Assembly: GCF_011745625.1 (NCBI RefSeq)
Contig: NW_027191477.1
Span: forward strand, 1-64,000
Length of the DNA: 64,000 bases
From: Cladosporium halotolerans
Taxonomy: Eukaryota
Reading direction: 5' to 3'
Notes under the pieces: generated by a model
The model's input: the letters and a program-made list of their open reading frames with translations, nothing else
Databases searched by the model: none
Told to the model about the DNA's origin: nothing
Translations under genes and position numbers: made by a program
Shown here: positions 1 through 64,000 of the stretch, one piece after another
Layout: the number at the start of each line of letters is the position of its first letter
Numbering within the stretch: the first letter of the stretch is position 1

Positions 1-1065
1 GCTTGCTACTCTCAAGCTCAAGCAATCAAGCAAGCCCAGTCAGTCAATCAATCAAGCATATAGTTCCCGCTTGAGCTTGATTGATTGTGCAGAAGTCTGT
101 TTTCGTTGCTGGTCCGGATTCGGACGCGCTTCAAGATGCAGTCGCAGCCTTTACGAAGTTGGCGGATTCGTGGTCGAAGATGCGGTCGCAGAGTCCACGA
201 AGTCGAGGGTTTCAGCTTTGGAGGGTTTCAGCTTCGGTGAGAGTACGACAACACAGGGCGGTAGTCAGATCCAAAGCTCCGTGTAGTCAACATGCGACGT
301 GGAAGACTGCAACGGCCATGCATTTGTTATATGCTCCAGTCCGATCGACGCTTGTAGGGTTGCCAGCCCTCCTAACCTAAAGTACTCGTCAGTCCCACCT
401 TCCGTCTTCCTCCCGACCAGGCTCAGTCCCAGCAAGGTCAATCCCGGTACGCGATTGCGACCGGTGATAGATGGCAGAACTGGCGAGTCCGGGGATGTGG
501 GCGTCCGCCCCGGCCAACCGCCATCCTTCGCAGCGACTCATCATTCTCATGGGCTCATGACACGCTTTTCCCAGCATCGCCCTCGAGCATAACCCCTCTC
601 GAGCACCGATCCCCGCTTCTAGACCCTCCGCACAACTCCTGATGCGGATGATGGAGCAAGCTGTCACACTGCTGTCGAGCGTCGTTATCCGAGTGGATCC
701 CACCATCCCCAGCGTCTTTTTGGAGCTTCCGCATAGTCGGCGATAGTCCATCGTCGCCAATCAACGGCACTGGCATCAGAAATGGCCCTCCGACATGCCC
801 GTTTCCGGAACATCGATCCCAATGTACGGGCACGATGTCCGACGCCGTCAGGGGCGCTGGGGGCAGCTTAGGGTGGTGGTGGCAATGGACCACGGTCCAC
901 GGACTCTGCACAATACATAAGAGACCACAATGTCATGCCTATTTGCTCTGGTAACCAAACTTCCCAAGCCAGTCATTTCTTGATTTGAAAAGCACACTTC
1001 CCACCGCTAGATCGCCATCGCCGAGTCGACCTGCTATCGCATCATCTCTACCAAATCCCTTCGCA

Positions 1066-2858
1066 ATGTGGTCTCCCACCCCCAAAGGTCGCCTGGTCAT
1101 CGTCTCAAACAGACTGCCAGTCTCCATCAAAGACCTGGGCCAGGGCCGCTACGAAACGAAGCCTTCTTGTGGAGGTCTCATCACCGGTTTGAGAGGGGTG
1201 GTCAACAAAGATAACGAATTCCTATGGTTTGGCTGGCCCGGAATGGAAATTCCCAAGGACAATGTCCCGCCTTTGAAGAAAACCCTCATGGAAGAACGAA
1301 ATGCCATCCCGGTGCTGCTCGACCAAAACACGTCGGACCTCTATTACAACGGCTTCTCGAGTAAGCCTACCCTCCCGCATGCTAGACGGTGTTGTGCTGA
1401 CTCATTGCTCAAAGATTCCACTCTTTGGCCACTTCTCCACTACCAACTCGACAAAGCCAGCTTCGATGACAACTCCATGCATGCGTATCGGAAAGCGAAC
1501 AAGGCTTTTGCGGATACCATCATGTGCGAGCTCAAGGACGGTGATCACGTCTGGGTGCACGACTATCACCTCATGCTCCTGCCGCTTATGCTCAGGCAGC
1601 GAGCCGAAAAGTTGAAGATCAACATAAACATCGGCTGGTTCCTACATACACCTTTTCCTGACTGCGACTTCCTCAATGTGCTGCCGATGAGAAACGAGCT
1701 CCTGGGCGGTATACTAGGCGCTGATGTTGTCGGCTTCCAGACCGATCAAGCTCGCAACAATTTTCTTTTCGCGTGTTCACAGTCACTGTAAGTGAGATTC
1801 ATTCCACGAAGAGCATGACAACAATACTGACCAATTCCAGGAGATGGTTCGCGACCGGCACGGGAGTCTTGTGTGGCGACCGAGAAGTATCTGCCCAGAC
1901 ATTCCCTATCGGTATCGAGCCGTCCGAGTTCCATTGCCGACTGCGAAAGTCGTCTGTCCAGAGCACCGTCCGCAGGTTGAGAGTTGACTTCCGCGGCACA
2001 AAAGTCATTCTGGGGGTCGATCGGCTTGACTGTATCAAAGGTCTACCGCAGAAATTGCACGCTTTCGACAAGCTTCTCGACCAATACCCGGAGCTCGTCG
2101 GTCACGCAGTCCTTTTGCAGGTGGTAATCCCAAGTCGGGATGATCTCAAAGCTCACCAAGACCTGAAGTGGGAAATCCAGCAGTTGGTTGGAATGATCAA
2201 TGGTAAACACGGTATGCGCTTTGCAATTGTCTTGCGTCTCACCACCGTCCCTGGCCAAATTTGTCCATCCTCATTCCCCGCGATATCTCAATGGTTCGGT
2301 TCTGACATCCGCGTAGGCAAGGTCAATTATGTGCCAGTTCAGTTTCTGTACAAGCCGATAGACCCGGATGAACTCACGGCTCTGTACACTGCTGCCGATG
2401 TCTGTTTCGTCTCGAGCATACGGGACGGTATGAACTTGGTGTGCCTCGAGTATGTCGCCTGTCAAGCCCATCATGGCACCGAAGCACTACAATCGTCGCG
2501 CAAAGACAAGGCTCCCGGAAGCCTCGTGTTGTCATCGTTCGCTGGAGCAGCGAACCACCTCGATGGGGCTTTGTTTGTGAACCCATGGGATCATGAACGT
2601 TGCGCAGACGTTCTAGCGCATGCTCTAAGTATGGATGCAGCCGAAGCTTCAGCTAGAATGGAGAAGCTGGGCCTTCAGGTAGAGCAGCAGACCAGGTGAG
2701 TTCCGGTGTCTCCGGGACATAAGAGAAAGTACCTAACAGTTTTCAGCTCCCTGTGGGGATCCAACTTCATTGAAGCACTTGAAAAATTCGGCAAGTCTCG
2801 CTCAGCAAAGGATCGGCGCAGTCGCGACAGTGCTATTTCTCTCGAGGAATACTCATAG
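1066..2858 (+). CDS. Alpha,alpha-trehalose-phosphate synthase-like protein (glycosyltransferase family 20), divergent TPS1 paralog; 5 exons
   Basis: Motifs RLVIVSNRLP, WFGWPG, YYNGFSN, WVHDYHLMLLP, GWFLHTPFP, GVDRLD, DGMNLV, VNPWD. Predicted GT-AG introns 1361-1414, 1788-1840, 2212-2316 and 2696-2746 join the ORF pieces; TAG at 2856-2858. Confidence 0.9.
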
Positions 2859-3625
2859 CGCTTGACTTTGCTTGTAGATTATATGTAACATGATATGTAC
2901 CATTGCCATGTTTTAACCGCCTCTTGAAAAGGTTGCCAAAAGTGGTCAGAATTTGTTGAGAGCAGCTATCTAGTATCTATCGCTGCTGTGTGAAATGGCA
3001 CGCCACAGTTTGGAGATGTCTCAGTGACCTTGTGCCACCCGTATGTCGCCTGGATTTGGCGATCTGCTAAAAAAATGATGGTGAGCCGCTTTTTCACGCC
3101 CGCTGGTCCAACTTCTCCCTCGCAAGTTACGGCATCCACCGCGCAGTCCACGCATGCTATGGGCGTGTTCAGTAATCCGCTGATGGCTTGAATTTTTTTC
3201 CCATATTGCGAGGCCAGCAGAAGCTGGACTTTTCTCAGCGACTACTGGAATCTCAAGACAGCCACAGACTTGTCAGAGAAAACCGCTGCGGTTAAACCAT
3301 TGTGTCGCGCTGTTGCTTCCCGTCTGCTATCAGAAGCATCGCATGAAAGCCTGTTCACCATCCACGTCGCCAACAACATCTGGCAGCTGACTTCTGAGTG
3401 AGCTCATTCTCATGGCTTACCTAAGTCCGATCTCCCAAACCGCAATGCATAGGCATGGATTGACAGCCGAGACTTTCGCACTGCGTAATGGCATTGAATT
3501 GTCTCCTCGTGGGCACAAAGTATGCAGTCATGCTATAGCGAGTTTTCAAGAATACAGACCATTATAGCCCCACTGGCCAACAATCAAAGTACCGATCAAC
3601 GCAATCGCTGGAGAGTCACGCTGCA

Positions 3626-3813
3626 CAGTATTATCAAGCGAGGTGAGACCCCCTCTACGGGAACTAGTATTAATAGTAGTAGATTAGGCCTAGCTTTAAC
3701 CTAGCTAGAGAAAACCTAGTAATCGGGATACTCGGAGGACCTCTACTATTCTTCTAGCGTACGCGCGAAGCCTAATAGCCGAACCCTAGGTCTCACCTCG
3801 CTTGACAATACTG
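3626..3813. mobile_element. MITE (non-autonomous, probably Tc1/mariner-derived), 188 bp
   Basis: 25-bp terminal inverted repeats, CAGTATTATCAAGCGAGGTGAGACC (3626-3650) and 3789-3813, with 1 mismatch. CAGT termini; TA on the right flank, CA on the left. No coding capacity; interior is TAG/CTA-rich. Confidence 0.85.
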
Positions 3814-4482
3814 TACATAGTCGGAGTCACATGCGCATCAGAACGACCCACTCTTTGCGGGGCCCCTCGCTGCTCGAGTCAAATCCAAATCCAGCTGAGC
3901 ATTCTTCGAATACACATAGATCTGACACATTCCACTGCCACATAATATCAGGTTCGATACCGAAAATTTCGACAGCCATGCCCAAACATAGGTGAGTACA
4001 TACTTAGGCAACATATAAGCTGCCAAGATCAGCTCGAGCAAATCTTTACTTGTCAACCCGGTCACGTACAAACAACTCACGATGACGTACCGGATGCGGA
4101 AGCCTCGCATTTGGTGCCGAATTTCGAAGATATCCCCAAGTAGTAGTACGGAGCGCTCTGTCACGATTCGACCGAAGTAGATACCGTATGGGTCAAAAAG
4201 TACTCAGAAAAAGACACGGCAAATTCAGCGAAGGTGAACAGTAGAATACTGAAGTATACGATATCGATCTGCGAGATACCTATCATCAATCCAAGTCAAC
4301 ACCGCAGATTGGTTCGCAGAGCTCATACTGTGCTTGTGTCTCAGGGACATCGCATTCATATACTTCCCAAACATTTGTTTATAATCTAAACTAAATAAAG
4401 CCCACTATTGAGCTACGACAATTACGAGATAAATACATTGAGTTTTATCAAATGATGTGGAAAACCTCACAGAGCGCAAAAC

Positions 4483-6183
4483 CTATTGACGGAACCCGGG
4501 GTGTGGACCGGTGTTTGTGAACAAGCCAGGCGGACCTCCCGAGCCCCGGGGACCTGGCTGCTCAGAAGGGACTTGTCCTGCTGGTCTGCGCTCTGGACTC
4601 GCTGCTGGCCGGCTTGGTGAGTTTGACGGCGATCTAGACCGTCCTCCGGATGGAGATCGAGCTGGTGGTGGGCTGGACGATGTCGACCTTGCTGATGGCC
4701 TGGCTGGTGAGTCTCTGGGCGACCTTACAGGCGATCTTCGGGAGGGACGGGCAGGAGAATCATCACCGGGTCTCAGTGTCGGTCTTGGTGCTGGCGGGCT
4801 AGCAGATCGAACAGGCGAGGTCGCCGCTGATCTGGCTGATGACTTCCCAGTGGACTTGGTCTGTGGTGCAGCTGGGGTCTTCGGTGGCGAAGTACCTCGC
4901 GGCCTTGCAGGTGATCTCTCGCGTGGCGCGTCTCGAGGTGCACTGGGCGGTCCTTCGCTGGGTCTCTCCCGCGGCTTGTCTACTTGCCTTGGCCTGTCAG
5001 GGATGGTTGCAACCCTTCCGTCTTGCTCTCCAGGCTGACGCGGTCCATCTCTGGGCCGTTCGTGGACGCAAGGTCGATCCTCGATCTCGGCTTTTTCCTT
5101 CTCAAACTTTCGCTTCTGCTCCTCAGCCACCTTCTGAAGGTGCTTGTATTCAACCTCAGTGCGAATCCTATCCTTTTGCTCTTCAACAGCATTCTTGATT
5201 TTCTCTGCGAAATGCTTCTCTAAGTTCTTCAGCTGTTGCTTGTGATCATCTCTGGTTTTCTCAAGGGTCTTGGAGAAAGCGCTCTTCTTGGCCTTCTCGT
5301 CGCTGATTGTCTCGCGCAATTGCTTCGCTTCACCCTCCATCTGGTCCTTGTTGGGTCCTTCCTGGACGTCTGGGTAATTGCGTTCTTGATCCTGCCTTGC
5401 TTCCTCGTACATTTGCTCCAAACGATCCCGCTCGGCGTACGGATTGGGCCTTGTCCCAGGCGCCCAATCAATATAGTCAATCTCAGCAAAAGTCCTCTCT
5501 GTATCTTCGATCGCTCTGACGACCTCACGATATTGGTCTCTTGCGCGGCGAAAGCGAATCGGCATGCCCTGTCCATTGAGCCAAGCCAGAATGCCAGCCA
5601 AGACAGTGTTAATCGCACCCAAGGTCGTGAGGACGACACTAGAGGATTGCTGGTACGCAGAAAGACCGGTCAAGGCTGCGGCGATAAGAATCTGCAACAG
5701 ATAGAGGAAAGAAATGACGTAGTTCGACATGCCGTACAAGACGCGGTTCCTGAGATCCTGGCTGAGAGTACGATCGTACAAGCCTCGGTTGCGCCAACGC
5801 CTTGCAGCCGCTTTGGTTGGCACAAAGATGTCGTGCATTGGACTTGCAGGCTTTGCGCCTTGGTCTTCCGGCCATAGCAAGCCACCGCCGGGCCTCAAGA
5901 AATGAATGCCAACGAGATTCTGGAAGGTTTCCAGTTCTGACCGCTCCTCTTTTCTAGGCGGTGGGGCATAGCTTCGCTTTTGCTTCGAAGGTCGCCCTCT
6001 CCACTTGTCCCACACATCTTTGAGTTCAGGCTCTCTCGGTTGTCGAAGCTCTGATGGGATGTTGGAAGGCCTGGAGGATGAGCTGTCGCGAACAAGCTTG
6101 GCCGCTGCTGGCGTCTCCAGAGGTTTTGATACATCGTCAAGGCCAGCCTCAAGGGCCGCAGGGTCGGTGTTGGAAGCTTGCAT
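4483..6183 (-). CDS. Fungal SLATT (SMODS/SLOG-associated 2TM) domain protein with coiled coil and Ser/Pro/Arg-rich tail
   Basis: 566-aa ORF. Two TM helices, LYLLQILIAAALTGLSA and LTTLGAINTVLAGILAWLNGQGMPIR, resemble the SLATT_fungal pattern. These are followed by a charged coiled coil and a low-complexity SP/RS region. Confidence 0.7.
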   Translation of the reverse strand: MQASNTDPAALEAGLDDVSKPLETPAAAKLVRDSSSSRPSNIPSELRQPREPELKDVWDKWRGRPSKQKRSYAPPPRKEERSELETFQNLVGIHFLRPGGGLLWPEDQGAKPASPMHDIFVPTKAAARRWRNRGLYDRTLSQDLRNRVLYGMSNYVISFLYLLQILIAAALTGLSAYQQSSSVVLTTLGAINTVLAGILAWLNGQGMPIRFRRARDQYREVVRAIEDTERTFAEIDYIDWAPGTRPNPYAERDRLEQMYEEARQDQERNYPDVQEGPNKDQMEGEAKQLRETISDEKAKKSAFSKTLEKTRDDHKQQLKNLEKHFAEKIKNAVEEQKDRIRTEVEYKHLQKVAEEQKRKFEKEKAEIEDRPCVHERPRDGPRQPGEQDGRVATIPDRPRQVDKPRERPSEGPPSAPRDAPRERSPARPRGTSPPKTPAAPQTKSTGKSSARSAATSPVRSASPPAPRPTLRPGDDSPARPSRRSPVRSPRDSPARPSARSTSSSPPPARSPSGGRSRSPSNSPSRPAASPERRPAGQVPSEQPGPRGSGGPPGLFTNTGPHPGFRQ

Positions 6184-8256
6184 GGCGGATTGGCAAAACA
6201 GCGCCGGGGCACTTCGAGAAGAGCGGCTGCACAGGGTGCGAACACGCAGCAGGGCAGGACCTCATGATTTATGGTCGCTGCGACAGCAACGCAACTAAAC
6301 GTTAGTGTCACCGGCAGACGAGCTCATGCAAAAGAAACCCGCCATCACTGCCAGAACGTTGCGACTATTGCTGGCTAAAAGGATCGGCGGCGGCGCGCTT
6401 TGCTCCGATAGTGATGTGATTGAACAGCGATGTGCATGTCCAAAGACGCTCAACTTTCAAGCAGACTAAGAGCGTAGTGGCTGGTTGCTTGGCTGCTATA
6501 TGGACGACAACGGTAAGTTGCTCGTGTCGAGTTGTACCCATGCGCCAGGAGTGGAAGTCGTCCTGGCTCAGGGCTATCATGCGGATTCTTGCAGGCGGTC
6601 GGAGAACCCCAGCAAGACTTTCTCCAGGATCTACAGTTAATTTACTGTAATGCGAAAACACACACGCTGTGCCCTGCGCCAAAGCGCAGCACCAAGTGGA
6701 CCGTGAATTTCGCGAAAACTGGAGACTTTTGGGAATGGCGGCAATGCTCGGTGTGCGTCATACGCGCGGCGGGCTCTCATTGTTGCAAGCAAAGTGTGCG
6801 ATCGCAAATGGCGGTTCCCATTGCCTTTGACGCACTGGCTAGAGGAAGATGATGTCGCTAGTGTGGCGGGATAACATCTGAATACAGGTGCGCACTTTGG
6901 AGCGAAAAGAAGGTTAGAGGAGCTGTTTTCCCGGCCCGCCGCCGCGCGCCGATTGCCGAAGAACCGTCGGCGCGTCTCAAAAGTCTCACCAGCGTCGATT
7001 TCGCGTTCGGCAGCTCAGCCGCAGCAGCTCCTGTCCAGATGCTGCGCGCTGCTTCGGTAGGTATTGGCCAAGTCTCCGAAATCTCCGGGTTGATTGGTGT
7101 GAACCCTGTTCAATAATATGTAATAATCCAATGAATAGCATCTCTTCAGGCGCCATGCCAATTCGCGTCACTTTACCGCCTATAGTCTTACTGTCCCGTT
7201 CTAGGAACACATGAGTAGCAACGCTGGACCTTGACTGAACGACAAAAAAAAAACCGCGCTCGTACACATTACAATCTCTGCGTAACGCACCACGAGATGG
7301 AGTCGGAAGGGAGCGCTCAGTCGCAGTTTGTCAGAAATGTGACCAACGAATGGATCCGTCGTATACACAGCTTTATTAGTGCTTTATTAGTTAGATGCTC
7401 CATCGCGCCGCAGGTCTTTGAGAGGACTAACGTCGTTCGTGTTCTGTACGCACTAGCAACATCGTGTTCACGAGATGCGAGACACGGATTGAGATTCCGA
7501 TCAAGACTGCGTCATCCGTTTCCCAGAGTAAATCTAGAGAAATTAGAGGTACAAAGATGGAGTTGGTATGGCAATGAGGCCGGCAGGTAGGGCTGCCGCA
7601 AGTGCTCCCATGCGGCAGCTGGCGCGCAGAATTTCAACCTGCTCCGGGCGCATCGCAAGCGCGGCTGCGCAGAAAAAGCACGCTCGAGACGCCGTCTGAA
7701 ACGTCGTATAGCGGGATGTCATATTATCATCCTCGCAGACTCAAAAACCCGCGCTACTTCCTAGCGCCAAACCAATGTTTTGTCGTACCTCGTGCATGCC
7801 TGGCGTGGACTCTTATGCTTCGCCTACAGCCGTTTATTGACGCTTCACGGGTTGCCCCCATACGGGACTCCTTGCGAAAGCTGCCCTCTGCACCGCAACG
7901 CTCCTGTGCCCGAGTCCCCAACGAGAAGCCACGTCCGCCTAACACAAAAGCTTCCGCAATAGATCGCCTTCCGTCTCGCACTCCTCAACAACTATGGTCG
8001 GCTTGCTCTCTTTACCCGAAGAGCTTCTCACCGTGATCTACGTATTAGCCACGATGCATTGTCAAACTCAGTGGAGGCCTGTAAGTCAGTACCAACATAT
8101 GTAACTGCAACTTGCCGTCGCTACCTCCGAATCCACCGCGGACATATTCCTGGCTGTTATCCGTAGCTCTGCACTTCGAATGCTCAATTCAAATTTGCTG
8201 GATAGAACATCAATCATGAGCTCACGTAGGTATCCTATCCTCTATATAGCCATTTC

Positions 8257-9016
8257 CTAGTCGGTTTGGTATTCTGCTAGTAAGATCCCGCTAGGATCAT
8301 ACTCGGAGAACGCGTCCTCGAGGATACCATCTTCACGATCAAAATACGCCTTTGTACTGACGCAGCACGCGAATTCCCAATCCGGTTTCAGCGGTAAAAT
8401 CTGGGACCCGTCGAAAAAGGGTCTTGACAGTAGATTCTTTCTTCCCATGAAGTCTGCTTATACAAGCGGGCACACGGTTTTCAATAAATAGGGCAATCTC
8501 GAGCAGGGCTTCGATCTCTCCCTGCGTAAGATCTCTAATATTGTTGCTCAACAGCGACCGATATTGTGGAAGATAGCACGAGGCGACAACCTGCCGGAAG
8601 AGGTAGTACGCCGGTAGTAGAGGCTGCGTGATAGGTCGCCGTTGAGATTTAGGTCTAGCAGTAACGGCTCTGTGCCATACCAGGAGACTCTAGCAAAATC
8701 GAGACGCCAGGTGGATATTGCGACAGATGTTTGGGATATATAGACGAAGCGGTGTATGTTCCGATGCGTCCAAGAAATTGAACCCATCAAACGGTTGCGA
8801 AGAATAAGCCTCTACCAAAGCCAGGTCGATTACTGCTTCGTGCCCGGGCGCACTGAAGGCGCAACTTTCCTTGATGATACGGTCAGAATGTCTCAGCCAG
8901 ACCTCACGAAGCCGCCGATTCACCCCAGAGATGCCAATAAGTGCCCCTGTCTGCAGCCCCGTCAAGATATATATTTCCGTAAGAAGCTCCACTGGTAAGG
9001 AGAAAAGGCCAGCCAT
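8257..9016 (-). pseudogene. F-box-like protein pseudogene
   Basis: N-terminal LFSLPVELLTEIY...ISGVNRRLREVW is F-box-like. An in-frame TAG lies at 8690-8692, after which the same frame stays open to 8339. A further frameshift near 8.4 kb is possible. Confidence 0.55.
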
Positions 9017-9642
9017 GGTGATATTGGTGAGAGGGCGATAACAAGTGGTGCAGGACGCAGTATTGATATACTCAATAGCAGAAACTTGATGTGCAGGAAA
9101 GGCGCGTTATGTGGCGAGACTCCATCGTAAATCCTATGGGGGCAGACACGGAGGGTAGCAGAAAGGTCCAGACGCAGCGGAAGGTTGTATGTAGGATGTG
9201 CAGTGAAACAAGGAAACCTCATCAGGAAGAAGCGCAGGTCGCTGGATAGTTTGAGCACCCGAGGTGCCGCCAGAACGTGAAGACCTTTCAATCAGGCGAT
9301 GACAATGACGAGTGCTTTTCAGAAGATTGATGTGCGAACTTCTAGGTCAATGCCACGTTTGAGAGGCCGTAAGGCCGAGCAATGAGAACACACCGAATGA
9401 CGTCCAAACATGCTGGTCGCAGATGAAGCACGCGATATCCGGAATAGGCACGATCTGCATTCAGGGAAACAAGCTTCATCAAGCTTTTGTCGTCGCGACA
9501 CGCGACGCGGGGTCCGCAGCCGGCATCGCCTGGACGGGTCGGGTGACTGATCACCTGGCGTCCGCATGGCCAGCACTATCTTCACAACGGCGCCTCAGAC
9601 GCATCATGGCCGCCTCGACAGCTGCTACATTGCCCCTTCACC

Positions 9643-11916
9643 ATGAGTACCATCGATCCTGGCATTGGCGAAGGCATCAAGGAGCACGCGGAAGATGTGG
9701 AAGACAGCAGCGTGCAGAAAGAGCAGGGTGACAACGGAAACTCCGAGGACCCGAGTCAGCCGAGCAAGTGGTGGTTCGCCTCGACAGCCTGCCCATTACT
9801 TGCTGGCACCTTTGGCCCGGTGGCCAGCGGCTTCAACATATGTGCTCTCGTCTACCCGTGGAGACAGTACATCCCCCCGGGTGGCACCCAGTCAACCAGC
9901 GAGCAGGCTGGCCAAACTCTGCCGGACCCGCCGTTCCTTATCGCCCTGAACGTCGCATCACTGGTGTGCGCGCTGTGTGGCAATGCTTCGTTGCTGCTGA
10001 ACATGGCCCAGCGGGTCCGCTTCTCTACGGCCCAGCCGATCACCATCATCGGCTTTGTTTTCGCGGGCATCCTCCTAATCGCGGACCTAGTAACATTGAG
10101 CCTGAAGCCGCACTACGCAATTACGAGACCCGAAGCGATACCTGACGACCGACATGCGCTTACTGGCGCCTTCTATTACGCAATCTTCGCTGCCGCTATT
10201 TACGTCATGATCGGACTCCTGATGCTCATGACCGTATACGGCGCCATCAAAGGCCATTTCAAGCGGGAGTTCCAGCTGACTGGACCGCAAAGAACTTTGA
10301 TGCTACAGACGATGTCCTTCGTCGCGTATTTGTTGCTCGGTGCTCTGGTATTCAGCCATGTTGAGGGATGGGAGTACCTCAACGCTGTCTATTGGGCCGA
10401 CGTGACCTTGCTTACAATCGGGCTCGGCGATTATTCCCCTTCAACTTCTGTCGGTCAAGGACTTCTGTTCCCTTTTGCGATTGGAGGTATCCTCATGGTC
10501 GGTTTAGTTGTGGGAAGTATACGCTCACTTGTCCTGGACCGTGGACAAGAGAAGATAATAGCCAGAATTGTGGAGAAAAAGCGCTCGAGCGCCACTCATC
10601 ACGTGAACGAGCGACAGCACACCATTAGGATCTCCATGTTCGCAAAAGCAGACTTAAGTACGGACCCAAAGCTTTCTCAAGCACAAAGAAGGAAGCAAGA
10701 GTTTGTCGCAATGCGCAAGGTACAAGAAGCCAGTGAAAAAGAGAGGCGTTGGTTCGGGCTTCTGACATCTGGTGCTTTCGCGCTCATTCTTTGGTTCGGG
10801 GGAGCGGCCATCTTCCGACACACTGAGTATTTGCAACAATGGACGTACTTGGAGGCCCTGTACTTTTCCTACACCTCGCTTCTGACAATAGGCTACGGCA
10901 CTCCTCATCCACAGTCGAATAGCGGCAAAGCGTTTTTCGTCATCTGGTCGCTTCTCGCCGTCCCTTCCCTCACCATTCTGATCTCCAACATGGGCGATAC
11001 GATCGTGAAATGGTTCTCGAGCATAACAGTGTCCGTGGCGGCAATCACAATCTTGCCTGGAGAGATGGGGTTCCGCGCTGGATTCCGGAAAGCTGTAGGA
11101 GATATCAGCACGTGGGTGCAGGCGAGCCTCTCTAGTATAACACCTCCCGGTATATTTGGCGATATCCCTTCGGTCGAATCTAATCGAAAAATACACCCAA
11201 CGACCTATGAAGATCTTATGCGTGGAAGACTGGCCAAAAGACTTACCATGCATGCTCCACAGGATGCGGAGCTAGACGCCGGGGATGATCTGGGAAGTGA
11301 CATCAAATTTTACCACTACGTTCTCGCTCGAGAGTGTCGCTATGTTCAAAATGATCTTGGTCAATCGCCTGAAAAGAAATATAGCTGGGAAGAGTGGGAA
11401 TACTTCCTCAAGCTGATCGGCAACGAAGAGGATCCAGAGGACTATTCCGGCCAAGAGCACCTTGAGACACTTGTGCCGAAGAAGCTGCGAGTAAAACCGC
11501 AGACGCATCGGCAGTCTTCTATCCCAATGAAGGGAGCCGGGCGGCCTGATGTCTACGCTAATGGATCGCCATCAAAGACCATGACAGACATTTGCGCGCC
11601 CACTGCGCCCGCTGCAGACGATGACTTCTCAGAGAAAACCCCAACATCGAGCAAACCCAGCCACGGCCGCAATCGTCAAAAGTCACATCGCTCACATGTG
11701 GCTGCATTTTATCAGAATTGGTCCTGGTTGTCGAATCAATCACCACTTATGAGTAATAAAACCGAAGCTGAGTGGATTCTGGATCGTCTTTCCGCAGCCC
11801 TCGAGAGGGAGCTTGATCGAGAGCGAAAAGGTCACAGACGCCATCCACCAATCAGGCTTCTAGATGCAAGAAGCAGGTCTCAAGATCACAAGGTGATCAG
11901 CGAGAAAAGACCATAG
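9643..11916 (+). CDS. TOK1: TOK1-type two-pore outward-rectifier potassium channel
   Basis: 757-aa intronless ORF with multiple TM segments and two pore loops, VTLLTIGLGDYSP and TSLLTIGYGTPHP. Confidence 0.85.
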   Translation: MSTIDPGIGEGIKEHAEDVEDSSVQKEQGDNGNSEDPSQPSKWWFASTACPLLAGTFGPVASGFNICALVYPWRQYIPPGGTQSTSEQAGQTLPDPPFLIALNVASLVCALCGNASLLLNMAQRVRFSTAQPITIIGFVFAGILLIADLVTLSLKPHYAITRPEAIPDDRHALTGAFYYAIFAAAIYVMIGLLMLMTVYGAIKGHFKREFQLTGPQRTLMLQTMSFVAYLLLGALVFSHVEGWEYLNAVYWADVTLLTIGLGDYSPSTSVGQGLLFPFAIGGILMVGLVVGSIRSLVLDRGQEKIIARIVEKKRSSATHHVNERQHTIRISMFAKADLSTDPKLSQAQRRKQEFVAMRKVQEASEKERRWFGLLTSGAFALILWFGGAAIFRHTEYLQQWTYLEALYFSYTSLLTIGYGTPHPQSNSGKAFFVIWSLLAVPSLTILISNMGDTIVKWFSSITVSVAAITILPGEMGFRAGFRKAVGDISTWVQASLSSITPPGIFGDIPSVESNRKIHPTTYEDLMRGRLAKRLTMHAPQDAELDAGDDLGSDIKFYHYVLARECRYVQNDLGQSPEKKYSWEEWEYFLKLIGNEEDPEDYSGQEHLETLVPKKLRVKPQTHRQSSIPMKGAGRPDVYANGSPSKTMTDICAPTAPAADDDFSEKTPTSSKPSHGRNRQKSHRSHVAAFYQNWSWLSNQSPLMSNKTEAEWILDRLSAALERELDRERKGHRRHPPIRLLDARSRSQDHKVISEKRP

Positions 11917-11993
11917 AGCAGAATGCGAATCCGGAAGATGCCAATTATCAATTTAAGACAGTATTTGTTTGGAATCAGCGGTGGAAGCTTGCT

Positions 11994-12984
11994 TTATGCC
12001 AAGAAATCGCCCGATGTCTCCTTCAGGATCAGTTGATACTCAGGGTCAAACTGACGATACATAACTTCTGGAGAACCAGTGCCATTCTTCGTATAAGCAG
12101 CCTCCTCATCGCCGACGAACGTCTTCTCTAAGCCCGTCGATGACCCAATCGAATGCGGAGCGACCGCAGCTTCTGTCAGCAGTTGGGTGTGGCAAGCTCT
12201 CTCCAAAGCAATGAAGAATGCTGCCGCTTCAGCGACTGTCCCGCCACATGTCAGCAATCCATGGTTCTGCATGATGAGGTTCTTGCGCGAAGATCCCAAA
12301 GCTTCAGCGACCCGCTTCCCTTCTTCTTTTGCGAAGACGACGCCACCAAAGTTTCCATAAATGGCCAGATCATTGTAGAACATGCAAGAATCTTCGAGCT
12401 TGTCAGAAGCCAATCTTTGCTGAGCAATGATGCACTTACCCTGATTGAGCATGTCGATGCCCCGACCGAAATTGCTCCAAGCCCTGCCATATGGGCTGTG
12501 TACGTGGCAAGCTGCGTTGAGATCAGGTCTCGCACGATGAATTGCTGCATGGATTATGAATCCCGCCGTGTTGACAGCCATATCTGCCCCGCCGATTCGG
12601 CGCCCTTCTTCATCAACGTGGACCATATCTGATACTCGCAAGAGGCCGAAATGGACACCATAAGGATTGATCCAGAATGTGTCCGGATCAATGGGATCTA
12701 GGCGGTGTCAGACATTAAGGGCAATAGGCATGTTTGGCACTTGCAAGAACATCGACGCACTTACCTCGTAGGCTTATATGCCCGCTACCGCCATCGGCAA
12801 AGCCTAGTTTTGAGAAGATACGAAACGCCCCCGCCATTTGCTCCAACTGCCAGCGTCTTTGAGCATCTTTGGAACTTGGCCACGGGATCCGGAATGATGC
12901 TTGTGTGGCTGACTGTTCATTGTCGATTTTTGTATCTTGCACGACTTCCATGTAGTTGGATGCGATGAGAGTTGTAGTGGCCAT
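11994..12984 (-). CDS. Class II aldolase/adducin-head domain protein; 3 exons
   Basis: GHISLRDP, FWINPYGVHF, IHAAIHRARPD, HVHSPYG and QNHG metal-binding His motifs; introns 12698-12764 and 12392-12439. Confidence 0.88.
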
Positions 12985-13108
12985 GACGCCCGATCCGTTG
13001 TGTAAGGCTGATTGATGGTGGTGCGTCTTTGCTGTCTTCGTTGCTCGAGAGCAACAGCTCGGTTCGATAGACTGACTTCAGCAGTCCGAGGCTGTCAACA
13101 TTCCCGTT

Positions 13109-13165
13109 CGGCGGAAGCCGTGAAACAAGATAGCAAGCTAGTTATGCCTCCTCGGGTTATGCCGA
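13109..13165. promoter_or_regulatory. Two CGG-N6-CCG Zn2Cys6 sites in the aldolase/HglS divergent promoter
   Basis: CGGCGGAAGCCG at 13109-13120 and TCGGGTTATGCCGA at 13152-13165. Confidence 0.65.
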
Positions 13166-13288
13166 TTCAAACTGGCTGGCGGCTGACAGGGCGAATCCCG
13201 AGCCCAGCACAAGCCGACCAACCGGCTACATCCGAAGTTCAGAACAGAGCACGCATGTAGACTACATGACAAGGCAAGCGCATGTCTT

Positions 13289-14842
13289 ATGCATAGTGCT
13301 TCGATTGAATTGCAACATCATCTGTTTACTCACGTTTACCCCGAACCAATACACGACCCCAAGCCGAACAATCTTCCAATGGCGTGCATACTATCAAACG
13401 AAACCACCAGCATGGGGACCGCCACGCAACCTCCAGCTGCTTTCATCAGTGCAGATCATGTTCGAACGATGTTTGCACATGCCATGTCAGCAATGTATAG
13501 ACGAGAAGTTCCTCTTTACGGGGATCTCGTCCAAATTGTTCAACAGACGAACTCGAGCAGCACGTCTGATCTACAGGCGCACGACACTTTACAAAGACTC
13601 TCCCTTGAGCGGCACGGTGCTATTCGACTGGGCACTGCTGAAGAACTTTGCACCATCAAGCGCTTGTTTCGGGTAATGGGTATGCATGCTGTTGGATATT
13701 ACGATCTATCAGTAGCCGGCTTGCCCATGCATGCCACGTGTTTCCGACCGATATGCGCGAAGTCTCTGGAGGCGAATCCATTCCGTATATTCACGACGTT
13801 GTTACGTCCTGAGATGCTTCAATCAGACGAATCCAAATCGATAGCAGAGGACTTGCTACGACATCGCAAGATTTTCACACCGGCTTTGTCACAGCTCCTG
13901 GACGCTGCGGAAGAGCAAGACGGCCGACTGAGCTTAGACCAGGTCGAGGTGCTCATCCCGGAGGCATTGTCAACTTTCAGTTGGCAGCCAGTGGCAGCTG
14001 CCAGCAGAGCACAGTATATGAAGTTATGCAACGAACATCCCATCCTGGCCGACATCGCCTGCTTTCGTAGCGCTCACATCAACCATCTGACACCACGTGT
14101 CCTGGACATCGATGCTGCCAAAACGGCCATGGAACTCGCTGAGATGCCAGTCAAAGCTTCAATCGAAGGTCCACCCAAAAGGAAATGGCCCATTTTGCTG
14201 CGGCAGACGAGCTTTCTAGCTCTGGAGGAACAAATAAGATTCAGAATCTGCGAACAGCAGCAACCTGAAGGCAACTTTGCAACTGGCTCGCACAAAGCAC
14301 GATTCGGCGAGATCGAAGAGCGGGGCGCAGCTGTGACCCCCAAAGGCCGCCAGCTTTACGATTTCCTCCTCAAAGAAGCGAGCTCTCGGTCTGCCAATGC
14401 CTCTTTCGCAGAAAAGGATCTGATCTTCTCAGAAGTCTTTCTCAAATTCCCGGATGTGTGGTCAGACATGCAAAGGGAAGGACTTGTCTATTGCGTTTAT
14501 AAACGCACCAGCAAAGCTCTTACAGAGGCCACCAAGTTATCAGCAGTGTCAAACACATCGAATACGCTAGCGGAACAATTGATAAGCCAAGGTTTAGTCC
14601 AGACATACCCGATAACCTATGAGGATTTCCTGCCCTTTTCAGCAGCCGGGATCTTCCAGTCAAATCTGCAAACAGCTCAAAAGGATGAACAACCGTCAAA
14701 CTTCAAAGCCATTTCAGATCAAGAAGGCTTTGAACAGTCTCTAGGGGGACCACTAATCAATTCAGATGATCTTTACCTGCAGATCGAGAATGACAGTCTT
14801 CGTGACTGCGTAGAGAGTCTGGGGATCAAATGCAGTTTCTAG
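13289..14842 (+). CDS. hglS: 2-oxoadipate dioxygenase/decarboxylase (HglS/YdcJ, DUF1338-type); true start may be 13379 or 13412
   Basis: Intronless ORF with family motifs SAMYRREVPLYG, ERHGAIRLG, GYYDLS, HATCFRP, NPFRIFTTLLR, HINHLTPRVLDID, IEGPP, ILLRQTSF, HKARFGEIEERG and PITYEDFLPFSAAGIFQSNL. Confidence 0.88.
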   Translation: MHSASIELQHHLFTHVYPEPIHDPKPNNLPMACILSNETTSMGTATQPPAAFISADHVRTMFAHAMSAMYRREVPLYGDLVQIVQQTNSSSTSDLQAHDTLQRLSLERHGAIRLGTAEELCTIKRLFRVMGMHAVGYYDLSVAGLPMHATCFRPICAKSLEANPFRIFTTLLRPEMLQSDESKSIAEDLLRHRKIFTPALSQLLDAAEEQDGRLSLDQVEVLIPEALSTFSWQPVAAASRAQYMKLCNEHPILADIACFRSAHINHLTPRVLDIDAAKTAMELAEMPVKASIEGPPKRKWPILLRQTSFLALEEQIRFRICEQQQPEGNFATGSHKARFGEIEERGAAVTPKGRQLYDFLLKEASSRSANASFAEKDLIFSEVFLKFPDVWSDMQREGLVYCVYKRTSKALTEATKLSAVSNTSNTLAEQLISQGLVQTYPITYEDFLPFSAAGIFQSNLQTAQKDEQPSNFKAISDQEGFEQSLGGPLINSDDLYLQIENDSLRDCVESLGIKCSF

Positions 14843-15036
14843 TTTCCTTTCCGAGATCCGTCGATTATGATTAGCTTAGCTCTAGAATTTCTTCACCCAG
14901 CTAGACCTCGATGCAAACAAGACTGATTGGATACCGGAGCTGTATCTGAAATGAACATAAGACTGTAGCGACGTCTGGGGCCGAGGGGTAGACGAAATGG
15001 GTTTTGCTAGATATATCCACACGTTTATTGAATCGT

Positions 15037-15873
15037 TCAAGATCGCCAAGAAGAGGGGACACGCTTAACCAGTCCTCCGTAGAACCAATTTACCATCGAG
15101 TACACATCGTAGACTTGGACCGACCTTCCCATCGACCTCTGGATGGCTTCAGCAAATGGAGGCATTTGCGTGCATTCCAACACAAGAACCGACATTGTTG
15201 GCCACTGTTGGATTAGTTGCTGAGCTGTAGTGACAAGCTCTGCCTCGATTGCTTTGTGATCGTACCCAGCATTTTGCTGGACTAAACGATGAAGGTGACC
15301 ACCAGTTGGGGCGCCAGCAATGTGTACTCGGTCCAAAAGTGCCGGATGAACTCCTGCGCTCTCAACATGCGCTAGCTGCAAGCGCTGAGAATCGTACGTC
15401 AGAATACCGAGTGTCTGGGAAGGCGCCATTATTGCCATTATGGATGGAATCTGCACAAGAGCAGAAGTGGCAATGGGGATTGGGAGGCGAGCGGCGAGTC
15501 TGAGAACGATATCAGTCCACCGATTACGAAGCACTTTGCCCGCCACGTACCTGCTCTGAGCCAATGCCAAAAAACCGCAACTAGTGATCAGCCCAACACA
15601 TCCTTTGTCGGCAAGCGTTTTTCCAGCATCGACAAAACGGTCTAGAAAAGCATCATCGTAATCTGAGCTCGTAACGACTTGAGACTCGGCAGTGCCAACA
15701 GCGAGCTCGCGTATGAGCGGAAAGTTCCAGGTCTCGTTCGTAAATGGGTCTCCAGGTGGTCTAGTGAAGAAGCACTCAATGGCGATAAACCCAAGAGGTG
15801 GTAACGAGGGATCAACTTGGTTCGAAGATTGCGGCTTTGCGGCATCTGCTTTTTTCGAAAGGACGTCTGACAT
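15037..15873 (-). CDS. Asp/Glu/hydantoin racemase superfamily protein; 2 exons
   Basis: RPPGDP..TWNFPL, two Cys motifs ITSCGFLA and VLECTQMPPF, and PIATSALVQ; in-frame intron 15500-15550. Confidence 0.8.
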   Translation of the reverse strand: MSDVLSKKADAAKPQSSNQVDPSLPPLGFIAIECFFTRPPGDPFTNETWNFPLIRELAVGTAESQVVTSSDYDDAFLDRFVDAGKTLADKGCVGLITSCGFLALAQSRYVAGKVLRNRWTDIVLRLAARLPIPIATSALVQIPSIMAIMAPSQTLGILTYDSQRLQLAHVESAGVHPALLDRVHIAGAPTGGHLHRLVQQNAGYDHKAIEAELVTTAQQLIQQWPTMSVLVLECTQMPPFAEAIQRSMGRSVQVYDVYSMVNWFYGGLVKRVPSSWRS

Positions 15874-16070
15874 GATGTTCTGTGTTCGGCCCAAGCTCCA
15901 GGTGGTATAATGCTCGATGAGACTGAGACATAGCTCATCTCAAAGACCACTTTGTCAGACGTCAAAGCTTTGCTATCCGGCGTCTAGTTTGTCATGCCTC
16001 TCAATCATGTACTAACGTAAACTCTATCGGTCTGCTATCAACCCCGCAAGTGGGTCTGTAGCAGGCTTGA

Positions 16071-16082
16071 CGGAGGAATCCG
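16071..16082. promoter_or_regulatory. CGG-N6-CCG site in the racemase/dehydrogenase divergent promoter
   Basis: ACGGAGGAATCCGT at 16070-16083. Confidence 0.65.
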
Positions 16083-16354
16083 TGGACCCTGCTCACTCGA
16101 ATGAGCTTCGCCCGGAAGAACGCGATACTGATCCACGCGCCCAGTAGAGCGGGGCCGAGGTCGGTTCATCACGGTCAACATTTACCAGTGTTTGCTTTTC
16201 GATGTAATATTTGCTACCTAGAGAAAGAATTCGGATTCTGTATCCTCAACGCGACCTTTCAACTCACATCAATTTCGTGCTGCAATTACTTGCACGGCCC
16301 GGACATCAACCGGACATCAAACAACTCATTCTCCACCATTGAACCAACACAGAA

Positions 16355-17440
16355 ATGACCGTAAGCCAGAGCGCACACCGGAAGCCACGCGTGGTCTCAC
16401 TCGGGCGGCCTGCATTCGTCGGCAAAGAATATCTCGACGAATTCTCAAAATCGTTCAACTTCTCAATACTGGAAGCCAAACATCGAGCTGAGACCAAACA
16501 GCTTCTACCATTGGACATTGAGAAAAATGGCCCCATTGATGCATTCGTGATTCGAATGGGTACGCCGCCATTTGAGCCTTTCGACGAAGATTTGCTCGGT
16601 GCTCTAACACCAGAATGCCAAATCATCACGTCTGCAAGTGCTGGTTTCAACGAGTTCGATGTGGAATGGATGACCCGGTCTGGGGTGTACTTCTGCAACA
16701 CTGTTGATGCCGTCGCCGAAGCTACGGCCGATATGGCAATCTTCTTGACGTTGGCAACTCTGCGCAACACTTGCAACGCGGAGAAAAGCCTCAAAAATGG
16801 TACTTGGAGGGGCGGTCTTGCACCAACTAGAGACCCGTCAAACCTGACCTTGGGCATTGTTGGAATGGGAGCCATCGGAAAAGTTTGTCAAATCCCAGTC
16901 CCGGAGCCGGTGCATTCGCTGACCTCAACGCAGTACCTTGCGAAAAAGGCCCTCGCGTTCAACATGAAGATTAAATACTACAACCGCAACCAACTCAGCC
17001 CCAAGCTGGAAGAAAGATACGAGGCTTCATACTGCTCCACCCTTCAGGAGTTGCTTGCCTGCTCCGACGTTGTCTCGATAAACTGCCCATACAACAAAGA
17101 CACCGAGGGATTGATTGGGCAGTCCGAATTTGAGGCAATGAAGGATGGAGCCTACTTCATCAACACCGCGCGCGGACCTATCGTTCAAGAAGAGGCTTTG
17201 AAGGCGGCGTTGGAGTCTGGCAAGGTCACAAGAGCAGGCTTGGATGTCTTCTGCAACGAGCCGAACATCGATCCGTGGTTTTTGGAGAGCGATGCATGCA
17301 TTGTGCAGCCTCACTTGGGTGGTCTGACGGACGCGGCCTTCCAACGTGCCGAAAGGGAATGCTTTGAGAATATCCGCGCGCTATTCACAATTGGCGTGCC
17401 GAACTCGCCCGTGAATGACTTATCCAGTCGTAGGAAGTAG
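16355..17440 (+). CDS. D-isomer-specific 2-hydroxyacid dehydrogenase; 2 exons
   Basis: GIVGMGAIG Rossmann motif, INTARG, LDVFCNEP and PHLGG (Arg/Glu/His catalytic set); in-frame intron 16883-16933. Confidence 0.9.
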   Translation: MTVSQSAHRKPRVVSLGRPAFVGKEYLDEFSKSFNFSILEAKHRAETKQLLPLDIEKNGPIDAFVIRMGTPPFEPFDEDLLGALTPECQIITSASAGFNEFDVEWMTRSGVYFCNTVDAVAEATADMAIFLTLATLRNTCNAEKSLKNGTWRGGLAPTRDPSNLTLGIVGMGAIGKVCQIPVPEPVHSLTSTQYLAKKALAFNMKIKYYNRNQLSPKLEERYEASYCSTLQELLACSDVVSINCPYNKDTEGLIGQSEFEAMKDGAYFINTARGPIVQEEALKAALESGKVTRAGLDVFCNEPNIDPWFLESDACIVQPHLGGLTDAAFQRAERECFENIRALFTIGVPNSPVNDLSSRRK

Positions 17441-17858
17441 TTCCTCTGTCCAATCGAATTCAACGTTTCGTACAACGTGTATACACTGCGTCCTTATCTT
17501 TTCCACTTATGACAATGTCCTCTTTCGTGTTCTGGACGCAGAACCTGTCCAATGCTTGTTGACTTGCGTCTACAAACGCGAGTGAATCTTATCATGCAAC
17601 ACCAGACTACCGCCAGATAGAAGATTGCAGTATAGACATGCGGAAGGATCTTGCTGACACTCGCATTGTATGAAGTATTCGCGTGATGGGACGGGTCTTA
17701 CGACGTAGGAATGCGCTCAAAGGAAAGTCATGCTGGCAACTGCTTGAAACACAGTTATATATCGTGCACTTGAAGTTTATACCAATCAGAAAGAATTAGT
17801 CTCAATCGCACCGCCGACGCTCGAAATTTGCAAGCCTCGATCCTCTCCGGCCATCAGA

Positions 17859-19647
17859 CTACACACTTTTGGCTGGCAGGTTCACAATCTGCTCCGCACT
17901 TTCGATGTCTTGACTGAAGTCTGTCAGCTCGTGGTCTATTCGAAAAGAGTCGGTAGACATACTCATGCTGTCTACCTTCGATGAGGCTGGCGTGTGTTCC
18001 TGCTTTCGAGCGGAAAGCCATGAACCAAGAGCCCTCGAAGATCCTATCCAGCTCCTCGAGGCTGTGTCCCGCGGTCTCCGCACCATGAGGAACACGTAGA
18101 CTAGAGCGATGAAGCACCATCCGGCGAAAAAGATGAAAGCACCCCAGTTGTCCATGCTGGAGAGGATGGAAGGCGTGCCGCGGCTGACTCCGAAGTAGAA
18201 CAGCCAATGGAATGTTTGAGAAAGGGAGGAGCCGAACGAGCGGAGATGGTTGGGCCAGACTTCAGAGCTGAAGACGTACGGTAGGACAAGAAGACCTTAG
18301 ATGCGTCAGTCAAGAGCATATGTCACAGCGGAAGCAGCTTACCGATAGTGTAACCGAAGCCGTGGATGAAGATCATGGCGATAGCGGCCTGACTTGATGA
18401 GTCTGAAACATCTCCTGCGGCTCTGTACTTCAAGAAAACACCGATGTAGATGTCCGAGATCATCTGGATGGTAATGCCGGTGAAAAGACTGCCACGACGT
18501 CCCAATGCGTCGATCAAGAAGAAACTTGCGATAAGGGTGAAGAAGAACTTCGCAAGAGAGTACATGGAGCTGAGAAAGAGTGAGTGTGATTTATCACCGA
18601 CCTCGCCTATGAGGCTCAAGATCGGGATGAAATAGCTCGTGACGCTGTTGGCGCCGGAGAGCTGTGCAAGCCCATACGAGATGCAAGTTTGCATCACGCG
18701 ACGAATGTTTGCTTTGACCGTGAATGTTTCGACAAAACAAGTGCGGGTGGCCTTCCAAGACACAACGTGGGTCATCACTCCAGTTCTAGCGCGTTCTTTT
18801 TCCAGCTCAGAGACGATCTGCTCGAACTCAGACGAGACTCTAGTACTGTCGGCACTCAGCCCTCGAAGGGCGGCCAGGTTCCGCTGTGCTTCTTCGATGC
18901 GCCCAGCACGCACGAGCCATCGAGGGGACTCGTATGCGAAGAAGGTGAGCCCGATGATGAGAGCCAGGTAGATGCATGGAGCGAAAAACACAATCTGATA
19001 CTGCAACTTGCTGGCAGCAATGTGAAGAGAGATTCCGTAAACGCAGATCGTGGATAAGAAAAGACTCAGGAGGAGAACGACGCTGAACCACACTGTGATC
19101 AGCCCTCGAATCTCGGTGGGTGCGATCTCGACAAGGCTGAGAGGGCCAGTGACGGTGTGAGCGCCAATGCCGAGTCCAGAAATGACGCGAGCAATGTATA
19201 GCGCAACGAGCGAGCCATTGCTAAAAGTAGCGATGATCTGACCCACAATCCAGACAGTGGTGTAGAGTCGCATTGACCAAAGGCGGCCGAGGGTGTCGTT
19301 GAGAAAGAAAGATACGAAAGCGCCTATGCCAGCACCGATGTATACGACGGAGATGAAGTTGGCGATTGCTTTTGCATTCGCGCCCGAGCTGATGTCAAAG
19401 GCGTCCGCAAAACCAGGCAGTGAAGGCACAAGCGAAGAAGAGCCTTGGTCCCACGCTGGTAATACAAATCAGCAGCGCGTCCGATGGTTCAAGCACAGGA
19501 GGTCTTACTAAGAGTGACTCCGCACATCGCGTAAATGGACGCGGAAAACAGGAGTGGCCAGTTGCATATCAGCTGGCGCGGAGTGTTGCGGACGGCATCG
19601 ATGTACCGAGCCAATGTCGAGTCTTTGAGAAGGTCTGGGACACCCAT
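17859..19647 (-). CDS. MFS sugar-porter family permease (quinate permease-like) with an apparent 1-nt frameshift after TM12
   Basis: WDQG, DTLGR, EIAPTEIRG, ESPRWL, QLSGANS and IDALGRR motifs over several exons. The ETAGHSLEELDRIF segment is out of frame at about 18080. Confidence 0.85.
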
Positions 19648-19962
19648 GCTGGATGTAGCTCGAGCCGGATGTGGAGATGTATAAGAAGACCGCGACCCCG
19701 AGCACGTGTGGAAAGGCGGAACAACGTTACAGCACGAGTGACCAAGAGCACCGAGGCGGGAGCCGAGGATACATTATAAGTCCATTGAAGGAGACAGCAT
19801 AGCCGTGCAAGATCGGTGGCAGAGTCTGGCCGGGGTTGGTGTGCCATCGGGCGCCGGCATCCCGAGTATCTCGACGGTTGCTACACCGCGCGCGGATGAG
19901 CTTTTCGCTATCGTCGCTACGAGGCCATCCTTGCATGCTTCCGGGGGCGGGGGTAGCGCCAT

Positions 19963-19976
19963 TCGGGGGAATCCGA
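19963..19976. promoter_or_regulatory. TCGG-N6-CCGA site in the MFS/regulator divergent promoter
   Basis: TCGGGGGAATCCGA at 19963-19976. Confidence 0.65.
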
Positions 19977-20347
19977 TATCGCCAAAGGCTGGCGATAGCT
20001 GATAGCAGACAGACCGAGGATGGCGGTGCTTTGGAAGGCGGCGAAGCTCGACGGCGCAGATCACAGACTGGACTGAGATGTGCGCAACGGTCAGATATTG
20101 GGCTGGGCTGCGCGCAGAACTTCCCTTTGGCATTGGGTTGTGTGTCTGCGCAGTCGACGACACTGCCGGGACTGATGGGCGGACAGGCAGAGCGCGGCCA
20201 TGTCTGCTCAGCTGATTCTTGCCTGACTACAGAGCCACCAGCGCGATCATCGCAAGTGCCTCGGCATCCTCAGTGTCCGCAAGCCGTGGCCCTCATGCTC
20301 ACCACATCCCGTCCTCGCCACGCCTTCAACGTCGCGGCACACTCATC

Positions 20348-22703
20348 ATGGGTGACGCTCGCTCTCCGCCGGCCAAACGGTCGCGTGTCGGGGACCGCAC
20401 GACGCTCGCGTGCATAAGGTGTAAGCAGAAGAAGCTTAAGGTCGGTGGTTGTTTTCCTTCAGAAGCCGACGTTGCGCGCTTGACAGGGCTGACGGCGACG
20501 CAAGTGTGATGGCGCCAGTCCAAGGTGTCAGAATTGTGCAAAGAGTGGGCAACAAGGTAGGGCAGCTCGCCGTGGCACTCCGGATCTCCCACCTTTAGCC
20601 AACATCGTGACTGAATCGTCAAGCAGATTGCCTGATCGAGGATCCCGCCACCGGCCTGCAGCGCCCGCGAGACTACATGCAAGCCCTAGAGTCGCGCGTG
20701 GCATACCTCGAGGGTCTCCTTCAAGAAGCGAGACCAGAGATTGCTGCGGACCACATGGGTTCCAATACTCAGCGAGCACTGGCTGGCGGCATCCCGTCGC
20801 CGCGTGAGGCCAACGCTACCGGAATGCTTGCCTCGCCGCCCATGCAAGGAGACTTGCTCGCGCAATCGCAGCTTCCTGGTCCGCGAGATTCTCATATGGA
20901 GCACTCCAGACCTGGAGACACCGCTAGGTCTGATCCAGTGTCCTCGGAAGTTGCTCTCCTGTGCGTCAACGCTTCCGGGCGTGAGCCGCAATACCTCGGT
21001 CATTCGTCCGCGTTGTCATTTGCACATGTTGCGACTCAGGCCATGGGTCTGGAGGATAGCTCTACAAGCCAGAATTTGTGGAGCGGCAGTCAGCCTGGCG
21101 ATAACAGCTCGAGATCCGCTACAGCCCTTGAGCTTAAGCATCCCTCGCCAAACGTTGCTGAAGCACTCTCTCGGGCTTATTTCGAAAACATCCACTTGCA
21201 GTACCCTTTTCTACACCAGCCTACTTTCAATGACTGGCAACAGAAATGCTGGGAAGCTAATCTCAATGGTACCTTGTCTGACGCTGGGCACGTACCACTC
21301 TTCTTCGTAACCATGGTGTACGCCATCGGCTCCATCGTCCTCAGCCACGGGCTTTCCGATGAAGCCAAGGACTTATATACCATGGCCATGCGATATTTCC
21401 CACCAATCCTGAACACTGATACATTAGAATCTGTACAAGCTCTCATTGCTTGTGCAGTCTTCTCGATTCGCTCACCGGTCGGTGCAAGTCTCTGGATGAT
21501 CTCGGGCATGGCTGTCCGCAAGTCCATTGGGCTTGGATACCATCGGAGCTTTACTGCGTTACGAAGGGCTCCTGGTTCTTTGTCAACTGAGATGGCCAAG
21601 AGATGCTTTTGGGTCGCCTACGACATCGACAGAGTAGCATCATTCGTATTGGGTCGACCAACTGCCATCTCCGACCAGGCGATTGACGCTGAGGTATGCG
21701 AAACTTGAAGACTCCCCAAAAGGAAAAACAATTGCCGTCTCCACACCAGTCTGCTGACCTATGCCTGTGTTAGCTTCCACTCGACATCAACGACGATGAC
21801 CTTGCAGACGGACAAGTACCTCGGAATCTCCGATTCCACAGCACTGAGCCGCCGACCACGATGACCGGCGCTATCCACGTGATCAATTTGCGACGCCTCT
21901 GGTCAAAGATCCACGGCTTCCTATATGGGGATTCCGCAGCTTGTCCACGTGGCTTCAATATAGCAGACTCTACGATTTACGATCTAAGGCAGGAACTCGA
22001 AGAATGGCGGGCTTCTACGCCCCCACAGATACAAGTCCAGTCCAGCGGAGCCAAACCGCTCTCTGTGTACACGTCGCGGGAGTGGTTTACGCTGGCGTAC
22101 AATCATTCCATTCTACTCCTCTACCGACCTTTGATCAACGACACTGCGGATCAAGCCATGCAAGCACAATCCCAGCCTGGACTTGTGGACATGGCTTTCG
22201 AAGAATGCTACATGAACGCACAGCAGATGTGCATGACGTATCGCAGTCTCTACCAACAACCGTCCATCCAGTTCACCTGGGGCAGCTTGCACATTCTGTT
22301 CCTCGGCGGAATGACATACCTGTACTGCCTGTGGCGCTCCGCAAAGATCAGGCAGACAGCCAGGCTGAAAGACGTCATGGGCACCTGCATGGCATGCTCG
22401 ATGGTGCTGGTGATCATAGCTGAGAGGTGGAGGATGGCGACAGCGTACCGTGACATGTTCGAGAAGCTGGCCGAGCGCACCATCAACATGCTCGAGCTGG
22501 ACATGTCGCGACGGAAGCAGGCGAGCAGCGGTGCCGAGGCTCCTACATCAGGGTTCGACGGGTTCTCCGACGACGCTTTGCCTTTCGATCAGTGGATACT
22601 GGATCTCGATAATGTTGGCGTGCCGCCCGAAAGCGACTGGCTCGTCCAGGAGCTTCTTGAAGGGGTGCGGAATTTTGAGCCGAACGGCTTTGGTGGACTG
22701 TAG
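20348..22703 (+). CDS. Zn(II)2Cys6 transcription factor with fungal_trans domain, PPR1/UaY-like; 4 exons
   Basis: Spliced CIRCKQKKLKCDGASPRCQNCAKSGQQDC (introns 20441-20504 and 20557-20626), then LIEDPATGLQRPRDYMQALESRV. Middle region has YFENIHLQYPFLH, LGYHR and RCFWVAYDIDR...LGRP. Third intron at about 21694-21773. Confidence 0.9.
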
Positions 22704-23010
22704 CATAGTGTATTTGAAGATTTGCTCCACGAATCTGTATTGGAATCGTTTCGACCTTCATGTTGGCAAGTTCACAAGACGCCCAATCATCCGGAGCGTC
22801 CTGTTACTGTATCCGGCCAAGTCAGTTGAGAATTGCAATTTATCATTTTCTCTCTTCGAGATCACAAGGGTCCGGATGTCGGAACACTTGGCAACCACTC
22901 CGACTACATCCCAAGCAGGGTTATTCCGCATGGTCAACTCCCGGTATTAACACAAAAGCGCGGAGCTTGCGTGCAGCCTTCGGGTTCGCGCGTTGCAGAT
23001 GCGGGGGCGA

Positions 23011-23037
23011 TGGGTTCCTCCGAACCGGAGGAATTCG
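23011..23037. promoter_or_regulatory. Back-to-back CGGAGGAA near-consensus sites upstream of the flavoenzyme
   Basis: Palindrome TTCCTCCG-AAC-CGGAGGAA gives CGGAGGAATTCG (+) and CGGAGGAACCCA (-), each one mismatch from CGG-N6-CCG. Confidence 0.55.
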
Positions 23038-23410
23038 CCGAACCCCTCTTCAGCCCCCTCTGCGATTCCGGCCCACTCTCCTGCTGAACAGATAAGCTTT
23101 CACCTGGTCTTCTGTTTGATAGGCGAGACCGGCGTAAGCCGAGCGCGATGGCAGAATACATGCGAGAGATGATAGTTGCTCTTTTGACCGAACATGTGCT
23201 TCCGGCGAGTTGCATCGGCAATGTAGGCTATCGTGCCGTCTTGCTGTGAGTTACGGTGCAAAGAAGATCATCCTCGGCAGTTCTCCAAACTACAACTTCG
23301 CAGGCCTCACTAGCAAGCATCTGCATTGAGAGCACGGGAAGCGAATCATATTTCCGATTTACCACGGACACTCAACAGCTTCACAGAGCTTTCGAGAACT
23401 GTGATTCGAG

Positions 23411-24913
23411 ATGTCGACGACTGACGAGATCGTTGAAACGCCACCCATGATGAACGAGCCCATCATCATCGTGGGTGCCGGTGTATTTGGGCTCAGCACA
23501 GCAATCCATCTGGCAAAGCGAGGCTACAAGGACGTGACGGTGTACGATCGTCACTCCTACGACGACTCGCAGTTTTCATACTTCAAGGGCGCCGACTCTG
23601 CATCTGCGGACATCAACAAGATCATCCGGTCAGCCTATGGTGGCGTCAGCATCTACCAAGACCTGTCGCTAGAGGCAATTGAAGGCTGGAAAGAGTGGAA
23701 CGAGAGATTGCGCAAAGGCGAAGACTTGCTTTCAGGTCTGAGCAGAGGCGACCAAGTCTTTGTACCCAACGGCAACTTGAGCATGACAGACACGAACGAG
23801 ATCACCGAATTTGACCAAGCCACCATTACTAGCATGGAAGCTGCTGGATATCCTGGAACTCAACTCAACGTCACGGATGCTCGAGACCGGAAGATTGCAG
23901 CCGAGAAAGGCTTCGGCTTGGCCATTGATCCTTTCGGACGGGAGAGAAGAGGCCAGCCAAACACCGCAGTACTAGACACTACTGGCGGTACGGCCGTTGC
24001 GGACAAGGCTTGTCGCTTCGCTCTGCATGAAGCGCGCAGTCTAGGCGTCAACTTTGTTTTGCATCCTTCAAAAGGTGCATTCAAATGCCTCACCTACCAT
24101 TCCAACGCTCGAAGACGGGTGACTGGCATCACCACTAGCGATGGACGGTCGCACCCAGCATGCATGACCATCATGGCATGCGGTGCATGGACACCTTCCC
24201 TCGTCCCCGAAATGGACGGCTTGTGTGAAGCGACAGCGGGCACCGTGGCATTGATCAAGATACCAAGGGAATCACCACTTTGGGATCGCTTCAGCCCCGA
24301 CAACTTCCCGTCATGGCAGTGGAACATGCGGAATGGTTCTGAAGGCGGACTTTACGGATTCGCACGCAATGAAGAGGGTTGGCTGAAGATCGGGTACCGA
24401 GGCCTCAAATACACCAACCCCATCAGCCAGGCGGACAGCATTCAACGCAGCGTGCCCGTGACTCGATGGACACCCGATAGAAAAGGCGGAGAGCGATTGA
24501 CATCGGCCCCTGAGCATGCTTTGAAGGTGATCGAAAGGTTTCTTCAGAATTACTTGCCAGAGCTCGGCGCAGCCGGACTAAAGATCTCGAAAACTCGCAT
24601 CTGCTGGTACAACGACAGCTTCGACAATCATTTGGTAATTGATCGCGTTCCTGAAGTGGGCGGGCTGATGGTAGCTACGGGTGATAGCGGGCACGCGTTC
24701 AAGTACCTTCCCGTCCTCGGGTCATATATTGTCGATGTGATGGAAAGGCGAGGGATAGACAGGGCTTGCATTAGAGCCTGGCAATGGCGTAGTCTTGGAG
24801 TTGAAACTCCGCAAAATGTTTTGATGGAAGGGAGCGCAAGTCCGAGGTCGTTGCAAAAGGTGCCTCTTGTTGCAGAAGAAAATCTTTCTGCGCCTCTGCG
24901 AGCTCGGCTCTGA
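23411..24913 (+). CDS. FAD-dependent amine oxidase (sarcosine / L-pipecolate / fructosyl-amino-acid oxidase family)
   Basis: IIVGAGVFGLSTA, SASADINKIIRSAYG, RICWY (covalent-FAD Cys position) and ATGDSGHAFKYLPVLG; intronless, 500 aa. Confidence 0.88.
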   Translation: MSTTDEIVETPPMMNEPIIIVGAGVFGLSTAIHLAKRGYKDVTVYDRHSYDDSQFSYFKGADSASADINKIIRSAYGGVSIYQDLSLEAIEGWKEWNERLRKGEDLLSGLSRGDQVFVPNGNLSMTDTNEITEFDQATITSMEAAGYPGTQLNVTDARDRKIAAEKGFGLAIDPFGRERRGQPNTAVLDTTGGTAVADKACRFALHEARSLGVNFVLHPSKGAFKCLTYHSNARRRVTGITTSDGRSHPACMTIMACGAWTPSLVPEMDGLCEATAGTVALIKIPRESPLWDRFSPDNFPSWQWNMRNGSEGGLYGFARNEEGWLKIGYRGLKYTNPISQADSIQRSVPVTRWTPDRKGGERLTSAPEHALKVIERFLQNYLPELGAAGLKISKTRICWYNDSFDNHLVIDRVPEVGGLMVATGDSGHAFKYLPVLGSYIVDVMERRGIDRACIRAWQWRSLGVETPQNVLMEGSASPRSLQKVPLVAEENLSAPLRARL

Positions 24914-25485
24914 TGTCGCGCGTTGTATCCTGTACCAACAACTTACACCTGCGAATAAGGCTGCTATGCAGCCAATCCAGCCAATCATGATGACAGTGTA
25001 ATCCTTAATAGGGCGAGTACATTACAATGCAGAAGGACTACGTGCGTATCTCGGCGCTCGGCCAATCCGATGTCTCAGCACGTGAGCGTGCTCTCGTGGG
25101 AATCTTCTAGTCACTCATCTTTGCTTTGTCAGCATGTCATGATCAGTATTCCATCCCAGCTTTACACCAAAGAACAAGACGAGTATGTGGTAAGACGTGT
25201 GGGGATTCTGGTACGATACATCAGCACAGTCAAGTGATTAGTGATCAAATCCATTTCGGAGGGTTTCACCACTAATGACGCGATTCGTACCCACTGATGA
25301 GTGATCACCAATTAGAAAGACATCATAGCATAAAGCGATCACCGAGAAGACATTTGGGTGGAATCGGATGCGCAGTCTAGTCTTGCAAGCTTCTGATTAC
25401 GGCTTGTCGCATCTACACCAGACAGTATCCGCATGCGCATCTGCCCAGACCTTACGACCGAGCTCTCGAATCTCACAAACACAAA

Positions 25486-25932
25486 ATGCCTCTCTGGCTA
25501 ATTTACCATCCAACAGGCACTTTCGAGGATGTGGCCTCGAAAGAGTCGTTCGCCAAAGACATCACAAGTGCGTACGTCGGATGGGGTCTGCCAGCGTTCT
25601 ACGTGATCGTGAATTTCATCAAACTTACCGGAACCGACATGTACATCGGCGGACGACCGAACACTGGAAACCCATTCATCCGCCTGCGAGTTGACCACAT
25701 TGCGGTCCGCCTAGACGATGATGATGCTGCATACAACCGTGTCACGGCTAGCATCGACAAGATTCTCAAGCCGCACATCGAGGACAAGGGATACGACTGG
25801 GAGTATCACATCGACGAGACGGAGAGAAGGCTGTGGAAGATCCAGGGCCTTGCACCGCCGCCCTTCAAGAGCGAGGAGGAGAAGGTGTGGATTGAGCAGA
25901 ACAAACCGTCGCCGTGGGAGAATTCGGAGTAG
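25486..25932 (+). CDS. Putative oxalocrotonate tautomerase (cis-CaaD-like, Pro-1 enzyme)
   Basis: 148 aa beginning M-P-LWLIYHP, with ITSAY..GLPAFYV, DHIA and DWEYHIDETERRLWKIQGL.PP. Confidence 0.82.
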   Translation: MPLWLIYHPTGTFEDVASKESFAKDITSAYVGWGLPAFYVIVNFIKLTGTDMYIGGRPNTGNPFIRLRVDHIAVRLDDDDAAYNRVTASIDKILKPHIEDKGYDWEYHIDETERRLWKIQGLAPPPFKSEEEKVWIEQNKPSPWENSE

Positions 25933-27484
25933 AGCCCTGCAAATCAGAGCTGCGCAGGAAGCTTCTCCTGTGGCGTTGACTCCGTCTTGGGCCGCGGGCT
26001 ACACAGCCTCAGATCATCCAGCGGTCTTTACCTGTTTTTGTTCTAGAATACCGGTAGCAGTAGTAAAGCCGTTGAGCGCGATGAATCAGTATATTTTATC
26101 CATTTCACGAAGCGGCTGCTGAGGACTGGCAGTATATATAGCTGCAAATGGCACAGTTTCAAGATGACGATAAACTGCCTCAATGGCGCTCTCTCAGCTC
26201 GTGTATGTGGCCAATGGCGGTTTGCGCTACGGTATAAGGTAAGCCAAAAGGCCCGCAGTCAGGGCGGAAGCTCCTCTGAAGTTCAACAATCCTTCGACAA
26301 AGCTTGAACAGCATTCAGGTCGGAGTGGCGGTGCAGAGGAATACGAAGGACGAGAAGAACGACGACCTTTTTGAACACGAGGATACCACAAGACATCGCT
26401 GCGTAGACAGACATTTATATATACACTTGTACGGAATACTCAGGTCTTATTGAGATTCCCAGCTTACTCACATGTCCTTTGATCTCCGACAGCAACGCGC
26501 AACATCATCTCCGACGAGGGACCAGATTGACAAACCATTCAAAATCCCACGAGTTCCTTGCGACACAATGAGAACCGGAGTCTGTTCCAAAGCCCTGACT
26601 CTTCCGGTAGCCCTGGGTGTGGCTATCGCGGGTCCCGACACCACCAGCAGCGACCCAACGAGTGCCCTTGTCTATCGCGACACAAGTGGAAAGACCGCTT
26701 GCCTGGGCGGCCAGGACTCTGGAAGTCGTCATGTCGCCCCCTTGGCGCGTGTCTAATTCCGATTTCAACAAAATGCGAGAAGGCTCGATCATTCATGTCG
26801 GCAATACCTGCGATGAGTATGGGAACGCTCTTGGACTCGGCGATCCGATGGTCCGGACCTTCCGACTGAGCACGTAGGTCTTACGCCACAAGAGATTGGC
26901 AATGATCGGACGATGATTTGGCATTACCTTCCTGCATGGCCGGCCTTTGCTATGTGTCGAGGAAGCACGCATGACCAGTCAGCTACTCCCAACCGCCGCG
27001 ATGCGATCTCAACTTCACTTGGGCGTCAAGTAGGGAGGGCGGTTCTCCAAGTCCGCTCAGGATACTCCATACCAAGCGGTTACAGCGAACCAGCGATTTG
27101 CGCAAGGTTCACGGCATGCATAGTAAGAGGGAGCCAACTTTGCCAGGAAAGTCTGTGCGAGTCCGCTGAGGGCCGATGGCCGGCGCGTAAACGAGCTGGT
27201 GCGGTGGACGGGTTCGGCGAATCCAGGTGAGGTGAGACGGGCTTCCCCCGACCGCGGCGGCCGAGATTGTTGCAATTGGTCCAGAGACGGCGGATATGAG
27301 GTGACTGAGTCGGATCAGCGAGGTTAGCATCGACGTCCCTACTGCAGCGGTAGCGCAAAAAGATTTGCAAATTGAAGAAGTGAGTATGGTGTATTCTACG
27401 CTCGCAAAAACTTGGTGTCTCACGAGTAGACGCCGACCACCACAACATGTACCCTTGCTACAAATACATTGGACGCGAACGACC

Positions 27485-30400
27485 TCACGTGCCCGTACCT
27501 CCCAGATCTTGCTCCTTGACAAACCTGCTGTAAACGCCCTTTCTCTGCAACAACTCCGCGTGCGAGCCGCTCTCTACCAGCTTTCCAGCTTGCAAGACAA
27601 AGATCTTGTCCGCTTTCTGAATCGTACTCAGCCGGTGTGCTACAGCAATCGTAGTCCTGCCCTCAGCAGCCTTATCGAGAGCCTCTTGCACCAGGTGCTC
27701 CGACTCCGAGTCCAGCGCGCTCGTCGCCTCGTCGAGAAGGAGAATCTTAGGATTGCGGAGTAAAGTCCTCGCGATGGCGATACGTTGTCGCTGTCCACCT
27801 GAGAGCTGAACGCCCTTGTTGCCCAGAGTAGTATTGTAGCCATCCGGGAGAGACGAGATCAAGCTCTCGATGTTGGCGTCTTGGCAGGCTTTGGCGATGC
27901 GCTCGTCCGAGACTTCCTCGTGGAGAGGCAAACCCATGAGCAGGTTCTGGCGGATGGTCCCAGAGAACAGCACAGGTTCTTGAGCGACGACGGAAAGTTG
28001 AGTGCGGAGAATGTTGGCCTCGAGGGAGCTGAGATCTGTGCCGTCCACGGTGATTGATCCGGAGGTAGGGTAATAAAGTCTAGACATCAGGCTGATGACT
28101 GTGGACTTGCCGCAACCCGAGTGTCCGACGAGAGCTACAAAGCTTCCCGCTGGGATGTCTAGGCTGAGACCGTCAAGCACAATTGCTGGGCGTCCAGGGT
28201 ACGAAAAGCGGATGTCGTTAATCTGTATGTGGCCCTCCAGACTCTTGTTGCTACCGTCAATCTTCTCGCCAGAAGCCTTTTTCTCTGTCGAATCGTCGCC
28301 CAGTAGATCGATGAGTCTTTCCGCAGCGACCCTTGTCTTGGTGATGTCTGGGCCGAAACCGAAGAAATTGGCCGCCGACTGCGCACCAAAGATTACTGCA
28401 GCAAGGCCTGTCACAGGATGTTAGCTTCTAAACGCCGTCACTCTCATTCATGGACCACCTTACAGATGAAGAACTGCTCAGCTCCATACTCTCCCGAGCC
28501 GATCAATTTACCGCCGTACCAAAAGACCAAGGCGAAAATGAGGAACTGCGAGGCTTGCGAGATGCCGAAGAAGAATGAAGAGGTGATGACCCATCTCATA
28601 CTCTTGCGCTCAGCATCGACAAGCTGATCCCGGTAGGTTTGCCAGACCGTCGACTGCTTTGACAGCGATGCGACCGTCCTGATTCCAGAAATGTACTCCG
28701 ATGCCGAGGCCGCAGAGTCCTCGAACGTCTTCTTCGCCATCACTTGGAACTTTGCCAACAACGAGACTCGAATGAATCCGCTGACAAGAATGACGGGCAC
28801 AACTGATATACATACCAACGCAAGCTTCCAGCCAATGGCAAGAGCCAGAATCATGCCACCGAAGAGGGTGACCGCACCGTCAATCAAGGTACCGAGTGTC
28901 GCGCCCGAAATAGCTGCCGCGTTGTCAGGCTCTGTAGCCAACATGGAAGTCAAAGCACCGGCCGAGTGTTGGGGCGTGTCAAACCATTCCGCCTCCTGTC
29001 TTAGACTGAAGCCAAATATGGTGTTCCTCAACCTTGCAGTAAGTCTCGCCGACGCAATCCCAAAAAGGTAGCCTCTGCCTGCAAGTGCGAAGAAAGCCAC
29101 GAAGCCCACGAGCAGATACATGCCAGCCCAGAAGTTGATCTTGAGGCCGACGAAATCCGGGGCAACAATCGCGAGGATAGATTTGGCGAACAGAACAGCG
29201 CCCACGGGCTGGACCATGCCTGATATGACTGACAACGCGCAGCCGCCGATTAGAAGCCACTTTTCTTGCCGATTGTAGTGGTAGAGGAACTTGCTGACCT
29301 CCCACCATGAGTGCTTCTTCCCAGCACCTGTTCCCTTGTCAAGATCATTGTTGTCGTCCATATCGGTTGCTGACAGGGTTGTTGAAGCCCGTCGGAGGCT
29401 TGTCCCCAGCTTGTCGTGAGTCCTAGTCCGAGAGACGGCAGGCGACAGCTCCGCCTCGGTAATCTCTGCCTCTCCGAACTTCTCGGAGTCTTTCGCCTCG
29501 CAGTCACCTCCAGTGTCCTTCGATAGGACTTGTGCGTCTACGAGCTTCTTGTAAGTACCTCCGAGAGCAAGGAGTTCGCTATGAGTCCCCTGTTCGCACA
29601 CCTGTCCACCAAGGATCACGGCGATAGAGTCCGCATCGCGGATAGTCGACAAGCGATGCGCGATCATGATAGTGGTGCGATGGCGACTTGCTTCTTGGAT
29701 AGCAGCTTGAACGTAGCGCTCGCTTTCGGTGTCCAGAGCGGATGTCGCTTCGTCAAACAGTAGGATCTTAGGGTCGGAGATCAGAGCACGAGCAATAGCG
29801 ATGCGTTGTCGTTGTCCACCGGATAGCAGCACGCCACGCTCGCCAACTGAAGTCTTGTAGCCTCGCGGCAGTCGTGACACAAAGTCGTGAGCGTAAGCCT
29901 GCTTTGCGGCCTGAATGACAGCTTCGTCAACCTGCTGTTCAGTGTATTGCTTTCTCTGAACATCCGACAGGCCAAAGGCAATGTTGTCGCGCACGCTTAG
30001 ACTGAACAAAACAGGCTCCTGGCTCACGACGGATATCTGTCGCCTTAGACTGCCGAGATTGTACTTGGTGATGTCGACGCCATCGACGGTGATGGTTCCT
30101 TGCACTGGTGTGTAGAAACGCTGAAGCAGCCCGACGACCGTTGACTTTCCGCCACCGCTTGGCCCTACAAGAGCAGTTGTTTTGCCGGCAGGTATGTGTA
30201 GGTTGTAGTCTGAGAGCGCATTGACCGTGATCCTAGATGGATAGACGTGTCGCACGTCTCTGAACTCGATCTCGCCTTGAATGTTGCCAGCGTCCGAGCC
30301 TTGCATGTCTGTAGCGTCGATGGGTGACACCCTATCAATAGCGCGGAAGATTGTAGCTGCAGCAGTCGTGCCAGCGTTGAAGGCCTGGAAGTTTGGCGCG

Positions 30401-31485
30401 ATCATCGCCACTGAGAAGCAACCCGTCATGATTGCCAAGAGGGTGATGATGATGGCCACGATGTCGACATCCCCTGATTGCTGAAACCTGTCGCCCTGCC
30501 AGAAAGCGAGTCCGTACATGAGATTGACGATCAACATCATGATAGCAAGCATGATGCCAGTGTAAGACTTCGATTTGCCACTCCACTGCTCTGCAACGTG
30601 CGTAGATGTCGCGTATCGGGCCTTCAAACGCTCATGCATGTTCAAAGCCAGGACCGTCTTGATCGCGCTGAAGGCTTCCTCTGCCACCGTCGCTGCTTCC
30701 GACGCCCCTTCGCCGGCCTTCTTGCCAGTGCTTTGCATTGGTACGGAGACGGCGCCCATGAAAAGCAAGATGGCTAGCAAGCTAGAAGACAGAATCAATG
30801 CCAGCGCCCAGTATTGGACGAAACCGACAACGAAGGACCCAACGACAGTAGCCGTGAAGGTCAGGGTCAGCCCCACCTTCTCCGAGATGGCCTCCTGGAT
30901 TGCATTCATATCTGAGGTGATGTGAGAAGTCATCTTTCCGGTACCAAAGGTGTCGAAGAATCCGATGTTCTGCTTCAGCAGAGAGTGCAAATACTCCTCA
31001 CGGACCTTCCGAGCAATGCGGCGGCCGGTGTGCTGCCATCCTGCCGTAGCGATCCATTCAAGCCCAAAAGAAGCGATCGCCAGATAAACCAGATACAGGA
31101 TGCGCTGATTGCTTGCGCTGTTGCCGCCCACGGCCGCACCAATGTTGGCAACGGAGCCGTTGCTGAGGTCACCCACTAGCTGACCGAAGATAATGATCAT
31201 CAGAGGCGCGATCACGCCTGCCGCGAGAGAACATATAGCACTGACAACGACGAGGAGGAAGTCGGCGGGACTGGCATACCGGTAGGCGGAGAAAATGTTA
31301 GCCTTGGCCTCGTCGGAGAAGCCGATCTGGTCTTTGAGGATCTTCGCCTGGGCTTCAGTAAGGCCAGCGTGCGCGTAGTCGTCGTCTGAAGGACCTTTCG
31401 TGTCTCGGGACTCAGAGTCGCTGCCCTTCTCGGGCTCCTTGTCATCTTTCCCATCCTTGCCTTTGTTCCGCTTGAAGAGCCGCAT
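27485..31485 (-). CDS. Full-size ABCB (MDR/P-glycoprotein) transporter; 2 exons
   Basis: TMD-NBD-TMD-NBD layout; Walker A GPSGGGKS and GHSGCGKS, LSGGQRQR twice, DEATSALD twice; intron 28408-28463. Confidence 0.95.
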
Positions 31486-32179
31486 GACGCGATGATCATT
31501 AGTCGGGGGAGCGCGTCGACGAGATTAAGGCGGTATCAGCTTGCAGCCATAGGGGAAGGACGGCAAAGAAGCCTGGAGGATGAGGGTGCATGTCTCCTGC
31601 ATAAATAAAGTCCTCAGCACGCGCGGATCAGGCGACAAAATAACAAGTCGCCTTGGTGAACACTGCGGCCTGGAGCTGCAAAGCCGAGTGCCAAGTCAAG
31701 AGGCGAGCGGGAGATGCGACACCCGGCGCGACTCTGGGGGGAGACGCGAATGCGAATAGGCTTCAGCCGCGCGCGGGCTCCACAAATGAGTCTCAATCAG
31801 GTGGAATCGCGCGCTCGGCCGCCGGCTCCATCTTTGCGCATTTCGTCGATAGAGTGGGACAGATTGATATTTGGGTCATCGGACGGAGTATGCGTCGCTG
31901 GAGCCGTGGCGAGGTGCCAGCCGCTGTCTGCCATGGCTTCTTGATGGGGTATTACGGTGGAAACTGGGTTATTAGGGTTACCAGATTAGGGTTAACGTCG
32001 CGCTCGCGAAACTTGACCTTACGTCGGAGTTGGCCCAGCGTTCGTCTGCCCACCTTCAAGCCCACGCGAGGTTGATACCCTCCTAACAAATACGCCAAAC
32101 ATGCCGCCTCCCATGCGCAAATCATCACTTGCAAAGCCTCAGATCGAAACACGCCACACAGCATCGCCACCCGCCCTTC

Positions 32180-35100
32180 TCACGATTCATTCGAACCCAC
32201 CGTGCTAGGTCCCCTCGACCGCGAAGCGTGCCCGCCATCTGTCTTGTTCCCTCGCTGTACATCAGCGATCGAGCTCTCATACAAATCGTCACTCCTGGAG
32301 CGGGGCAGTGGCAGCCCTGCTCTCTCCGCTGGGTAGCCTCCGAGCGCGCCGCTTCGGCCGTGGAAGCCATGCACCGTCCTAAAGCCACTGGGTGTGTCGG
32401 GGCTTCTGTTGGCGTTGTTACCGTTAGCTGGAGGGCTCCTTGGAGGCGAAACTGAGCTGTCGAAGGAGGCATGGACAGGACGGTTTAACGGATTAGAGGA
32501 TAGTCTGGCGTTGGCGTACCCACCCTTCCTTTGGGGGACGTAAGAGGAGGACTCCTCGTGAATAACCTGAGGCCTCAAATCGCTTTGCGACTTGTGACTC
32601 GTTGGAGGGCTGGACCCGCCTCTCTCCTCGCTCGCTTTGACATTTGCGAGGACTTCTTCGCGGTACTTGCGCTCCAAGACCTTGATGTCATCTTTGAGTC
32701 TTTCTTGGATTTCTCGTTCGAGATTGGCAACCTGTGTTGCCGACTCAAGGCTCGCTTGCGCTGCGATGCTTTGTTCCTCCGTCTTACGCATCTTCTCCTG
32801 CAGATCTCGGATCTCATCCCGCAGGTCAAGGTTCATCTGCGTCTCTCGACTCAGAGCTTCGTCCGCAGCTTTCACTTCGTCTTGAAGGATGCCCAACTCT
32901 TGCTTCTTCCTGAGCGCGGCATTGGCTTGTCTCTCGGTCTCCAGAAGCCTCTGAACTTTCTCAACAGAGTCATTGGCGAGAGCGGTCTGACCTCTCTCGG
33001 CGCTGAGCTGCACCAAGAGTTCCGCACGCTCATTCTGCATTGCTTTGACCATCTGACCTGCAGACTCGTAAGTCTGGCCTTGGAAGGATTTCGCTGCCAG
33101 CATGCGCTGTTTCTCGTGTTGCAAGAACTCGATGTCGTTATGGCTGCTTCGGAGTTGCTCCTGCGCCTCTGCGAGTATTACTTTCAACCCCTCGATGTTC
33201 TCGTCGCGCTCGCGCAAATCCTCGAGTGCCTTCCGCAGATGCTCCTTCGAAGGGTTCGTTTTGACTGGGACAGTTAGCAAGGTTTGAGTTCTTGGTAAGG
33301 TTCTTGCACTGACCTTGTTCCTTGTATGAATCGATGCTGGTGTTCATCTTGTCCGCGAGTACCGTCGCACAGGACGGGTTCAATCCGTTTGCGGCGGCTG
33401 ACAGCGGAAGTCCACGGTTGGGACTTCGGTATGTCACGTCTGCACCCGCATCACATAATAAGTTCACACACGCTTCGTCGCCTTTCCACGCCGCCATGAT
33501 AAGCGCTGTGTCTCCGTCCGCGTTCCTGGCGTCTATGTCGGCACCATGTCGGATTAGCAACTCAATGGATTCCATGGACATGTGCGCCGCTGCGTTGATC
33601 AGAGGAGTAGATCCATCGCCGCTCGCAACCACATTGACGTTGATGCCTGGCGGGGAGACGAGCAGCTCGAGGACCTCATGCTGGGCTTTTTGCGTTGCAG
33701 CCGTGATTGGGTTGGTAAACACGCCTCCGCCGAGATTCGGGTCAGCTCCGTGTTGCATGAGGATTCTGACGACCCCTACTCTCTTGTTGTCGCAAGCAGC
33801 CTGCAAGGCGGTGCTACTGAAGAAGCCTAGCTCTTCGCTGTCGAATGCCTTCTTGTTGACTGCAGCCCCATGCTCCAACAAAATGTTGACCGCATCATCG
33901 TGGCCTTCACCAGCAGCGATCTGTAAGGCGTATCCGCGATTGCCGTCAATCTGGGCGCCATGCTCAATCAACGCTGCCAGTATCGGAACGTTGCCTGAGC
34001 TTGCGGCTGCATTCAGAGGGTTTAGAAAGTCTGTCGTGGCAGACGTGTCGGCAGCATATACGGCGATCGACTTTGGCCACTGAGCAAGAGCGTTGGCATC
34101 CGCTCCGCATGTGTTCAGAAGCCAGCCCACTGTTGATCCTTTGTTCAAGACGGTGGCCTGGTACAAGGAGAAGTCGCAAATGTCCTTCGAAACGCCATGT
34201 CTTGTGAACTCCCAGATCTTCTGCAGAATGTCGAGATGCTCTTCGCGGCTGGTTGCTGTCAGGTAAAACGTGGCGTCGAGATAGACGTCTCTCCTGTTTC
34301 CTTTCGCGGTATCGTTGATGGTGTATTCCAGCAGCTCATTGACACAGCCCCAGTTCTTCTCAAGAGCCGCGGAGAGGATTGCATCTTCCACCGTGTTGTT
34401 CGTGTACACGTGCTCGAACTTGAGCAGTGTGCAGACACTTTCGTGACGGCCGGAGTATGAGGCAGCGATCAACGCTTGGTCCAAAAGCTTGACATTCTGG
34501 AGCCACTTGATCTTGCCTGACTGAAGAATGTCTCGGAAGAGCCCTGGCTCGGAGATTCCGGCTGAAAGCGTGAGAGGCGGGTCGCATCTTGTGTAGTCGA
34601 CGTCGAAATGCACCTCGCCGCCCATGATCAGCTTGACCGCATCTACCGTGCCTGAGCGGATGGCGGCGTTGATGACTGGACCGATCTTTTGGCTGAATGC
34701 ATTGACGTCGCTCCCTTTCTCGATGAGGAGTTTCATCACTGTGTGATTGCCACGAAGCGCAGCAAGATGCAAAGCGGTTCCGGAACTCCCAGCGCCAGAC
34801 TCAGTATCGGCGCCTGCTCTGATCAGCGTGTCGACAGCGTCGTACTTGTTCTTAAATGCAGCAACGTGGAGCTATCCAGATCAGCACAGGTACTCTCACA
34901 AACCAAGGAAGGCAACTTACCGCGGTCATTCCGTCGGCGTTGAGAGAAGAGAGCAGTCCCGCGCCAAACCTGGTCACGAGTATGGAGACCAGCTCATTCG
35001 CACCGAGTCCCGCAGCAACGTGTAAGGCCGACATCTGCGTCGTGTTCAACTCATTGAAGTCCCCCGACATGGTGGCGAAACTTCTCAGCCACCCGTGCCT

Positions 35101-38061
35101 TGCGATCGAATCCCCTCCCCAGAAGTCTTCGTCATAGTCGCAGAGTTCCTGTACAGCGTCTGGGAAGCCTTCGCTGATATGCTGGAAGAAGTAGCGCACA
35201 GGGTAGGAGCAGGTGATTGTCGAGGCCAAAGAAGCGGTCCCAGCTCTCTCCCTGGTGTCCTCGTCTTCGTGGGTGGCAACCAAGACATCTGTATCGCGTA
35301 TCAGCGTTGCCGCAACGACCTTTCTTTCGGCTGACGAGTTGCCATCGGCAGATATCTCAGGCGACGACTGCTGCGCGTCGACCAAGTTGAAAGTTGCTTT
35401 GATGTACTTGAAACATCTCAGCGCCATCAAGCCGTGATATCGTCGTCTCTGAGAGCTCGCGGAAGCCGCATCTCCGTGAAGCACCACCGAAAGCCGATCC
35501 CGGAATTCTGGGTTGGTGAAGAGGATCTTGTTGCCCATCTCGTCCATCTGGAGAATGGGAGAGCACATTCGTACAAGTTCCTCCAACCGGCGGAGATCCT
35601 CGATCTGGGTCAGCACGGCCAGTTCTGCCAAGGTCGGAGGTTCGTAGGCGATGGTCATGGAATGCATCAGCTCTTCAATCTCTAGCATAGCATCTTCCTC
35701 GTGATTCAAAACCTGGAGAAGGTCAGCGCGTGTTCTGAAATCCCTGTGGGCTTGGAGCTTGCCTTATCCCAAGCGTGGTCAATGAGCCTCGGCATATTGT
35801 AGGTTCCAGTCTCCCGAAGCCATTTCCTGATCATCAAGCTGTTGTCGCTGCTTGGCATAGCGTGCAAGAGGATGAATAGGATATCGATCCAATTCTCATC
35901 TTGTGATTGACTTTCGACAAAATTGCGAACGTAGTAGGCAAAGTCCGGACTGTAGTTCTTTGCCGACTTCAGTTGCACGATTGCGTCTCTGGCATGTCTC
36001 TGCCTGGACACTTTGACTTTGCCCCCGTACTCAGCGTCGTTATCCAGATCAATTGCCGAAATAGACTGCGCCGTCAAGTAATGAGAAATGTGCTTCTCAT
36101 CCCGACTGGTCACAAGCCATTTGGCTTTCCGTGCCGATGGATTTGATTCAAATGCCGTCAATCGCAGCTTTGCCAGAAGCGCATTCGTGGATGCGCCAGA
36201 ATCTAAGCAATGCATGTTGCTGATGACAACATGGATGCTGTTCACTGCCGGATCCTCGATCATGTCCTGCAGACATCTCCACAGATTGTCAACAGTGGCC
36301 GTAGCTTTCGCACCGGAAGCGTCGGCAGAGGCTGCTGCTCGGCCGCTGTCAAAGTGCGCTGGACCACGGTATCGTGGGTTCGGCACAAACCATCTGGCAT
36401 GCTGAGCCAAAGATTCGTCTTGGTTGATGAGCTGCATGATCAAGCTCTTCAAAACGTCCTCCGCTGAGCAGCATCCTGGGAACCAGTCGCAAAGGAAGAA
36501 TGCCAGAAACTCCTGGTTTTGAATGCCAGCAGCATCTGCAATGGTGGAGTTCGATGCACTCAGCTCCAGCCGCTGGATCGCAGCTAGTGAAGCGTTCGTT
36601 TTGCCCAGTCCGGGGCCACCTCTCATCCATAAGTAGCAATCTTTAGGCTCTTTAAGACTTCCAGGACTGAGCCACTTCTGATAGAGGGGCTCTGCCTCAA
36701 GCCATGATGTGATCACCCGATCTCCGACTTTCGCTTGGAATTTTGCTCTCATATCGACTGTGGAAAGCGACTTTCGGACCTGATTGATGAACCTTTGCGG
36801 CAACAAACGTTCTCCGGACGACAAAGCCCGCTTTCTGACGTTCATTCTAGCTTCTCGTACCATCTTGGACAGCGCAATTCGAACGGGTACAAATTTGGGC
36901 GAGTCGATACTTTCGAACTTGACGAGATCACTGTGACCCGCGGTCAGGCCAACGCTGTGAGCTCCCTGCAGCTCCGCTGATTCCTTTTCGACGAAATGCT
37001 GTGTCTTTTGTCAGTCCTGCACACTGCGACCGAAGAACTCGACTTACAGTGCTAGCTCCAAAGGCAGAGATGCCGAAATCCATTACCATCCGAGCTCCTT
37101 GCTTAAGGAAAGGCTGTTGTAGTAAGTTCGGCAATCTGTCAGAGTAAGACATCGCGGTCGGAATCTGCTCCCAAGCGCAAAACAGGTCGACCGGCGGTAC
37201 CAGTCTTGTGCAGATCTCCATGAAATCACTGGTCACCTCGTCCAGTGTGTCGTTCTTCTCGGTACGCATGAATGCCAGGAGCGATTCATACGCATCCTGC
37301 CCGAAGACGGAACTGTGCAGCAAAGCGATCTTGGCCATGTCTGAACCCTTGAATGGGACGCCGAAGAAGGCGCACCCGACGGTGGCATTCACAATGGGCT
37401 CAAACTCTCGCTTTGACTTGGCCATGCAAAGCGCCTAGGCCTATCAGCTTGGTTATTCTTCGCGAGGTTGAGATCGTACCTTTGCGACAACAATTCCGCC
37501 CATGCTGTGACCAATGATGATCAGAGGCCGCGCCATATCATTCCCGACCTTTATGAAAACAGGTTCAGTATCTGCTCACTCGATGAATGGGGATGTCATT
37601 CTACCTTGCGCTTCTCCCTGAGATCGTCCAGAAGCCATGTGCAGATACTTTTCATTGTAGCCCTCACTTTCCGGCGGCCGCGCCAAGCAGAAGCATAGTC
37701 GTAAAGCATGATTCGAGACTTCTCAAAGATTGATGCTAGCCCGTCTGGATCTCTCAGCCAGTTGAAATCGTGGTCTGAAGCAGGAATTGGCCGCGAAGGC
37801 ACCGGAGTACCGTCCGCCACGTGGAGATGAGTATTTGCATCGCTGTCAGGCTTCCACGTCCAACACTCTTCAGGATTTGTTCCCAGTCCTGGCACTGCAA
37901 GAATACTAGCCCAACGTCAATGTGATGATTCGACAGAGAGTGCGGTGGAAAGCTCACTCTACTTCGGCAAACGGGTGATCGTGGAAGATCTTCAATCCTT
38001 GGCCCAAAGTTCGATATATTCGAGTTTGCTTCGTGACATTCTCCTCAAATTCTAAAGACAT
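32180..38061 (-). CDS. NLR-like STAND protein: SesB-like alpha/beta hydrolase - NACHT - ankyrin repeats - coiled coil (multi-exon, about 1800 aa)
   Basis: Spliced N-terminus DILAVPGLG...NWLRD...RIMLYDY...IIGHSMGGIVV...FFGVPFKGS...HSDLVKF. P-loop LWMRGGPGLGKT. Many ankyrin repeats (SALHVAA, TPLINAA, TALIMAA). A final intron at about 33268-33313 links to the coiled-coil exon. One GC-AG intron is predicted near 35713-35762. Confidence 0.85.
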
Positions 38062-39404
38062 CTCGACAGGGTTGGACTGCGCTTTTCGCGGCCATTCAAT
38101 GCTGCGAGATGCAAAGTCTAGATGTTTATTATGAAAAGGGGACCAGTCTCTACCCAAGAACAACACTGAACAAGGCTACTGATCGGAACACTCACCTCCC
38201 TGGTGTCTGACCCTTCAGCTCGAGCTAAACTCATCTGATGTTCACAAGGCTCCCGGGGCTCCACTCGTCGCCTACTACAGCAAGGTCTCGATCGCCTGAA
38301 TTGGATTCAGCTGCGGGCCGTTGCAGCATCGAAGTGACCTATCCGCTTCCGTTCTCGATAGTCACAGCGCCACCGTATGTAATACAGCATTTTCGATTCC
38401 AGATGCTCGGGCCGTGCATCCATCCCAGTAGATTGCTATTGAAGTTGATCCCTCAGCCTGATCAATTTATTCCAATCATCACCGGTTTCCCTTTTTGCTC
38501 GGCCTTCAGTGTCGCTTGTAAGCCGCATGAGAGCGTGTGAAAACGTGCTTGCGCGACACTGCACAAGCGAATCATGGGCACCATGTTGAGCTCGGTTGCA
38601 TCCAAGCGCGCTTCCGCGAGCTTTGTGGCTGTTTCAGCCTGATCATAGTCACACCTGGCAGGCTCAGCTTCCTCCCAGCGGGTTACACTTGTGCGCAGAA
38701 GCCCAATCACTGGAGACGAGGCTGAGAATGCAGCCTCGTGGCAGCAAATGGGCTGCGGCCAGAACGCGCTCGGACATGGCCGAACCGCTGCATCCTTGAG
38801 AGCTGTTTAATGTATGCACGCCATGGCAGAGCAATATCACAAGCTGATGTACACACCCTGTTCATGGCGCCACATAGAAGGCTGAGGGATGGCGTAGCTG
38901 AGCCAACGGGTTGCGAGGGCAATGTCGCCCTTGATGCAACACGACTCCATGAGCCAAAGCCTGACTAGATCATGGAGTTCCTCACCGGTCGAGGCCGCTG
39001 CCAATCAGGCTCACAGAGACTTCGCGTCACTTCTGCAACACAATCACAAAAAACATTGCCTAGGTTCTTCAGCCGCGGGTCCGCGTTCAAGTGGAAAACC
39101 CTTTAGAGCCTTGAACTAAAATGAAAAGCCTTGCGTTGTCTGTAGACAAGAGCAAAGCCGTGACCACCACCTTCGGCAATTCTCAGGATTTATTGGAGAG
39201 GATGTCGGGATCAAACCAAACTGGCACAGCTGAGAAAGTTTCGACGTATAGCACTCAAACATCTCTTGATTAATTATATGAGATCCTTCACGCAAAACTG
39301 TAGTGGGCAATGATTTTCAATACTGGAATGCAACCACGAAGTCCTGTGCACCGTTGTGTTCCATAGATGGCGAAGAAGCCAAAGATGAAGTCATACGTTC
39401 GACA

Positions 39405-41002
39405 TCAGATCGCCAATTGCCTCGCATCAATCATCACTTGAGGTGATCGTAGAGGTCTAGCTGACTCGTCCAGCCTCTTGATGAAGGCCGGCGAAATGAT
39501 CACACTGCCCTCTTTGCTCGACCAGTCAAACACAAAGGTAGAAGGCTGCGCGAAAATTAAGAGTCCTACATCGCTCGCCATCAACATAATACTGCGCAGA
39601 CTGGCATCGCGGTCGGCAACGTTTTTGCCATCAAGACTCCACGGCGCGAAAGCCTCAGTCAGAGGTCTTGCTGCATAGTCGACTTTCGTTTCCAGCTGTT
39701 TCTGATACTCAGGGTTTTCCGCTGAAGTCGGTGTCAAGAAGCTAGTCAGTATACGCCATTGCGTAAATGCTTGAGAGAAGCCTATGCGGGTCAGCAGGTA
39801 AATTGATGACAATATGCTCGGACTCAGTGCTCACCTTTCTTGGACTCCGCGGCGTGTACTTGGTTCTCATCATCTGTTTCCATGTGCCACTCGTTCTGCT
39901 TTGGAACTTTGGTGTACTCGGATGGGAGCAAGGATTGCCTTGTGCTCGACCACAGGGAGATTCTATGCACTATCCGACGGACCAAGATTCCCTCGAGCAG
40001 TGAGAGATCACTTGGTAATTCGCTCAAACTGTCCGGCAACGAGTCCGAGAGATACCGTTCGAGGATCGCAGTGTCCTGGTTTCCAATCTTTCCTTGCTTT
40101 GTATGGTAAAAACCTTCAATGTGAATCTGAATTTGGTCGTAAAGTGCCTTGACTGCCCTGACAACGGTCGCATCATCTTTCTCCTGGGGCAGATGCTTTT
40201 GCCAGCCAATGACGCTCTTCGGAACCTCAAATATTTGAGTTTCTTTAGCAAAGGCCGCATGCTTCGGCTGGAAGTGCGGTTCGACAGCCGTTGATGAATT
40301 CAAATCAGATCTCGGTGATCTCGTCCTTGGACGTCGATAGCAACAGAACCAGACCAGAAAACCAATCATGAACCCCACCAAGATGCCACCCGCTATCCCA
40401 CCTGCGACGCCCCCTCGGAACGCAGGAGTTGAAGTGACGGCAACTTCACAGCTGGGTGTGGGAGAACCAGAACTGGATGTGCCATTTTGGGTCGCGGTCG
40501 CTGTTTGGATTCCAGAGTCGCTCGTTTTACCTGAGTCTTGCGACACAGTGTCGGTGGACGGAATCTGGCCTTCAGGCGCTTCACTCCTTGCGTCAGGCGC
40601 TTCTATCATGATGGCCTGCAGTTTCTCTACAAACCATGAGAGAGCAGTTGTCGGCTGCTCTGCCACTGGCACGAAAAGGGTACTCCCTTTTGACACGGTG
40701 AATTCGTCGCCGGTCTCGGCTTTGGCATAATCAATATTCCCGACGTAAACTTGGAAAGGGCTGGGCGGGTCTGTCTGGCGCGGTGGCCCAAAAGCAGCGT
40801 TGAGAGCTTTTGCGTCCGCCACACGGTTTCCTTTCGTCGCGCTGAGAGGGATGTATAGAGTAATATCTTGGGGCCAGGCTTGAGGTCCTTGATTCCATGC
40901 TGCATTCCATGTTGCTATTGTAGCCTGTTTCGCGCCATCGACGGTATTGGTGAAGATTCCCACAGATCCATCTGTAGGCACGGGTTGAATTATTGAAGCC
41001 AT
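39405..41002 (-). CDS. Single-pass membrane protein with Ser/Thr-rich stalk and an uncharacterised cytoplasmic domain; 2 exons
   Basis: TM segment GGVAGGIAGGILVGFMIGFLVWFCC followed by RRPR. An intron at about 39772-39833 joins a C-terminal exon with WRILTSFL...GLLIFAQPSTFVFDW...ISPAFIKRLDESARPL. Confidence 0.72.
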
Positions 41003-41529
41003 TCTAATCAGCCTTTCAAGACTCTTCGAACGATATTATTTTGGCTGTCCAGAAAATTTGACAAGATATTCTGGAGGTGTGAAAGTACAATGAGTGAAAC
41101 TTACGTTATTGACCCAAGCAATGTAACGTCCGTATTTGCCGCATCGCACAACTCCCTTCGCAGAGGCCAAGAATATGATTTTAGCGGCATGCACGCCTCC
41201 TGCACGCTGCATGCAGTAATTAGTGATTGCCTGCAATGTCGGCTCGCAACAGCAAGAATCACACACCCACAGACCCTCAGCCTCGCGCCTGGGTTCGGGT
41301 AACGTCTTGATTCGGGAGCATGTGCATCGCTGAAGCAGGGGTGGATGGGTGATCAAATCAGGGCTGTACACCGGTCCGCCGAGCTCTACAGCCTCGTCTT
41401 GTTGCAAACAAGGCTGGAAACCCAGGTCTTGAAGATGCCCCGCGTCGCCGAAATTTGGCAGCCCTGTCGAGAGTCCGACCAGATCTCGACACTCACTTCA
41501 ATCTCATTCACATTGTAAGGATGTTGGAC

Positions 41530-43552
41530 ATGAGAAGGCCAGATATTGTGGTCGGGATCGACATTGGTCAGACCTGCTCGGTAAGATCGGTTCTCCACAA
41601 TTGCTTCCTTGCCAATCAGCGCAGCTGATCAGAACAGGGAGTCGCCTACTCGATCGGACCCGACTGGAGCGATCCCAAAACGATCAATCAATGGCCAAGC
41701 AACGATGGTATGGAAAAAGCCGACAAAGTCGCAACACGAGTCGGTTACAGCAAAACGCGCAAGACACTTCGGAACTGGGGCTTCGAGTCGGTCTTTGGCG
41801 ACGAGACCATCGAAGTTCGCGAGCAGTTCAAGCTGACTCTCGATCCCAAATATCAAGACTACCGGCCGTATAGCTGCCATGACGCAAGGCAGTGGTACTT
41901 CGACTACCTCACCTGCTTACACCGGCAGATCGAGAATTATTTCGACACGGTAATCCCGAGGTTCCGGACGATGAATGTGGAATACACTTTCAGCACGCCG
42001 ACGACATGGACAAATCCCGCCATGATTGCTAGTTTGGAGAAGTTGATCAAGAAAGCCGGTTTTGCGGGGACTGTGAACCAGACTGTACGCATCGCACTGA
42101 CCGAGGCTGAAGCCGCGGCCATTGAGGCCTCGACGACACAATACCGTAAGGGAGACATCTTCTTGATCTGCGATGTACGGTCCCCGCCCCTTCGTATGGA
42201 GCATACTAACCATCGCAGGCGGGCGGCGGCACAACCGACGTGAACACTCTTCGAGTGAAATCGACAGACGGAAGAATCGAGCTCGAGCCTCTGGACCATG
42301 TCGAAGGCGTCTCTGTCGGCTCCACCCTGATAGACTTCAAGATGGCAGAACACATCGGGGGGCGACTCCAACTGATTAAGGAACATCTCGACCAAGATCC
42401 CATGTATCTGGCGGAAGAGATGTTGGCCGGAAAATTCCAGACAGTGAAACATTCATTTCCCAACCCGCCGGTCGAGCAATTCTACCTGGACGTCAAAGGG
42501 TTAGCCGGGTCGCAGTCGTTTCCCGAAGCCGGGATCGTTAACTCGAAGATGATCATCGACAGGTCGACGCTGAAAGACTTCTTCGACGAGCAAATCACGC
42601 AAATCTTCCAGTTGATCGATGAACGGCTAATGGCGCTGGAAACCGGATTCCCTGACCAGCAGGTGTCGTATGTGATTCTTTCCGGCGGGCTGGGTAGCTC
42701 ACCTTATCTCTACATGGAGGTAAAGAGACGATACGAGATGAACTACGGATTCAAGTCCAACAACACATCATTGATCCGGATCATGAGGGTGCTTGAGCCG
42801 TGAGTCGAAAGCGTCCAGAGCAGCTCCCAACTATGCTGACACACTTCCAGTCAACTTGCCGTCGTACGCGGACTTGTTCGTGAGCGGACACAGCAGCTCG
42901 GACTCAGCACCTCCATCGGGCAGGAAGTGTTCAAAACCCGAAGGTGCCGCAATAGTTATGGCATCGTTGTCCGAGCACCCTATGACGAGAGCAAACATCA
43001 GGGGTTGCAGTTCTTCAAGGATAATCTCAACCGAGGCAGGTGGGTGCCGAACCTAGTCGAGTAAGTCCCACAGCCCGCGCGAGGTCAAATTGACGGTTCA
43101 ATGCTGACTGCGTCAGGTGGTTCGTCAAGGAAGGAGAAGAGATCAAAGTCGGTGAAGGGATCCCTCGCCGGTACACCGCGACGCTTGGAGAGCACGATCA
43201 CCATAATACGCGCGAGGCACAAATCGTGATGTCGTCGCTCCCAGCTGGTCAGCTACCCCAATTGACGACCGACAAGGGTTGCGAGAAGGTTGTGATGATT
43301 AAATACCAGTTGACGGGGAATGACATGAAGCTGAAGAACAGGCAGCTGTGGAAAGTCGGGAAGAAGTACTGGAAGGCGGAGTTCATTTTCGTTGTCAATA
43401 TCGGTCCCGCTGACCTCCGCTTCAACATTGTTGGCAAGAACGGGGTCCTGAGCTCCGGACACGACAAGCTGGACGTCGAGTTCATGGATCCTTATCAGGA
43501 ACAGAGTAGCCCAAAGTCTCAGGTCGCCACGGAGTTCATTCGGTACGGTTGA
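41530..43552 (+). CDS. Atypical Hsp70 / actin-like ATPase (HSPA12-like fungal family); multi-exon
   Basis: Spliced VVGIDIGQTCSGVAYS (intron 41581-41637), FSTPTTW, LTEAEAAA, ICDAGGGTTDV and ILSGGLGSSPYL. Confidence 0.85.
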
Positions 43553-43576
43553 TGTAGCCAAGTAATGACGTTCCAA

Positions 43577-45528
43577 TTAGCCACTCCCATGAGCCTCATC
43601 TCTCACCTGATGCACTAAGCCTTCTTCATGAGCCTTAATCTGCAGTGCCAAAAACTTTGAGTAAATGCGGCACAGCGCCAGGTTACCTCCCATGAACCAT
43701 AGTTTCGGATGTCCACATGGCCGCCACATCTACGAAACGGTCAGCACATTTCCATGGGATTACACCGACACCATAAGGCACTCACCGCATTGACTTCGCC
43801 CTCCTCATCCAAATCCCACACCTCCCGACATCTGTCAGCGACTTTATCACCCATCGCCTTCCTCAGCGTCGTATTCATACTGTCATACCCCGTAGCAAGC
43901 ACAACGACATCCGCCTGCAACTCCCTCCCATCAGCCAGATCAAGTGCGTTCTCCGTGAATCCTTTGATCCCCTCCGGACTCTGCGCCATCTTGATCTTGC
44001 CATCGATGATCAGCTGACTGGCGCCAACATCAATATAATACCCGCCACCGCGCGTGATGTACTTCCTATAGATTCCCGAACCATCATGCCCGGCATCAAA
44101 ATTGAAACCGGCCTTGCGTAGACCATCCAGACTCTCTTTCTCAGCCTGGGCGATCCGCTCCGTAACGCCCACGTTCAGCGCAAACTGGACCGGGAGCGGA
44201 AGACTCTGTCCGAAAATGTCGGCATCTTCGGTCGGCGGTCCGGACTCGTCGTACAAGCCTTCGTTCATCATGAGGAGGCCTTTCTTAGCAGACAAGACGT
44301 AAGTGCCGCGCCGCTGGAGCATGGTCACTTCAGCGCCGTTCTCGCAGTAGTTCTGTGCGATATCATGTCCCGAGTTACCGGTGCCGACGACGACGACGCG
44401 CTTACCGGCGACGTCGCCATGGAAAGTGGCGCCTTTGTGCTTGCTGCCGTGGTAGACGGTGCCTTTGAAGGAGTCCTGGCCGGGGAAAGAAGGGATACGA
44501 GGTTCGCCTGAGTGGCCGGTGCAGAAGACGACGTGGGAGGGTTTCATGAGGCGCGAGGAGCCGTCGCCACGGGTGACGTCGACAGTCCAGGTTTGGGTTT
44601 TGTCGGAGAAGTGTGCGGACTTGATGCTGGATCTCATCCAGATGTTCAGCTCCATGGCGCTGGCGTAGATCTCGAACCAGTCTGCGAGCTTGTCTTTCGG
44701 CGTGAACAGCGGCCAGTTTTCCGGGAACTTCATGAAAGCCATGTGCGTCAAATGGACCGGATCGTGGGTGACGAGAGTCCTATATCGGTGACGCCAATTA
44801 TCACCGACACGCTCGTTCTTGTCGACGATCAGGACCGACAGGCCCAAGGCCTGCAAACGAGCGCCCAGGTTGAGACCAGCTTGCCCGACGCCGACAATCA
44901 AAACCGCCGGCTGGTCGTCCAGAAACTCTTTCTGGCGTTCCCGCCGCTCATACCAGTTGCCTTCAGCCGCACCGCCCTTCAGCGAACTATTTCCGCCATG
45001 CGGTCTGAGATGCCCGGCAATCTCTCTCGCAGCGTGTAGTTCTTGCAGAGCAGTATAGATCATATGAGCTTTCCACTGGCCGCTGGGCAAGCAGACCAGT
45101 CTGACCATGCCCTTGCCGGTTCCAACGCTGGTCTCAAAAGAGAACATAGTCTCCACCCACTCCAAGTCCTCGATGGGAGTCTCCTTCCTAGGTGCGAACT
45201 GGCCGGACTCGTAAGCCTTGAGATTGCGGAAGCCGACCTTCGCGATCCTGGGTTCCAGCAGGTCGATGATGCCCGCTATGCCCCGACGTGTGTGGAATTC
45301 CCAGTCGAGGGCGAGGTGGTCGCGCCACCATCCATCTTCGTGGATCACGCTGCTGAGGCTACTGGCATTGCCACTGGAGAGAGCAGCTTCGAAGGATGCA
45401 AGCCACTTATGAGCGATAACTTCCGGAGAAGTGACTTCTTTTACTGATAGTGTGGCACCAGTCTTGCAGAACTTTGGGAGAGAGACGTCATGTATCGAGG
45501 CGACCGTGGGAGTCGCCATGTTGTCCAA
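43577..45528 (-). CDS. Flavin-containing monooxygenase with N-terminal SnoaL-like extension (YUCCA/type II FMO-like); 2 exons
   Basis: GVGQAG, GDNWRHRY, FKGTVYHGSKH, VVGTGNSGHD and ATGY motifs. An intron at about 43730-43785 joins the final exon WRPCGHPKLWFMGGNL. Confidence 0.9.
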
Positions 45529-46117
45529 ACTGTACAGAGAGATATCACAAGAGGAACGAAGTTTGAGGACCTACCGTGCAATGCAACAATCGTTCAAATA
45601 TCCATTCCTACCCGTCCACCCCGGCAACTCGAACCGCACAGCTAAGCTCGCGCATCGCCATCCCTTCCCACGCGGCGATTGCAAGCCGATCGCACGTGGG
45701 TATTATTCCCGTAGCGGAAGTCAACCTCGCGCAACCTGCACGACGGGTCTTCGGTTCCGCAATACTGGAGGCGGCCCGAAGAAAAGAGTGGCGCCGTGAG
45801 GAGAGCGCAGAGGAAAGTCGCCAAGTCTGACGTGGTGGAGGGAAGCAAGTTTGGCGAGGGTCGGTGTAATGATGAGCCGAGGGACTTGCTCTGGGGCAAC
45901 ATCAGCACGTCAAAAGTGGAAACGAATGCAGATGTCTATCAGCAGCGTCCGTTAGGAAACGCAGGGAAGTGTCGAACGGAGCATCTTCCCATCCTAAGTC
46001 GACTCGAGGGTCGATGTGTGACAAACTCGCGTCTTGGTAGACAACTCGTCGAATGAAAATACGCAGTACTATGCAAGCTCTGATCTATATAAACAACACT
46101 CAACCACACTCCCTCCC

Positions 46118-48229
46118 TCAAATAACCAGATACAAGCTTGTCAAAAAGCTCGGCCCGACAAATAATCCCAGCCAAAAGATAACATTCCCCAGCACCGTCC
46201 TCCCCTTCAACAACTTCGTCCTCGAGAGCGTGACAAGCGGCATCTGCAGCAACTGCATCGTGAACAGATAACCCCTGACCTTCTTGAACAGGATCGCCAT
46301 GCAAAGTTCATGAACCAGAGCGCTGAGCAAGAAAGTCACGAACGTCGCGGCGTTGCGGCTCAGATGGAAACTGCTGATACTCGAATGGTAGACGTGGCGG
46401 AGCAAGAAATTATGCACGGGCCGGTTCCAGTCGCGCGCGTACTGGTCCCAGGAGACAGAATTCCACCAGTCGCCGTAGAAGCCGCGGTCGGCGAAGCGCG
46501 TGAGCTCCGCGAGGACGTTGAGGATGCACTCCCAGATGACGTACCAGGTGAGGAGCTGCTCGATGAGGAGCGGGAAGAGCATCTCGGAGACGATGAAAGG
46601 GAACTCCTTCCAGCGCTCTTCGATCGGCATGCCGGCTTCCTTCATGGCGACGGTGCGGGCGACGGGCGGGTAGATGAAAGCCTGGGAGATGACCATCATG
46701 ACGCAGAGGACGCCGAAGGTGGCGGTGGTTTTCTCCGCGACGTACCACCAGTTGGTGCGCTCTTGGCGGGGATAGTCGAGCTCGTAGACAAGGGTTGGGA
46801 GGCAGATGAACTCGGCGAAGTTGGCGAGGCGGAGGTTTGAGGGGTAGGTGTTGTGCCGGTCGGGACACGGCATTTTGCCCTCGAGCTGTTTGTCTAGGTC
46901 GGCGATCTCGGAGTTGATGACGCTCTGGAATGCTTGAAGTTGGGCGAGGTCGAAGGGACGACCAGATTCGATGGCGGAGGCGACAGTGGCAACGTCGGAT
47001 TTCTCGGTGGCTAGGTTTGTGCTGGTGCGGAGCATGGAAGGGCGGCGGTTCTTCAGGCTGCCGTTGGATTGACCAACGATGTCTGCACTCTCGGTCTTGC
47101 CCTGATCTCTGGGCACCGGCTGAGCAAGCTCGAGCTGCTTGAGCTTTCGTTGCAGTGCTTTCCTTCGGCGGCTCACACTCGAAAGATAGCCGTTGTAGAA
47201 AGCAAAGCTATGCATCTTCATGATGAAGACTAGGCAGTGCAGGAAGATGAAGATAGAGTGGGTCCACGGCCACTCACGAAACCACGTCCACCAGATGACA
47301 GTTCCAAGGTACACGGATTGCCAGATGTTCTGAATGATCCAGCCTTGTCTAGCCCAGCTGATATAATCCTTTTGCACAAGCTTCTGGAGAAGGAAAGCCT
47401 CGACGGTTGCAGCACACATGACGCCGTCTGTAATCCCAAGTACCAGGAGGTCACGGCTGAACATCAGCTTCATGATCTGGTTGTTACCCAAAATGCTGCC
47501 GTGATTGCGCCAGTTGCGCATGGAAACCTGAACGAAGATGAGGACCATAGCTAGCCAGAACAAAGTGAAGAAGCCGAAGAAAGGGCTTTCGGATGTGGCT
47601 GGGTTCTGTCGGTCGAACGTAGTGAACTGTCTCGTGAAGACCAGATCTCGGAATCGTGTCCTCGTCTTGTCCTTGGCATCACGCTTCTCCCTTTCGATGC
47701 CTTTTTGCAAGATCTCGCTGATTTCGGGATCGTCGGCCGTCAAGACGTATTCACCTTTAACGCCAGTCTTTTGCAGCTTGACTTGGATGCTCCTCCTGCG
47801 ATTCAGGCCGCCGTCGCTGCCAGGCTCAGACTGCCGCCGTGTCTGTCCTCCGCCATTCTCAACATTAGGCCTGTAGGACTCGTCCAAGCTCTTCCTCGTG
47901 TTTGCGACGAGCGTGTCCGGGTCGAGTTGGATGTCATCGTAGTCTTCTATTTCATCACTCGACTCTTGGTCTACAATAGCCGAGTCGGATTTGGAGCGTG
48001 AGGCGAAGTCCTGCTTGTGCACGCCGTTGCCGTTGCTCGGTGCGTGGCCATCGCCGTGACCGTTGCCGTTGCTGGGAGCGGTGTTTTCGGTATTGGAGGG
48101 TGATGCAGACGCAAGACTGGGCTGCAGCTCAGCAATGCTATTCCGGCCTAGCTTGCCGACCAACTGTGGTGCGTCGAGAGTATCATGGTGCTGCAAGTGC
48201 GGGCGGGATGCGGGCTGCGCGTCAGACAT
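46118..48229 (-). CDS. ARE2: Sterol O-acyltransferase (MBOAT, ACAT/ARE)
   Basis: MKMHSFAFYN, PTLVYELDYPR, FADRGFYGDWWNS, WNRPVHNFLLRHVY and SALVHE. Confidence 0.92.
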   Translation of the reverse strand: MSDAQPASRPHLQHHDTLDAPQLVGKLGRNSIAELQPSLASASPSNTENTAPSNGNGHGDGHAPSNGNGVHKQDFASRSKSDSAIVDQESSDEIEDYDDIQLDPDTLVANTRKSLDESYRPNVENGGGQTRRQSEPGSDGGLNRRRSIQVKLQKTGVKGEYVLTADDPEISEILQKGIEREKRDAKDKTRTRFRDLVFTRQFTTFDRQNPATSESPFFGFFTLFWLAMVLIFVQVSMRNWRNHGSILGNNQIMKLMFSRDLLVLGITDGVMCAATVEAFLLQKLVQKDYISWARQGWIIQNIWQSVYLGTVIWWTWFREWPWTHSIFIFLHCLVFIMKMHSFAFYNGYLSSVSRRRKALQRKLKQLELAQPVPRDQGKTESADIVGQSNGSLKNRRPSMLRTSTNLATEKSDVATVASAIESGRPFDLAQLQAFQSVINSEIADLDKQLEGKMPCPDRHNTYPSNLRLANFAEFICLPTLVYELDYPRQERTNWWYVAEKTTATFGVLCVMMVISQAFIYPPVARTVAMKEAGMPIEERWKEFPFIVSEMLFPLLIEQLLTWYVIWECILNVLAELTRFADRGFYGDWWNSVSWDQYARDWNRPVHNFLLRHVYHSSISSFHLSRNAATFVTFLLSALVHELCMAILFKKVRGYLFTMQLLQMPLVTLSRTKLLKGRTVLGNVIFWLGLFVGPSFLTSLYLVI

Positions 48230-49109
48230 GGCGGATGCTGACGCGGCGGTGTTGCGACGATGCAGTGCTCGGGACAAGATCACAAGGCAGAGGAGAGGAG
48301 ATGCATGATGGACGTCGGGTGAGGTGGATGTCGGTGGCTACGCCATCAGGCAAGGGTGATTACTCGCGCAGGCGAAGGCAGGCGATGGCGAGCAGTGCAC
48401 CGCAGCGCCCAGGCCAAAGGCCAAAGCGTTCGCAAGGATGACGTCCGTCGCCTTCCGCCGCCCCAAGCCACATGGCCGCCCGTAGTTTCAGCCCTACGAG
48501 TGCCGAGGACGGCCAATGATGGTGGCAGAAACGGCCATTCGCCGGATGACCTTGGGGCTCGTTTATCTGATCTCTGGATGATGTTGCGGTGCAGGACCGT
48601 GTTGCACATGCGGCAAATTTTTGATTGTACATGCATACGTACTTCTTGTGAGAACATCACCCCCAGCTCCTCGTCATCCTGCTTCTGTCATTTCCTACCA
48701 CCAATTCCCACCGCGCCTACTCGTCCGCCAAGCTGGTTGAAACTTGAGGCGTGCGATGTGATATCTTTTGGCGTTGCGTGGCGTGTGGTGGCCTGAGGTG
48801 TCTCGGCAGACGGGCCGACGACGGACAGGCATCCAGGCAGCCACAGCCGACGGCGCGGACGACGTGGGTTTGGCGGGGCAGAACGAGGGGACCCTGGCTT
48901 TGCCTGGCTTTGCCTGGCGCGCCGGGCGGGCGTTGCTCTCTGCAGCAAGAGAAAAAGACGAGGTGGGGCTGGCAGACCGAGCATCTTGACCGGCACCAGA
49001 CCAGCATTGCGACACACCACAGCAACATCCTCATACTCACCATATACCCTCTCCTCCCAGCATATCCTTCACACACCTCTACAGTAGCACATCAATTCTT
49101 TCGCCCACA

Positions 49110-50492
49110 ATGTCCGGCGAGACGACCGAGAAGCAGGACGTCGCCATGGCCGCCGGCGTCGACCTCGACACCACCAACGACGAGATCCTCCTGGCCGCCA
49201 CCAACCACGACATTGAGACTCTCCGCCGTCTTCTGGGCAGCGACGTCGGTGCTGCAAACGTGCAAGACCCTGACACCGGCTTTGCGCCCTTACACGCCGC
49301 CGTCGCTGCGTGCGAAGCAGACGATGAGGAAATGAAAGACGCCGACGGCGAGGGCGGACTTGTTCACGGCGCGGCACTTGGCGAGGAGTCCTGCCTGCAG
49401 ACTGTCCAGCTGCTCTTCGAGAACGGCGCCATCTGGAACGAGCTGGACAACAACGACGAGACACCCGGATGCATTGCCAACAGACTCAAGCTGAAGACCG
49501 TCTACGAGGCTATTGTGCAGGCTGGCATGAGGGCGGAGCTGCTGTTCAACCGTCTAGACGCCTTCGCACCTTTGGTTGAGGAGGACTCAGAGGAAGAGGA
49601 CGAGGACGAAAAGATTGAGGGCTTCGAGCCTTCGCCTGCTGGCGTTGAGGTTCCTGTCGCAACTGGAAACGGCGACGTGCACGACCCTGTGGAAGGCTTC
49701 GAGCCGACTCCCAACCCCAGCAAAGACGCCGCAGCCGACGAGACCGACTCTAGCGTGCCTACTCTCGTCCAGACCACAGCCAATGGCGAGACCGTCCAGC
49801 CCACGGAGCTCGCAAACCCGAACGTCAACAGCGAAGACTACCTGGCCTCCGACCTCGAATACTCGGGCGACCGCCTGCTCGACTCGGACAAGAACGCCGT
49901 GATGATGGACTGGGAGACGGAGATCATGTTCAAGTCCGTCGACAAGCTGGTCGGCGACCGCACCGGCCTGCGCACCATGAACGTCGGCTTCGGCATGGGT
50001 ATCGTCGACGGAGCATTCCTGGCCAAAGACCCCGCCATGCACCACATTATCGAAGCGCACCCGCAAGTTCACAAGCGCATGCGCGAGAACGGCTGGTACG
50101 ACAAGCCCAACGTGACCGTTCACGAGGGCAGGTGGCAGGACATTCTCCCCAAGCTTGTCGAGGAGGGCGTGGTGTTGGACGGGATTTACTTCGACACGTA
50201 CGCGGAGGACTACAAAGACCTCAAGATCTTCTTCCAAGACTACGTGATCGCGCTGCTGGACAGCAAGGGTCTTTTCGGCTTCTACAACGGGCTGGGAGCC
50301 GACAGGCAGGTGTGCTACGATGTGTACACGCGCATTGTCGAGATCGATCTGTTCGAGGCGGGTATGGACACCGAATGGATCGACATTCAGGTGCCGGATC
50401 TGGACAGCAAGGACGAGTGGAAGGGCGTCAGGCACAAGTACTGGGACAACGTGAACCCGTACCGCCTGCCGACGTGCAAGTTCCTGGGCTGA
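49110..50492 (+). CDS. RMT2: Protein arginine N-methyltransferase 2
   Basis: N-terminal ankyrin-like segment, VMMDWETEIM, NVGFGMGIVD, IIEAHP, GRWQD, GIYFDTYAE and FYNGLGAD. Confidence 0.93.
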   Translation: MSGETTEKQDVAMAAGVDLDTTNDEILLAATNHDIETLRRLLGSDVGAANVQDPDTGFAPLHAAVAACEADDEEMKDADGEGGLVHGAALGEESCLQTVQLLFENGAIWNELDNNDETPGCIANRLKLKTVYEAIVQAGMRAELLFNRLDAFAPLVEEDSEEEDEDEKIEGFEPSPAGVEVPVATGNGDVHDPVEGFEPTPNPSKDAAADETDSSVPTLVQTTANGETVQPTELANPNVNSEDYLASDLEYSGDRLLDSDKNAVMMDWETEIMFKSVDKLVGDRTGLRTMNVGFGMGIVDGAFLAKDPAMHHIIEAHPQVHKRMRENGWYDKPNVTVHEGRWQDILPKLVEEGVVLDGIYFDTYAEDYKDLKIFFQDYVIALLDSKGLFGFYNGLGADRQVCYDVYTRIVEIDLFEAGMDTEWIDIQVPDLDSKDEWKGVRHKYWDNVNPYRLPTCKFLG

Positions 50493-50594
50493 AGGGAAGA
50501 AAAGTTGGGAAAAAGGAAAAGGGAAAAAGGAAAATACAATACCCCAGCAAAATGAAACGAAATGTCATCCACGTCCAGCATCTTCAATGTTTCA

Positions 50595-51734
50595 TTACGC
50601 CCCACTCTTCGCTTGCTTCGGCCGCTCCGGCAAGTCCACCTTCACCCCGGGATCCCCTTTCCTCCTCTCCTCCCACCCTCCCAGCAATCCATTGCTCTCC
50701 ACATTCCCTATCCCACCAGCCTTCCTCGCCTGCTCCACTCCCACAACAGGTAGTCTCTCGACCCCTTTCTCTTTCCAACTCCCCGGTACGACCTTGGGAT
50801 CTAGCAAGCCCACCTGCACAAGCACACCCGCCTGATCCCAGTAGACATTCTCCTGCGCCAATTTCCCCCCTCTAACCGTCACGACCGACACAAGCGGAAA
50901 ACTAACCTGCTTCTGACTCGGAGGCACACCCGGTAGAAGCCAAGGTATTTGCGCCGTATGTTTGAACGAAAGCACAAACTCATCCACAACCCGATCAGAC
51001 CCAATCGTCCTACTAAGCAACTTCAACTTCGCCGAAGGCGGCAACGCGCCCAGAAAATAATCCCTATAAAACACAAACAAATCCCTCTGCCCGACACCCC
51101 CCGTCAGCGTCGGGAGGTAAATGACCTCGGGCGGCGCCTCGCTCCCCGTCGTCATATTCCTCACGACCTCCGCCGCACTGCCCCCAAACCCCGCCCTCTT
51201 GTGCGCCTCGCGCACGCCCTCCAGCTCCACAGACGCATCCTGCTTGAAGGCCCTCCTCAGCACAGCAAGCGTGCGGCTCCAGGACAGACTCGCCGCGACG
51301 GCATCGTACTCGTCCAGATCCGCCTCGGCGAAGCCGGGCTCCGCGCCCGCGCCGTACGTATAGGACGTCCAAGCCGGGGCGAAACTCTGCGAGGCAGCGA
51401 GGTGCGTGAGAACCTGCAGACTCGGGGGAAAAATGGCCTTGGGGTTGGCGATGGCGGTGGGGTAGTAAGCGACGAGGGCGCAGACGTGGGGTTGGGGGGA
51501 AGCGTAGAAGTCGAGGGCGGCGGTGGCGGCGGCGCCGAAGGCGAGGAGGGCGTAGGACTCGCCGATTTCGAGGTCGTCGGCGATGTGGCGGAGGGGGGTG
51601 AGGTCGATTTTGGAGGAGCCTTTGGGCGGGAGGAGAGGGATGTAGGATGTGGAGAAGCCTTCGGAGCGCAGGAGGGAGATGAGGGAGGAGTCGAAGGAGG
51701 GGTCGTCGCTGGCTATGTGCACGCGGGGTGGCAT
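50595..51734 (-). CDS. Dienelactone hydrolase-like / SnoaL(NTF2)-like fusion protein
   Basis: ALVAYYP, PGFAE, LSWSRTL, PTLTGGVG, SRTIGSDRVVDE, IPWLLPGVPP and ENVYWDQAGVLVQVGLLDP. Confidence 0.8.
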   Translation of the reverse strand: MPPRVHIASDDPSFDSSLISLLRSEGFSTSYIPLLPPKGSSKIDLTPLRHIADDLEIGESYALLAFGAAATAALDFYASPQPHVCALVAYYPTAIANPKAIFPPSLQVLTHLAASQSFAPAWTSYTYGAGAEPGFAEADLDEYDAVAASLSWSRTLAVLRRAFKQDASVELEGVREAHKRAGFGGSAAEVVRNMTTGSEAPPEVIYLPTLTGGVGQRDLFVFYRDYFLGALPPSAKLKLLSRTIGSDRVVDEFVLSFKHTAQIPWLLPGVPPSQKQVSFPLVSVVTVRGGKLAQENVYWDQAGVLVQVGLLDPKVVPGSWKEKGVERLPVVGVEQARKAGGIGNVESNGLLGGWEERRKGDPGVKVDLPERPKQAKSGA

Positions 51735-51836
51735 TCTGGTGTTGTGGCGTCGTTAGCGTCGGGTGGTGGCTTGATGGACGGTCTTGAGGGTGAGGTATGC
51801 GCGCGGGTCAATTGAGATGACAGTGTGAAGAAAGCG

Positions 51837-51839
<3 letters not shown>

Positions 51840-51875
<36 letters not shown>
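51840..51875. repeat. (GA)n microsatellite, about 18 units
   Basis: Perfect GA run directly visible. Confidence 0.97.
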
Positions 51876-51878
<3 letters not shown>

Positions 51879-52687
51879 TGGCGATGCGCACGCTACCTAC
51901 TTGTTGAAACTGAGAAAGCCGCTGCCGAGACTTGGGGTGATGTTGCTCATAGCTAGAGCTGCACCAGGTCGAAGCGGGTGCAGGTGGAGTGAGGGGCAAA
52001 ATGATCGATGGTGCTTATCTTATCACCAGAAGCTCCAAAAGCCGTTGGCAATGGCGTAGGGCTGCAGCAGCGTCGCACGGCCGTTTATATCAACTCGAAG
52101 GTCGCGAACGGCAGCGAGGCGAGCAGATTGCGTCAGACACGGGTGGATGTGGGAGGGAAAGCAAGGCACCACGCGGCAGACAGCGACACCCTGGCTCGCA
52201 TTGGCAGTGGGCGGAATGCTGGGATGCTGGCATTCGTCACGGCGGCAGAGGGGGCATGGCAGGTATCCAGGTATCTCGCGCCTGAAACACGCCACCCCAA
52301 AGCTTCGGCATGCCGTAACCCTAACCCTAAGCCTTGCAAATTATGACGCTGGGCCGATCCGATGCGATGCTAGTGAGGTTGAATGCCGGCTGCCGTTGTG
52401 CGCCTTCGGTTATGCGGACAGACTGCGATCAAACAATCATTTGTTCAACTAATTTCCTGAATAAAGCAAACTTCTAGAAAGATACAAACCAGGCGTCAAA
52501 AGATTTCTGCGAAGCCCATCAGGTCACTTTCGGCCATCATCGAAACTTCTACACGGACACCAACCACGCCACCACCATCAACTTCATCCGCTCTCTAACC
52601 TCCGCCATAGGTCGCAAACACAAACCGCACCGGCAAGCGGCCTCAAAACGTTCCCGGCCGCGAAACCGTATCGGCCAGCTCTTCAGA

Positions 52688-53848
52688 ATGGGCCAAGAAG
52701 AAAGCTCCCCCGTGGACGAATCCGTCCCGCCCACAGTCCTCACAAGCCGCAATCTCTCAGGAATCGCAGAATACATCCGCGCCGGCAAAGCACGCAGCGT
52801 AACCGTCATGGTCGGCGCAGGCATCAGCACCTCCGCCGGAATTCCCGACTTTCGCTCGCCAGACACAGGCCTCTACGCCAACCTCGCCCGCCTCGAACTC
52901 CCCTACGCCGAAGCCGTCTTCGACATCGACTACTTCCGCTCCAAACCCGAGCCCTTCTACACGCTCGCGCAAGAGCTCTACCCCGGCCGCTACCGCCCCA
53001 CCGTAACGCACAGCTTCATCAGACTCCTGCACGACAAAGGCCTCCTGCTCAAGCTCTTCACGCAAAACATCGACTGCCTCGAGCGCGAAGCCGGCGTGCC
53101 GGGCTCCAAAATCGTCGAAGCGCATGGCTCCTTCGCGCGGCAGAGCTGCATCGAGTGCAAGACGGCGTACTCCTCGGACGAAATCCGGCAGCACATCGAC
53201 GCGCGGACGATCCCGCGGTGCCACGACTGCAGCGGGCTGGTGAAGCCCGAGATCGTGTTCTTCGGGGAAGCGCTGCCGTCGGCGTTTTTCGAGAACAGGC
53301 ATTTGCCTGAGGAAGCGGACTTGACGATCGTGATGGGCACGAGTTTGACAGTGCAGCCGTTTGCGAGCCTGCCGCAGTTGGCGCAGCAGGGGAAGCCGCG
53401 GATTCTGATTAACAAGGAGGCTGTTGGTGGGCTGGGGTCGCGGCCGGATGATGTGCTACTGTTGGGCGACTGTGATGCGGGTGTACGCAAATTGGCGGAG
53501 GCGTGTGGGTGGGGCGAGGAGTTGGAAGCACTGTGGGCAGCTACGGCTCCTGCGGTCTCGGAAGAGTCACAAGTGGAGAAGACGAAGGACGAAAAGCTGG
53601 AGGACGAGATCAGTAAACTCACCTCGGAAGTCGACGAGTCGCTCAATCTGTCGAAGTGGCACCAGGAGAGGGTACGAGGGAGCACAACGATGCCCGTTGA
53701 TTCCCGGCCGAAGTCTGATGTCCAGCCCAGTAGCTCGGGGAAGCCTGGGTTTGGCAACACCCTGCATCAAGATCCAAACGGCAATTTGAGTCACGTCTTC
53801 TTAGGCCAAGCGAGAGATGAGAACAAGGAGACGGATGAGAAGCCTTGA
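52688..53848 (+). CDS. HST2: NAD-dependent deacetylase, sirtuin class I (Hst2/SIRT2)
   Basis: GAGISTSAGIPDFRSPDTGLY, FTQNIDCLE, EAHGSF, two CxxC, KPEIVFFGE and MGTSLTVQPFA. Confidence 0.95.
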   Translation: MGQEESSPVDESVPPTVLTSRNLSGIAEYIRAGKARSVTVMVGAGISTSAGIPDFRSPDTGLYANLARLELPYAEAVFDIDYFRSKPEPFYTLAQELYPGRYRPTVTHSFIRLLHDKGLLLKLFTQNIDCLEREAGVPGSKIVEAHGSFARQSCIECKTAYSSDEIRQHIDARTIPRCHDCSGLVKPEIVFFGEALPSAFFENRHLPEEADLTIVMGTSLTVQPFASLPQLAQQGKPRILINKEAVGGLGSRPDDVLLLGDCDAGVRKLAEACGWGEELEALWAATAPAVSEESQVEKTKDEKLEDEISKLTSEVDESLNLSKWHQERVRGSTTMPVDSRPKSDVQPSSSGKPGFGNTLHQDPNGNLSHVFLGQARDENKETDEKP

Positions 53849-54266
53849 CGAACCGACCCATCGACAGAACAACATACATAAATCTTACTGTCGGAGTTGG
53901 GCAACCTAGAATTAATACGCTGGAGCAGTCTCGAAGGTCTCACTAATAACATTATAAATTAGAAATGGTTCGTTGCAGCGAAGTCGTCCTTTCCACAACA
54001 GTGCATTGTCTTTTTTGAGCAGTCACCCCTCCAGGCTAGACCTGTAGTACAACTGAGGGGTAGATGCAGTATCTTCAGACTCGTCCACAGAGAACGACCG
54101 ACATCAGCAAGCTCCACGTTACATCGTGGCAGTGACCAAACTATCACAGGCCCAACGCCAGAGATGGATCGAGCGCATATGTAGCCCCAATTCCCACCTC
54201 TGAAACTTTTCCTCACGCGACATTTTGGCAACTTGGCAAAACAAAACATCGAAACGATTAAAGCAC

Positions 54267-55617
54267 ATGATCATGGAGTCACAGACAGAGCCTGAGCCTG
54301 AGCGACTATCTACCTTACTGGAAAGCGAATTTCCATTACCAAATTTCGAGAAACAACAAAACGAATCACATGATGATCGCCGGCTACGAATCAAAGCCGA
54401 AACGGACGCATTCGTCTGGGCGCACACGGAGAAGTACATCGTTGAAGATAGACTACTGGCAGAAGTCTCGCTCGAGCGATACACCGAAGGGTACGAGAGT
54501 CCTCAGGATTCTCTGAAACTGCTCTCTCCACTGGTCAAGGAGTTTTCTGAAACAGAGCCGGCGAGCTTCTACAAGCTGCTCTGCGACAAATTAGTCCCAG
54601 AGTACCAGCAGCTGATCGCCAAGGCAAAGCTCGACAGGAGTCAAGCCCCAAAACCCCAAGAGCGCAGAGTCTACGAGGCTGTAGAGGCCATGGAAGCTCT
54701 GAAGCAAGAGTCCATCCACGGCGAGTATTACGCGCGGAACATGCGCGAGGACTTGGCGCGTTCCTGGGCCAACGGCGAGCACGTCGCGAAATACAGACAC
54801 CTGAGACCAGGCGAGGAACTGCCTGCCGGGGAACGACGACAAGTTGAACGGAATGTCTGCGGCACTAGCATAGCATGAGGGCTACGCGACTTCGACACTT
54901 GCCTTCGCGTCTTCAAGGATCTGCAGGACCAATTGGCATCGTTCCTGGGCCAACGGCGAGCACGTCGCGAAATACAGACACCTGGGACCAGGCGAGGAAC
55001 TGCCTGCCGGGGAACGACGACAAGTTGAACGGAATGTCTGCGGCACCAGCATAGCATGAGGGCTACGCGACTTCGACACTTGCCTTCGCGTCTTCAAGGA
55101 TCTGCCGGACCAATTGGCATCTCTCGATGCTGACGGAGCGATTGAGTTTTACGAAGTCTATCCTGAAGTGAGTATCTAGCGCCTGATGGATTCAATACAG
55201 CACGCTCACAAAACCTACCCCAAGGCCTCGCACGAGTTCCGCAATTTTGTCCAAGGTATAATAGCAGCTGTTCGGAAAGACGGAATTCGACAATACCTTG
55301 GCCAACCCTACAAAAGCCTTTTCGAAGCTCATTTGAAAGCCGTCGAGGTAAGCTGCGCCGTCCAAATCAAATCATTCATACGTCTTGTGCGAAGTAATGA
55401 GGGACTGACATCGATCTGCAACCCTTTTAGGCGATTGACAAGGTTTTCGATACCGCTGTTTGTATGAAGTTGAATGATGGAAAAGCTTGTGAGTGCTTGT
55501 AACATCGATAGAATCGCCCTGGGTAATACTGATGAGTGTGCTGTAGCCAAAATCAAGAGCGAGACTGCAACCACGATCAGGATCTTGAAAGAAGGTCCTG
55601 CCGCAGCTTCTGGATAG
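54267..55617 (+). pseudogene. Hypothetical protein pseudogene (premature TGA plus 181-bp tandem duplication)
   Basis: ORF stops at TGA 54876-54878. Downstream exon-like segments are bounded by canonical introns (GTGAGT at 55168, GTAAGC at 55348, GTGAGT at 55489) and end at TAG 55615-55617. Confidence 0.6.
54759..55120 (+). repeat. Direct tandem duplication, 2 x 181 bp
   Basis: 54759-54939 versus 54940-55120; identical except for 3 substitutions. Confidence 0.97.
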
Positions 55618-55699
55618 AGACTTTTCTTAAAGGGAAGAGAACGCAAATTTCAAGGCGCGTGTCAAGAGCCTATGTGGTAAAGATATGACTTACGGAATT

Positions 55700-56905
55700 T
55701 CACTTGTTCGAAAATAGTGTAGCAAGCCTCAGCTTGATGACACTTTCATTCCAGCGGATTCGAACCTGTCCGAACTGCACGCTTCTACCCATCCACTGAG
55801 CTTGCGTTCCCTCTCCGTCGACGGGTGCGTTTCCGGAATACTTCACATTCCAATAAGCACTGCCACGGGTGTATTTCTTCCACGTTTCAGACCCATGCCT
55901 GAAAACCTCCCTCCGCTTAGCGTACTCGTTCCCCGTAGTCGTTTGAATCGCCCACTCGCCAACAAAAGTAGGAAACTTCCCGTCACCGGCGGCCTTCTCG
56001 CCATCGGAAGTCATAATTGCAGTAACGTTCTGCGGCGTTGAAGGTCTCGCGAAGTAGTACCTGTGAATGTCGAAGACGATCTTCTGCTTCTCATGAAAGA
56101 AAGGCGACCAGAACTGCTCGCCTTGGAACGCATCGAAGAGCATGACTGACAAGTTCGGGTTCGACTTGTGTACACGTTCCATTACGGCGCTGTAGTACTT
56201 CAGCACCCACTGGCTTCCCTTACTTGAGAGGGTTGCGGGCGTGCCAAAAGTCGAGAAATCTCGATTGTCTGTTGGCTCATTGACGGGCTCTAAAGTAAAG
56301 TGTTGGGAATGCCCAGACTGATTGATGAAGTCCAGAACACGATCAATGGTGGCGAGCGAATATTCGAAAGCGGTTTGGTTGTGGAACCAGCTCCACGCGC
56401 CGACGCGCTCTCCAATGTCAAGACCGTTGACGCCGCCTGGCAGAGAATGGATATCCAGTACAACGTGCATTCCGTATTTCGTGATGGCGTAATCCGTGAC
56501 ATTCTTGAGGTACTCAAGCTGATTGCCGTGGTATAATTGCGAGCCGGGGCGCTCAACCCACGTGGCGTAATTGGTCGGGATCCTTAGCAAGTCAATACCG
56601 ACTGCTGCCAGGCCGTCGATATCGCATGGCTTGATCCAAGTTGCGTATCGGCGCTCAAGTGCGGTGCCGCACTGGTTATCTGTTGCGCAAACGCTCCGTT
56701 CGTCGGGTTTATTGCCCGCAAAGTCTGCCCAGAAGCCAGTGTCGATGGTCTTTTCTTGAACGAACCATCCACCCAGGTTGATGCCAGTGGCGGTGAAAGT
56801 CGTTTAATTCACATATTCTGAAGCGTGCACACTGGACACAGAAAGTGGAAGTGCTGCAAGCGCACATATCACGACACTCCGCAGTGTCTTTGAAAGACCC
56901 AACAT
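55700..56905 (-). pseudogene. Secreted GH5 beta-glucanase/glucosidase pseudogene
   Basis: Signal peptide MLGLSKTLRSVVICALAALPLSVSSVHA, then in-frame TAA at 56804-56806. Downstream are GINLGGWFVQE, LRIP, LDIHSLPGGVN, EPVNEP, DIHRYY and FVGEW. Confidence 0.8.
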
Positions 56906-57795
56906 TATGCTCGTAGTGTGAAGAGGGTTTATTCAAGGGTATCTCAAGTTCAACAGCATTCATTTGCTCATGTTGTTCAATGAGGGACGTCAGAGACTTA
57001 TAGATCAACTGTATGCTCCCCTTGGCACGTCTGAGTTTGCGAAGCCGTCATTCGGTGGACGTGCACAAGATGATTGACATGCATCCAGTCCCCCGAATAC
57101 GACACCACTTCTCAGACTCGGGGTCCGGCAGAAGCAACGGCAAGCACATCGTCATGCCTTTCCACGGTGATCGTACCACATTCGTTCTGACACTCTGGAT
57201 AGTCATCTGCCGGCTTAAATTTATGATCAACGATGTCCTCACTAGCTCGCTAAACCATGTCGTCTCGCTAAATCCGTCTTCCCCACGGAGGATAGGGCGA
57301 GAAGCTCGATCCTCACGCTTGGATTGTCACTTGGGGGAAAGTTAGGGCTTCAGAGCATCGACAGCCGAAACGGAAGTCTCTCTACGGCAACACGAGGGAT
57401 GAACTTACAAAAAAAAGGAAAATGCAATTGATTCCTGCTTAGTCAAAGAAATCATAAGCCGGGGTTTGGCGATGGAAAACTATAGGAGCTTTTTGTCGTT
57501 CGCTTTTTCGAAAATGGAGTTCTGGATTATCGATAGCAAGGCTCGGATGTAATGTTCCTTAGACTTTATTGATGAAGGGCTGAATGCGCAGGTTGATGTT
57601 GATTCTGGCAGGCTGAATACCGATGCAATAGGGCGCATAGCATGCATTTGGATTTTCCACCTGGTGGCGCTGCGCTGAGGAGTGGACACCACTGGTATGA
57701 TGCTCTTTGCTCGAATGATTATGAAGACAAGCAACAGTGCGCCACAGATATTCGTGAAGTATGCGTAGCGATCCTCGACAGACCATACGAAGTAA

Positions 57796-58700
57796 TCAAG
57801 CATGAAACTCATCCAAAAGCTTCATGATCTCCGGTTTTCCAGATTCTACCGCAAGTTGACTGGCTGTCTTGCCATTCGTGTTCTCAATTTCTGAATCAGC
57901 ACCGTGCGCGAGCAAAATGGTCACCAAATCAGCACAGCCTAATATGATAGCCCTGTGCAAAGGCGTACCGAGCCCATCGCGCATACCAAATACTGACCAT
58001 TGCGGCTCCTGGCCATCGAACCTTAAGCGGTTGGGCTGAGCGCCACGCTCTAGCAGCAGTTTCGTAATTTCGCAGGCATCGTCTTCGCGCTCCACTGCCC
58101 AGTTCAGCACGTCACCTTTTCGCACGTCTCCGCCATGAGAAAGTAACATGTTGATCATCTCGGTCGTCCCGGACAGCGCCGCTCTCGACAACGCCGTGTC
58201 ATATTCGTAGCCAGCATTGGGGTCGGCCCCTTGCTCTAGAAACCACACGACAAGCTCTTTGCTGTGCATGGCGTACCTACATCCGCGAGATTAAGCCTGG
58301 GTTCAGCGCCGGCGAAATTTCTTGGGACATACCCCAGCGCAGGCGGTCCATCCATCTTCACTTGCTCGTTAATGTCCCACCCATTCCAGAGGAAGGCTTC
58401 GAAATTCCTGATCGAGCCCACTCGTAGAGCGTCCAATACTGGGAGTTTGTCATCATTGCTGACGGCTAACAGAAGCGACACGATATCGGACCGCGCTTTT
58501 TCGACTGCTATCATCAACGCCGAAGTTGTCCACCTTGGCGATATCGCGCCACTTTCATCGAGCATCTCCGGCGAGCTTTGCCATATTGTGAGGATGGTGT
58601 AGACTGCTGGCATTGAGCTCCTCGCAACAGCGGCCTGCAGGTCGGATTCCGCTGGCACGACGGGAGTGGCATCCTCGAAATCCGATCCGAGCATGAACAT
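57796..58700 (-). CDS. Ankyrin-repeat protein; 2 exons
   Basis: SALMIAV, GWDIN, GADPN, TALSRAA, VLNWAV, TPLHRAI and GKTASQLA; intron 58277-58332. Confidence 0.78.
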
Positions 58701-59000
58701 TGTGAGAGCTGTGGGAGCCAGACAGAGAAAGTGCAGGATGCGTTCGATCCATGTGGCGACGCATGCAAGGTGGAGTGGTGTTGGTTGCGCTCTCGCTGGC
58801 GGAGTCGTCGCGGGGCAGATGCCAGAGGAAGCTCAGGGCTTGGCATGCATGGGCGCCACGGGGCTTGCTGGACTTGATGAGCTGGCAAAGAGGGGGATCG
58901 CTGAATCGTATCGCAAGGCAAGTCGATACTTCAGATCCGTAGCTCGCAGAGCGGAACCTGTTCGCGATGTGGAGAGGGCGCACCAGAGTGAGGCTGCACG

Positions 59001-59792
59001 ATGGCCCTGTTTCAGCTGGAGAGGACGCGTCAGGTCTTGACGGTGGACATGAATGACACCCAGTTTTGTGATTTTGGTACTACTGTCAACGCAATTGGGA
59101 CTCGCAACTTGAATGGATGCCACGTAGTCATCATCTTCTCCACACGGGGCGCAATTCTGGCACACATAGCGCCAGGTCCAGCGAAACATCAGGCAAGGGA
59201 TCTGGAGTCTATGCGACAGCATATCATTGACAACATGGGCGTTGTTGATGCGAAGTACCGAGAGAAACGCGACTTCTTTCCCAGCCCAGGGACCGAGACA
59301 CACACCGTCCACGCCTGGCTTGGGGGTGAACTTGCATCGCCAGAACAGCATCGGCTCATTGAACAATGCGTGGTCTCAATGGGACTACCCAAGCCCACAG
59401 CATATCGTTACGATGTCAATGTACAGTCCAATAGGAATCCGGATTCCAGTGGAGGCACAGTAGTGCTACTCGGATCCTCTCCACCGAGACTCTTGATTGA
59501 AGACAAGATTGTGTCGCCGAAGGGCCAGACCATCGTCAGTTCGGCCGCGTTGGGTGGTGAAGGAAATGCATCATCTTCGAACCCCGCTACTCCTGCGGGC
59601 GTCCCAAGCAAACACACTGGTTGGGTCCATCTGGGAGGTATGTTTGTGGCATACCGCGAAGGTGTCCCTGTGGCGCAGAAGAATACATTTCCGGTCAACG
59701 TACAGGTGTACAGCCCACAAGGTTGGTACGGGTCGGCGAAGAACTGGGCCCGATGGGACGGCGATAGCTCACATCCACCTGTGTTGTGGTGA
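59001..59792 (+). CDS. Hypothetical protein with a CNF1/CheD/YfiH-like Cys-His motif (candidate deamidase)
   Basis: 263-aa ORF containing IGTRNLNGCHVVIIFSTRGAILAHI. The ORF is well supported; the function is inferred only. Confidence 0.55.
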   Translation: MALFQLERTRQVLTVDMNDTQFCDFGTTVNAIGTRNLNGCHVVIIFSTRGAILAHIAPGPAKHQARDLESMRQHIIDNMGVVDAKYREKRDFFPSPGTETHTVHAWLGGELASPEQHRLIEQCVVSMGLPKPTAYRYDVNVQSNRNPDSSGGTVVLLGSSPPRLLIEDKIVSPKGQTIVSSAALGGEGNASSSNPATPAGVPSKHTGWVHLGGMFVAYREGVPVAQKNTFPVNVQVYSPQGWYGSAKNWARWDGDSSHPPVLW

Positions 59793-60237
59793 AACTCCGT
59801 CTGCCCCCAGTACGGCCGCATTGTTAGTCAGGTGAAACCGGGCCGGCGCAACAATTCGTAGCCTTCACGTCTTACAAAAGATTCATCGAGGCCGGGCAGG
59901 AGAGTCGCCGTGAATACAGATCCTGTGACGCGAGTTCACAGGGAGCCGTTTTCCGCTCCTCGTATCATAATTCGTACTTGTTCGTGCCAAAGAGGAGAGG
60001 TCCTTCCGATCTCCATGACTGTTATCATAAATCGACGGTGATTGCTGTCTGTTTTGCCAGACAGAGTGGTGGTCTGTTTAGGTACCTTGTGTTTATGACA
60101 AAAAAGTCATCCCTTTCCGGGTGAGCGACCGAAACCCCGCACTCAAGCCAGACGTCCCCCGCCAACTGCGACCTCACGCAATCTGAACCTTTGTGTCATA
60201 CCGAGTCCTTCGCGGACAATCACCTCCGGGATACACA

Positions 60238-61814
60238 ATGCAGCCGCTTCACCTTCTGGACAGTCAAGTGCGGTCTCTGAGGCAACAGGTCCAGTCGACG
60301 GAGACACAGCTGCGCAATCTCAAGATCCAGCTCCAGCAGGCCGAGCAGCAGTGCGAAGCAGCCCGCCAACTTGAAGAAGCATGGGCAGGCGGGTTTCCTC
60401 ATGAATGGATAAACGAGACTCTGGCTGCACTTTCTCCAGAGGCACATCAGGCGGTAGGACAGGAGTCGCAGCCGCAGTCAACGCACGGAAGGTGGCCGCT
60501 GGAGAGTGAGGAATACAAGAGATACGGGCGGCAGATGATTCTGCCGGAGGTCGGCCTGCATGGACAACTACGATTGAAGAAGGCGAGGGTACTCATAGTC
60601 GGTGCTGGAGGTCTAGGATGTCCGGCAGCAGCATACCTTGCTGGAGCGGGTGTTGGCACCCTCGGTCTTGTGGACGGTGACACGGTGGAGATTTCGAATC
60701 TGCATCGCCAGGTCGCCCACGGCACTGACAGGGTCGGCATGAGCAAGGTGGACAGCGCAGTGGAATATCTGACCTCGTATGTATCTGTATCATTCGCACC
60801 TGTCACAAGCTTTTTCTCTCAGCTCCCGCAACATCAACCCGTTCTAACCACTCCCTTTCCAGCCTAAACCCTCGTGTCAACTACCAACGCCACCCCTACC
60901 ACCTCACCCCGCAGACCGCCATCTCCCTCTTTGAGCAGTACGACCTCGTCCTTGACTGTACCGACCACCCGACCTCCCGCTATCTCATCTCCGACACCTG
61001 CGTCCTGACCAGCAAGCCCCTCGTCTCCGCCTCCGCCCTCAAAACCGAAGGCCAATTAATCGTCCTCAATAACCCTCCGCTCCCACCCGGCTCCTCCAAT
61101 GGCGGCCCTTGCTACCGTTGCGTCTTCCCTCGCCCACCACCCGCCGACAGCGTCCTCAGCTGCGGCGAAGGTGGCATCCTCGGACCCGTAGTCGGCCTGA
61201 TGGGCGTACTGCAAGCGCTAGAAGCCATCAAGCTGCTGACCGCCCAACCTTCGCCATCATCCACACTGGAACCGCCCAAGCCCACGCTTTTGATCTTCTC
61301 AGCCTATAGCACGCCGCCCTTTCGCTCCGTCCGGCTACGGACGCGGCGTGCGGACTGCGCCGCCTGCTCTTCGGTCGCCTCTATAACTTCCCAGTCGCTC
61401 ACAAGCGGCTCGCTGGACTACGTAGCCTTCTGCGGCGGGACCTCACCTCTTGACCTCCTGCCCCCGCACGCGCGCGTCTCAGCGGCGGAATTTGCGCGCC
61501 AGCCACGCGACGGCACGAACACGTTGATCGACGTGCGAGATGAGACGCAGTACTCGATGTGTGCGCTGAGAGGCAGCGTGAATGTCCCGTGGACGGGAGA
61601 CGCAGAATCCTGGGCACAAGCAGCCGCACTGCGAGAGGAGATAAGCGCGGCGGGCAAAGCGTGCTATGTTGTGTGCAGGATGGGGAATGACTCGCAGTTG
61701 GCGGCTCGCGCGCTGATGGAAAGGGGCTTGGGGGCTGATGGGGGCGTGAGGCATATCGAAGGTGGATTTAGGGCCTGGAGGGAAGAGGTGGATCCGGGGT
61801 GGCCGGAGTATTGA
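60238..61814 (+). CDS. UBA4: Adenylyltransferase/sulfurtransferase (ThiF + rhodanese); 2 exons
   Basis: [40 protein letters not shown] and rhodanese CRMGNDSQ; intron 60777-60862. Confidence 0.95.
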
Positions 61815-61913
61815 GGGGCCTTTTGTGAGACGTGTTGTATGAAGGACTTCCGCTTTGCTACCTCATGATATCTTGGGTGGAGCAAGCTGTGAAACCAACT
61901 CAAATCCTACGTT

Positions 61914-62474
61914 CTACGCCGAAGCCTCCGCCTCAGCCTGTCGACTGGCAACACTGCCGCCTCTCCACGCGCTCTTCGGGTCCTGTCTCTGATGCTGCGT
62001 CGACTCGCTCTCCTTACCAACAGGGCCCCAACCACCACCGCCAGGCGTGTTGACAATAATACGGTCTCCAGCCTGCATACTAGCAGTGTTCTTGCCGCCC
62101 AAGTTGATATACCTGACCTCAGCCTGCGCGTCCTTGTCTCCGTTCACATCGGCATCACTGCCCTTCAACTTCGGCACATTGCGGACCCAAATATTCTGCC
62201 CGCACTGCGCGTCCTCGCCGCCAGCCAAACCATACGGGTGGTACACTCTTCTCTCAGAGAGGATGCTGACCTGAACCGGGATCCTGAACTCAATATCCCT
62301 GACAACACCATCGCCACCCCGATGCTGGCCCTTACCAGCACTGCCCTCTCGCAAGCTGAACTCGCGTAGCAAGACTGGATATCTGCGCTCAAAGACCTCT
62401 GAGTCCGTGATGCGTGTGTTAGTCATGTGGGTGTGGACGCCACTAGTGCCGTCCCAGGATTCGCCGGCGCCGGA

Positions 62475-62506
<32 letters not shown>

Positions 62507-64000
62507 CCTTGACTTCTTCTTCGCCAGAGACGTTGCCTCCGAAGCCGAAGGTCAGGTTGTTGCAGTCGCCCTGGCTGGCGGCGCAGGCCTGGAAAGCCTT
62601 GAGGACGACGTCGGTGATGCGCTGGGAGGTGAGGACGTTGCCGCCGACGACGGCGGCGGAGCCCGAAGGCGAGAGGAACGATCGCGGGGGGATGATGACC
62701 TTGATTGGGCTGAGGCAGCCTTGGTTGAGCGGGATGTCTTCTTTGATCAGGCAGCGGAGGCAGTAGATGATGGCGCTGTAGGTCACGGCTTGGGGGGCAT
62801 TGATGTTGCCGTAGACTTCGGGGCCGGTGCCGGTGAAATCGAAAATGGCTTCGCCTTTGTCTGCGTCGATCGTCACCTTCAGTTTTATCGGGCTCCCGTC
62901 GTCCATGTGGTCCATGGCCGACAAATCTTGACCTTCGAAGCGTTTGCTGACGTCCTTCAAGAGGTTGCGCACACTCAGCTCGGCGTTGTCTTGAATGTTG
63001 TGCATGTAGAATTGTACCACTTCCTCGCCGTAATCTTCGATCAGCGAGCTAATGAGATTAATACCCTTCTGATTAGCTGCGACTTGTGCTTTTAGATCGT
63101 TAAGGTTATCTGCCAAGCATCTTGTGCCGGAGCAGCCAGGGTGCTGAGCCGGCTCCTTGAGGAGCAGTTCTGTGATGCGCTCTTCGTCGAAGCGGCCTTC
63201 AGAAACGAGCTTCTCGCTCTTGATAGCAGCACCTTCTTGGAAAAGCTCGCGGGAGTGGGGAGGCATGGATCCCGGCAAAATGCCGCCAATGTCCGCATGG
63301 TGAGCGCGAGAGGCAACGTAAAAGACGATCTTGTCGCCGCTGAAAGCAGGCGTGATCACTGTGATATCGGGCAAGTGGGTTCCTCCAAACATGGGGTGGT
63401 TCGAAACCAGAACATCGCCCTTCTTCAGCTTGCCGCGCCAGATCTCAGACTGCTTTTGCACGCAAGTTGACATGCTGCCAAGATGGACGGGTAGATGGGG
63501 TGCGTTGGCTACAAGACCACCGTCGGCATCAAACAGTGCACAAGAGTAGTCCAGGCGCTCCTTGACGTTCGTGCTCACACTCGTCTTCTGCAGTGCCCGG
63601 CCCATCTGCTCGGCAATGGCCATGAAGCGATGAGAGAAAATGCTGAGCATGATGGGGTCAACTTCCTTGGTGGTCAGCTGTTTGTCCGAGCTTTCACTTT
63701 CGCCCACGTTGATCACAACATGGGTGTCGATGAGCAGGGCAGTCGCATTTGGAGTGACGACGATGGTCTGAGTGCCGTCCGCAATGATAGCAGGACCCTT
63801 GATACGATCGCCAACCGCGAGGTCCTCAAGCTTGTAGATCGAAGTTTCTTGCCTGCCTCCATCGAAATAGACAGAACGAGAGCCGTACACCTTCTCGCCC
63901 TTTCCGATGTCCTTCGGTTTGATGTCTTTCAGCTGCTGATCGACAGTCCGCTCCAAGCCTTCGAAGGTCTTGCCAATACCACGAGCGCGGACGTCATCAA
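61914..64000 (-). CDS. OXP1: 5-oxoprolinase (ATP-hydrolysing); only the 3' portion is in the window
   Basis: [62 protein letters not shown] and TPGGGGWG. Confidence 0.96.

Follow-up and report, generated by a model that had tools for sequence, protein, structure and literature searches.

One of the closest known relatives of the locus considered here is the D-lysine/2-aminoadipate pathway of Pseudomonas putida, which comprises AmaA, AmaB, PP_4108, the 2-oxoadipate dioxygenase/decarboxylase HglS (PP_5260) and PP_4493, and whose HglS has the plant homologues FLO7 and AT1G07040. Fungal catabolic clusters that combine a pathway-specific Zn2Cys6 factor with a permease are known from Aspergillus nidulans, i.e., the quinate (qut) and nicotinate (hxn) clusters. 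TqaM from fungal 2-aminoisobutyrate biosynthesis and NovR/CloR from aminocoumarin biosynthesis are non-heme iron oxidative decarboxylases with a class II aldolase fold, and CloR carries out two steps, from a 2-oxo acid to a 2-hydroxy acid and further to a shorter acid. Bacterial operons with a racemase-fold protein of the PRK07475 subfamily, such as that of Bradyrhizobium (L086) with a 2-hydroxyacid dehydrogenase, an Asp-aminotransferase-like protein, a TPP enzyme, a DadA-like flavoenzyme and PRK07475, are uncharacterised like the fungal cluster described below, and the NCBIfam name of PRK07475 is still 'hypothetical protein'.

An earlier note had described positions 11994..25932 of the window (the whole 64 kb stretch of Cladosporium halotolerans DNA that was analysed) as an eight-gene, self-regulated catabolic cluster built around HglS, and had stated that no characterised fungal cluster of this content was known; literature searches have likewise found no account of a fungal cluster with this gene set. 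All eight predicted genes have been confirmed:

11994..12984, minus strand: ALD, class II aldolase-fold protein resembling TqaM/NovR, 291 aa, introns 12698-12764 and 12392-12439 (the second predicted)
13379..14842, plus strand: HglS, 2-oxoadipate dioxygenase/decarboxylase by Pfam, NCBIfam and PDB matches, 487 aa, intronless
15037..15873, minus strand: RAC, two-Cys protein of the Asp/Glu-racemase superfamily, PRK07475 subfamily, 261 aa, intron 15500-15550
16355..17440, plus strand: D2HDH, D-isomer-specific 2-hydroxyacid dehydrogenase, 344 aa, intron 16883-16933
17882..19647, minus strand: MFS transporter of the sugar-porter type, 538 aa, introns 17914-17962, 18296-18342 and 19456-19508
20348..22703, plus strand: TF, Zn2Cys6 transcription factor, 713 aa, introns 20441-20504, 20557-20626 and 21694-21773
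23411..24913, plus strand: OXI, FAD amine oxidase of the MSOX/fructosyl-amine-oxidase family, 500 aa, ending in -ARL
25486..25932, plus strand: Tautomerase_3 protein, 148 aa, a neighbour outside the conserved cluster

Three divergent pairs (ALD/HglS, RAC/D2HDH and MFS/TF) are followed by OXI and the tautomerase gene on the plus strand, and the intergenic gaps of ~200-700 nt are too small for any extra gene. The Pfam scan has given family matches for 9 of 12 open-reading-frame pieces and none for the N-terminal exon of ALD and the first and C-terminal exons of TF. Spliced contigs from two public runs, X2 and X7, cover ALD, RAC, D2HDH, MFS and TF and confirm nine introns in these five genes; the first ALD intron and that of RAC have been seen in X2, the D2HDH intron in both runs, and those of MFS and TF have been taken from the X2 and X7 contigs. 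We infer the second ALD intron from its GT..AG ends and a 16-residue gap at this segment in all five PDB alignments; the segment is absent from the orthologues in two metagenome contigs (L003 and L005) and contains a stop codon in a further one (L001).

To follow the conservation of the locus, each of the eight proteins of the window has been compared by tblastn with 80 metagenome loci that an HglS alignment had retrieved. The evidence for fungal synteny consists of three metagenome contigs and of NCBI locus tags taken as proxies. L003 (147 kb contig) and L005 (47 kb contig) each carry seven of the eight genes within ~11 kb, in an order different from that of the window and with an HglS of only 50% identity to the window protein, and the flanking genes of L003, L005 and the window are all mutually different. 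The 6.2 kb contig L001 contains ALD, HglS, RAC and D2HDH in the window order, L004 contains HglS and TF, and the head-to-head pairs ALD/HglS and RAC/D2HDH have been kept in four of four loci. Among named fungi, locus tags are adjoining or nearly so in Pestalotiopsis fici (PFICI_13935 for OXI, 13936 for HglS, 13938 for RAC), Thyridium curvatum (E0L32_008929, 008934), Colletotrichum filicis (CSPX01_14936, 14942), Boeremia exigua (OPT61_g1658, g1662) and Onygenales sp. (FQN51_002900, 002904), which extends the cluster over Dothideomycetes, Sordariomycetes and Eurotiomycetes. ALD, HglS, RAC, D2HDH, MFS, TF and OXI form the conserved unit. The tautomerase does not belong to it: the protein is assigned to its family by sequence matches (Pfam Tautomerase_3, E 4e-56; PDB matches RhCC 4u5p, 3e-33, and Aspergillus fumigatus 3c6v, 2e-32) with proline as residue 2, i.e., Pro-1 once Met is removed, but a homologue has been found in none of the 80 metagenome HglS loci, L003 and L005 included, and its upstream region holds no copy of the promoter motif described below with up to two mismatches. 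It is therefore a mere neighbour, and of the proposed eight-gene cluster the genes, their orientation and the tight gaps stand, while the eighth member is lost.

The regulator matches Pfam Fungal_trans (E 3e-23), and its C-X2-C-X6-C-X6-C-X2-C-X7-C pattern becomes visible after removal of the RNA-supported introns. A motif of the CGG-N6-CCG type, CGGNGGAANCCG, is present in all three divergent promoters of the window, and degenerate copies precede OXI:

13109..13120, plus strand: CGGCGGAAGCCG, ALD/HglS divergent promoter
16071..16082, plus strand: CGGAGGAATCCG, RAC/D2HDH divergent promoter
19964..19975, plus strand: CGGGGGAATCCG, MFS/TF divergent promoter
23026..23037, plus strand: CGGAGGAATTCG, copy with one mismatch upstream of OXI
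23011-23022, minus strand: weaker copy upstream of OXI

These three divergent-promoter sites are the only matches of CGGNGGAANCCG in the 64 kb, against 0.16 expected by chance, and three or more matches have occurred in none of 100 shuffles. In L001, L003 and L005, seven of seven matches sit between cluster gene pairs, and the exact 12-mer CGGAGGAATCCG recurs between RAC and D2HDH in all three. Together with the conserved synteny this supports self-regulation, with the Zn2Cys6 factor of the cluster as the probable common regulator of its genes. The arrangement resembles qut and hxn, with a permease, a Zn2Cys6 activator, enzymes in divergent pairs and CGG-type repeats in shared promoters, but the enzymes differ, as does the class of substrate predicted.

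The assignment of HglS to its family has been confirmed. The protein matches Pfam HGLS (PF07063) over the entire profile (1-386 of 386, E 2e-142) and PDB 6w1g with E 1e-112, while the score of 524 bits against the NCBIfam HglS equivalog lies below the cut-off of 550. His70, Arg74, His226, Glu294 and Ser403 of 6w1g align to H79, R83, H236, E311 and S421, leaving the metal triad and the specificity residues Arg74 and Ser403 intact, so that every residue tied to 2-oxoadipate turnover is kept. According to the available part of a published report, HglS is active on 2-oxoadipate alone and an R74A mutant is inactive (PMC7286885). HglS is the fixed point of the cluster and would convert 2-oxoadipate and O2 to D-(R)-2-hydroxyglutarate and CO2.

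For ALD, the assignment as a class II aldolase holds for the fold (Pfam Aldolase_II, E 2e-37) and probably not for the chemistry. Its PDB matches are 4xxf (2.6e-44), TqaM 9m09 (3.6e-42) and NovR 9ryg (5.8e-35); 4xxf, the top match by E-value, is labelled fuculose-1-phosphate aldolase. Compared with FucA, His92, His94 and His155 are kept, but Gly takes the place of the catalytic Glu73 and the region around Tyr113 is absent, which makes an aldolase reaction of the FucA type unlikely. ALD rather resembles the O2-dependent oxidative decarboxylases TqaM and NovR: the three metal His are conserved, as are S72-G73-H74, N123 and Q166-D167 of TqaM, which hold the carboxylate and the 2-hydroxyl of its 2R-hydroxy acid, whereas W271 and E275, which bind the beta-amino group, are changed to V and Q. 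These two changes would indicate just that the substrate differs from that of TqaM, not which it is. The grouping opens a second possible fate for D-2-hydroxyglutarate, and the pairing of ALD and HglS would split the two steps of CloR over two proteins, here in a catabolic-looking cluster instead of a biosynthetic one. The ALD gene always lies head-to-head with that of HglS. In the accessible text on TqaM, the enzyme takes 2R-hydroxy acids only (PMC13351049), and these belong to the same stereo series as D-2-hydroxyglutarate.

The Pfam match of RAC to Asp_Glu_race is weak, its 24 bits falling short of the gathering score of 31, but the racemase call is supported by 213.5 bits against NCBIfam PRK07475, by an AlphaFold model (pLDDT 92.2) that Foldseek matches best to glutamate racemases, arylmalonate decarboxylase and hydantoin racemase, and by C99 and C217, invariant among 34 aligned homologues. 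The spliced product is identical to C. halotolerans WHR41_06263 in 261 of 261 residues. Bacterial relatives have been surveyed in 80 loci, of which 64 of at least 12 kb contain a RAC relative; as ~35 of the 80 derive from Bradyrhizobium, the following counts are not independent. Within 8 kb of RAC, 54 of the 64 loci have a DadA-like (D-amino-acid-dehydrogenase-like) flavoenzyme, 47 a TPP enzyme and 29 a 2-hydroxyacid dehydrogenase, and HglS accompanies RAC in one, whereas an OXI-like gene has been found in only 1 of the 80. Conversely, among 40 bacterial HglS loci of at least 12 kb, the flavoenzyme, aminotransferase and TPP enzyme that accompany RAC elsewhere appear once each and the 2-hydroxyacid dehydrogenase never; a RAC-like gene adjoins HglS only in a shorter locus (L052), and in Methylobacterium terricola (L081) 5.5 kb separate a RAC relative from a pair of HglS and aminotransferase genes. 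Both the bacterial operons and the fungal cluster combine a protein of the racemase fold with a D-2-hydroxyacid dehydrogenase, an FAD-dependent amine dehydrogenase or oxidase and an enzyme decarboxylating 2-oxo acids, but they differ in the flavoenzyme (DadA-like vs. MSOX-like), the decarboxylating enzyme (mostly TPP-dependent vs. HglS) and the transporter (ABC system vs. MFS). Because the dehydrogenase accompanies RAC far more often than HglS does, the role of D2HDH may be other than removal of D-2-hydroxyglutarate. Its Pfam domains are 2-Hacid_dh_C and 2-Hacid_dh, and among PDB entries it is closest to a fungal glyoxylate reductase (3wnv, 2e-51), followed by D-mandelate dehydrogenase (2w2k, 1e-37).

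Membership of OXI (Pfam DAO) in the MSOX/fructosyl-amine-oxidase family has been confirmed by its PDB matches, the best being fructosyl amine and fructosyl peptide oxidases (~2e-27), besides FsqB 6gg2 and MSOX, and the Cys of its RICWYND motif aligns to Cys335 of 3djd. Enzymes of this family act on secondary amines, e.g., sarcosine, pipecolate, saccharopine and fructosyl amines, and are not known to act on primary D-amino acids. OXI carries a peroxisomal PTS1 tail, which reads ARL in the window and L003 and AKL in L005, and an ending of the form [SAC][KRH][LM] is found in 80 of 120 homologues.

Compared with P. putida, the fungal locus shares an HglS with identical metal and specificity residues, a linked DAO-fold flavin oxidase and a dehydrogenase potentially able to oxidise D-2-hydroxyglutarate to 2-oxoglutarate. 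It lacks the P6C dehydrogenase and the aminotransferase, its candidate for D-2-hydroxyglutarate belongs to the NAD-type D-2-hydroxyacid dehydrogenases and is not a homologue of PP_4493 (linked to glycolate dehydrogenases in a preprint), and it has in addition the PRK07475 racemase-fold enzyme, the TqaM-like oxygenase, a peroxisomal step and, as a eukaryotic system, its own Zn2Cys6 factor.

Our leading, though tentative, reading is a catabolic cluster of seven genes that is conserved in Pezizomycotina and under the control of its own TF, and in which racemase and oxidase would supply 2-oxoadipate and HglS would form D-2-hydroxyglutarate for conversion to 2-oxoglutarate or succinate. The factor would bind CGGNGGAANCCG in the bidirectional promoters and switch on the set, and the MFS protein would import the substrate. 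RAC would racemise an acidic amino acid, most likely 2-aminoadipate, one enantiomer of which the peroxisomal oxidase would turn into 2-oxoadipate with release of H2O2, a route on which aldehyde dehydrogenase and aminotransferase would be unnecessary. After the HglS step, D-2-hydroxyglutarate could be removed by one or both of two routes, to 2-oxoglutarate by D2HDH or to succinate through oxidative decarboxylation by the TqaM/NovR-like iron enzyme. The uptake, racemisation and oxidation scheme proposed before still fits best, extended by the second fate through ALD. Against it speak the known substrates of MSOX-family enzymes, which are secondary amines, the bacterial partner of RAC, which is a DadA-like flavoenzyme different from OXI, the transporter, as usual amino-acid permeases are not of the sugar-porter type, and the redundancy of having two enzymes, D2HDH and the TqaM-like protein, act on the same intermediate.

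Closer to the earlier note, and in our estimate rather unlikely, is a route through piperideine-6-carboxylate (2-aminoadipate semialdehyde), formed by OXI as a peroxisomal L-pipecolate or L-saccharopine oxidase and taken on to 2-oxoadipate by an aldehyde dehydrogenase and an aminotransferase whose genes are unlinked, after which HglS and the dehydrogenase yield 2-oxoglutarate as in P. putida. The MSOX family of OXI, its PTS1 tail and the automatic names of its homologues ('sarcosine oxidase/L-pipecolate oxidase', 'L-saccharopine oxidase', 'L-pipecolate oxidase') agree with this, and the fungal saccharopine oxidase is peroxisomal according to the relevant section of a review (PMC9854754); however, two essential enzymes would be missing from a cluster otherwise intact in three rearranged versions, and RAC and ALD would be left without a role, even though the head-to-head pairing of each with a pathway gene is conserved. 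That the MFS protein imports an Amadori compound (fructosyl amino acid) or opine-like secondary amine, that the oxidase cleaves it to give an amino acid plus a carbonyl compound, and that the other enzymes process these products, appears very improbable. The amadoriases are the best PDB matches of OXI and the transporter matches Pfam Sugar_tr (E 2e-49, in two exons), but the former similarity is low, with an E-value of ~2e-27 over the whole protein and alignment in two or three short pieces, no path leads from glucosone or simple opine fragments to 2-oxoadipate, and the Pfam scan reveals no kinase, deglycase or sugar-acid enzyme in the cluster. The sugar-amino-acid option raised before also fits poorly with an HglS that retains Arg74 and Ser403, the binders of the distal carboxylate of 2-oxoadipate.

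Very improbable, in our view, is a small biosynthetic cluster for an unusual amino or hydroxy acid, comparable to TqaM in 2-aminoisobutyrate synthesis and with MFS as exporter. ALD is homologous to the biosynthetic TqaM and NovR, and fungal biosynthetic clusters also contain a Zn2Cys6 factor and an MFS protein, but the conserved unit is devoid of NRPS, PKS, terpene synthase, Fe/2OG oxygenase and HAD partner, HglS is catabolic in every tested case, peroxisomal oxidases that form H2O2 are typically catabolic, and the spread over three classes suits a nutrient pathway better than a specialised product. Chance adjacency of unrelated functions, for which merely the abundance of such enzyme genes in fungal genomes speaks, has a negligible probability: the seven genes stay together despite rearranged order and different flanks, the motif is confined to cluster promoters, and locus tags adjoin in named genomes. 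Synteny and shared motif place the arrangement beyond chance and refute this explanation.

The cluster most likely degrades a lysine-derived amino acid through 2-oxoadipate, with 2-aminoadipate as a candidate entry substrate, and such a breakdown would constitute a piece of fungal metabolism that has not yet been worked out.

All eight genes that the earlier note had named have been borne out by stop-to-stop open reading frames (ORFs) and by Pfam, against which 12 ORF pieces were scanned, nine of them with family matches (Aldolase_II, HGLS, Asp_Glu_race, weakly, 2-Hacid_dh, 2-Hacid_dh_C, Sugar_tr in two exons, Fungal_trans, DAO and Tautomerase_3). They are laid out as divergent pairs, namely a class II aldolase-fold protein (ALD) with the 2-oxoadipate dioxygenase/decarboxylase HglS, a two-Cys racemase-fold protein (RAC) with a D-2-hydroxyacid dehydrogenase (D2HDH), and a sugar-porter-type transporter (MFS) with a Zn2Cys6 regulator (TF), followed by an MSOX/FAOX-type flavin oxidase (OXI) and a tautomerase, with gaps too small for further genes. 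Contigs from four public sequencing runs, none of which is on record as RNA, have been aligned to 11500-26500; those of two runs, X2 and X7, are 95-99% identical, skip short GT..AG segments and have therefore been taken as spliced RNA. They fix one intron each in ALD, RAC and D2HDH and three each in MFS and TF, and these five genes are thus transcribed and spliced. Once spliced, TF contains the complete Zn2Cys6 pattern, and the RAC product, with the RNA-supported intron removed, equals WHR41_06263 of C. halotolerans (Dothideomycetes, Cladosporiales) over 261/261 residues. As HglS lacks an intron, its contigs are not distinguishable from DNA; OXI and the tautomerase have zero X2 cover, and neither point has been counted as evidence on expression. 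A second, in-frame ALD intron of 48 nt is predicted at 12392-12439; this segment has GT..AG ends, coincides with a 16-residue gap in 5/5 of the best PDB alignments, is missing from the orthologues of the fungal-like metagenome loci L003 and L005, and contains a stop codon in a further such locus, L001. The spliced X2 contig over TF (20170-22694) shows a word depth of ~400 compared with 2-48 for contigs of neighbouring genes, which is only a hint that TF is well expressed under the condition of X2, contig depth being no basis for ranking genes. Exact entries for the window oxidase (P0241) and the spliced racemase (P0122, C. halotolerans) have been found in the protein collection; an exact copy of the 487-residue HglS product (13379-14839, plus strand) was not found there, the top match being a 97% identical sequence from a Logan assembly, and the deposited annotation may have modelled the HglS gene differently or omitted it.

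The linkage of these genes is kept across distant genomes. Twenty-two aligned fungal HglS sequences have been used to scan metagenome contigs, and the 80 loci kept have been searched with the eight window proteins; 75 look bacterial (HglS 43-48% identical) and just five are fungal-like, so that fungal synteny rests on few contigs. L003 (147 kb contig) and L005 (47 kb contig) each hold seven of the eight genes within ~11 kb, in gene orders unlike the window and unlike each other, and with an HglS only 50% identical to that of the window. L001 (6.2 kb) carries ALD-HglS-RAC-D2HDH in the window order, L004 HglS and the regulator, and L002 (2 kb) HglS alone. Throughout all rearrangements, ALD/HglS and RAC/D2HDH have stayed head-to-head. 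Indirect support comes from positional locus tags in five named species: PFICI_13935 (oxidase), 13936 (HglS) and 13938 (RAC) in Pestalotiopsis fici, and cluster-protein tags 008929 and 008934 in Thyridium curvatum, 14936 and 14942 in Colletotrichum filicis, g1658 and g1662 in Boeremia exigua, and 002900 and 002904 in an Onygenales species. As a weak proxy, two or three of the cluster proteins lie on contigs of the same size in at least 28 named species (hand count over three lists, best 120 clusters per list). The linkage is not universal, since HglS and RAC of Talaromyces verruculosus lie 29 tags apart. Among the 75 bacterial HglS loci, homologues of ALD, OXI, D2HDH, MFS, TF and the tautomerase are all absent at E 1e-5 and a RAC-like gene occurs in one (L052); in those of at least 12 kb, a DadA-like gene, an aminotransferase and a TPP gene are each found in 1 of 40.

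The surroundings of the cluster differ between L003, L005 and the window. PHD-finger, MAGE-domain and chalcone-isomerase-like genes flank L003, and an MFS_1 gene and a HET-domain gene flank L005; in the window, a two-pore K+ channel on the left and, on the right, first an ABC transporter and then an NLR-like ankyrin gene appear unrelated. An ABC transporter of this type has not been seen beside the L003 or L005 clusters. The tautomerase and other neighbours in the window are as follows.

4483-6261, minus strand: SLATT_fungal-domain protein, unrelated to the cluster
25486-25932, plus strand: Tautomerase_3 protein whose start Met is immediately followed by Pro (family match; RhCC of Rhodococcus, 4u5p, 3e-33; Aspergillus fumigatus 3c6v, 2e-32)
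27485-31524, minus strand: full-size ABC transporter (ABC_membrane and two ABC_tran), directly right of the tautomerase
33138-37010, minus strand: NLR-like gene whose product combines an N-terminal NPHP3_N/NACHT-type portion with numerous ankyrin repeats, unrelated to the cluster
61914-63998, minus strand: hydantoinase B/oxoprolinase running past the window end, 36 kb from the cluster and treated as unlinked

A shared promoter element marks the same set of genes. The 8-mers common to the cluster intergenic regions of the window, L001, L003 and L005 have led to an inverted CGG-N6-CCG site, CGGAGGAATCCG, whose exact 12 nt recur in the RAC/D2HDH intergenic region of all four of these loci. The degenerate CGGNGGAANCCG is matched just three times over the 64 kb window, at 13109, 16071 and 19964, once per divergent promoter, compared with a chance expectation of 0.16, and 0/100 shuffles reach three. 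L001, L003 and L005 contain two, two and three matches, 7/7 of them between cluster gene pairs, and in the other loci 21 matches occur, spread over 18 of 158. Motifs of the CGG-N6-CCG kind are bound by Zn2Cys6 factors, and the cluster's own factor would be the candidate to bind this one. The oxidase upstream region carries a one-mismatch copy at 23026; in that of the tautomerase, copies with up to two mismatches are absent, and a tautomerase homologue is found in 0/80 HglS loci. The tautomerase, which the earlier note had counted in, has therefore been dropped as a cluster member, its family match and Pro-1 notwithstanding.

The window HglS matches Pfam PF07063 (HglS/DUF1338) in full length (E 2e-142, profile 1-386 of 386) and P. 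putida HglS (6w1g) with E 1e-112, and reaches 524.4 bits with the NCBIfam equivalog, slightly below the 550 cut-off of this bacterial model. The P. putida metal triad His70, His226 and Glu294 corresponds to H79, H236 and E311, which are invariant in 22 fungal HglS sequences; the specificity residue Arg74 and Ser403 are conserved as R83 and S421, and Val402 is represented by Phe420. In Thompson et al. (PMC7286885), the Val402 contact is described as a backbone contact, and Arg74 as binding the distal carboxylate and setting 2-oxoadipate specificity. The authors report that HglS is active solely on 2-oxoadipate among seven 2-oxo acids, that R74A is inactive, and that the specificity Arg is retained in 100% of those fungal homologues that possess the triad. 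From its residue pattern, the window HglS would catalyse the Fe(II)/O2-dependent conversion of 2-oxoadipate to D-2-hydroxyglutarate.

Regarding the supply of a 2-oxo acid, OXI is a relative of MSOX and fructosyl-amine oxidases within Pfam DAO, and PDB offers no better match than the amadoriases (~2e-27). The N-terminal dinucleotide-binding GxGxxG is present (IIIVGAGVFG), and at the position of Cys335 in amadoriase II (3djd), the covalent FAD carrier of the family, OXI has the Cys of RICWYND. By NCBIfam models, OXI is equivalent neither to N-methyl-L-tryptophan oxidase (106 bits, cut-off 257) nor to soxA_mon (67 bits, cut-off 480), and its similarity to the amadoriases likewise falls short of equivalence. 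Its C-terminus reads ARL, as does that of the L003 orthologue, and the L005 orthologue ends in AKL. With such PTS1-type ends ([SAC][KRH][LM]) in 80/120 of the OXI homologues listed versus 1/120 each for HglS and RAC, the oxidase step is probably located in peroxisomes, unlike the other steps. D2HDH is closest to fungal glyoxylate reductase and Rhodotorula D-mandelate dehydrogenase, and MFS is classed by Pfam as Sugar_tr.

RAC is assigned to the NCBIfam subfamily PRK07475 (NF005679) at 213.5 bits, below the cut-off of 231, its bacterial relatives scoring 290-307 bits, and its unspliced ORF reaches 24 bits in Pfam (cut-off 31). The AlphaFold model (pLDDT 92.2) has been matched by Foldseek to glutamate racemases, arylmalonate decarboxylase and hydantoin, aspartate and allantoin racemases (E 4e-8 to 1e-5, TM 0.44-0.65, identity 10-19%), and the predicted fold is that of the Asp/Glu racemase superfamily. 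C99 (TSCGF) and C217 (ECTQM), one per half and invariant in 34 sequences, would by analogy be catalytic. The label 'DMSP lyase' on some RAC homologues is presumably an automatic name derived from similarity to Alma1.

When bacterial genomes were searched with the alignment of RAC sequences, 80 loci of 34-40% identity were returned, ~35 of them from Bradyrhizobium and others from genera including Rhizobium, Brucella, Bordetella, Achromobacter, Roseomonas-like genera and Nitratireductor, and tight operons in nine of these loci have been annotated with Pfam and NCBIfam. In Bradyrhizobium L086 (2482-8690), the operon encodes a 2-hydroxyacid dehydrogenase, an Asp-aminotransferase-like protein, a TPP enzyme (NCBIfam PRK08199), a DadA-like flavoenzyme and PRK07475; L082, L099, L146 and L138 are similar, and a polar-amino-acid ABC transporter is a frequent companion, as in L082 (Rhizobium) and L099 (Brucella). 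Operons of this type appear to serve the breakdown of an acidic amino acid in either enantiomeric form. Across the 64 RAC-relative loci of at least 12 kb, a DadA-like gene occurs in 54, a TPP enzyme in 47, a 2-hydroxyacid dehydrogenase and a binding protein in 29 each, an aminotransferase in 21 and HglS in one; the abundance of Bradyrhizobium genomes inflates these counts. In the single HglS-bearing locus, from Methylobacterium terricola, 5.5 kb separate the RAC relative from a pair of HglS and aminotransferase genes. A trio recurs in bacterial PRK07475 loci and, with non-orthologous parts, in the fungal cluster: racemase-fold enzyme, FAD amine dehydrogenase and D-2-hydroxyacid dehydrogenase, with a 2-oxo-acid decarboxylating enzyme next in line. 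The recurrence of this trio supports the view that RAC racemises some amino acid and thereby supplies a flavoenzyme. In Brucella pituitosa (L099), two PRK07475 paralogues (7980-8690 and 11469-12191) flank the ABC transporter and the DadA-like gene. In some Proteobacteria, a PRK07475 gene stands beside an M20 enzyme of the N-carbamoyl-amino-acid/allantoate amidohydrolase type and an amidase (L144, 6612-9673) or near a hydantoinase B/oxoprolinase (L117, 2347-8695), a context which hints at cyclic amides or carbamoyl amino acids, instead of free amino acids, as possible substrates of some members.

ALD, the partner of HglS in its divergent pair, had been taken for a class II aldolase. In an alignment with E. 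coli FucA, the Zn ligands His92, His94 and His155 are conserved in ALD and its L003 and L005 orthologues; Glu73 is replaced by Gly, the Tyr113 region is deleted, and Asn29, Thr43, Ser71 and Ser72 are replaced by His, Tyr, Thr and Ala. In FucA, Glu73 and Tyr113 are catalytic and the latter four residues phosphate-binding. With only the metal His kept, the chemistry of a FucA-type class II aldolase is unlikely for ALD. The PDB relatives of ALD are 4xxf (2.6e-44, labelled fuculose-1-phosphate aldolase), TqaM (3.6e-42), 9n43 and NovR (5.8e-35). A 2026 review (PMC13351049) describes TqaM as binding carboxylate and hydroxyl to the metal, aided by S72-G73-H74, N123 and Q166. Equivalents of all of these are present in ALD (phmmer alignment to 9m09, whose chain numbering is offset by 1 from that of the review; GGSGHIS in exon 1). 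W271 and E275, which hold the beta-amino group of the TqaM substrate, are V and Q in ALD, and therefore fold and core chemistry may be common to both enzymes, but their substrates differ. As D-2-hydroxyglutarate is the 2R isomer, the HglS product belongs to the 2R series accepted by TqaM-type enzymes. ALD may thus be described as TqaM/NovR-like, with a putative O2-dependent decarboxylation. A conserved Arg of the C-terminal pocket binding the distal carboxylate has also been considered and rejected, the Arg of MYRQF being Met in L005 and Trp in L003.

Taken as a pathway, the Zn2Cys6 factor would activate the gene set, MFS would import the substrate, and RAC together with the peroxisomal oxidase would turn 2-aminoadipate into 2-oxoadipate, which HglS would convert to D-2-hydroxyglutarate. 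Its removal could proceed via the D-specific dehydrogenase to 2-oxoglutarate and/or via the TqaM-like enzyme to succinate and CO2. 2-Aminoadipate is preferred as the entry compound since the cluster would then be self-sufficient and RAC would be given a role. The main rival is a pipecolate or saccharopine oxidase activity of OXI, in which the aldehyde dehydrogenase and the aminotransferase would be encoded elsewhere and act in the manner of P. putida; it takes this rank because MSOX-type enzymes are known for secondary amines, but it would leave RAC and ALD without an explanation. Catabolism of an Amadori compound or an opine, with amadoriases as the best PDB matches of OXI, is considered less likely, and so is a biosynthetic role of the cluster; chance adjacency is likewise less likely, the genes having stayed together within differing flanks in L003 and L005 and sharing a promoter motif. 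The earlier note, which had read the genes as a self-regulated catabolic cluster centred on HglS and serving a lysine-derived or sugar-amino-acid compound, thus holds as to the cluster itself, and its interpretation is supported in part.

Starting from 2-aminoadipate, one may go on to postulate that the ALD/HglS pair constitutes a cofactor-free, O2-driven two-step chain shortening from 2-oxoadipate via (R)-2-hydroxyglutarate to succinate, fed by a novel kind of acidic-amino-acid (2-aminoadipate) racemase of the PRK07475 family and a peroxisomal MSOX-type 2-aminoadipate oxidase, a proposal that we regard as rather improbable in its entirety. If true, such a module would connect the breakdown of lysine and aminoadipate with the TCA cycle and require neither CoA nor TPP nor NAD, and the same racemase module would account for the PRK07475 operons of Bradyrhizobium and other Proteobacteria. 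Fungal catabolic clusters with their own Zn2Cys6 factor are already known, as is the HglS step itself; what is new is the combination of two pairs, HglS with a TqaM-like oxygenase and a PRK07475 racemase-fold enzyme with a D-2-hydroxyacid dehydrogenase, together with a peroxisomal oxidase of the MSOX type. A full-text literature search, with most subscription journals outside its range, has found neither a fungal HglS cluster nor this gene set described. Thompson et al. (2020, PMC7286885) regard fungal lysine catabolism past 2-oxoadipate as largely uncharacterised and pose the role of fungal HglS homologues as a question. For that question, the cluster provides a defined, conserved and probably co-regulated set, and with it a compartment, a transporter, a candidate regulator and the motif which that regulator may bind. 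It likewise makes a physiological role testable for PRK07475 proteins, carried in NCBIfam as 'hypothetical protein', and for TqaM/NovR-like oxygenases outside secondary metabolism, and it suggests a possible new route of D-2-hydroxyglutarate disposal.

Follow-up and report, generated by a model that had tools for sequence, protein, structure and literature searches.

Gene content of the locus

The stretch of Cladosporium halotolerans DNA analysed here (64 kb, called the window below) contains seven genes that form a compact fungal catabolic cluster with an embedded regulator. From left to right, it begins with a class II aldolase/adducin-like gene (11994-12986, - strand; PF00596, E=2.2e-37), whose protein has the decarboxylases TqaM and NovR among its nearest solved relatives in a PDB search. 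It is followed by an HGLS/DUF1338 gene encoding a homologue of 2-oxoadipate dioxygenase/decarboxylase (13379-14842, + strand; PF07063, E=1.6e-142), which matches PDB 6W1G (E=1.3e-112) and scores 524.4 bits against NF049974, under the cut-off of 550. An Asp/Glu-racemase-superfamily-like gene (15037-15873, - strand) scores under the cut-offs of both PF01177 (24.4 bits, cut-off 31) and NF005679 (195 bits, cut-off 231), and a PDB search with its protein gave no match. Next to it lie a D-isomer-specific 2-hydroxyacid dehydrogenase gene (16355-17440, + strand; PF02826 and PF00389), which has an in-frame intron at 16883-16933 (joint 16882/16934 in RNA run X17), and an MFS sugar-transporter-family gene (17812-19647, 3' end approximate, - strand; PF00083, E=1.7e-49), which has introns near 17914-17962, 18294-18340 and 19454-19508 (joints in the same run). 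The Zn2Cys6 regulator gene (20348-22703, + strand; PF04082, E=2.7e-23) and an FAD-dependent amine oxidase gene of the sarcosine/fructosyl-amine oxidase family (23411-24913, + strand; PF01266; top PDB matches fructosyl amine oxidases, E about 2e-27) complete the set. With an HglS homologue in the cluster, the pathway may be fungal lysine or 2-oxoadipate breakdown.

Four intergenic regions serve these seven genes, an arrangement put forward in the original prediction and borne out by the Pfam assignments. Three are divergent promoters, aldolase-like(-)/HGLS(+) (IG1), racemase-like(-)/dehydrogenase(+) (IG2) and MFS(-)/regulator(+) (IG3), and the fourth separates the 3' end of the regulator gene from the FAD oxidase gene (+).

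A shared motif in the cluster promoters

Recurrent in the cluster promoters is a 12-base word made of CGG, six bases and CCG (CGG-N6-CCG). Each of the three divergent promoters has a single copy of the exact 12-mer CGGnGGAAnCCG, always in + strand orientation, and there is none elsewhere in the 64 kb. The copies lie at 13109-13120 in IG1, reading CGGCGGAAGCCG (270 bp upstream of the HGLS start codon and 123 bp upstream of that of the aldolase-like gene), at 16071-16082 in IG2 (CGGAGGAATCCG; 284 bp upstream of the dehydrogenase start codon, 198 bp for the racemase-like gene) and at 19964-19975 in IG3 (CGGGGGAATCCG, inside TCGGGGGAATCCGA at 19963-19976; 384 bp upstream of the regulator start codon, 317 bp for the MFS gene). 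IG1 carries two more CGG-N6-CCG sites, one without the GGAA core at 13153-13164 (CGGGTTATGCCG, within TCGGGTTATGCCGA at 13152-13165) and one at 13223-13234 (CGGCTACATCCG), and IG2 has a degenerate + strand copy with two mismatches at 16113-16124 (CGGAAGAACGCG), as well as a pair of HGATAR (GATA-factor type) sites on the - strand at 16024-16040, 31-47 bp left of the 16071 site. Upstream of the FAD oxidase gene, two copies of CGGAGGAA face each other (TTCCTCCG-AAC-CGGAGGAA at 23015-23033). These copies (23011-23022, - strand, and 23026-23037, + strand) are each one mismatch from the 12-mer, both miss the second CCG and lie 385-400 bp before the ATG, and a + strand CGG-N6-CCG site one mismatch from the GGAA consensus (CGGCGTAAGCCG, 23130-23141) lies 281 bp before it. 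Overall, the sites are found 123-400 bp from the flanking ATGs. When checked in the sequence, all five sites listed originally proved real and correctly placed; that list had omitted those at 13223, 16113 and 23130.

Could these sites lack a regulatory role, having arisen by chance and been kept through neutral conservation among close relatives? Across the whole window CGG-N6-CCG stays at chance level (15 occurrences versus 18.28 +/- 4.22, and at least 15 in 81 of 100 shuffles), and the consensus was picked after the sites were seen, so that the count of CGGnGGAAnCCG (three in 64 kb against 0.143 expected; at least three in 0/300 shuffles) concerns a word defined from the very sites then counted. 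Against chance stands the concentration of the sites, six of the 15 falling within the cluster's four intergenic regions (2,280 bp in total), where shuffles averaged 0.69 and never exceeded 4 (at least six in 0/2000). Also against it, an unbiased search for 12-mers shared by the four regions returned the same word, with a score of 4 (null 6.48 +/- 0.61) that 0/100 shuffles reached; the corresponding figure was 2/100 for 14-mers, and at 10-mers the search was not significant (94/100).

Specificity of the inverted 6-bp spacing for the cluster promoters is seen both in the window and in two orthologous loci. Six sites of the inverted N6 class lie in the four intergenic regions, where each of the other 63 spacing/orientation classes has 0-3; when the promoters of the window and of both loci are pooled (4,030 bp), N6 reaches 12 and every other class 0-5.

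Conservation in orthologous loci

The orthologous loci (n=2, L001 and L002) come from a single metagenome scan and extend over IG1 and IG2 alone, the L002 contig ending short of the regulator's DNA-binding domain. Both keep the aldolase-HGLS-racemase-dehydrogenase order, with HGLS proteins 70% (L001) and 62% (L002) identical to that of the window, and in L002 the regulator adjoins the aldolase-like gene. Conservation of the motif in orthologues had been named as a test, and of the CGG-N6-CCG sites of these loci, 3/4 in L001 and 3/3 in L002 lie inside the two matching promoters.

Comparison with L001, 47-52% identical to the window in these two promoters overall, shows the motif to be the best-conserved block of both. 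The only 12-nt segments of IG1 with at least 11/12 identities are those over the motif (13108-13124), and those of IG2 are the motif itself (the 16071 site is 12/12 identical in L001, at 4779), the degenerate copy, which lies 42 bp from it, and one segment of the GATA pair, which is partly conserved (11/12 at 16030). The degenerate copy at 16113, 12/12 identical to L001, sits inside a second conserved block (16105-16127). The 13223 site aligns with CGGCTTTTCCCG at 2000 in L001, followed by a common AAGTTC, and at the place of the 13153 site the L001 alignment has no intact CGG-N6-CCG. In L002, the sequence aligned to the 16071 site reads TGGAAGAATCCGTGGACCC, in which one CGG is lost, and a perfect N6 site (CGGACATGTCCG, 5669) aligns with the neighbouring block 16105-16127, which resembles the turnover of sites under constraint. 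Being orthologues of the window's sites, those of L001 are not independent, which is a point for neutral conservation, but no block of these divergent promoters is better conserved than the motif, the L002 sites lie partly at places unaligned with the window's, and we consider an origin by chance very improbable.

Since the GGAA spacer core, present in three of the six exact N6 sites of the window's intergenic regions and in two of the three L001 sites, is found in none of the three sites of the more distant L002, the general consensus is CGG-N6-CCG and not CGGnGGAAtCCG, as had been proposed. Conservation nonetheless outruns the 12-mer, with CCGTGGA shared by the window and L001 and GAATCCGTGGACC by all three species; the spacer nGGAAk and 3' flank CCGTGGA kept in the window's lineage suggest that not only the two CGG triplets matter, but also further contacts or preferences in DNA shape.

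This asymmetry raises another reading, in which the functional unit would be an extended half-site, CGGnGGAA with or without TCCGTGGA, bound by a monomer or an asymmetric dimer, the CCG at N6 being secondary. The element CGGNGGAA alone occurs 15 times, five of them in the cluster's four intergenic regions, versus 8.47 expected (2/100 shuffles), a CCG at N6 is missing from the copies at 23015 and 23026, the spacer is kept in three paralogous sites and two L001 sites, and the three exact sites share their orientation. Precedents exist, as passages of PMC6265462 describe Schizosaccharomyces pombe Pho7 as a monomer binding a 12-nt extended CGG site, CGG then a conserved extension comparable to CGGnGGAA, and passages of PMC10250231 describe half-site binding as common in the family, zinc-cluster factors often binding by CGG half-site density rather than by a strict motif. 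However, N6 sites occur without GGAA in L002 (all three) and without an exact GGAA at 13153, 13223 and 23130 in the window, N6 is singled out among 64 classes in three species, and the regulator, unlike Pho7, which has no dimerising coil, possesses a segment that aligns to the coiled coil of Ppr1. A Pho7-like or half-site mode is therefore unlikely in our view.

The embedded regulator and its linker

The regulator gene has introns at about 20441-20504, 20557-20626 and 21694-21774 (spliced X17 contigs skip 64, 70 and 81 nt), which split the DNA-binding domain across the first three exons, where the six-Cys pattern was read; the Ppr1-type linker and coiled coil begin at 20629. The residues CLIEDPATGLQRPRDYMQALESRVAYLEGLLQE align ungapped with residues 34-66 of Saccharomyces cerevisiae Ppr1 (PDB 1PYI, E=0.044), the sole PDB match of the regulator at E<=10. 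The homologue P0036, whose DNA-binding domain is closely similar by reading (47% identical over the exon-3 query), matches 1PYI over 67 ungapped residues at E=1.5e-11, versus 2.7e-5 for Hap1 (printed alignments spanning the zinc cluster only), 1.3e-4 for Gal4 (matched range reaching residue 82, at a far lower score), 2.3e-3 for Put3, 0.098 for Leu3 and 0.48 for Pho7. The linker signature DPATG..PR(D/N)Y..LE.(R/H)V is kept in 10 of 12 retrieved homologues across Pezizomycotina, and the Ppr1-type linker of the original prediction is upheld. Reece and Ptashne reportedly found in 1993 that the linker sets the spacing. The 6-bp spacing ascribed to Ppr1 and UaY is stated in passages of PMC4832277 and PMC10250231; those of the latter describe Ppr1 as sensitive to spacer length and state the role of the linker loosely.

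Taken together, this makes it probable that a homodimer of the embedded regulator binds the CGG-N6-CCG sites, much as Ppr1 and UaY bind theirs, and switches the cluster on. The two CGG triplets would be read by one zinc cluster each, the 6-bp spacing would be fixed by the Ppr1-like linker and a short coiled coil, and binding would activate the cluster genes, probably in answer to an intermediate of the pathway; a GATA factor may act as co-regulator. Binding, dimerisation and activation by the regulator, with all seven genes as targets, are what we infer from motif and linker; autoregulation is put forward more tentatively.

The sites could also be genuine cis-elements read by a different factor encoded elsewhere, either a Ppr1/UaY-type zinc-cluster protein or a factor recognising GGAATCCGTGGA, with the embedded regulator binding another sequence or acting indirectly. 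Fungal genomes each encode many Zn2Cys6 proteins, and the DNA-binding domain in question is widespread (97 matches in the homologue search), so that the sites may not be specific to any one family member; the conserved block that outruns the 12-mer (CCGTGGA, GAATCCGTGGACC), the second conserved block and the GATA pairs close by fit this alternative too. It is made rather unlikely by the position of the regulator within the cluster, where in L002 it adjoins the aldolase-like gene, by a linker of exactly the type that fits the 6-bp spacing and by the general behaviour of pathway-specific regulators within fungal catabolic clusters, which usually act on neighbouring genes.

Spliced X17 contigs cover the IG1 sites, to about 13247, and another contig (19542-19982) spans the IG3 site; RNA contigs cannot fix transcript ends, but these suggest that the sites may sit in the leaders of the leftward genes (aldolase-like and MFS) and not upstream of them. 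This overlap was counted against regulation by the embedded protein, along with the lack of window-wide enrichment, the definition of the consensus from the counted sites, the GGAA-less L002, the conserved asymmetric spacer, the CCG-less copies at 23011-23037, the half-site-density binding frequent among zinc-cluster factors and the small number of orthologous loci (two).

Relation to known systems

The control proposed for this cluster is a well-supported but ordinary case of pathway control in fungi. The quinate (qa-1F/QutA), proline (PrnA) and ethanol (AlcR) clusters likewise have an embedded activator, divergent promoters sharing sites and a transporter gene beside the regulator; their site architecture and substrates differ from those of the window, and we know of no HglS homologue in them.

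With Ppr1, the regulator shares a Zn2Cys6 cluster, linker and coiled coil that align without gaps, a likeness by alignment. Unlike Ppr1, it has one extra residue in the last loop of its zinc cluster (C-X7-C, by reading), and it is embedded in its probable target cluster, a catabolic one containing HglS, whereas Ppr1 targets pyrimidine synthesis. To our knowledge, the spacer bases are not read in the Ppr1 model, from which the conserved spacer nGGAAk and 3' flank of the window sites depart. Inverted CGG triplets with 6-bp spacing are common to both, according to passages of PMC10250231 and PMC4832277.

Passages of PMC4832277 also make Aspergillus nidulans UaY (purine utilisation) comparable, as a Zn2Cys6 activator from Pezizomycotina that governs a nitrogen-source catabolic regulon and binds a 6-bp-spaced repeat. 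One homologue of our regulator (P0003) is automatically named 'positive regulator of purine utilization', and UaY differs in that its targets are scattered purine genes and not a tight cluster including the regulator. UaY works together with the GATA factor AreA, and GATA sites accompany the window motif. It is much longer than the roughly 720-residue regulator studied here, and the flanks of its consensus, TCGG-6X-CCGA, are present in two of the six window sites.

The cluster and its shared site

The four intergenic regions of a compact gene cluster share a conserved, spacing-specific element, CGG-N6-CCG (inverted CGG triplets with a 6-bp gap, hereafter N6 site), and the zinc-cluster regulator embedded among these genes has a Ppr1-type linker, a pairing that forms the supported core of our reading. 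The window is fungal, as seen from its spliceosomal introns and Zn2Cys6 regulator. A Pfam search of it delimits seven genes spanning ~11994-24913, namely a class II aldolase/adducin-like gene (-), an HGLS/DUF1338 gene (13379-14842, +), an Asp/Glu-racemase-superfamily-like gene (-), a D-2-hydroxyacid dehydrogenase gene (16355-17440, +), an MFS sugar-transporter-family gene (-), a Zn2Cys6 regulator with a Fungal_trans domain (20348-22703, +) and an FAD-dependent amine oxidase gene (23411-24913, +). These gene calls agree with the original prediction that four intergenic regions serve seven genes, since they define three divergent promoters, IG1 (12987-13378), IG2 (15874-16354) and IG3 (19648-20347), and one tandem promoter, IG4 (22704-23410). 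The next gene, a Tautomerase_3 gene (25486-25929), was excluded from the proposed regulon, its upstream region having neither an N6 site nor a GATA site. The flanking genes are unrelated to the cluster: a K+ channel lies to its left, and those to its right include an ABC transporter and an NLR-like gene. The NLR-like gene (33141-37434) combines an NPHP3_N/NACHT-type N-terminus with ankyrin repeats; like a second gene, at 4486-6261, that encodes a fungal SLATT domain, it is of a type typical of fungal non-self recognition loci.

All the sites first listed, at 13109 and 13153 (IG1), 16071 (IG2), 19964 (IG3) and 23011-23037 (IG4), were found in place, together with three absent from that list, CGGCTACATCCG at 13223, CGGCGTAAGCCG at 23130 and the degenerate CGGAAGAACGCG at 16113. 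CGG-N6-CCG shows no window-wide enrichment (15 copies vs 18.28 +/- 4.22, with 81 of 100 shuffles reaching 15), and the signal is the location of the sites, not their total number. The four intergenic regions (2,280 bp) contain six of the 15, a clustering far beyond chance, given that dinucleotide-preserving shuffles of these regions yield a mean of 0.69 sites and a maximum of four (0/2000 reach six). When spacings of 0-15 were scanned in inverted, everted and both direct orientations, all classes but inverted N6 gave 0-3 sites in these regions.

The word CGGnGGAAnCCG occurs in three exact copies in 64 kb, one per divergent promoter (expected 0.143, 0/300 shuffles reach three), a circular count in that the word was defined from the very sites counted. 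Because of this circularity, a pattern-free search was made for the best shared 12-mer in the four regions, which recovered CGGnGGAAnCCG from IG1, IG2 and IG3 with a score of 4 (null 6.48 +/- 0.61, null minimum 5; 0/100 shuffles reach 4). The same search was not significant with 10-mers (94/100 shuffles), and 2/100 shuffles did as well with 14-mers. One-mismatch copies total 11 in the window (4.49 +/- 2.11 expected), three of them within IG4; those outside the cluster, at 3130, 27239, 31955, 42634, 48449, 53387, 58643 and 62654, are near chance level in the shuffle comparison, and the one at 27239 falls within the ABC-transporter reading frame. The sole other close pair of N6 sites within the window, CGGACATGGCCG and CGGTCGAGGCCG (38771-38997, 215 bp apart), is without the GGAA spacer core of some cluster copies and lies in the long region that separates the NLR-like gene from its right-hand neighbour and has no listed ORF of at least 150 aa.

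Conservation in orthologous loci

A metagenome scan with the HGLS protein as query returned 11 loci, of which two are syntenic and were used. The first, L001 (HGLS 70% identical), has the aldolase-like (-), HGLS (+), racemase-like (-) and dehydrogenase (+) genes, and in the second, L002 (HGLS 62% identical), these four genes follow the 3' part of the regulator gene, which adjoins the aldolase-like gene tail to tail. The remaining loci (HGLS 44-53% identical; GC 0.44 or 0.60-0.68) show no cluster synteny except a distant racemase-like match in two of them (L005, L006); they are probably not orthologous and were omitted from all motif counts. The comparison of orthologous promoters thus covers IG1 and IG2.

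The motif was expected to be conserved in orthologues, and N6 sites do lie in the matching promoters of both loci. In L001, CGGAGGAAGCCG stands 270 bp upstream of the HGLS start, a distance identical in the window, CGGCTTTTCCCG aligns with the site at 13223 and the racemase/dehydrogenase promoter contains CGGAGGAATCCG, so that three of the four N6 sites of this locus fall inside the two matching promoters. The same is true of all three in L002, where CGGATACTTCCG and CGGAACCATCCG lie upstream of HGLS and CGGACATGTCCG in the second promoter. Taken together, the promoters of the window, L001 and L002 (4,030 bp) hold 12 inverted N6 sites, against 0-5 for each of the other 63 spacing/orientation classes. 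This conservation is local: promoter identity between window and L001 is 52% for IG1 and 47% for IG2, and 12-nt windows at least 11/12 identical occur in IG1 only over 13108-13124, and in IG2 over 16070-16086, over 16105-16127 (the degenerate copy) and at 16030 (a GATA pair). Chance combined with neutral conservation, a reading to which the unremarkable window-wide count lends itself, is highly improbable beside the promoter clustering and these conserved blocks.

The proposed GGAA consensus fared less uniformly. The L002 counterpart of the IG2 site at 16071 is TGGAAGAATCCGTGGACCC, in which one CGG is missing, and the perfect N6 site of IG2 in L002 falls in the adjoining conserved block, which looks like site turnover under constraint. 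Since the N6 sites of L002 are without the GGAA core, this spacer belongs to the lineage of the window and L001, where it is kept, and is not universal; only the 6-bp inverted spacing is common to all three.

A Ppr1-type regulator

The DNA-binding domain of the regulator is divided among three exons, and spliced contigs of one RNA run (X17) skip 64, 70 and 81 nt at the expected intron places. Exons 1-3 read ACIRCKQKKLK / CDGASPRCQNCAKSGQQ / DC, that is, C-X2-C-X6-C-X6-C-X2-C-X7-C, an arrangement which, read across exons, fits the Zn2Cys6 pattern C-X2-C-X6-C-X5-12-C-X2-C-X6-8-C near the N-terminus. Many homologues of the regulator carry PF00172, and the regulator itself has the PF04082 middle homology domain (82.8 bits vs a cut-off of 23). 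A PDB search with just exon 3, which encodes the last Cys, the linker and the coil, gave a single match at E<=10, yeast PPR1 (1PYI, E=0.044), with CLIEDPATGLQRPRDYMQALESRVAYLEGLLQE aligned ungapped to CVSLDPATGKDVPRSYVFFLEDRLAVMMRVLKE (residues 34-66). The full-length homologue P0036, which has a closely similar DNA-binding domain and is 47% identical over the exon-3 query, matches 1PYI at E=1.5e-11 over 67 ungapped residues, and far more weakly Hap1 (2.7e-5, printed alignments limited to the zinc cluster), Gal4 (1.3e-4), Put3 (2.3e-3) and Leu3 (0.098). The Ppr1-type linker ascribed to the regulator is therefore borne out by ungapped alignments of both proteins.

The regulator belongs to a family of which 97 homologues, ~25-64% identical (mostly 43-51%), were found in several Pezizomycotina classes. 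None of the 97 has an experimental name, the names being automatic and mixed (purine utilisation, acu-15, xylanolytic activator), and DPATG..PR(D/N)Y..LE.(R/H)V is kept in 10 of the 12 members fetched. We found neither the cluster nor the regulator described in the literature searched. In two database gene models (P0068, P0092), both from other classes of ascomycetes, a member of this family is fused with an MFS Sugar_tr domain, suggesting that transporter and regulator genes have stayed neighbours far outside this genome.

Reece and Ptashne are said to have found in 1993 that half-site spacing is set by the linker, and the UaY consensus is TCGG-6X-CCGA. Both Ppr1 and UaY recognise 6-bp-spaced repeats (PMC4832277), and spacer length matters to Ppr1, with linkers influencing specificity (PMC10250231). 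The promoters of this cluster have the same 6-bp inverted CGG spacing, and the linker and coil are Ppr1-like in sequence and length. Whereas Ppr1 and UaY control pyrimidine or purine genes, the neighbours here are neither, according to Pfam. Judged from these sequence features, the embedded regulator would probably bind the N6 sites as a Ppr1-like homodimer and, once bound, activate the cluster. We infer that all seven genes are its targets; autoregulation is a tentative addition, which we regard as possible rather than expected.

Apart from the RNA contigs described below, two features count against the Ppr1-like model or are unexplained by it. One is the asymmetric sequence conserved in the spacer and 3' flank (CGGnGGAAkCCGTGGA), which is not known to be part of the Ppr1 model; the other is that the two facing CGGAGGAA copies of IG4 are without a distal CCG. 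That another factor reads the sites is unlikely beside the agreement between linker type and half-site spacing. Somewhat less likely still is an extended half-site, read in the manner of Pho7 or by a half-site mode, for which there are precedents (PMC6265462; PMC10250231): the IG4 copies lend themselves to it, and the inverted 6-bp spacing common to the three loci points to the Ppr1-like homodimer. Although the regulatory logic itself (a pathway-specific zinc-cluster regulator acting through inverted CGG sites) is already known and will not surprise the specialist, this is a clean case in which zinc-cluster linker type predicts half-site spacing in the promoters of neighbours, and it provides a precise cis-element prediction for an uncharacterised regulator family widespread in filamentous ascomycetes.

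A possible catabolic role

The HGLS protein matches PF07063 over its entire length (475.8 bits, profile positions 1-386 of 386) and P. putida hydroxyglutarate synthase 6W1G at full length (E=1.3e-112, residues 18-483), and scores just below the cut-off of the NCBIfam equivalog NF049974 (524.4 vs 550 bits). P. putida HglS has a metal-binding His-His-Glu triad and a substrate arginine, Arg74 (PMC7286885); in our protein ERHGAIRLGT, which aligns with ERHGAIRVGT of 2RJB, would hold the first His of the triad and the counterpart of Arg74. In PDB searches the nearest structures to the FAD oxidase are fructosyl-amine and sarcosine oxidases, enzymes that oxidise secondary amines, and the aldolase-like protein is close to the decarboxylases TqaM and NovR; no solved relative of the racemase-like protein was found.

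The presence in one cluster of an HglS homologue, a secondary-amine FAD oxidase and a D-2-hydroxyacid dehydrogenase makes it a candidate fungal 2-oxoadipate route. Fungal lysine catabolism is called almost uncharacterised in a passage of PMC7286885, which asks whether HglS homologues of fungi are involved in it. A role of the cluster in lysine, pipecolate or 2-aminoadipate breakdown is a doubtful proposal: lysine-derived compounds (pipecolate, saccharopine, 2-aminoadipate) would be broken down via 2-oxoadipate, from which an HglS-type enzyme would lead to D-2-hydroxyglutarate and 2-oxoglutarate, and the cluster would be switched on by an uncharacterised, Pezizomycotina-wide Ppr1/UaY-type regulator family via CGG-N6-CCG, together with a GATA nitrogen regulator. 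The four promoters (2,280 bp) contain 12 HGATAR sites (13065, 13128, 16024, 16035, 19908, 19993, 20000, 22840, 23090, 23117, 23170 and 23228), three times the window density (1.73 per kb), and the pair at 16024/16035 lies within a block partly conserved in L001. This density would suit a cluster for nitrogen-source catabolism that is governed by a GATA factor and subject to nitrogen-metabolite control, a fit that is only suggestive. Since an HglS homologue and a secondary-amine oxidase are among the cluster genes, the regulator and its site could reveal the inducer and define a fungal 2-oxoadipate pathway. If true, the lysine-route reading would offer a genetic handle on fungal lysine catabolism, and this possible tie to an open question adds somewhat to the value of the finding.

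RNA contigs and strain variation

RNA contigs from X17 run across the IG1 sites (12900-13247) and the IG3 site (19542-19982), extending from the aldolase-like and MFS coding regions, a pattern that points to long 5' leaders or to divergent non-coding transcription; the regulator's own contig begins near 20139. The IG1 and IG3 sites may thus be transcribed as part of the aldolase-like and MFS leaders, although contigs cannot fix transcript ends. RNA depth was discarded as evidence of co-expression, since the runs are contigs, whose depth cannot rank genes. Strain variation was likewise set aside as a test of constraint: of the differences listed for four runs, IG1 has 10, all outside its three sites, a result without weight at ~3.7% divergence.

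In the dehydrogenase leader, a tandem 11-nt duplication at 16300-16321 (CGGACATCAAC/CGGACATCAAA) is single-copy, with 11 nt absent, in three of the four runs and is thus a strain polymorphism. Over 22892-23196, the part of IG4 with the degenerate sites, one contig of another run (X15) is of the same length and diverged, and a second contig has ~8% differences, reflecting either two lineages in the run or a fast-evolving promoter.
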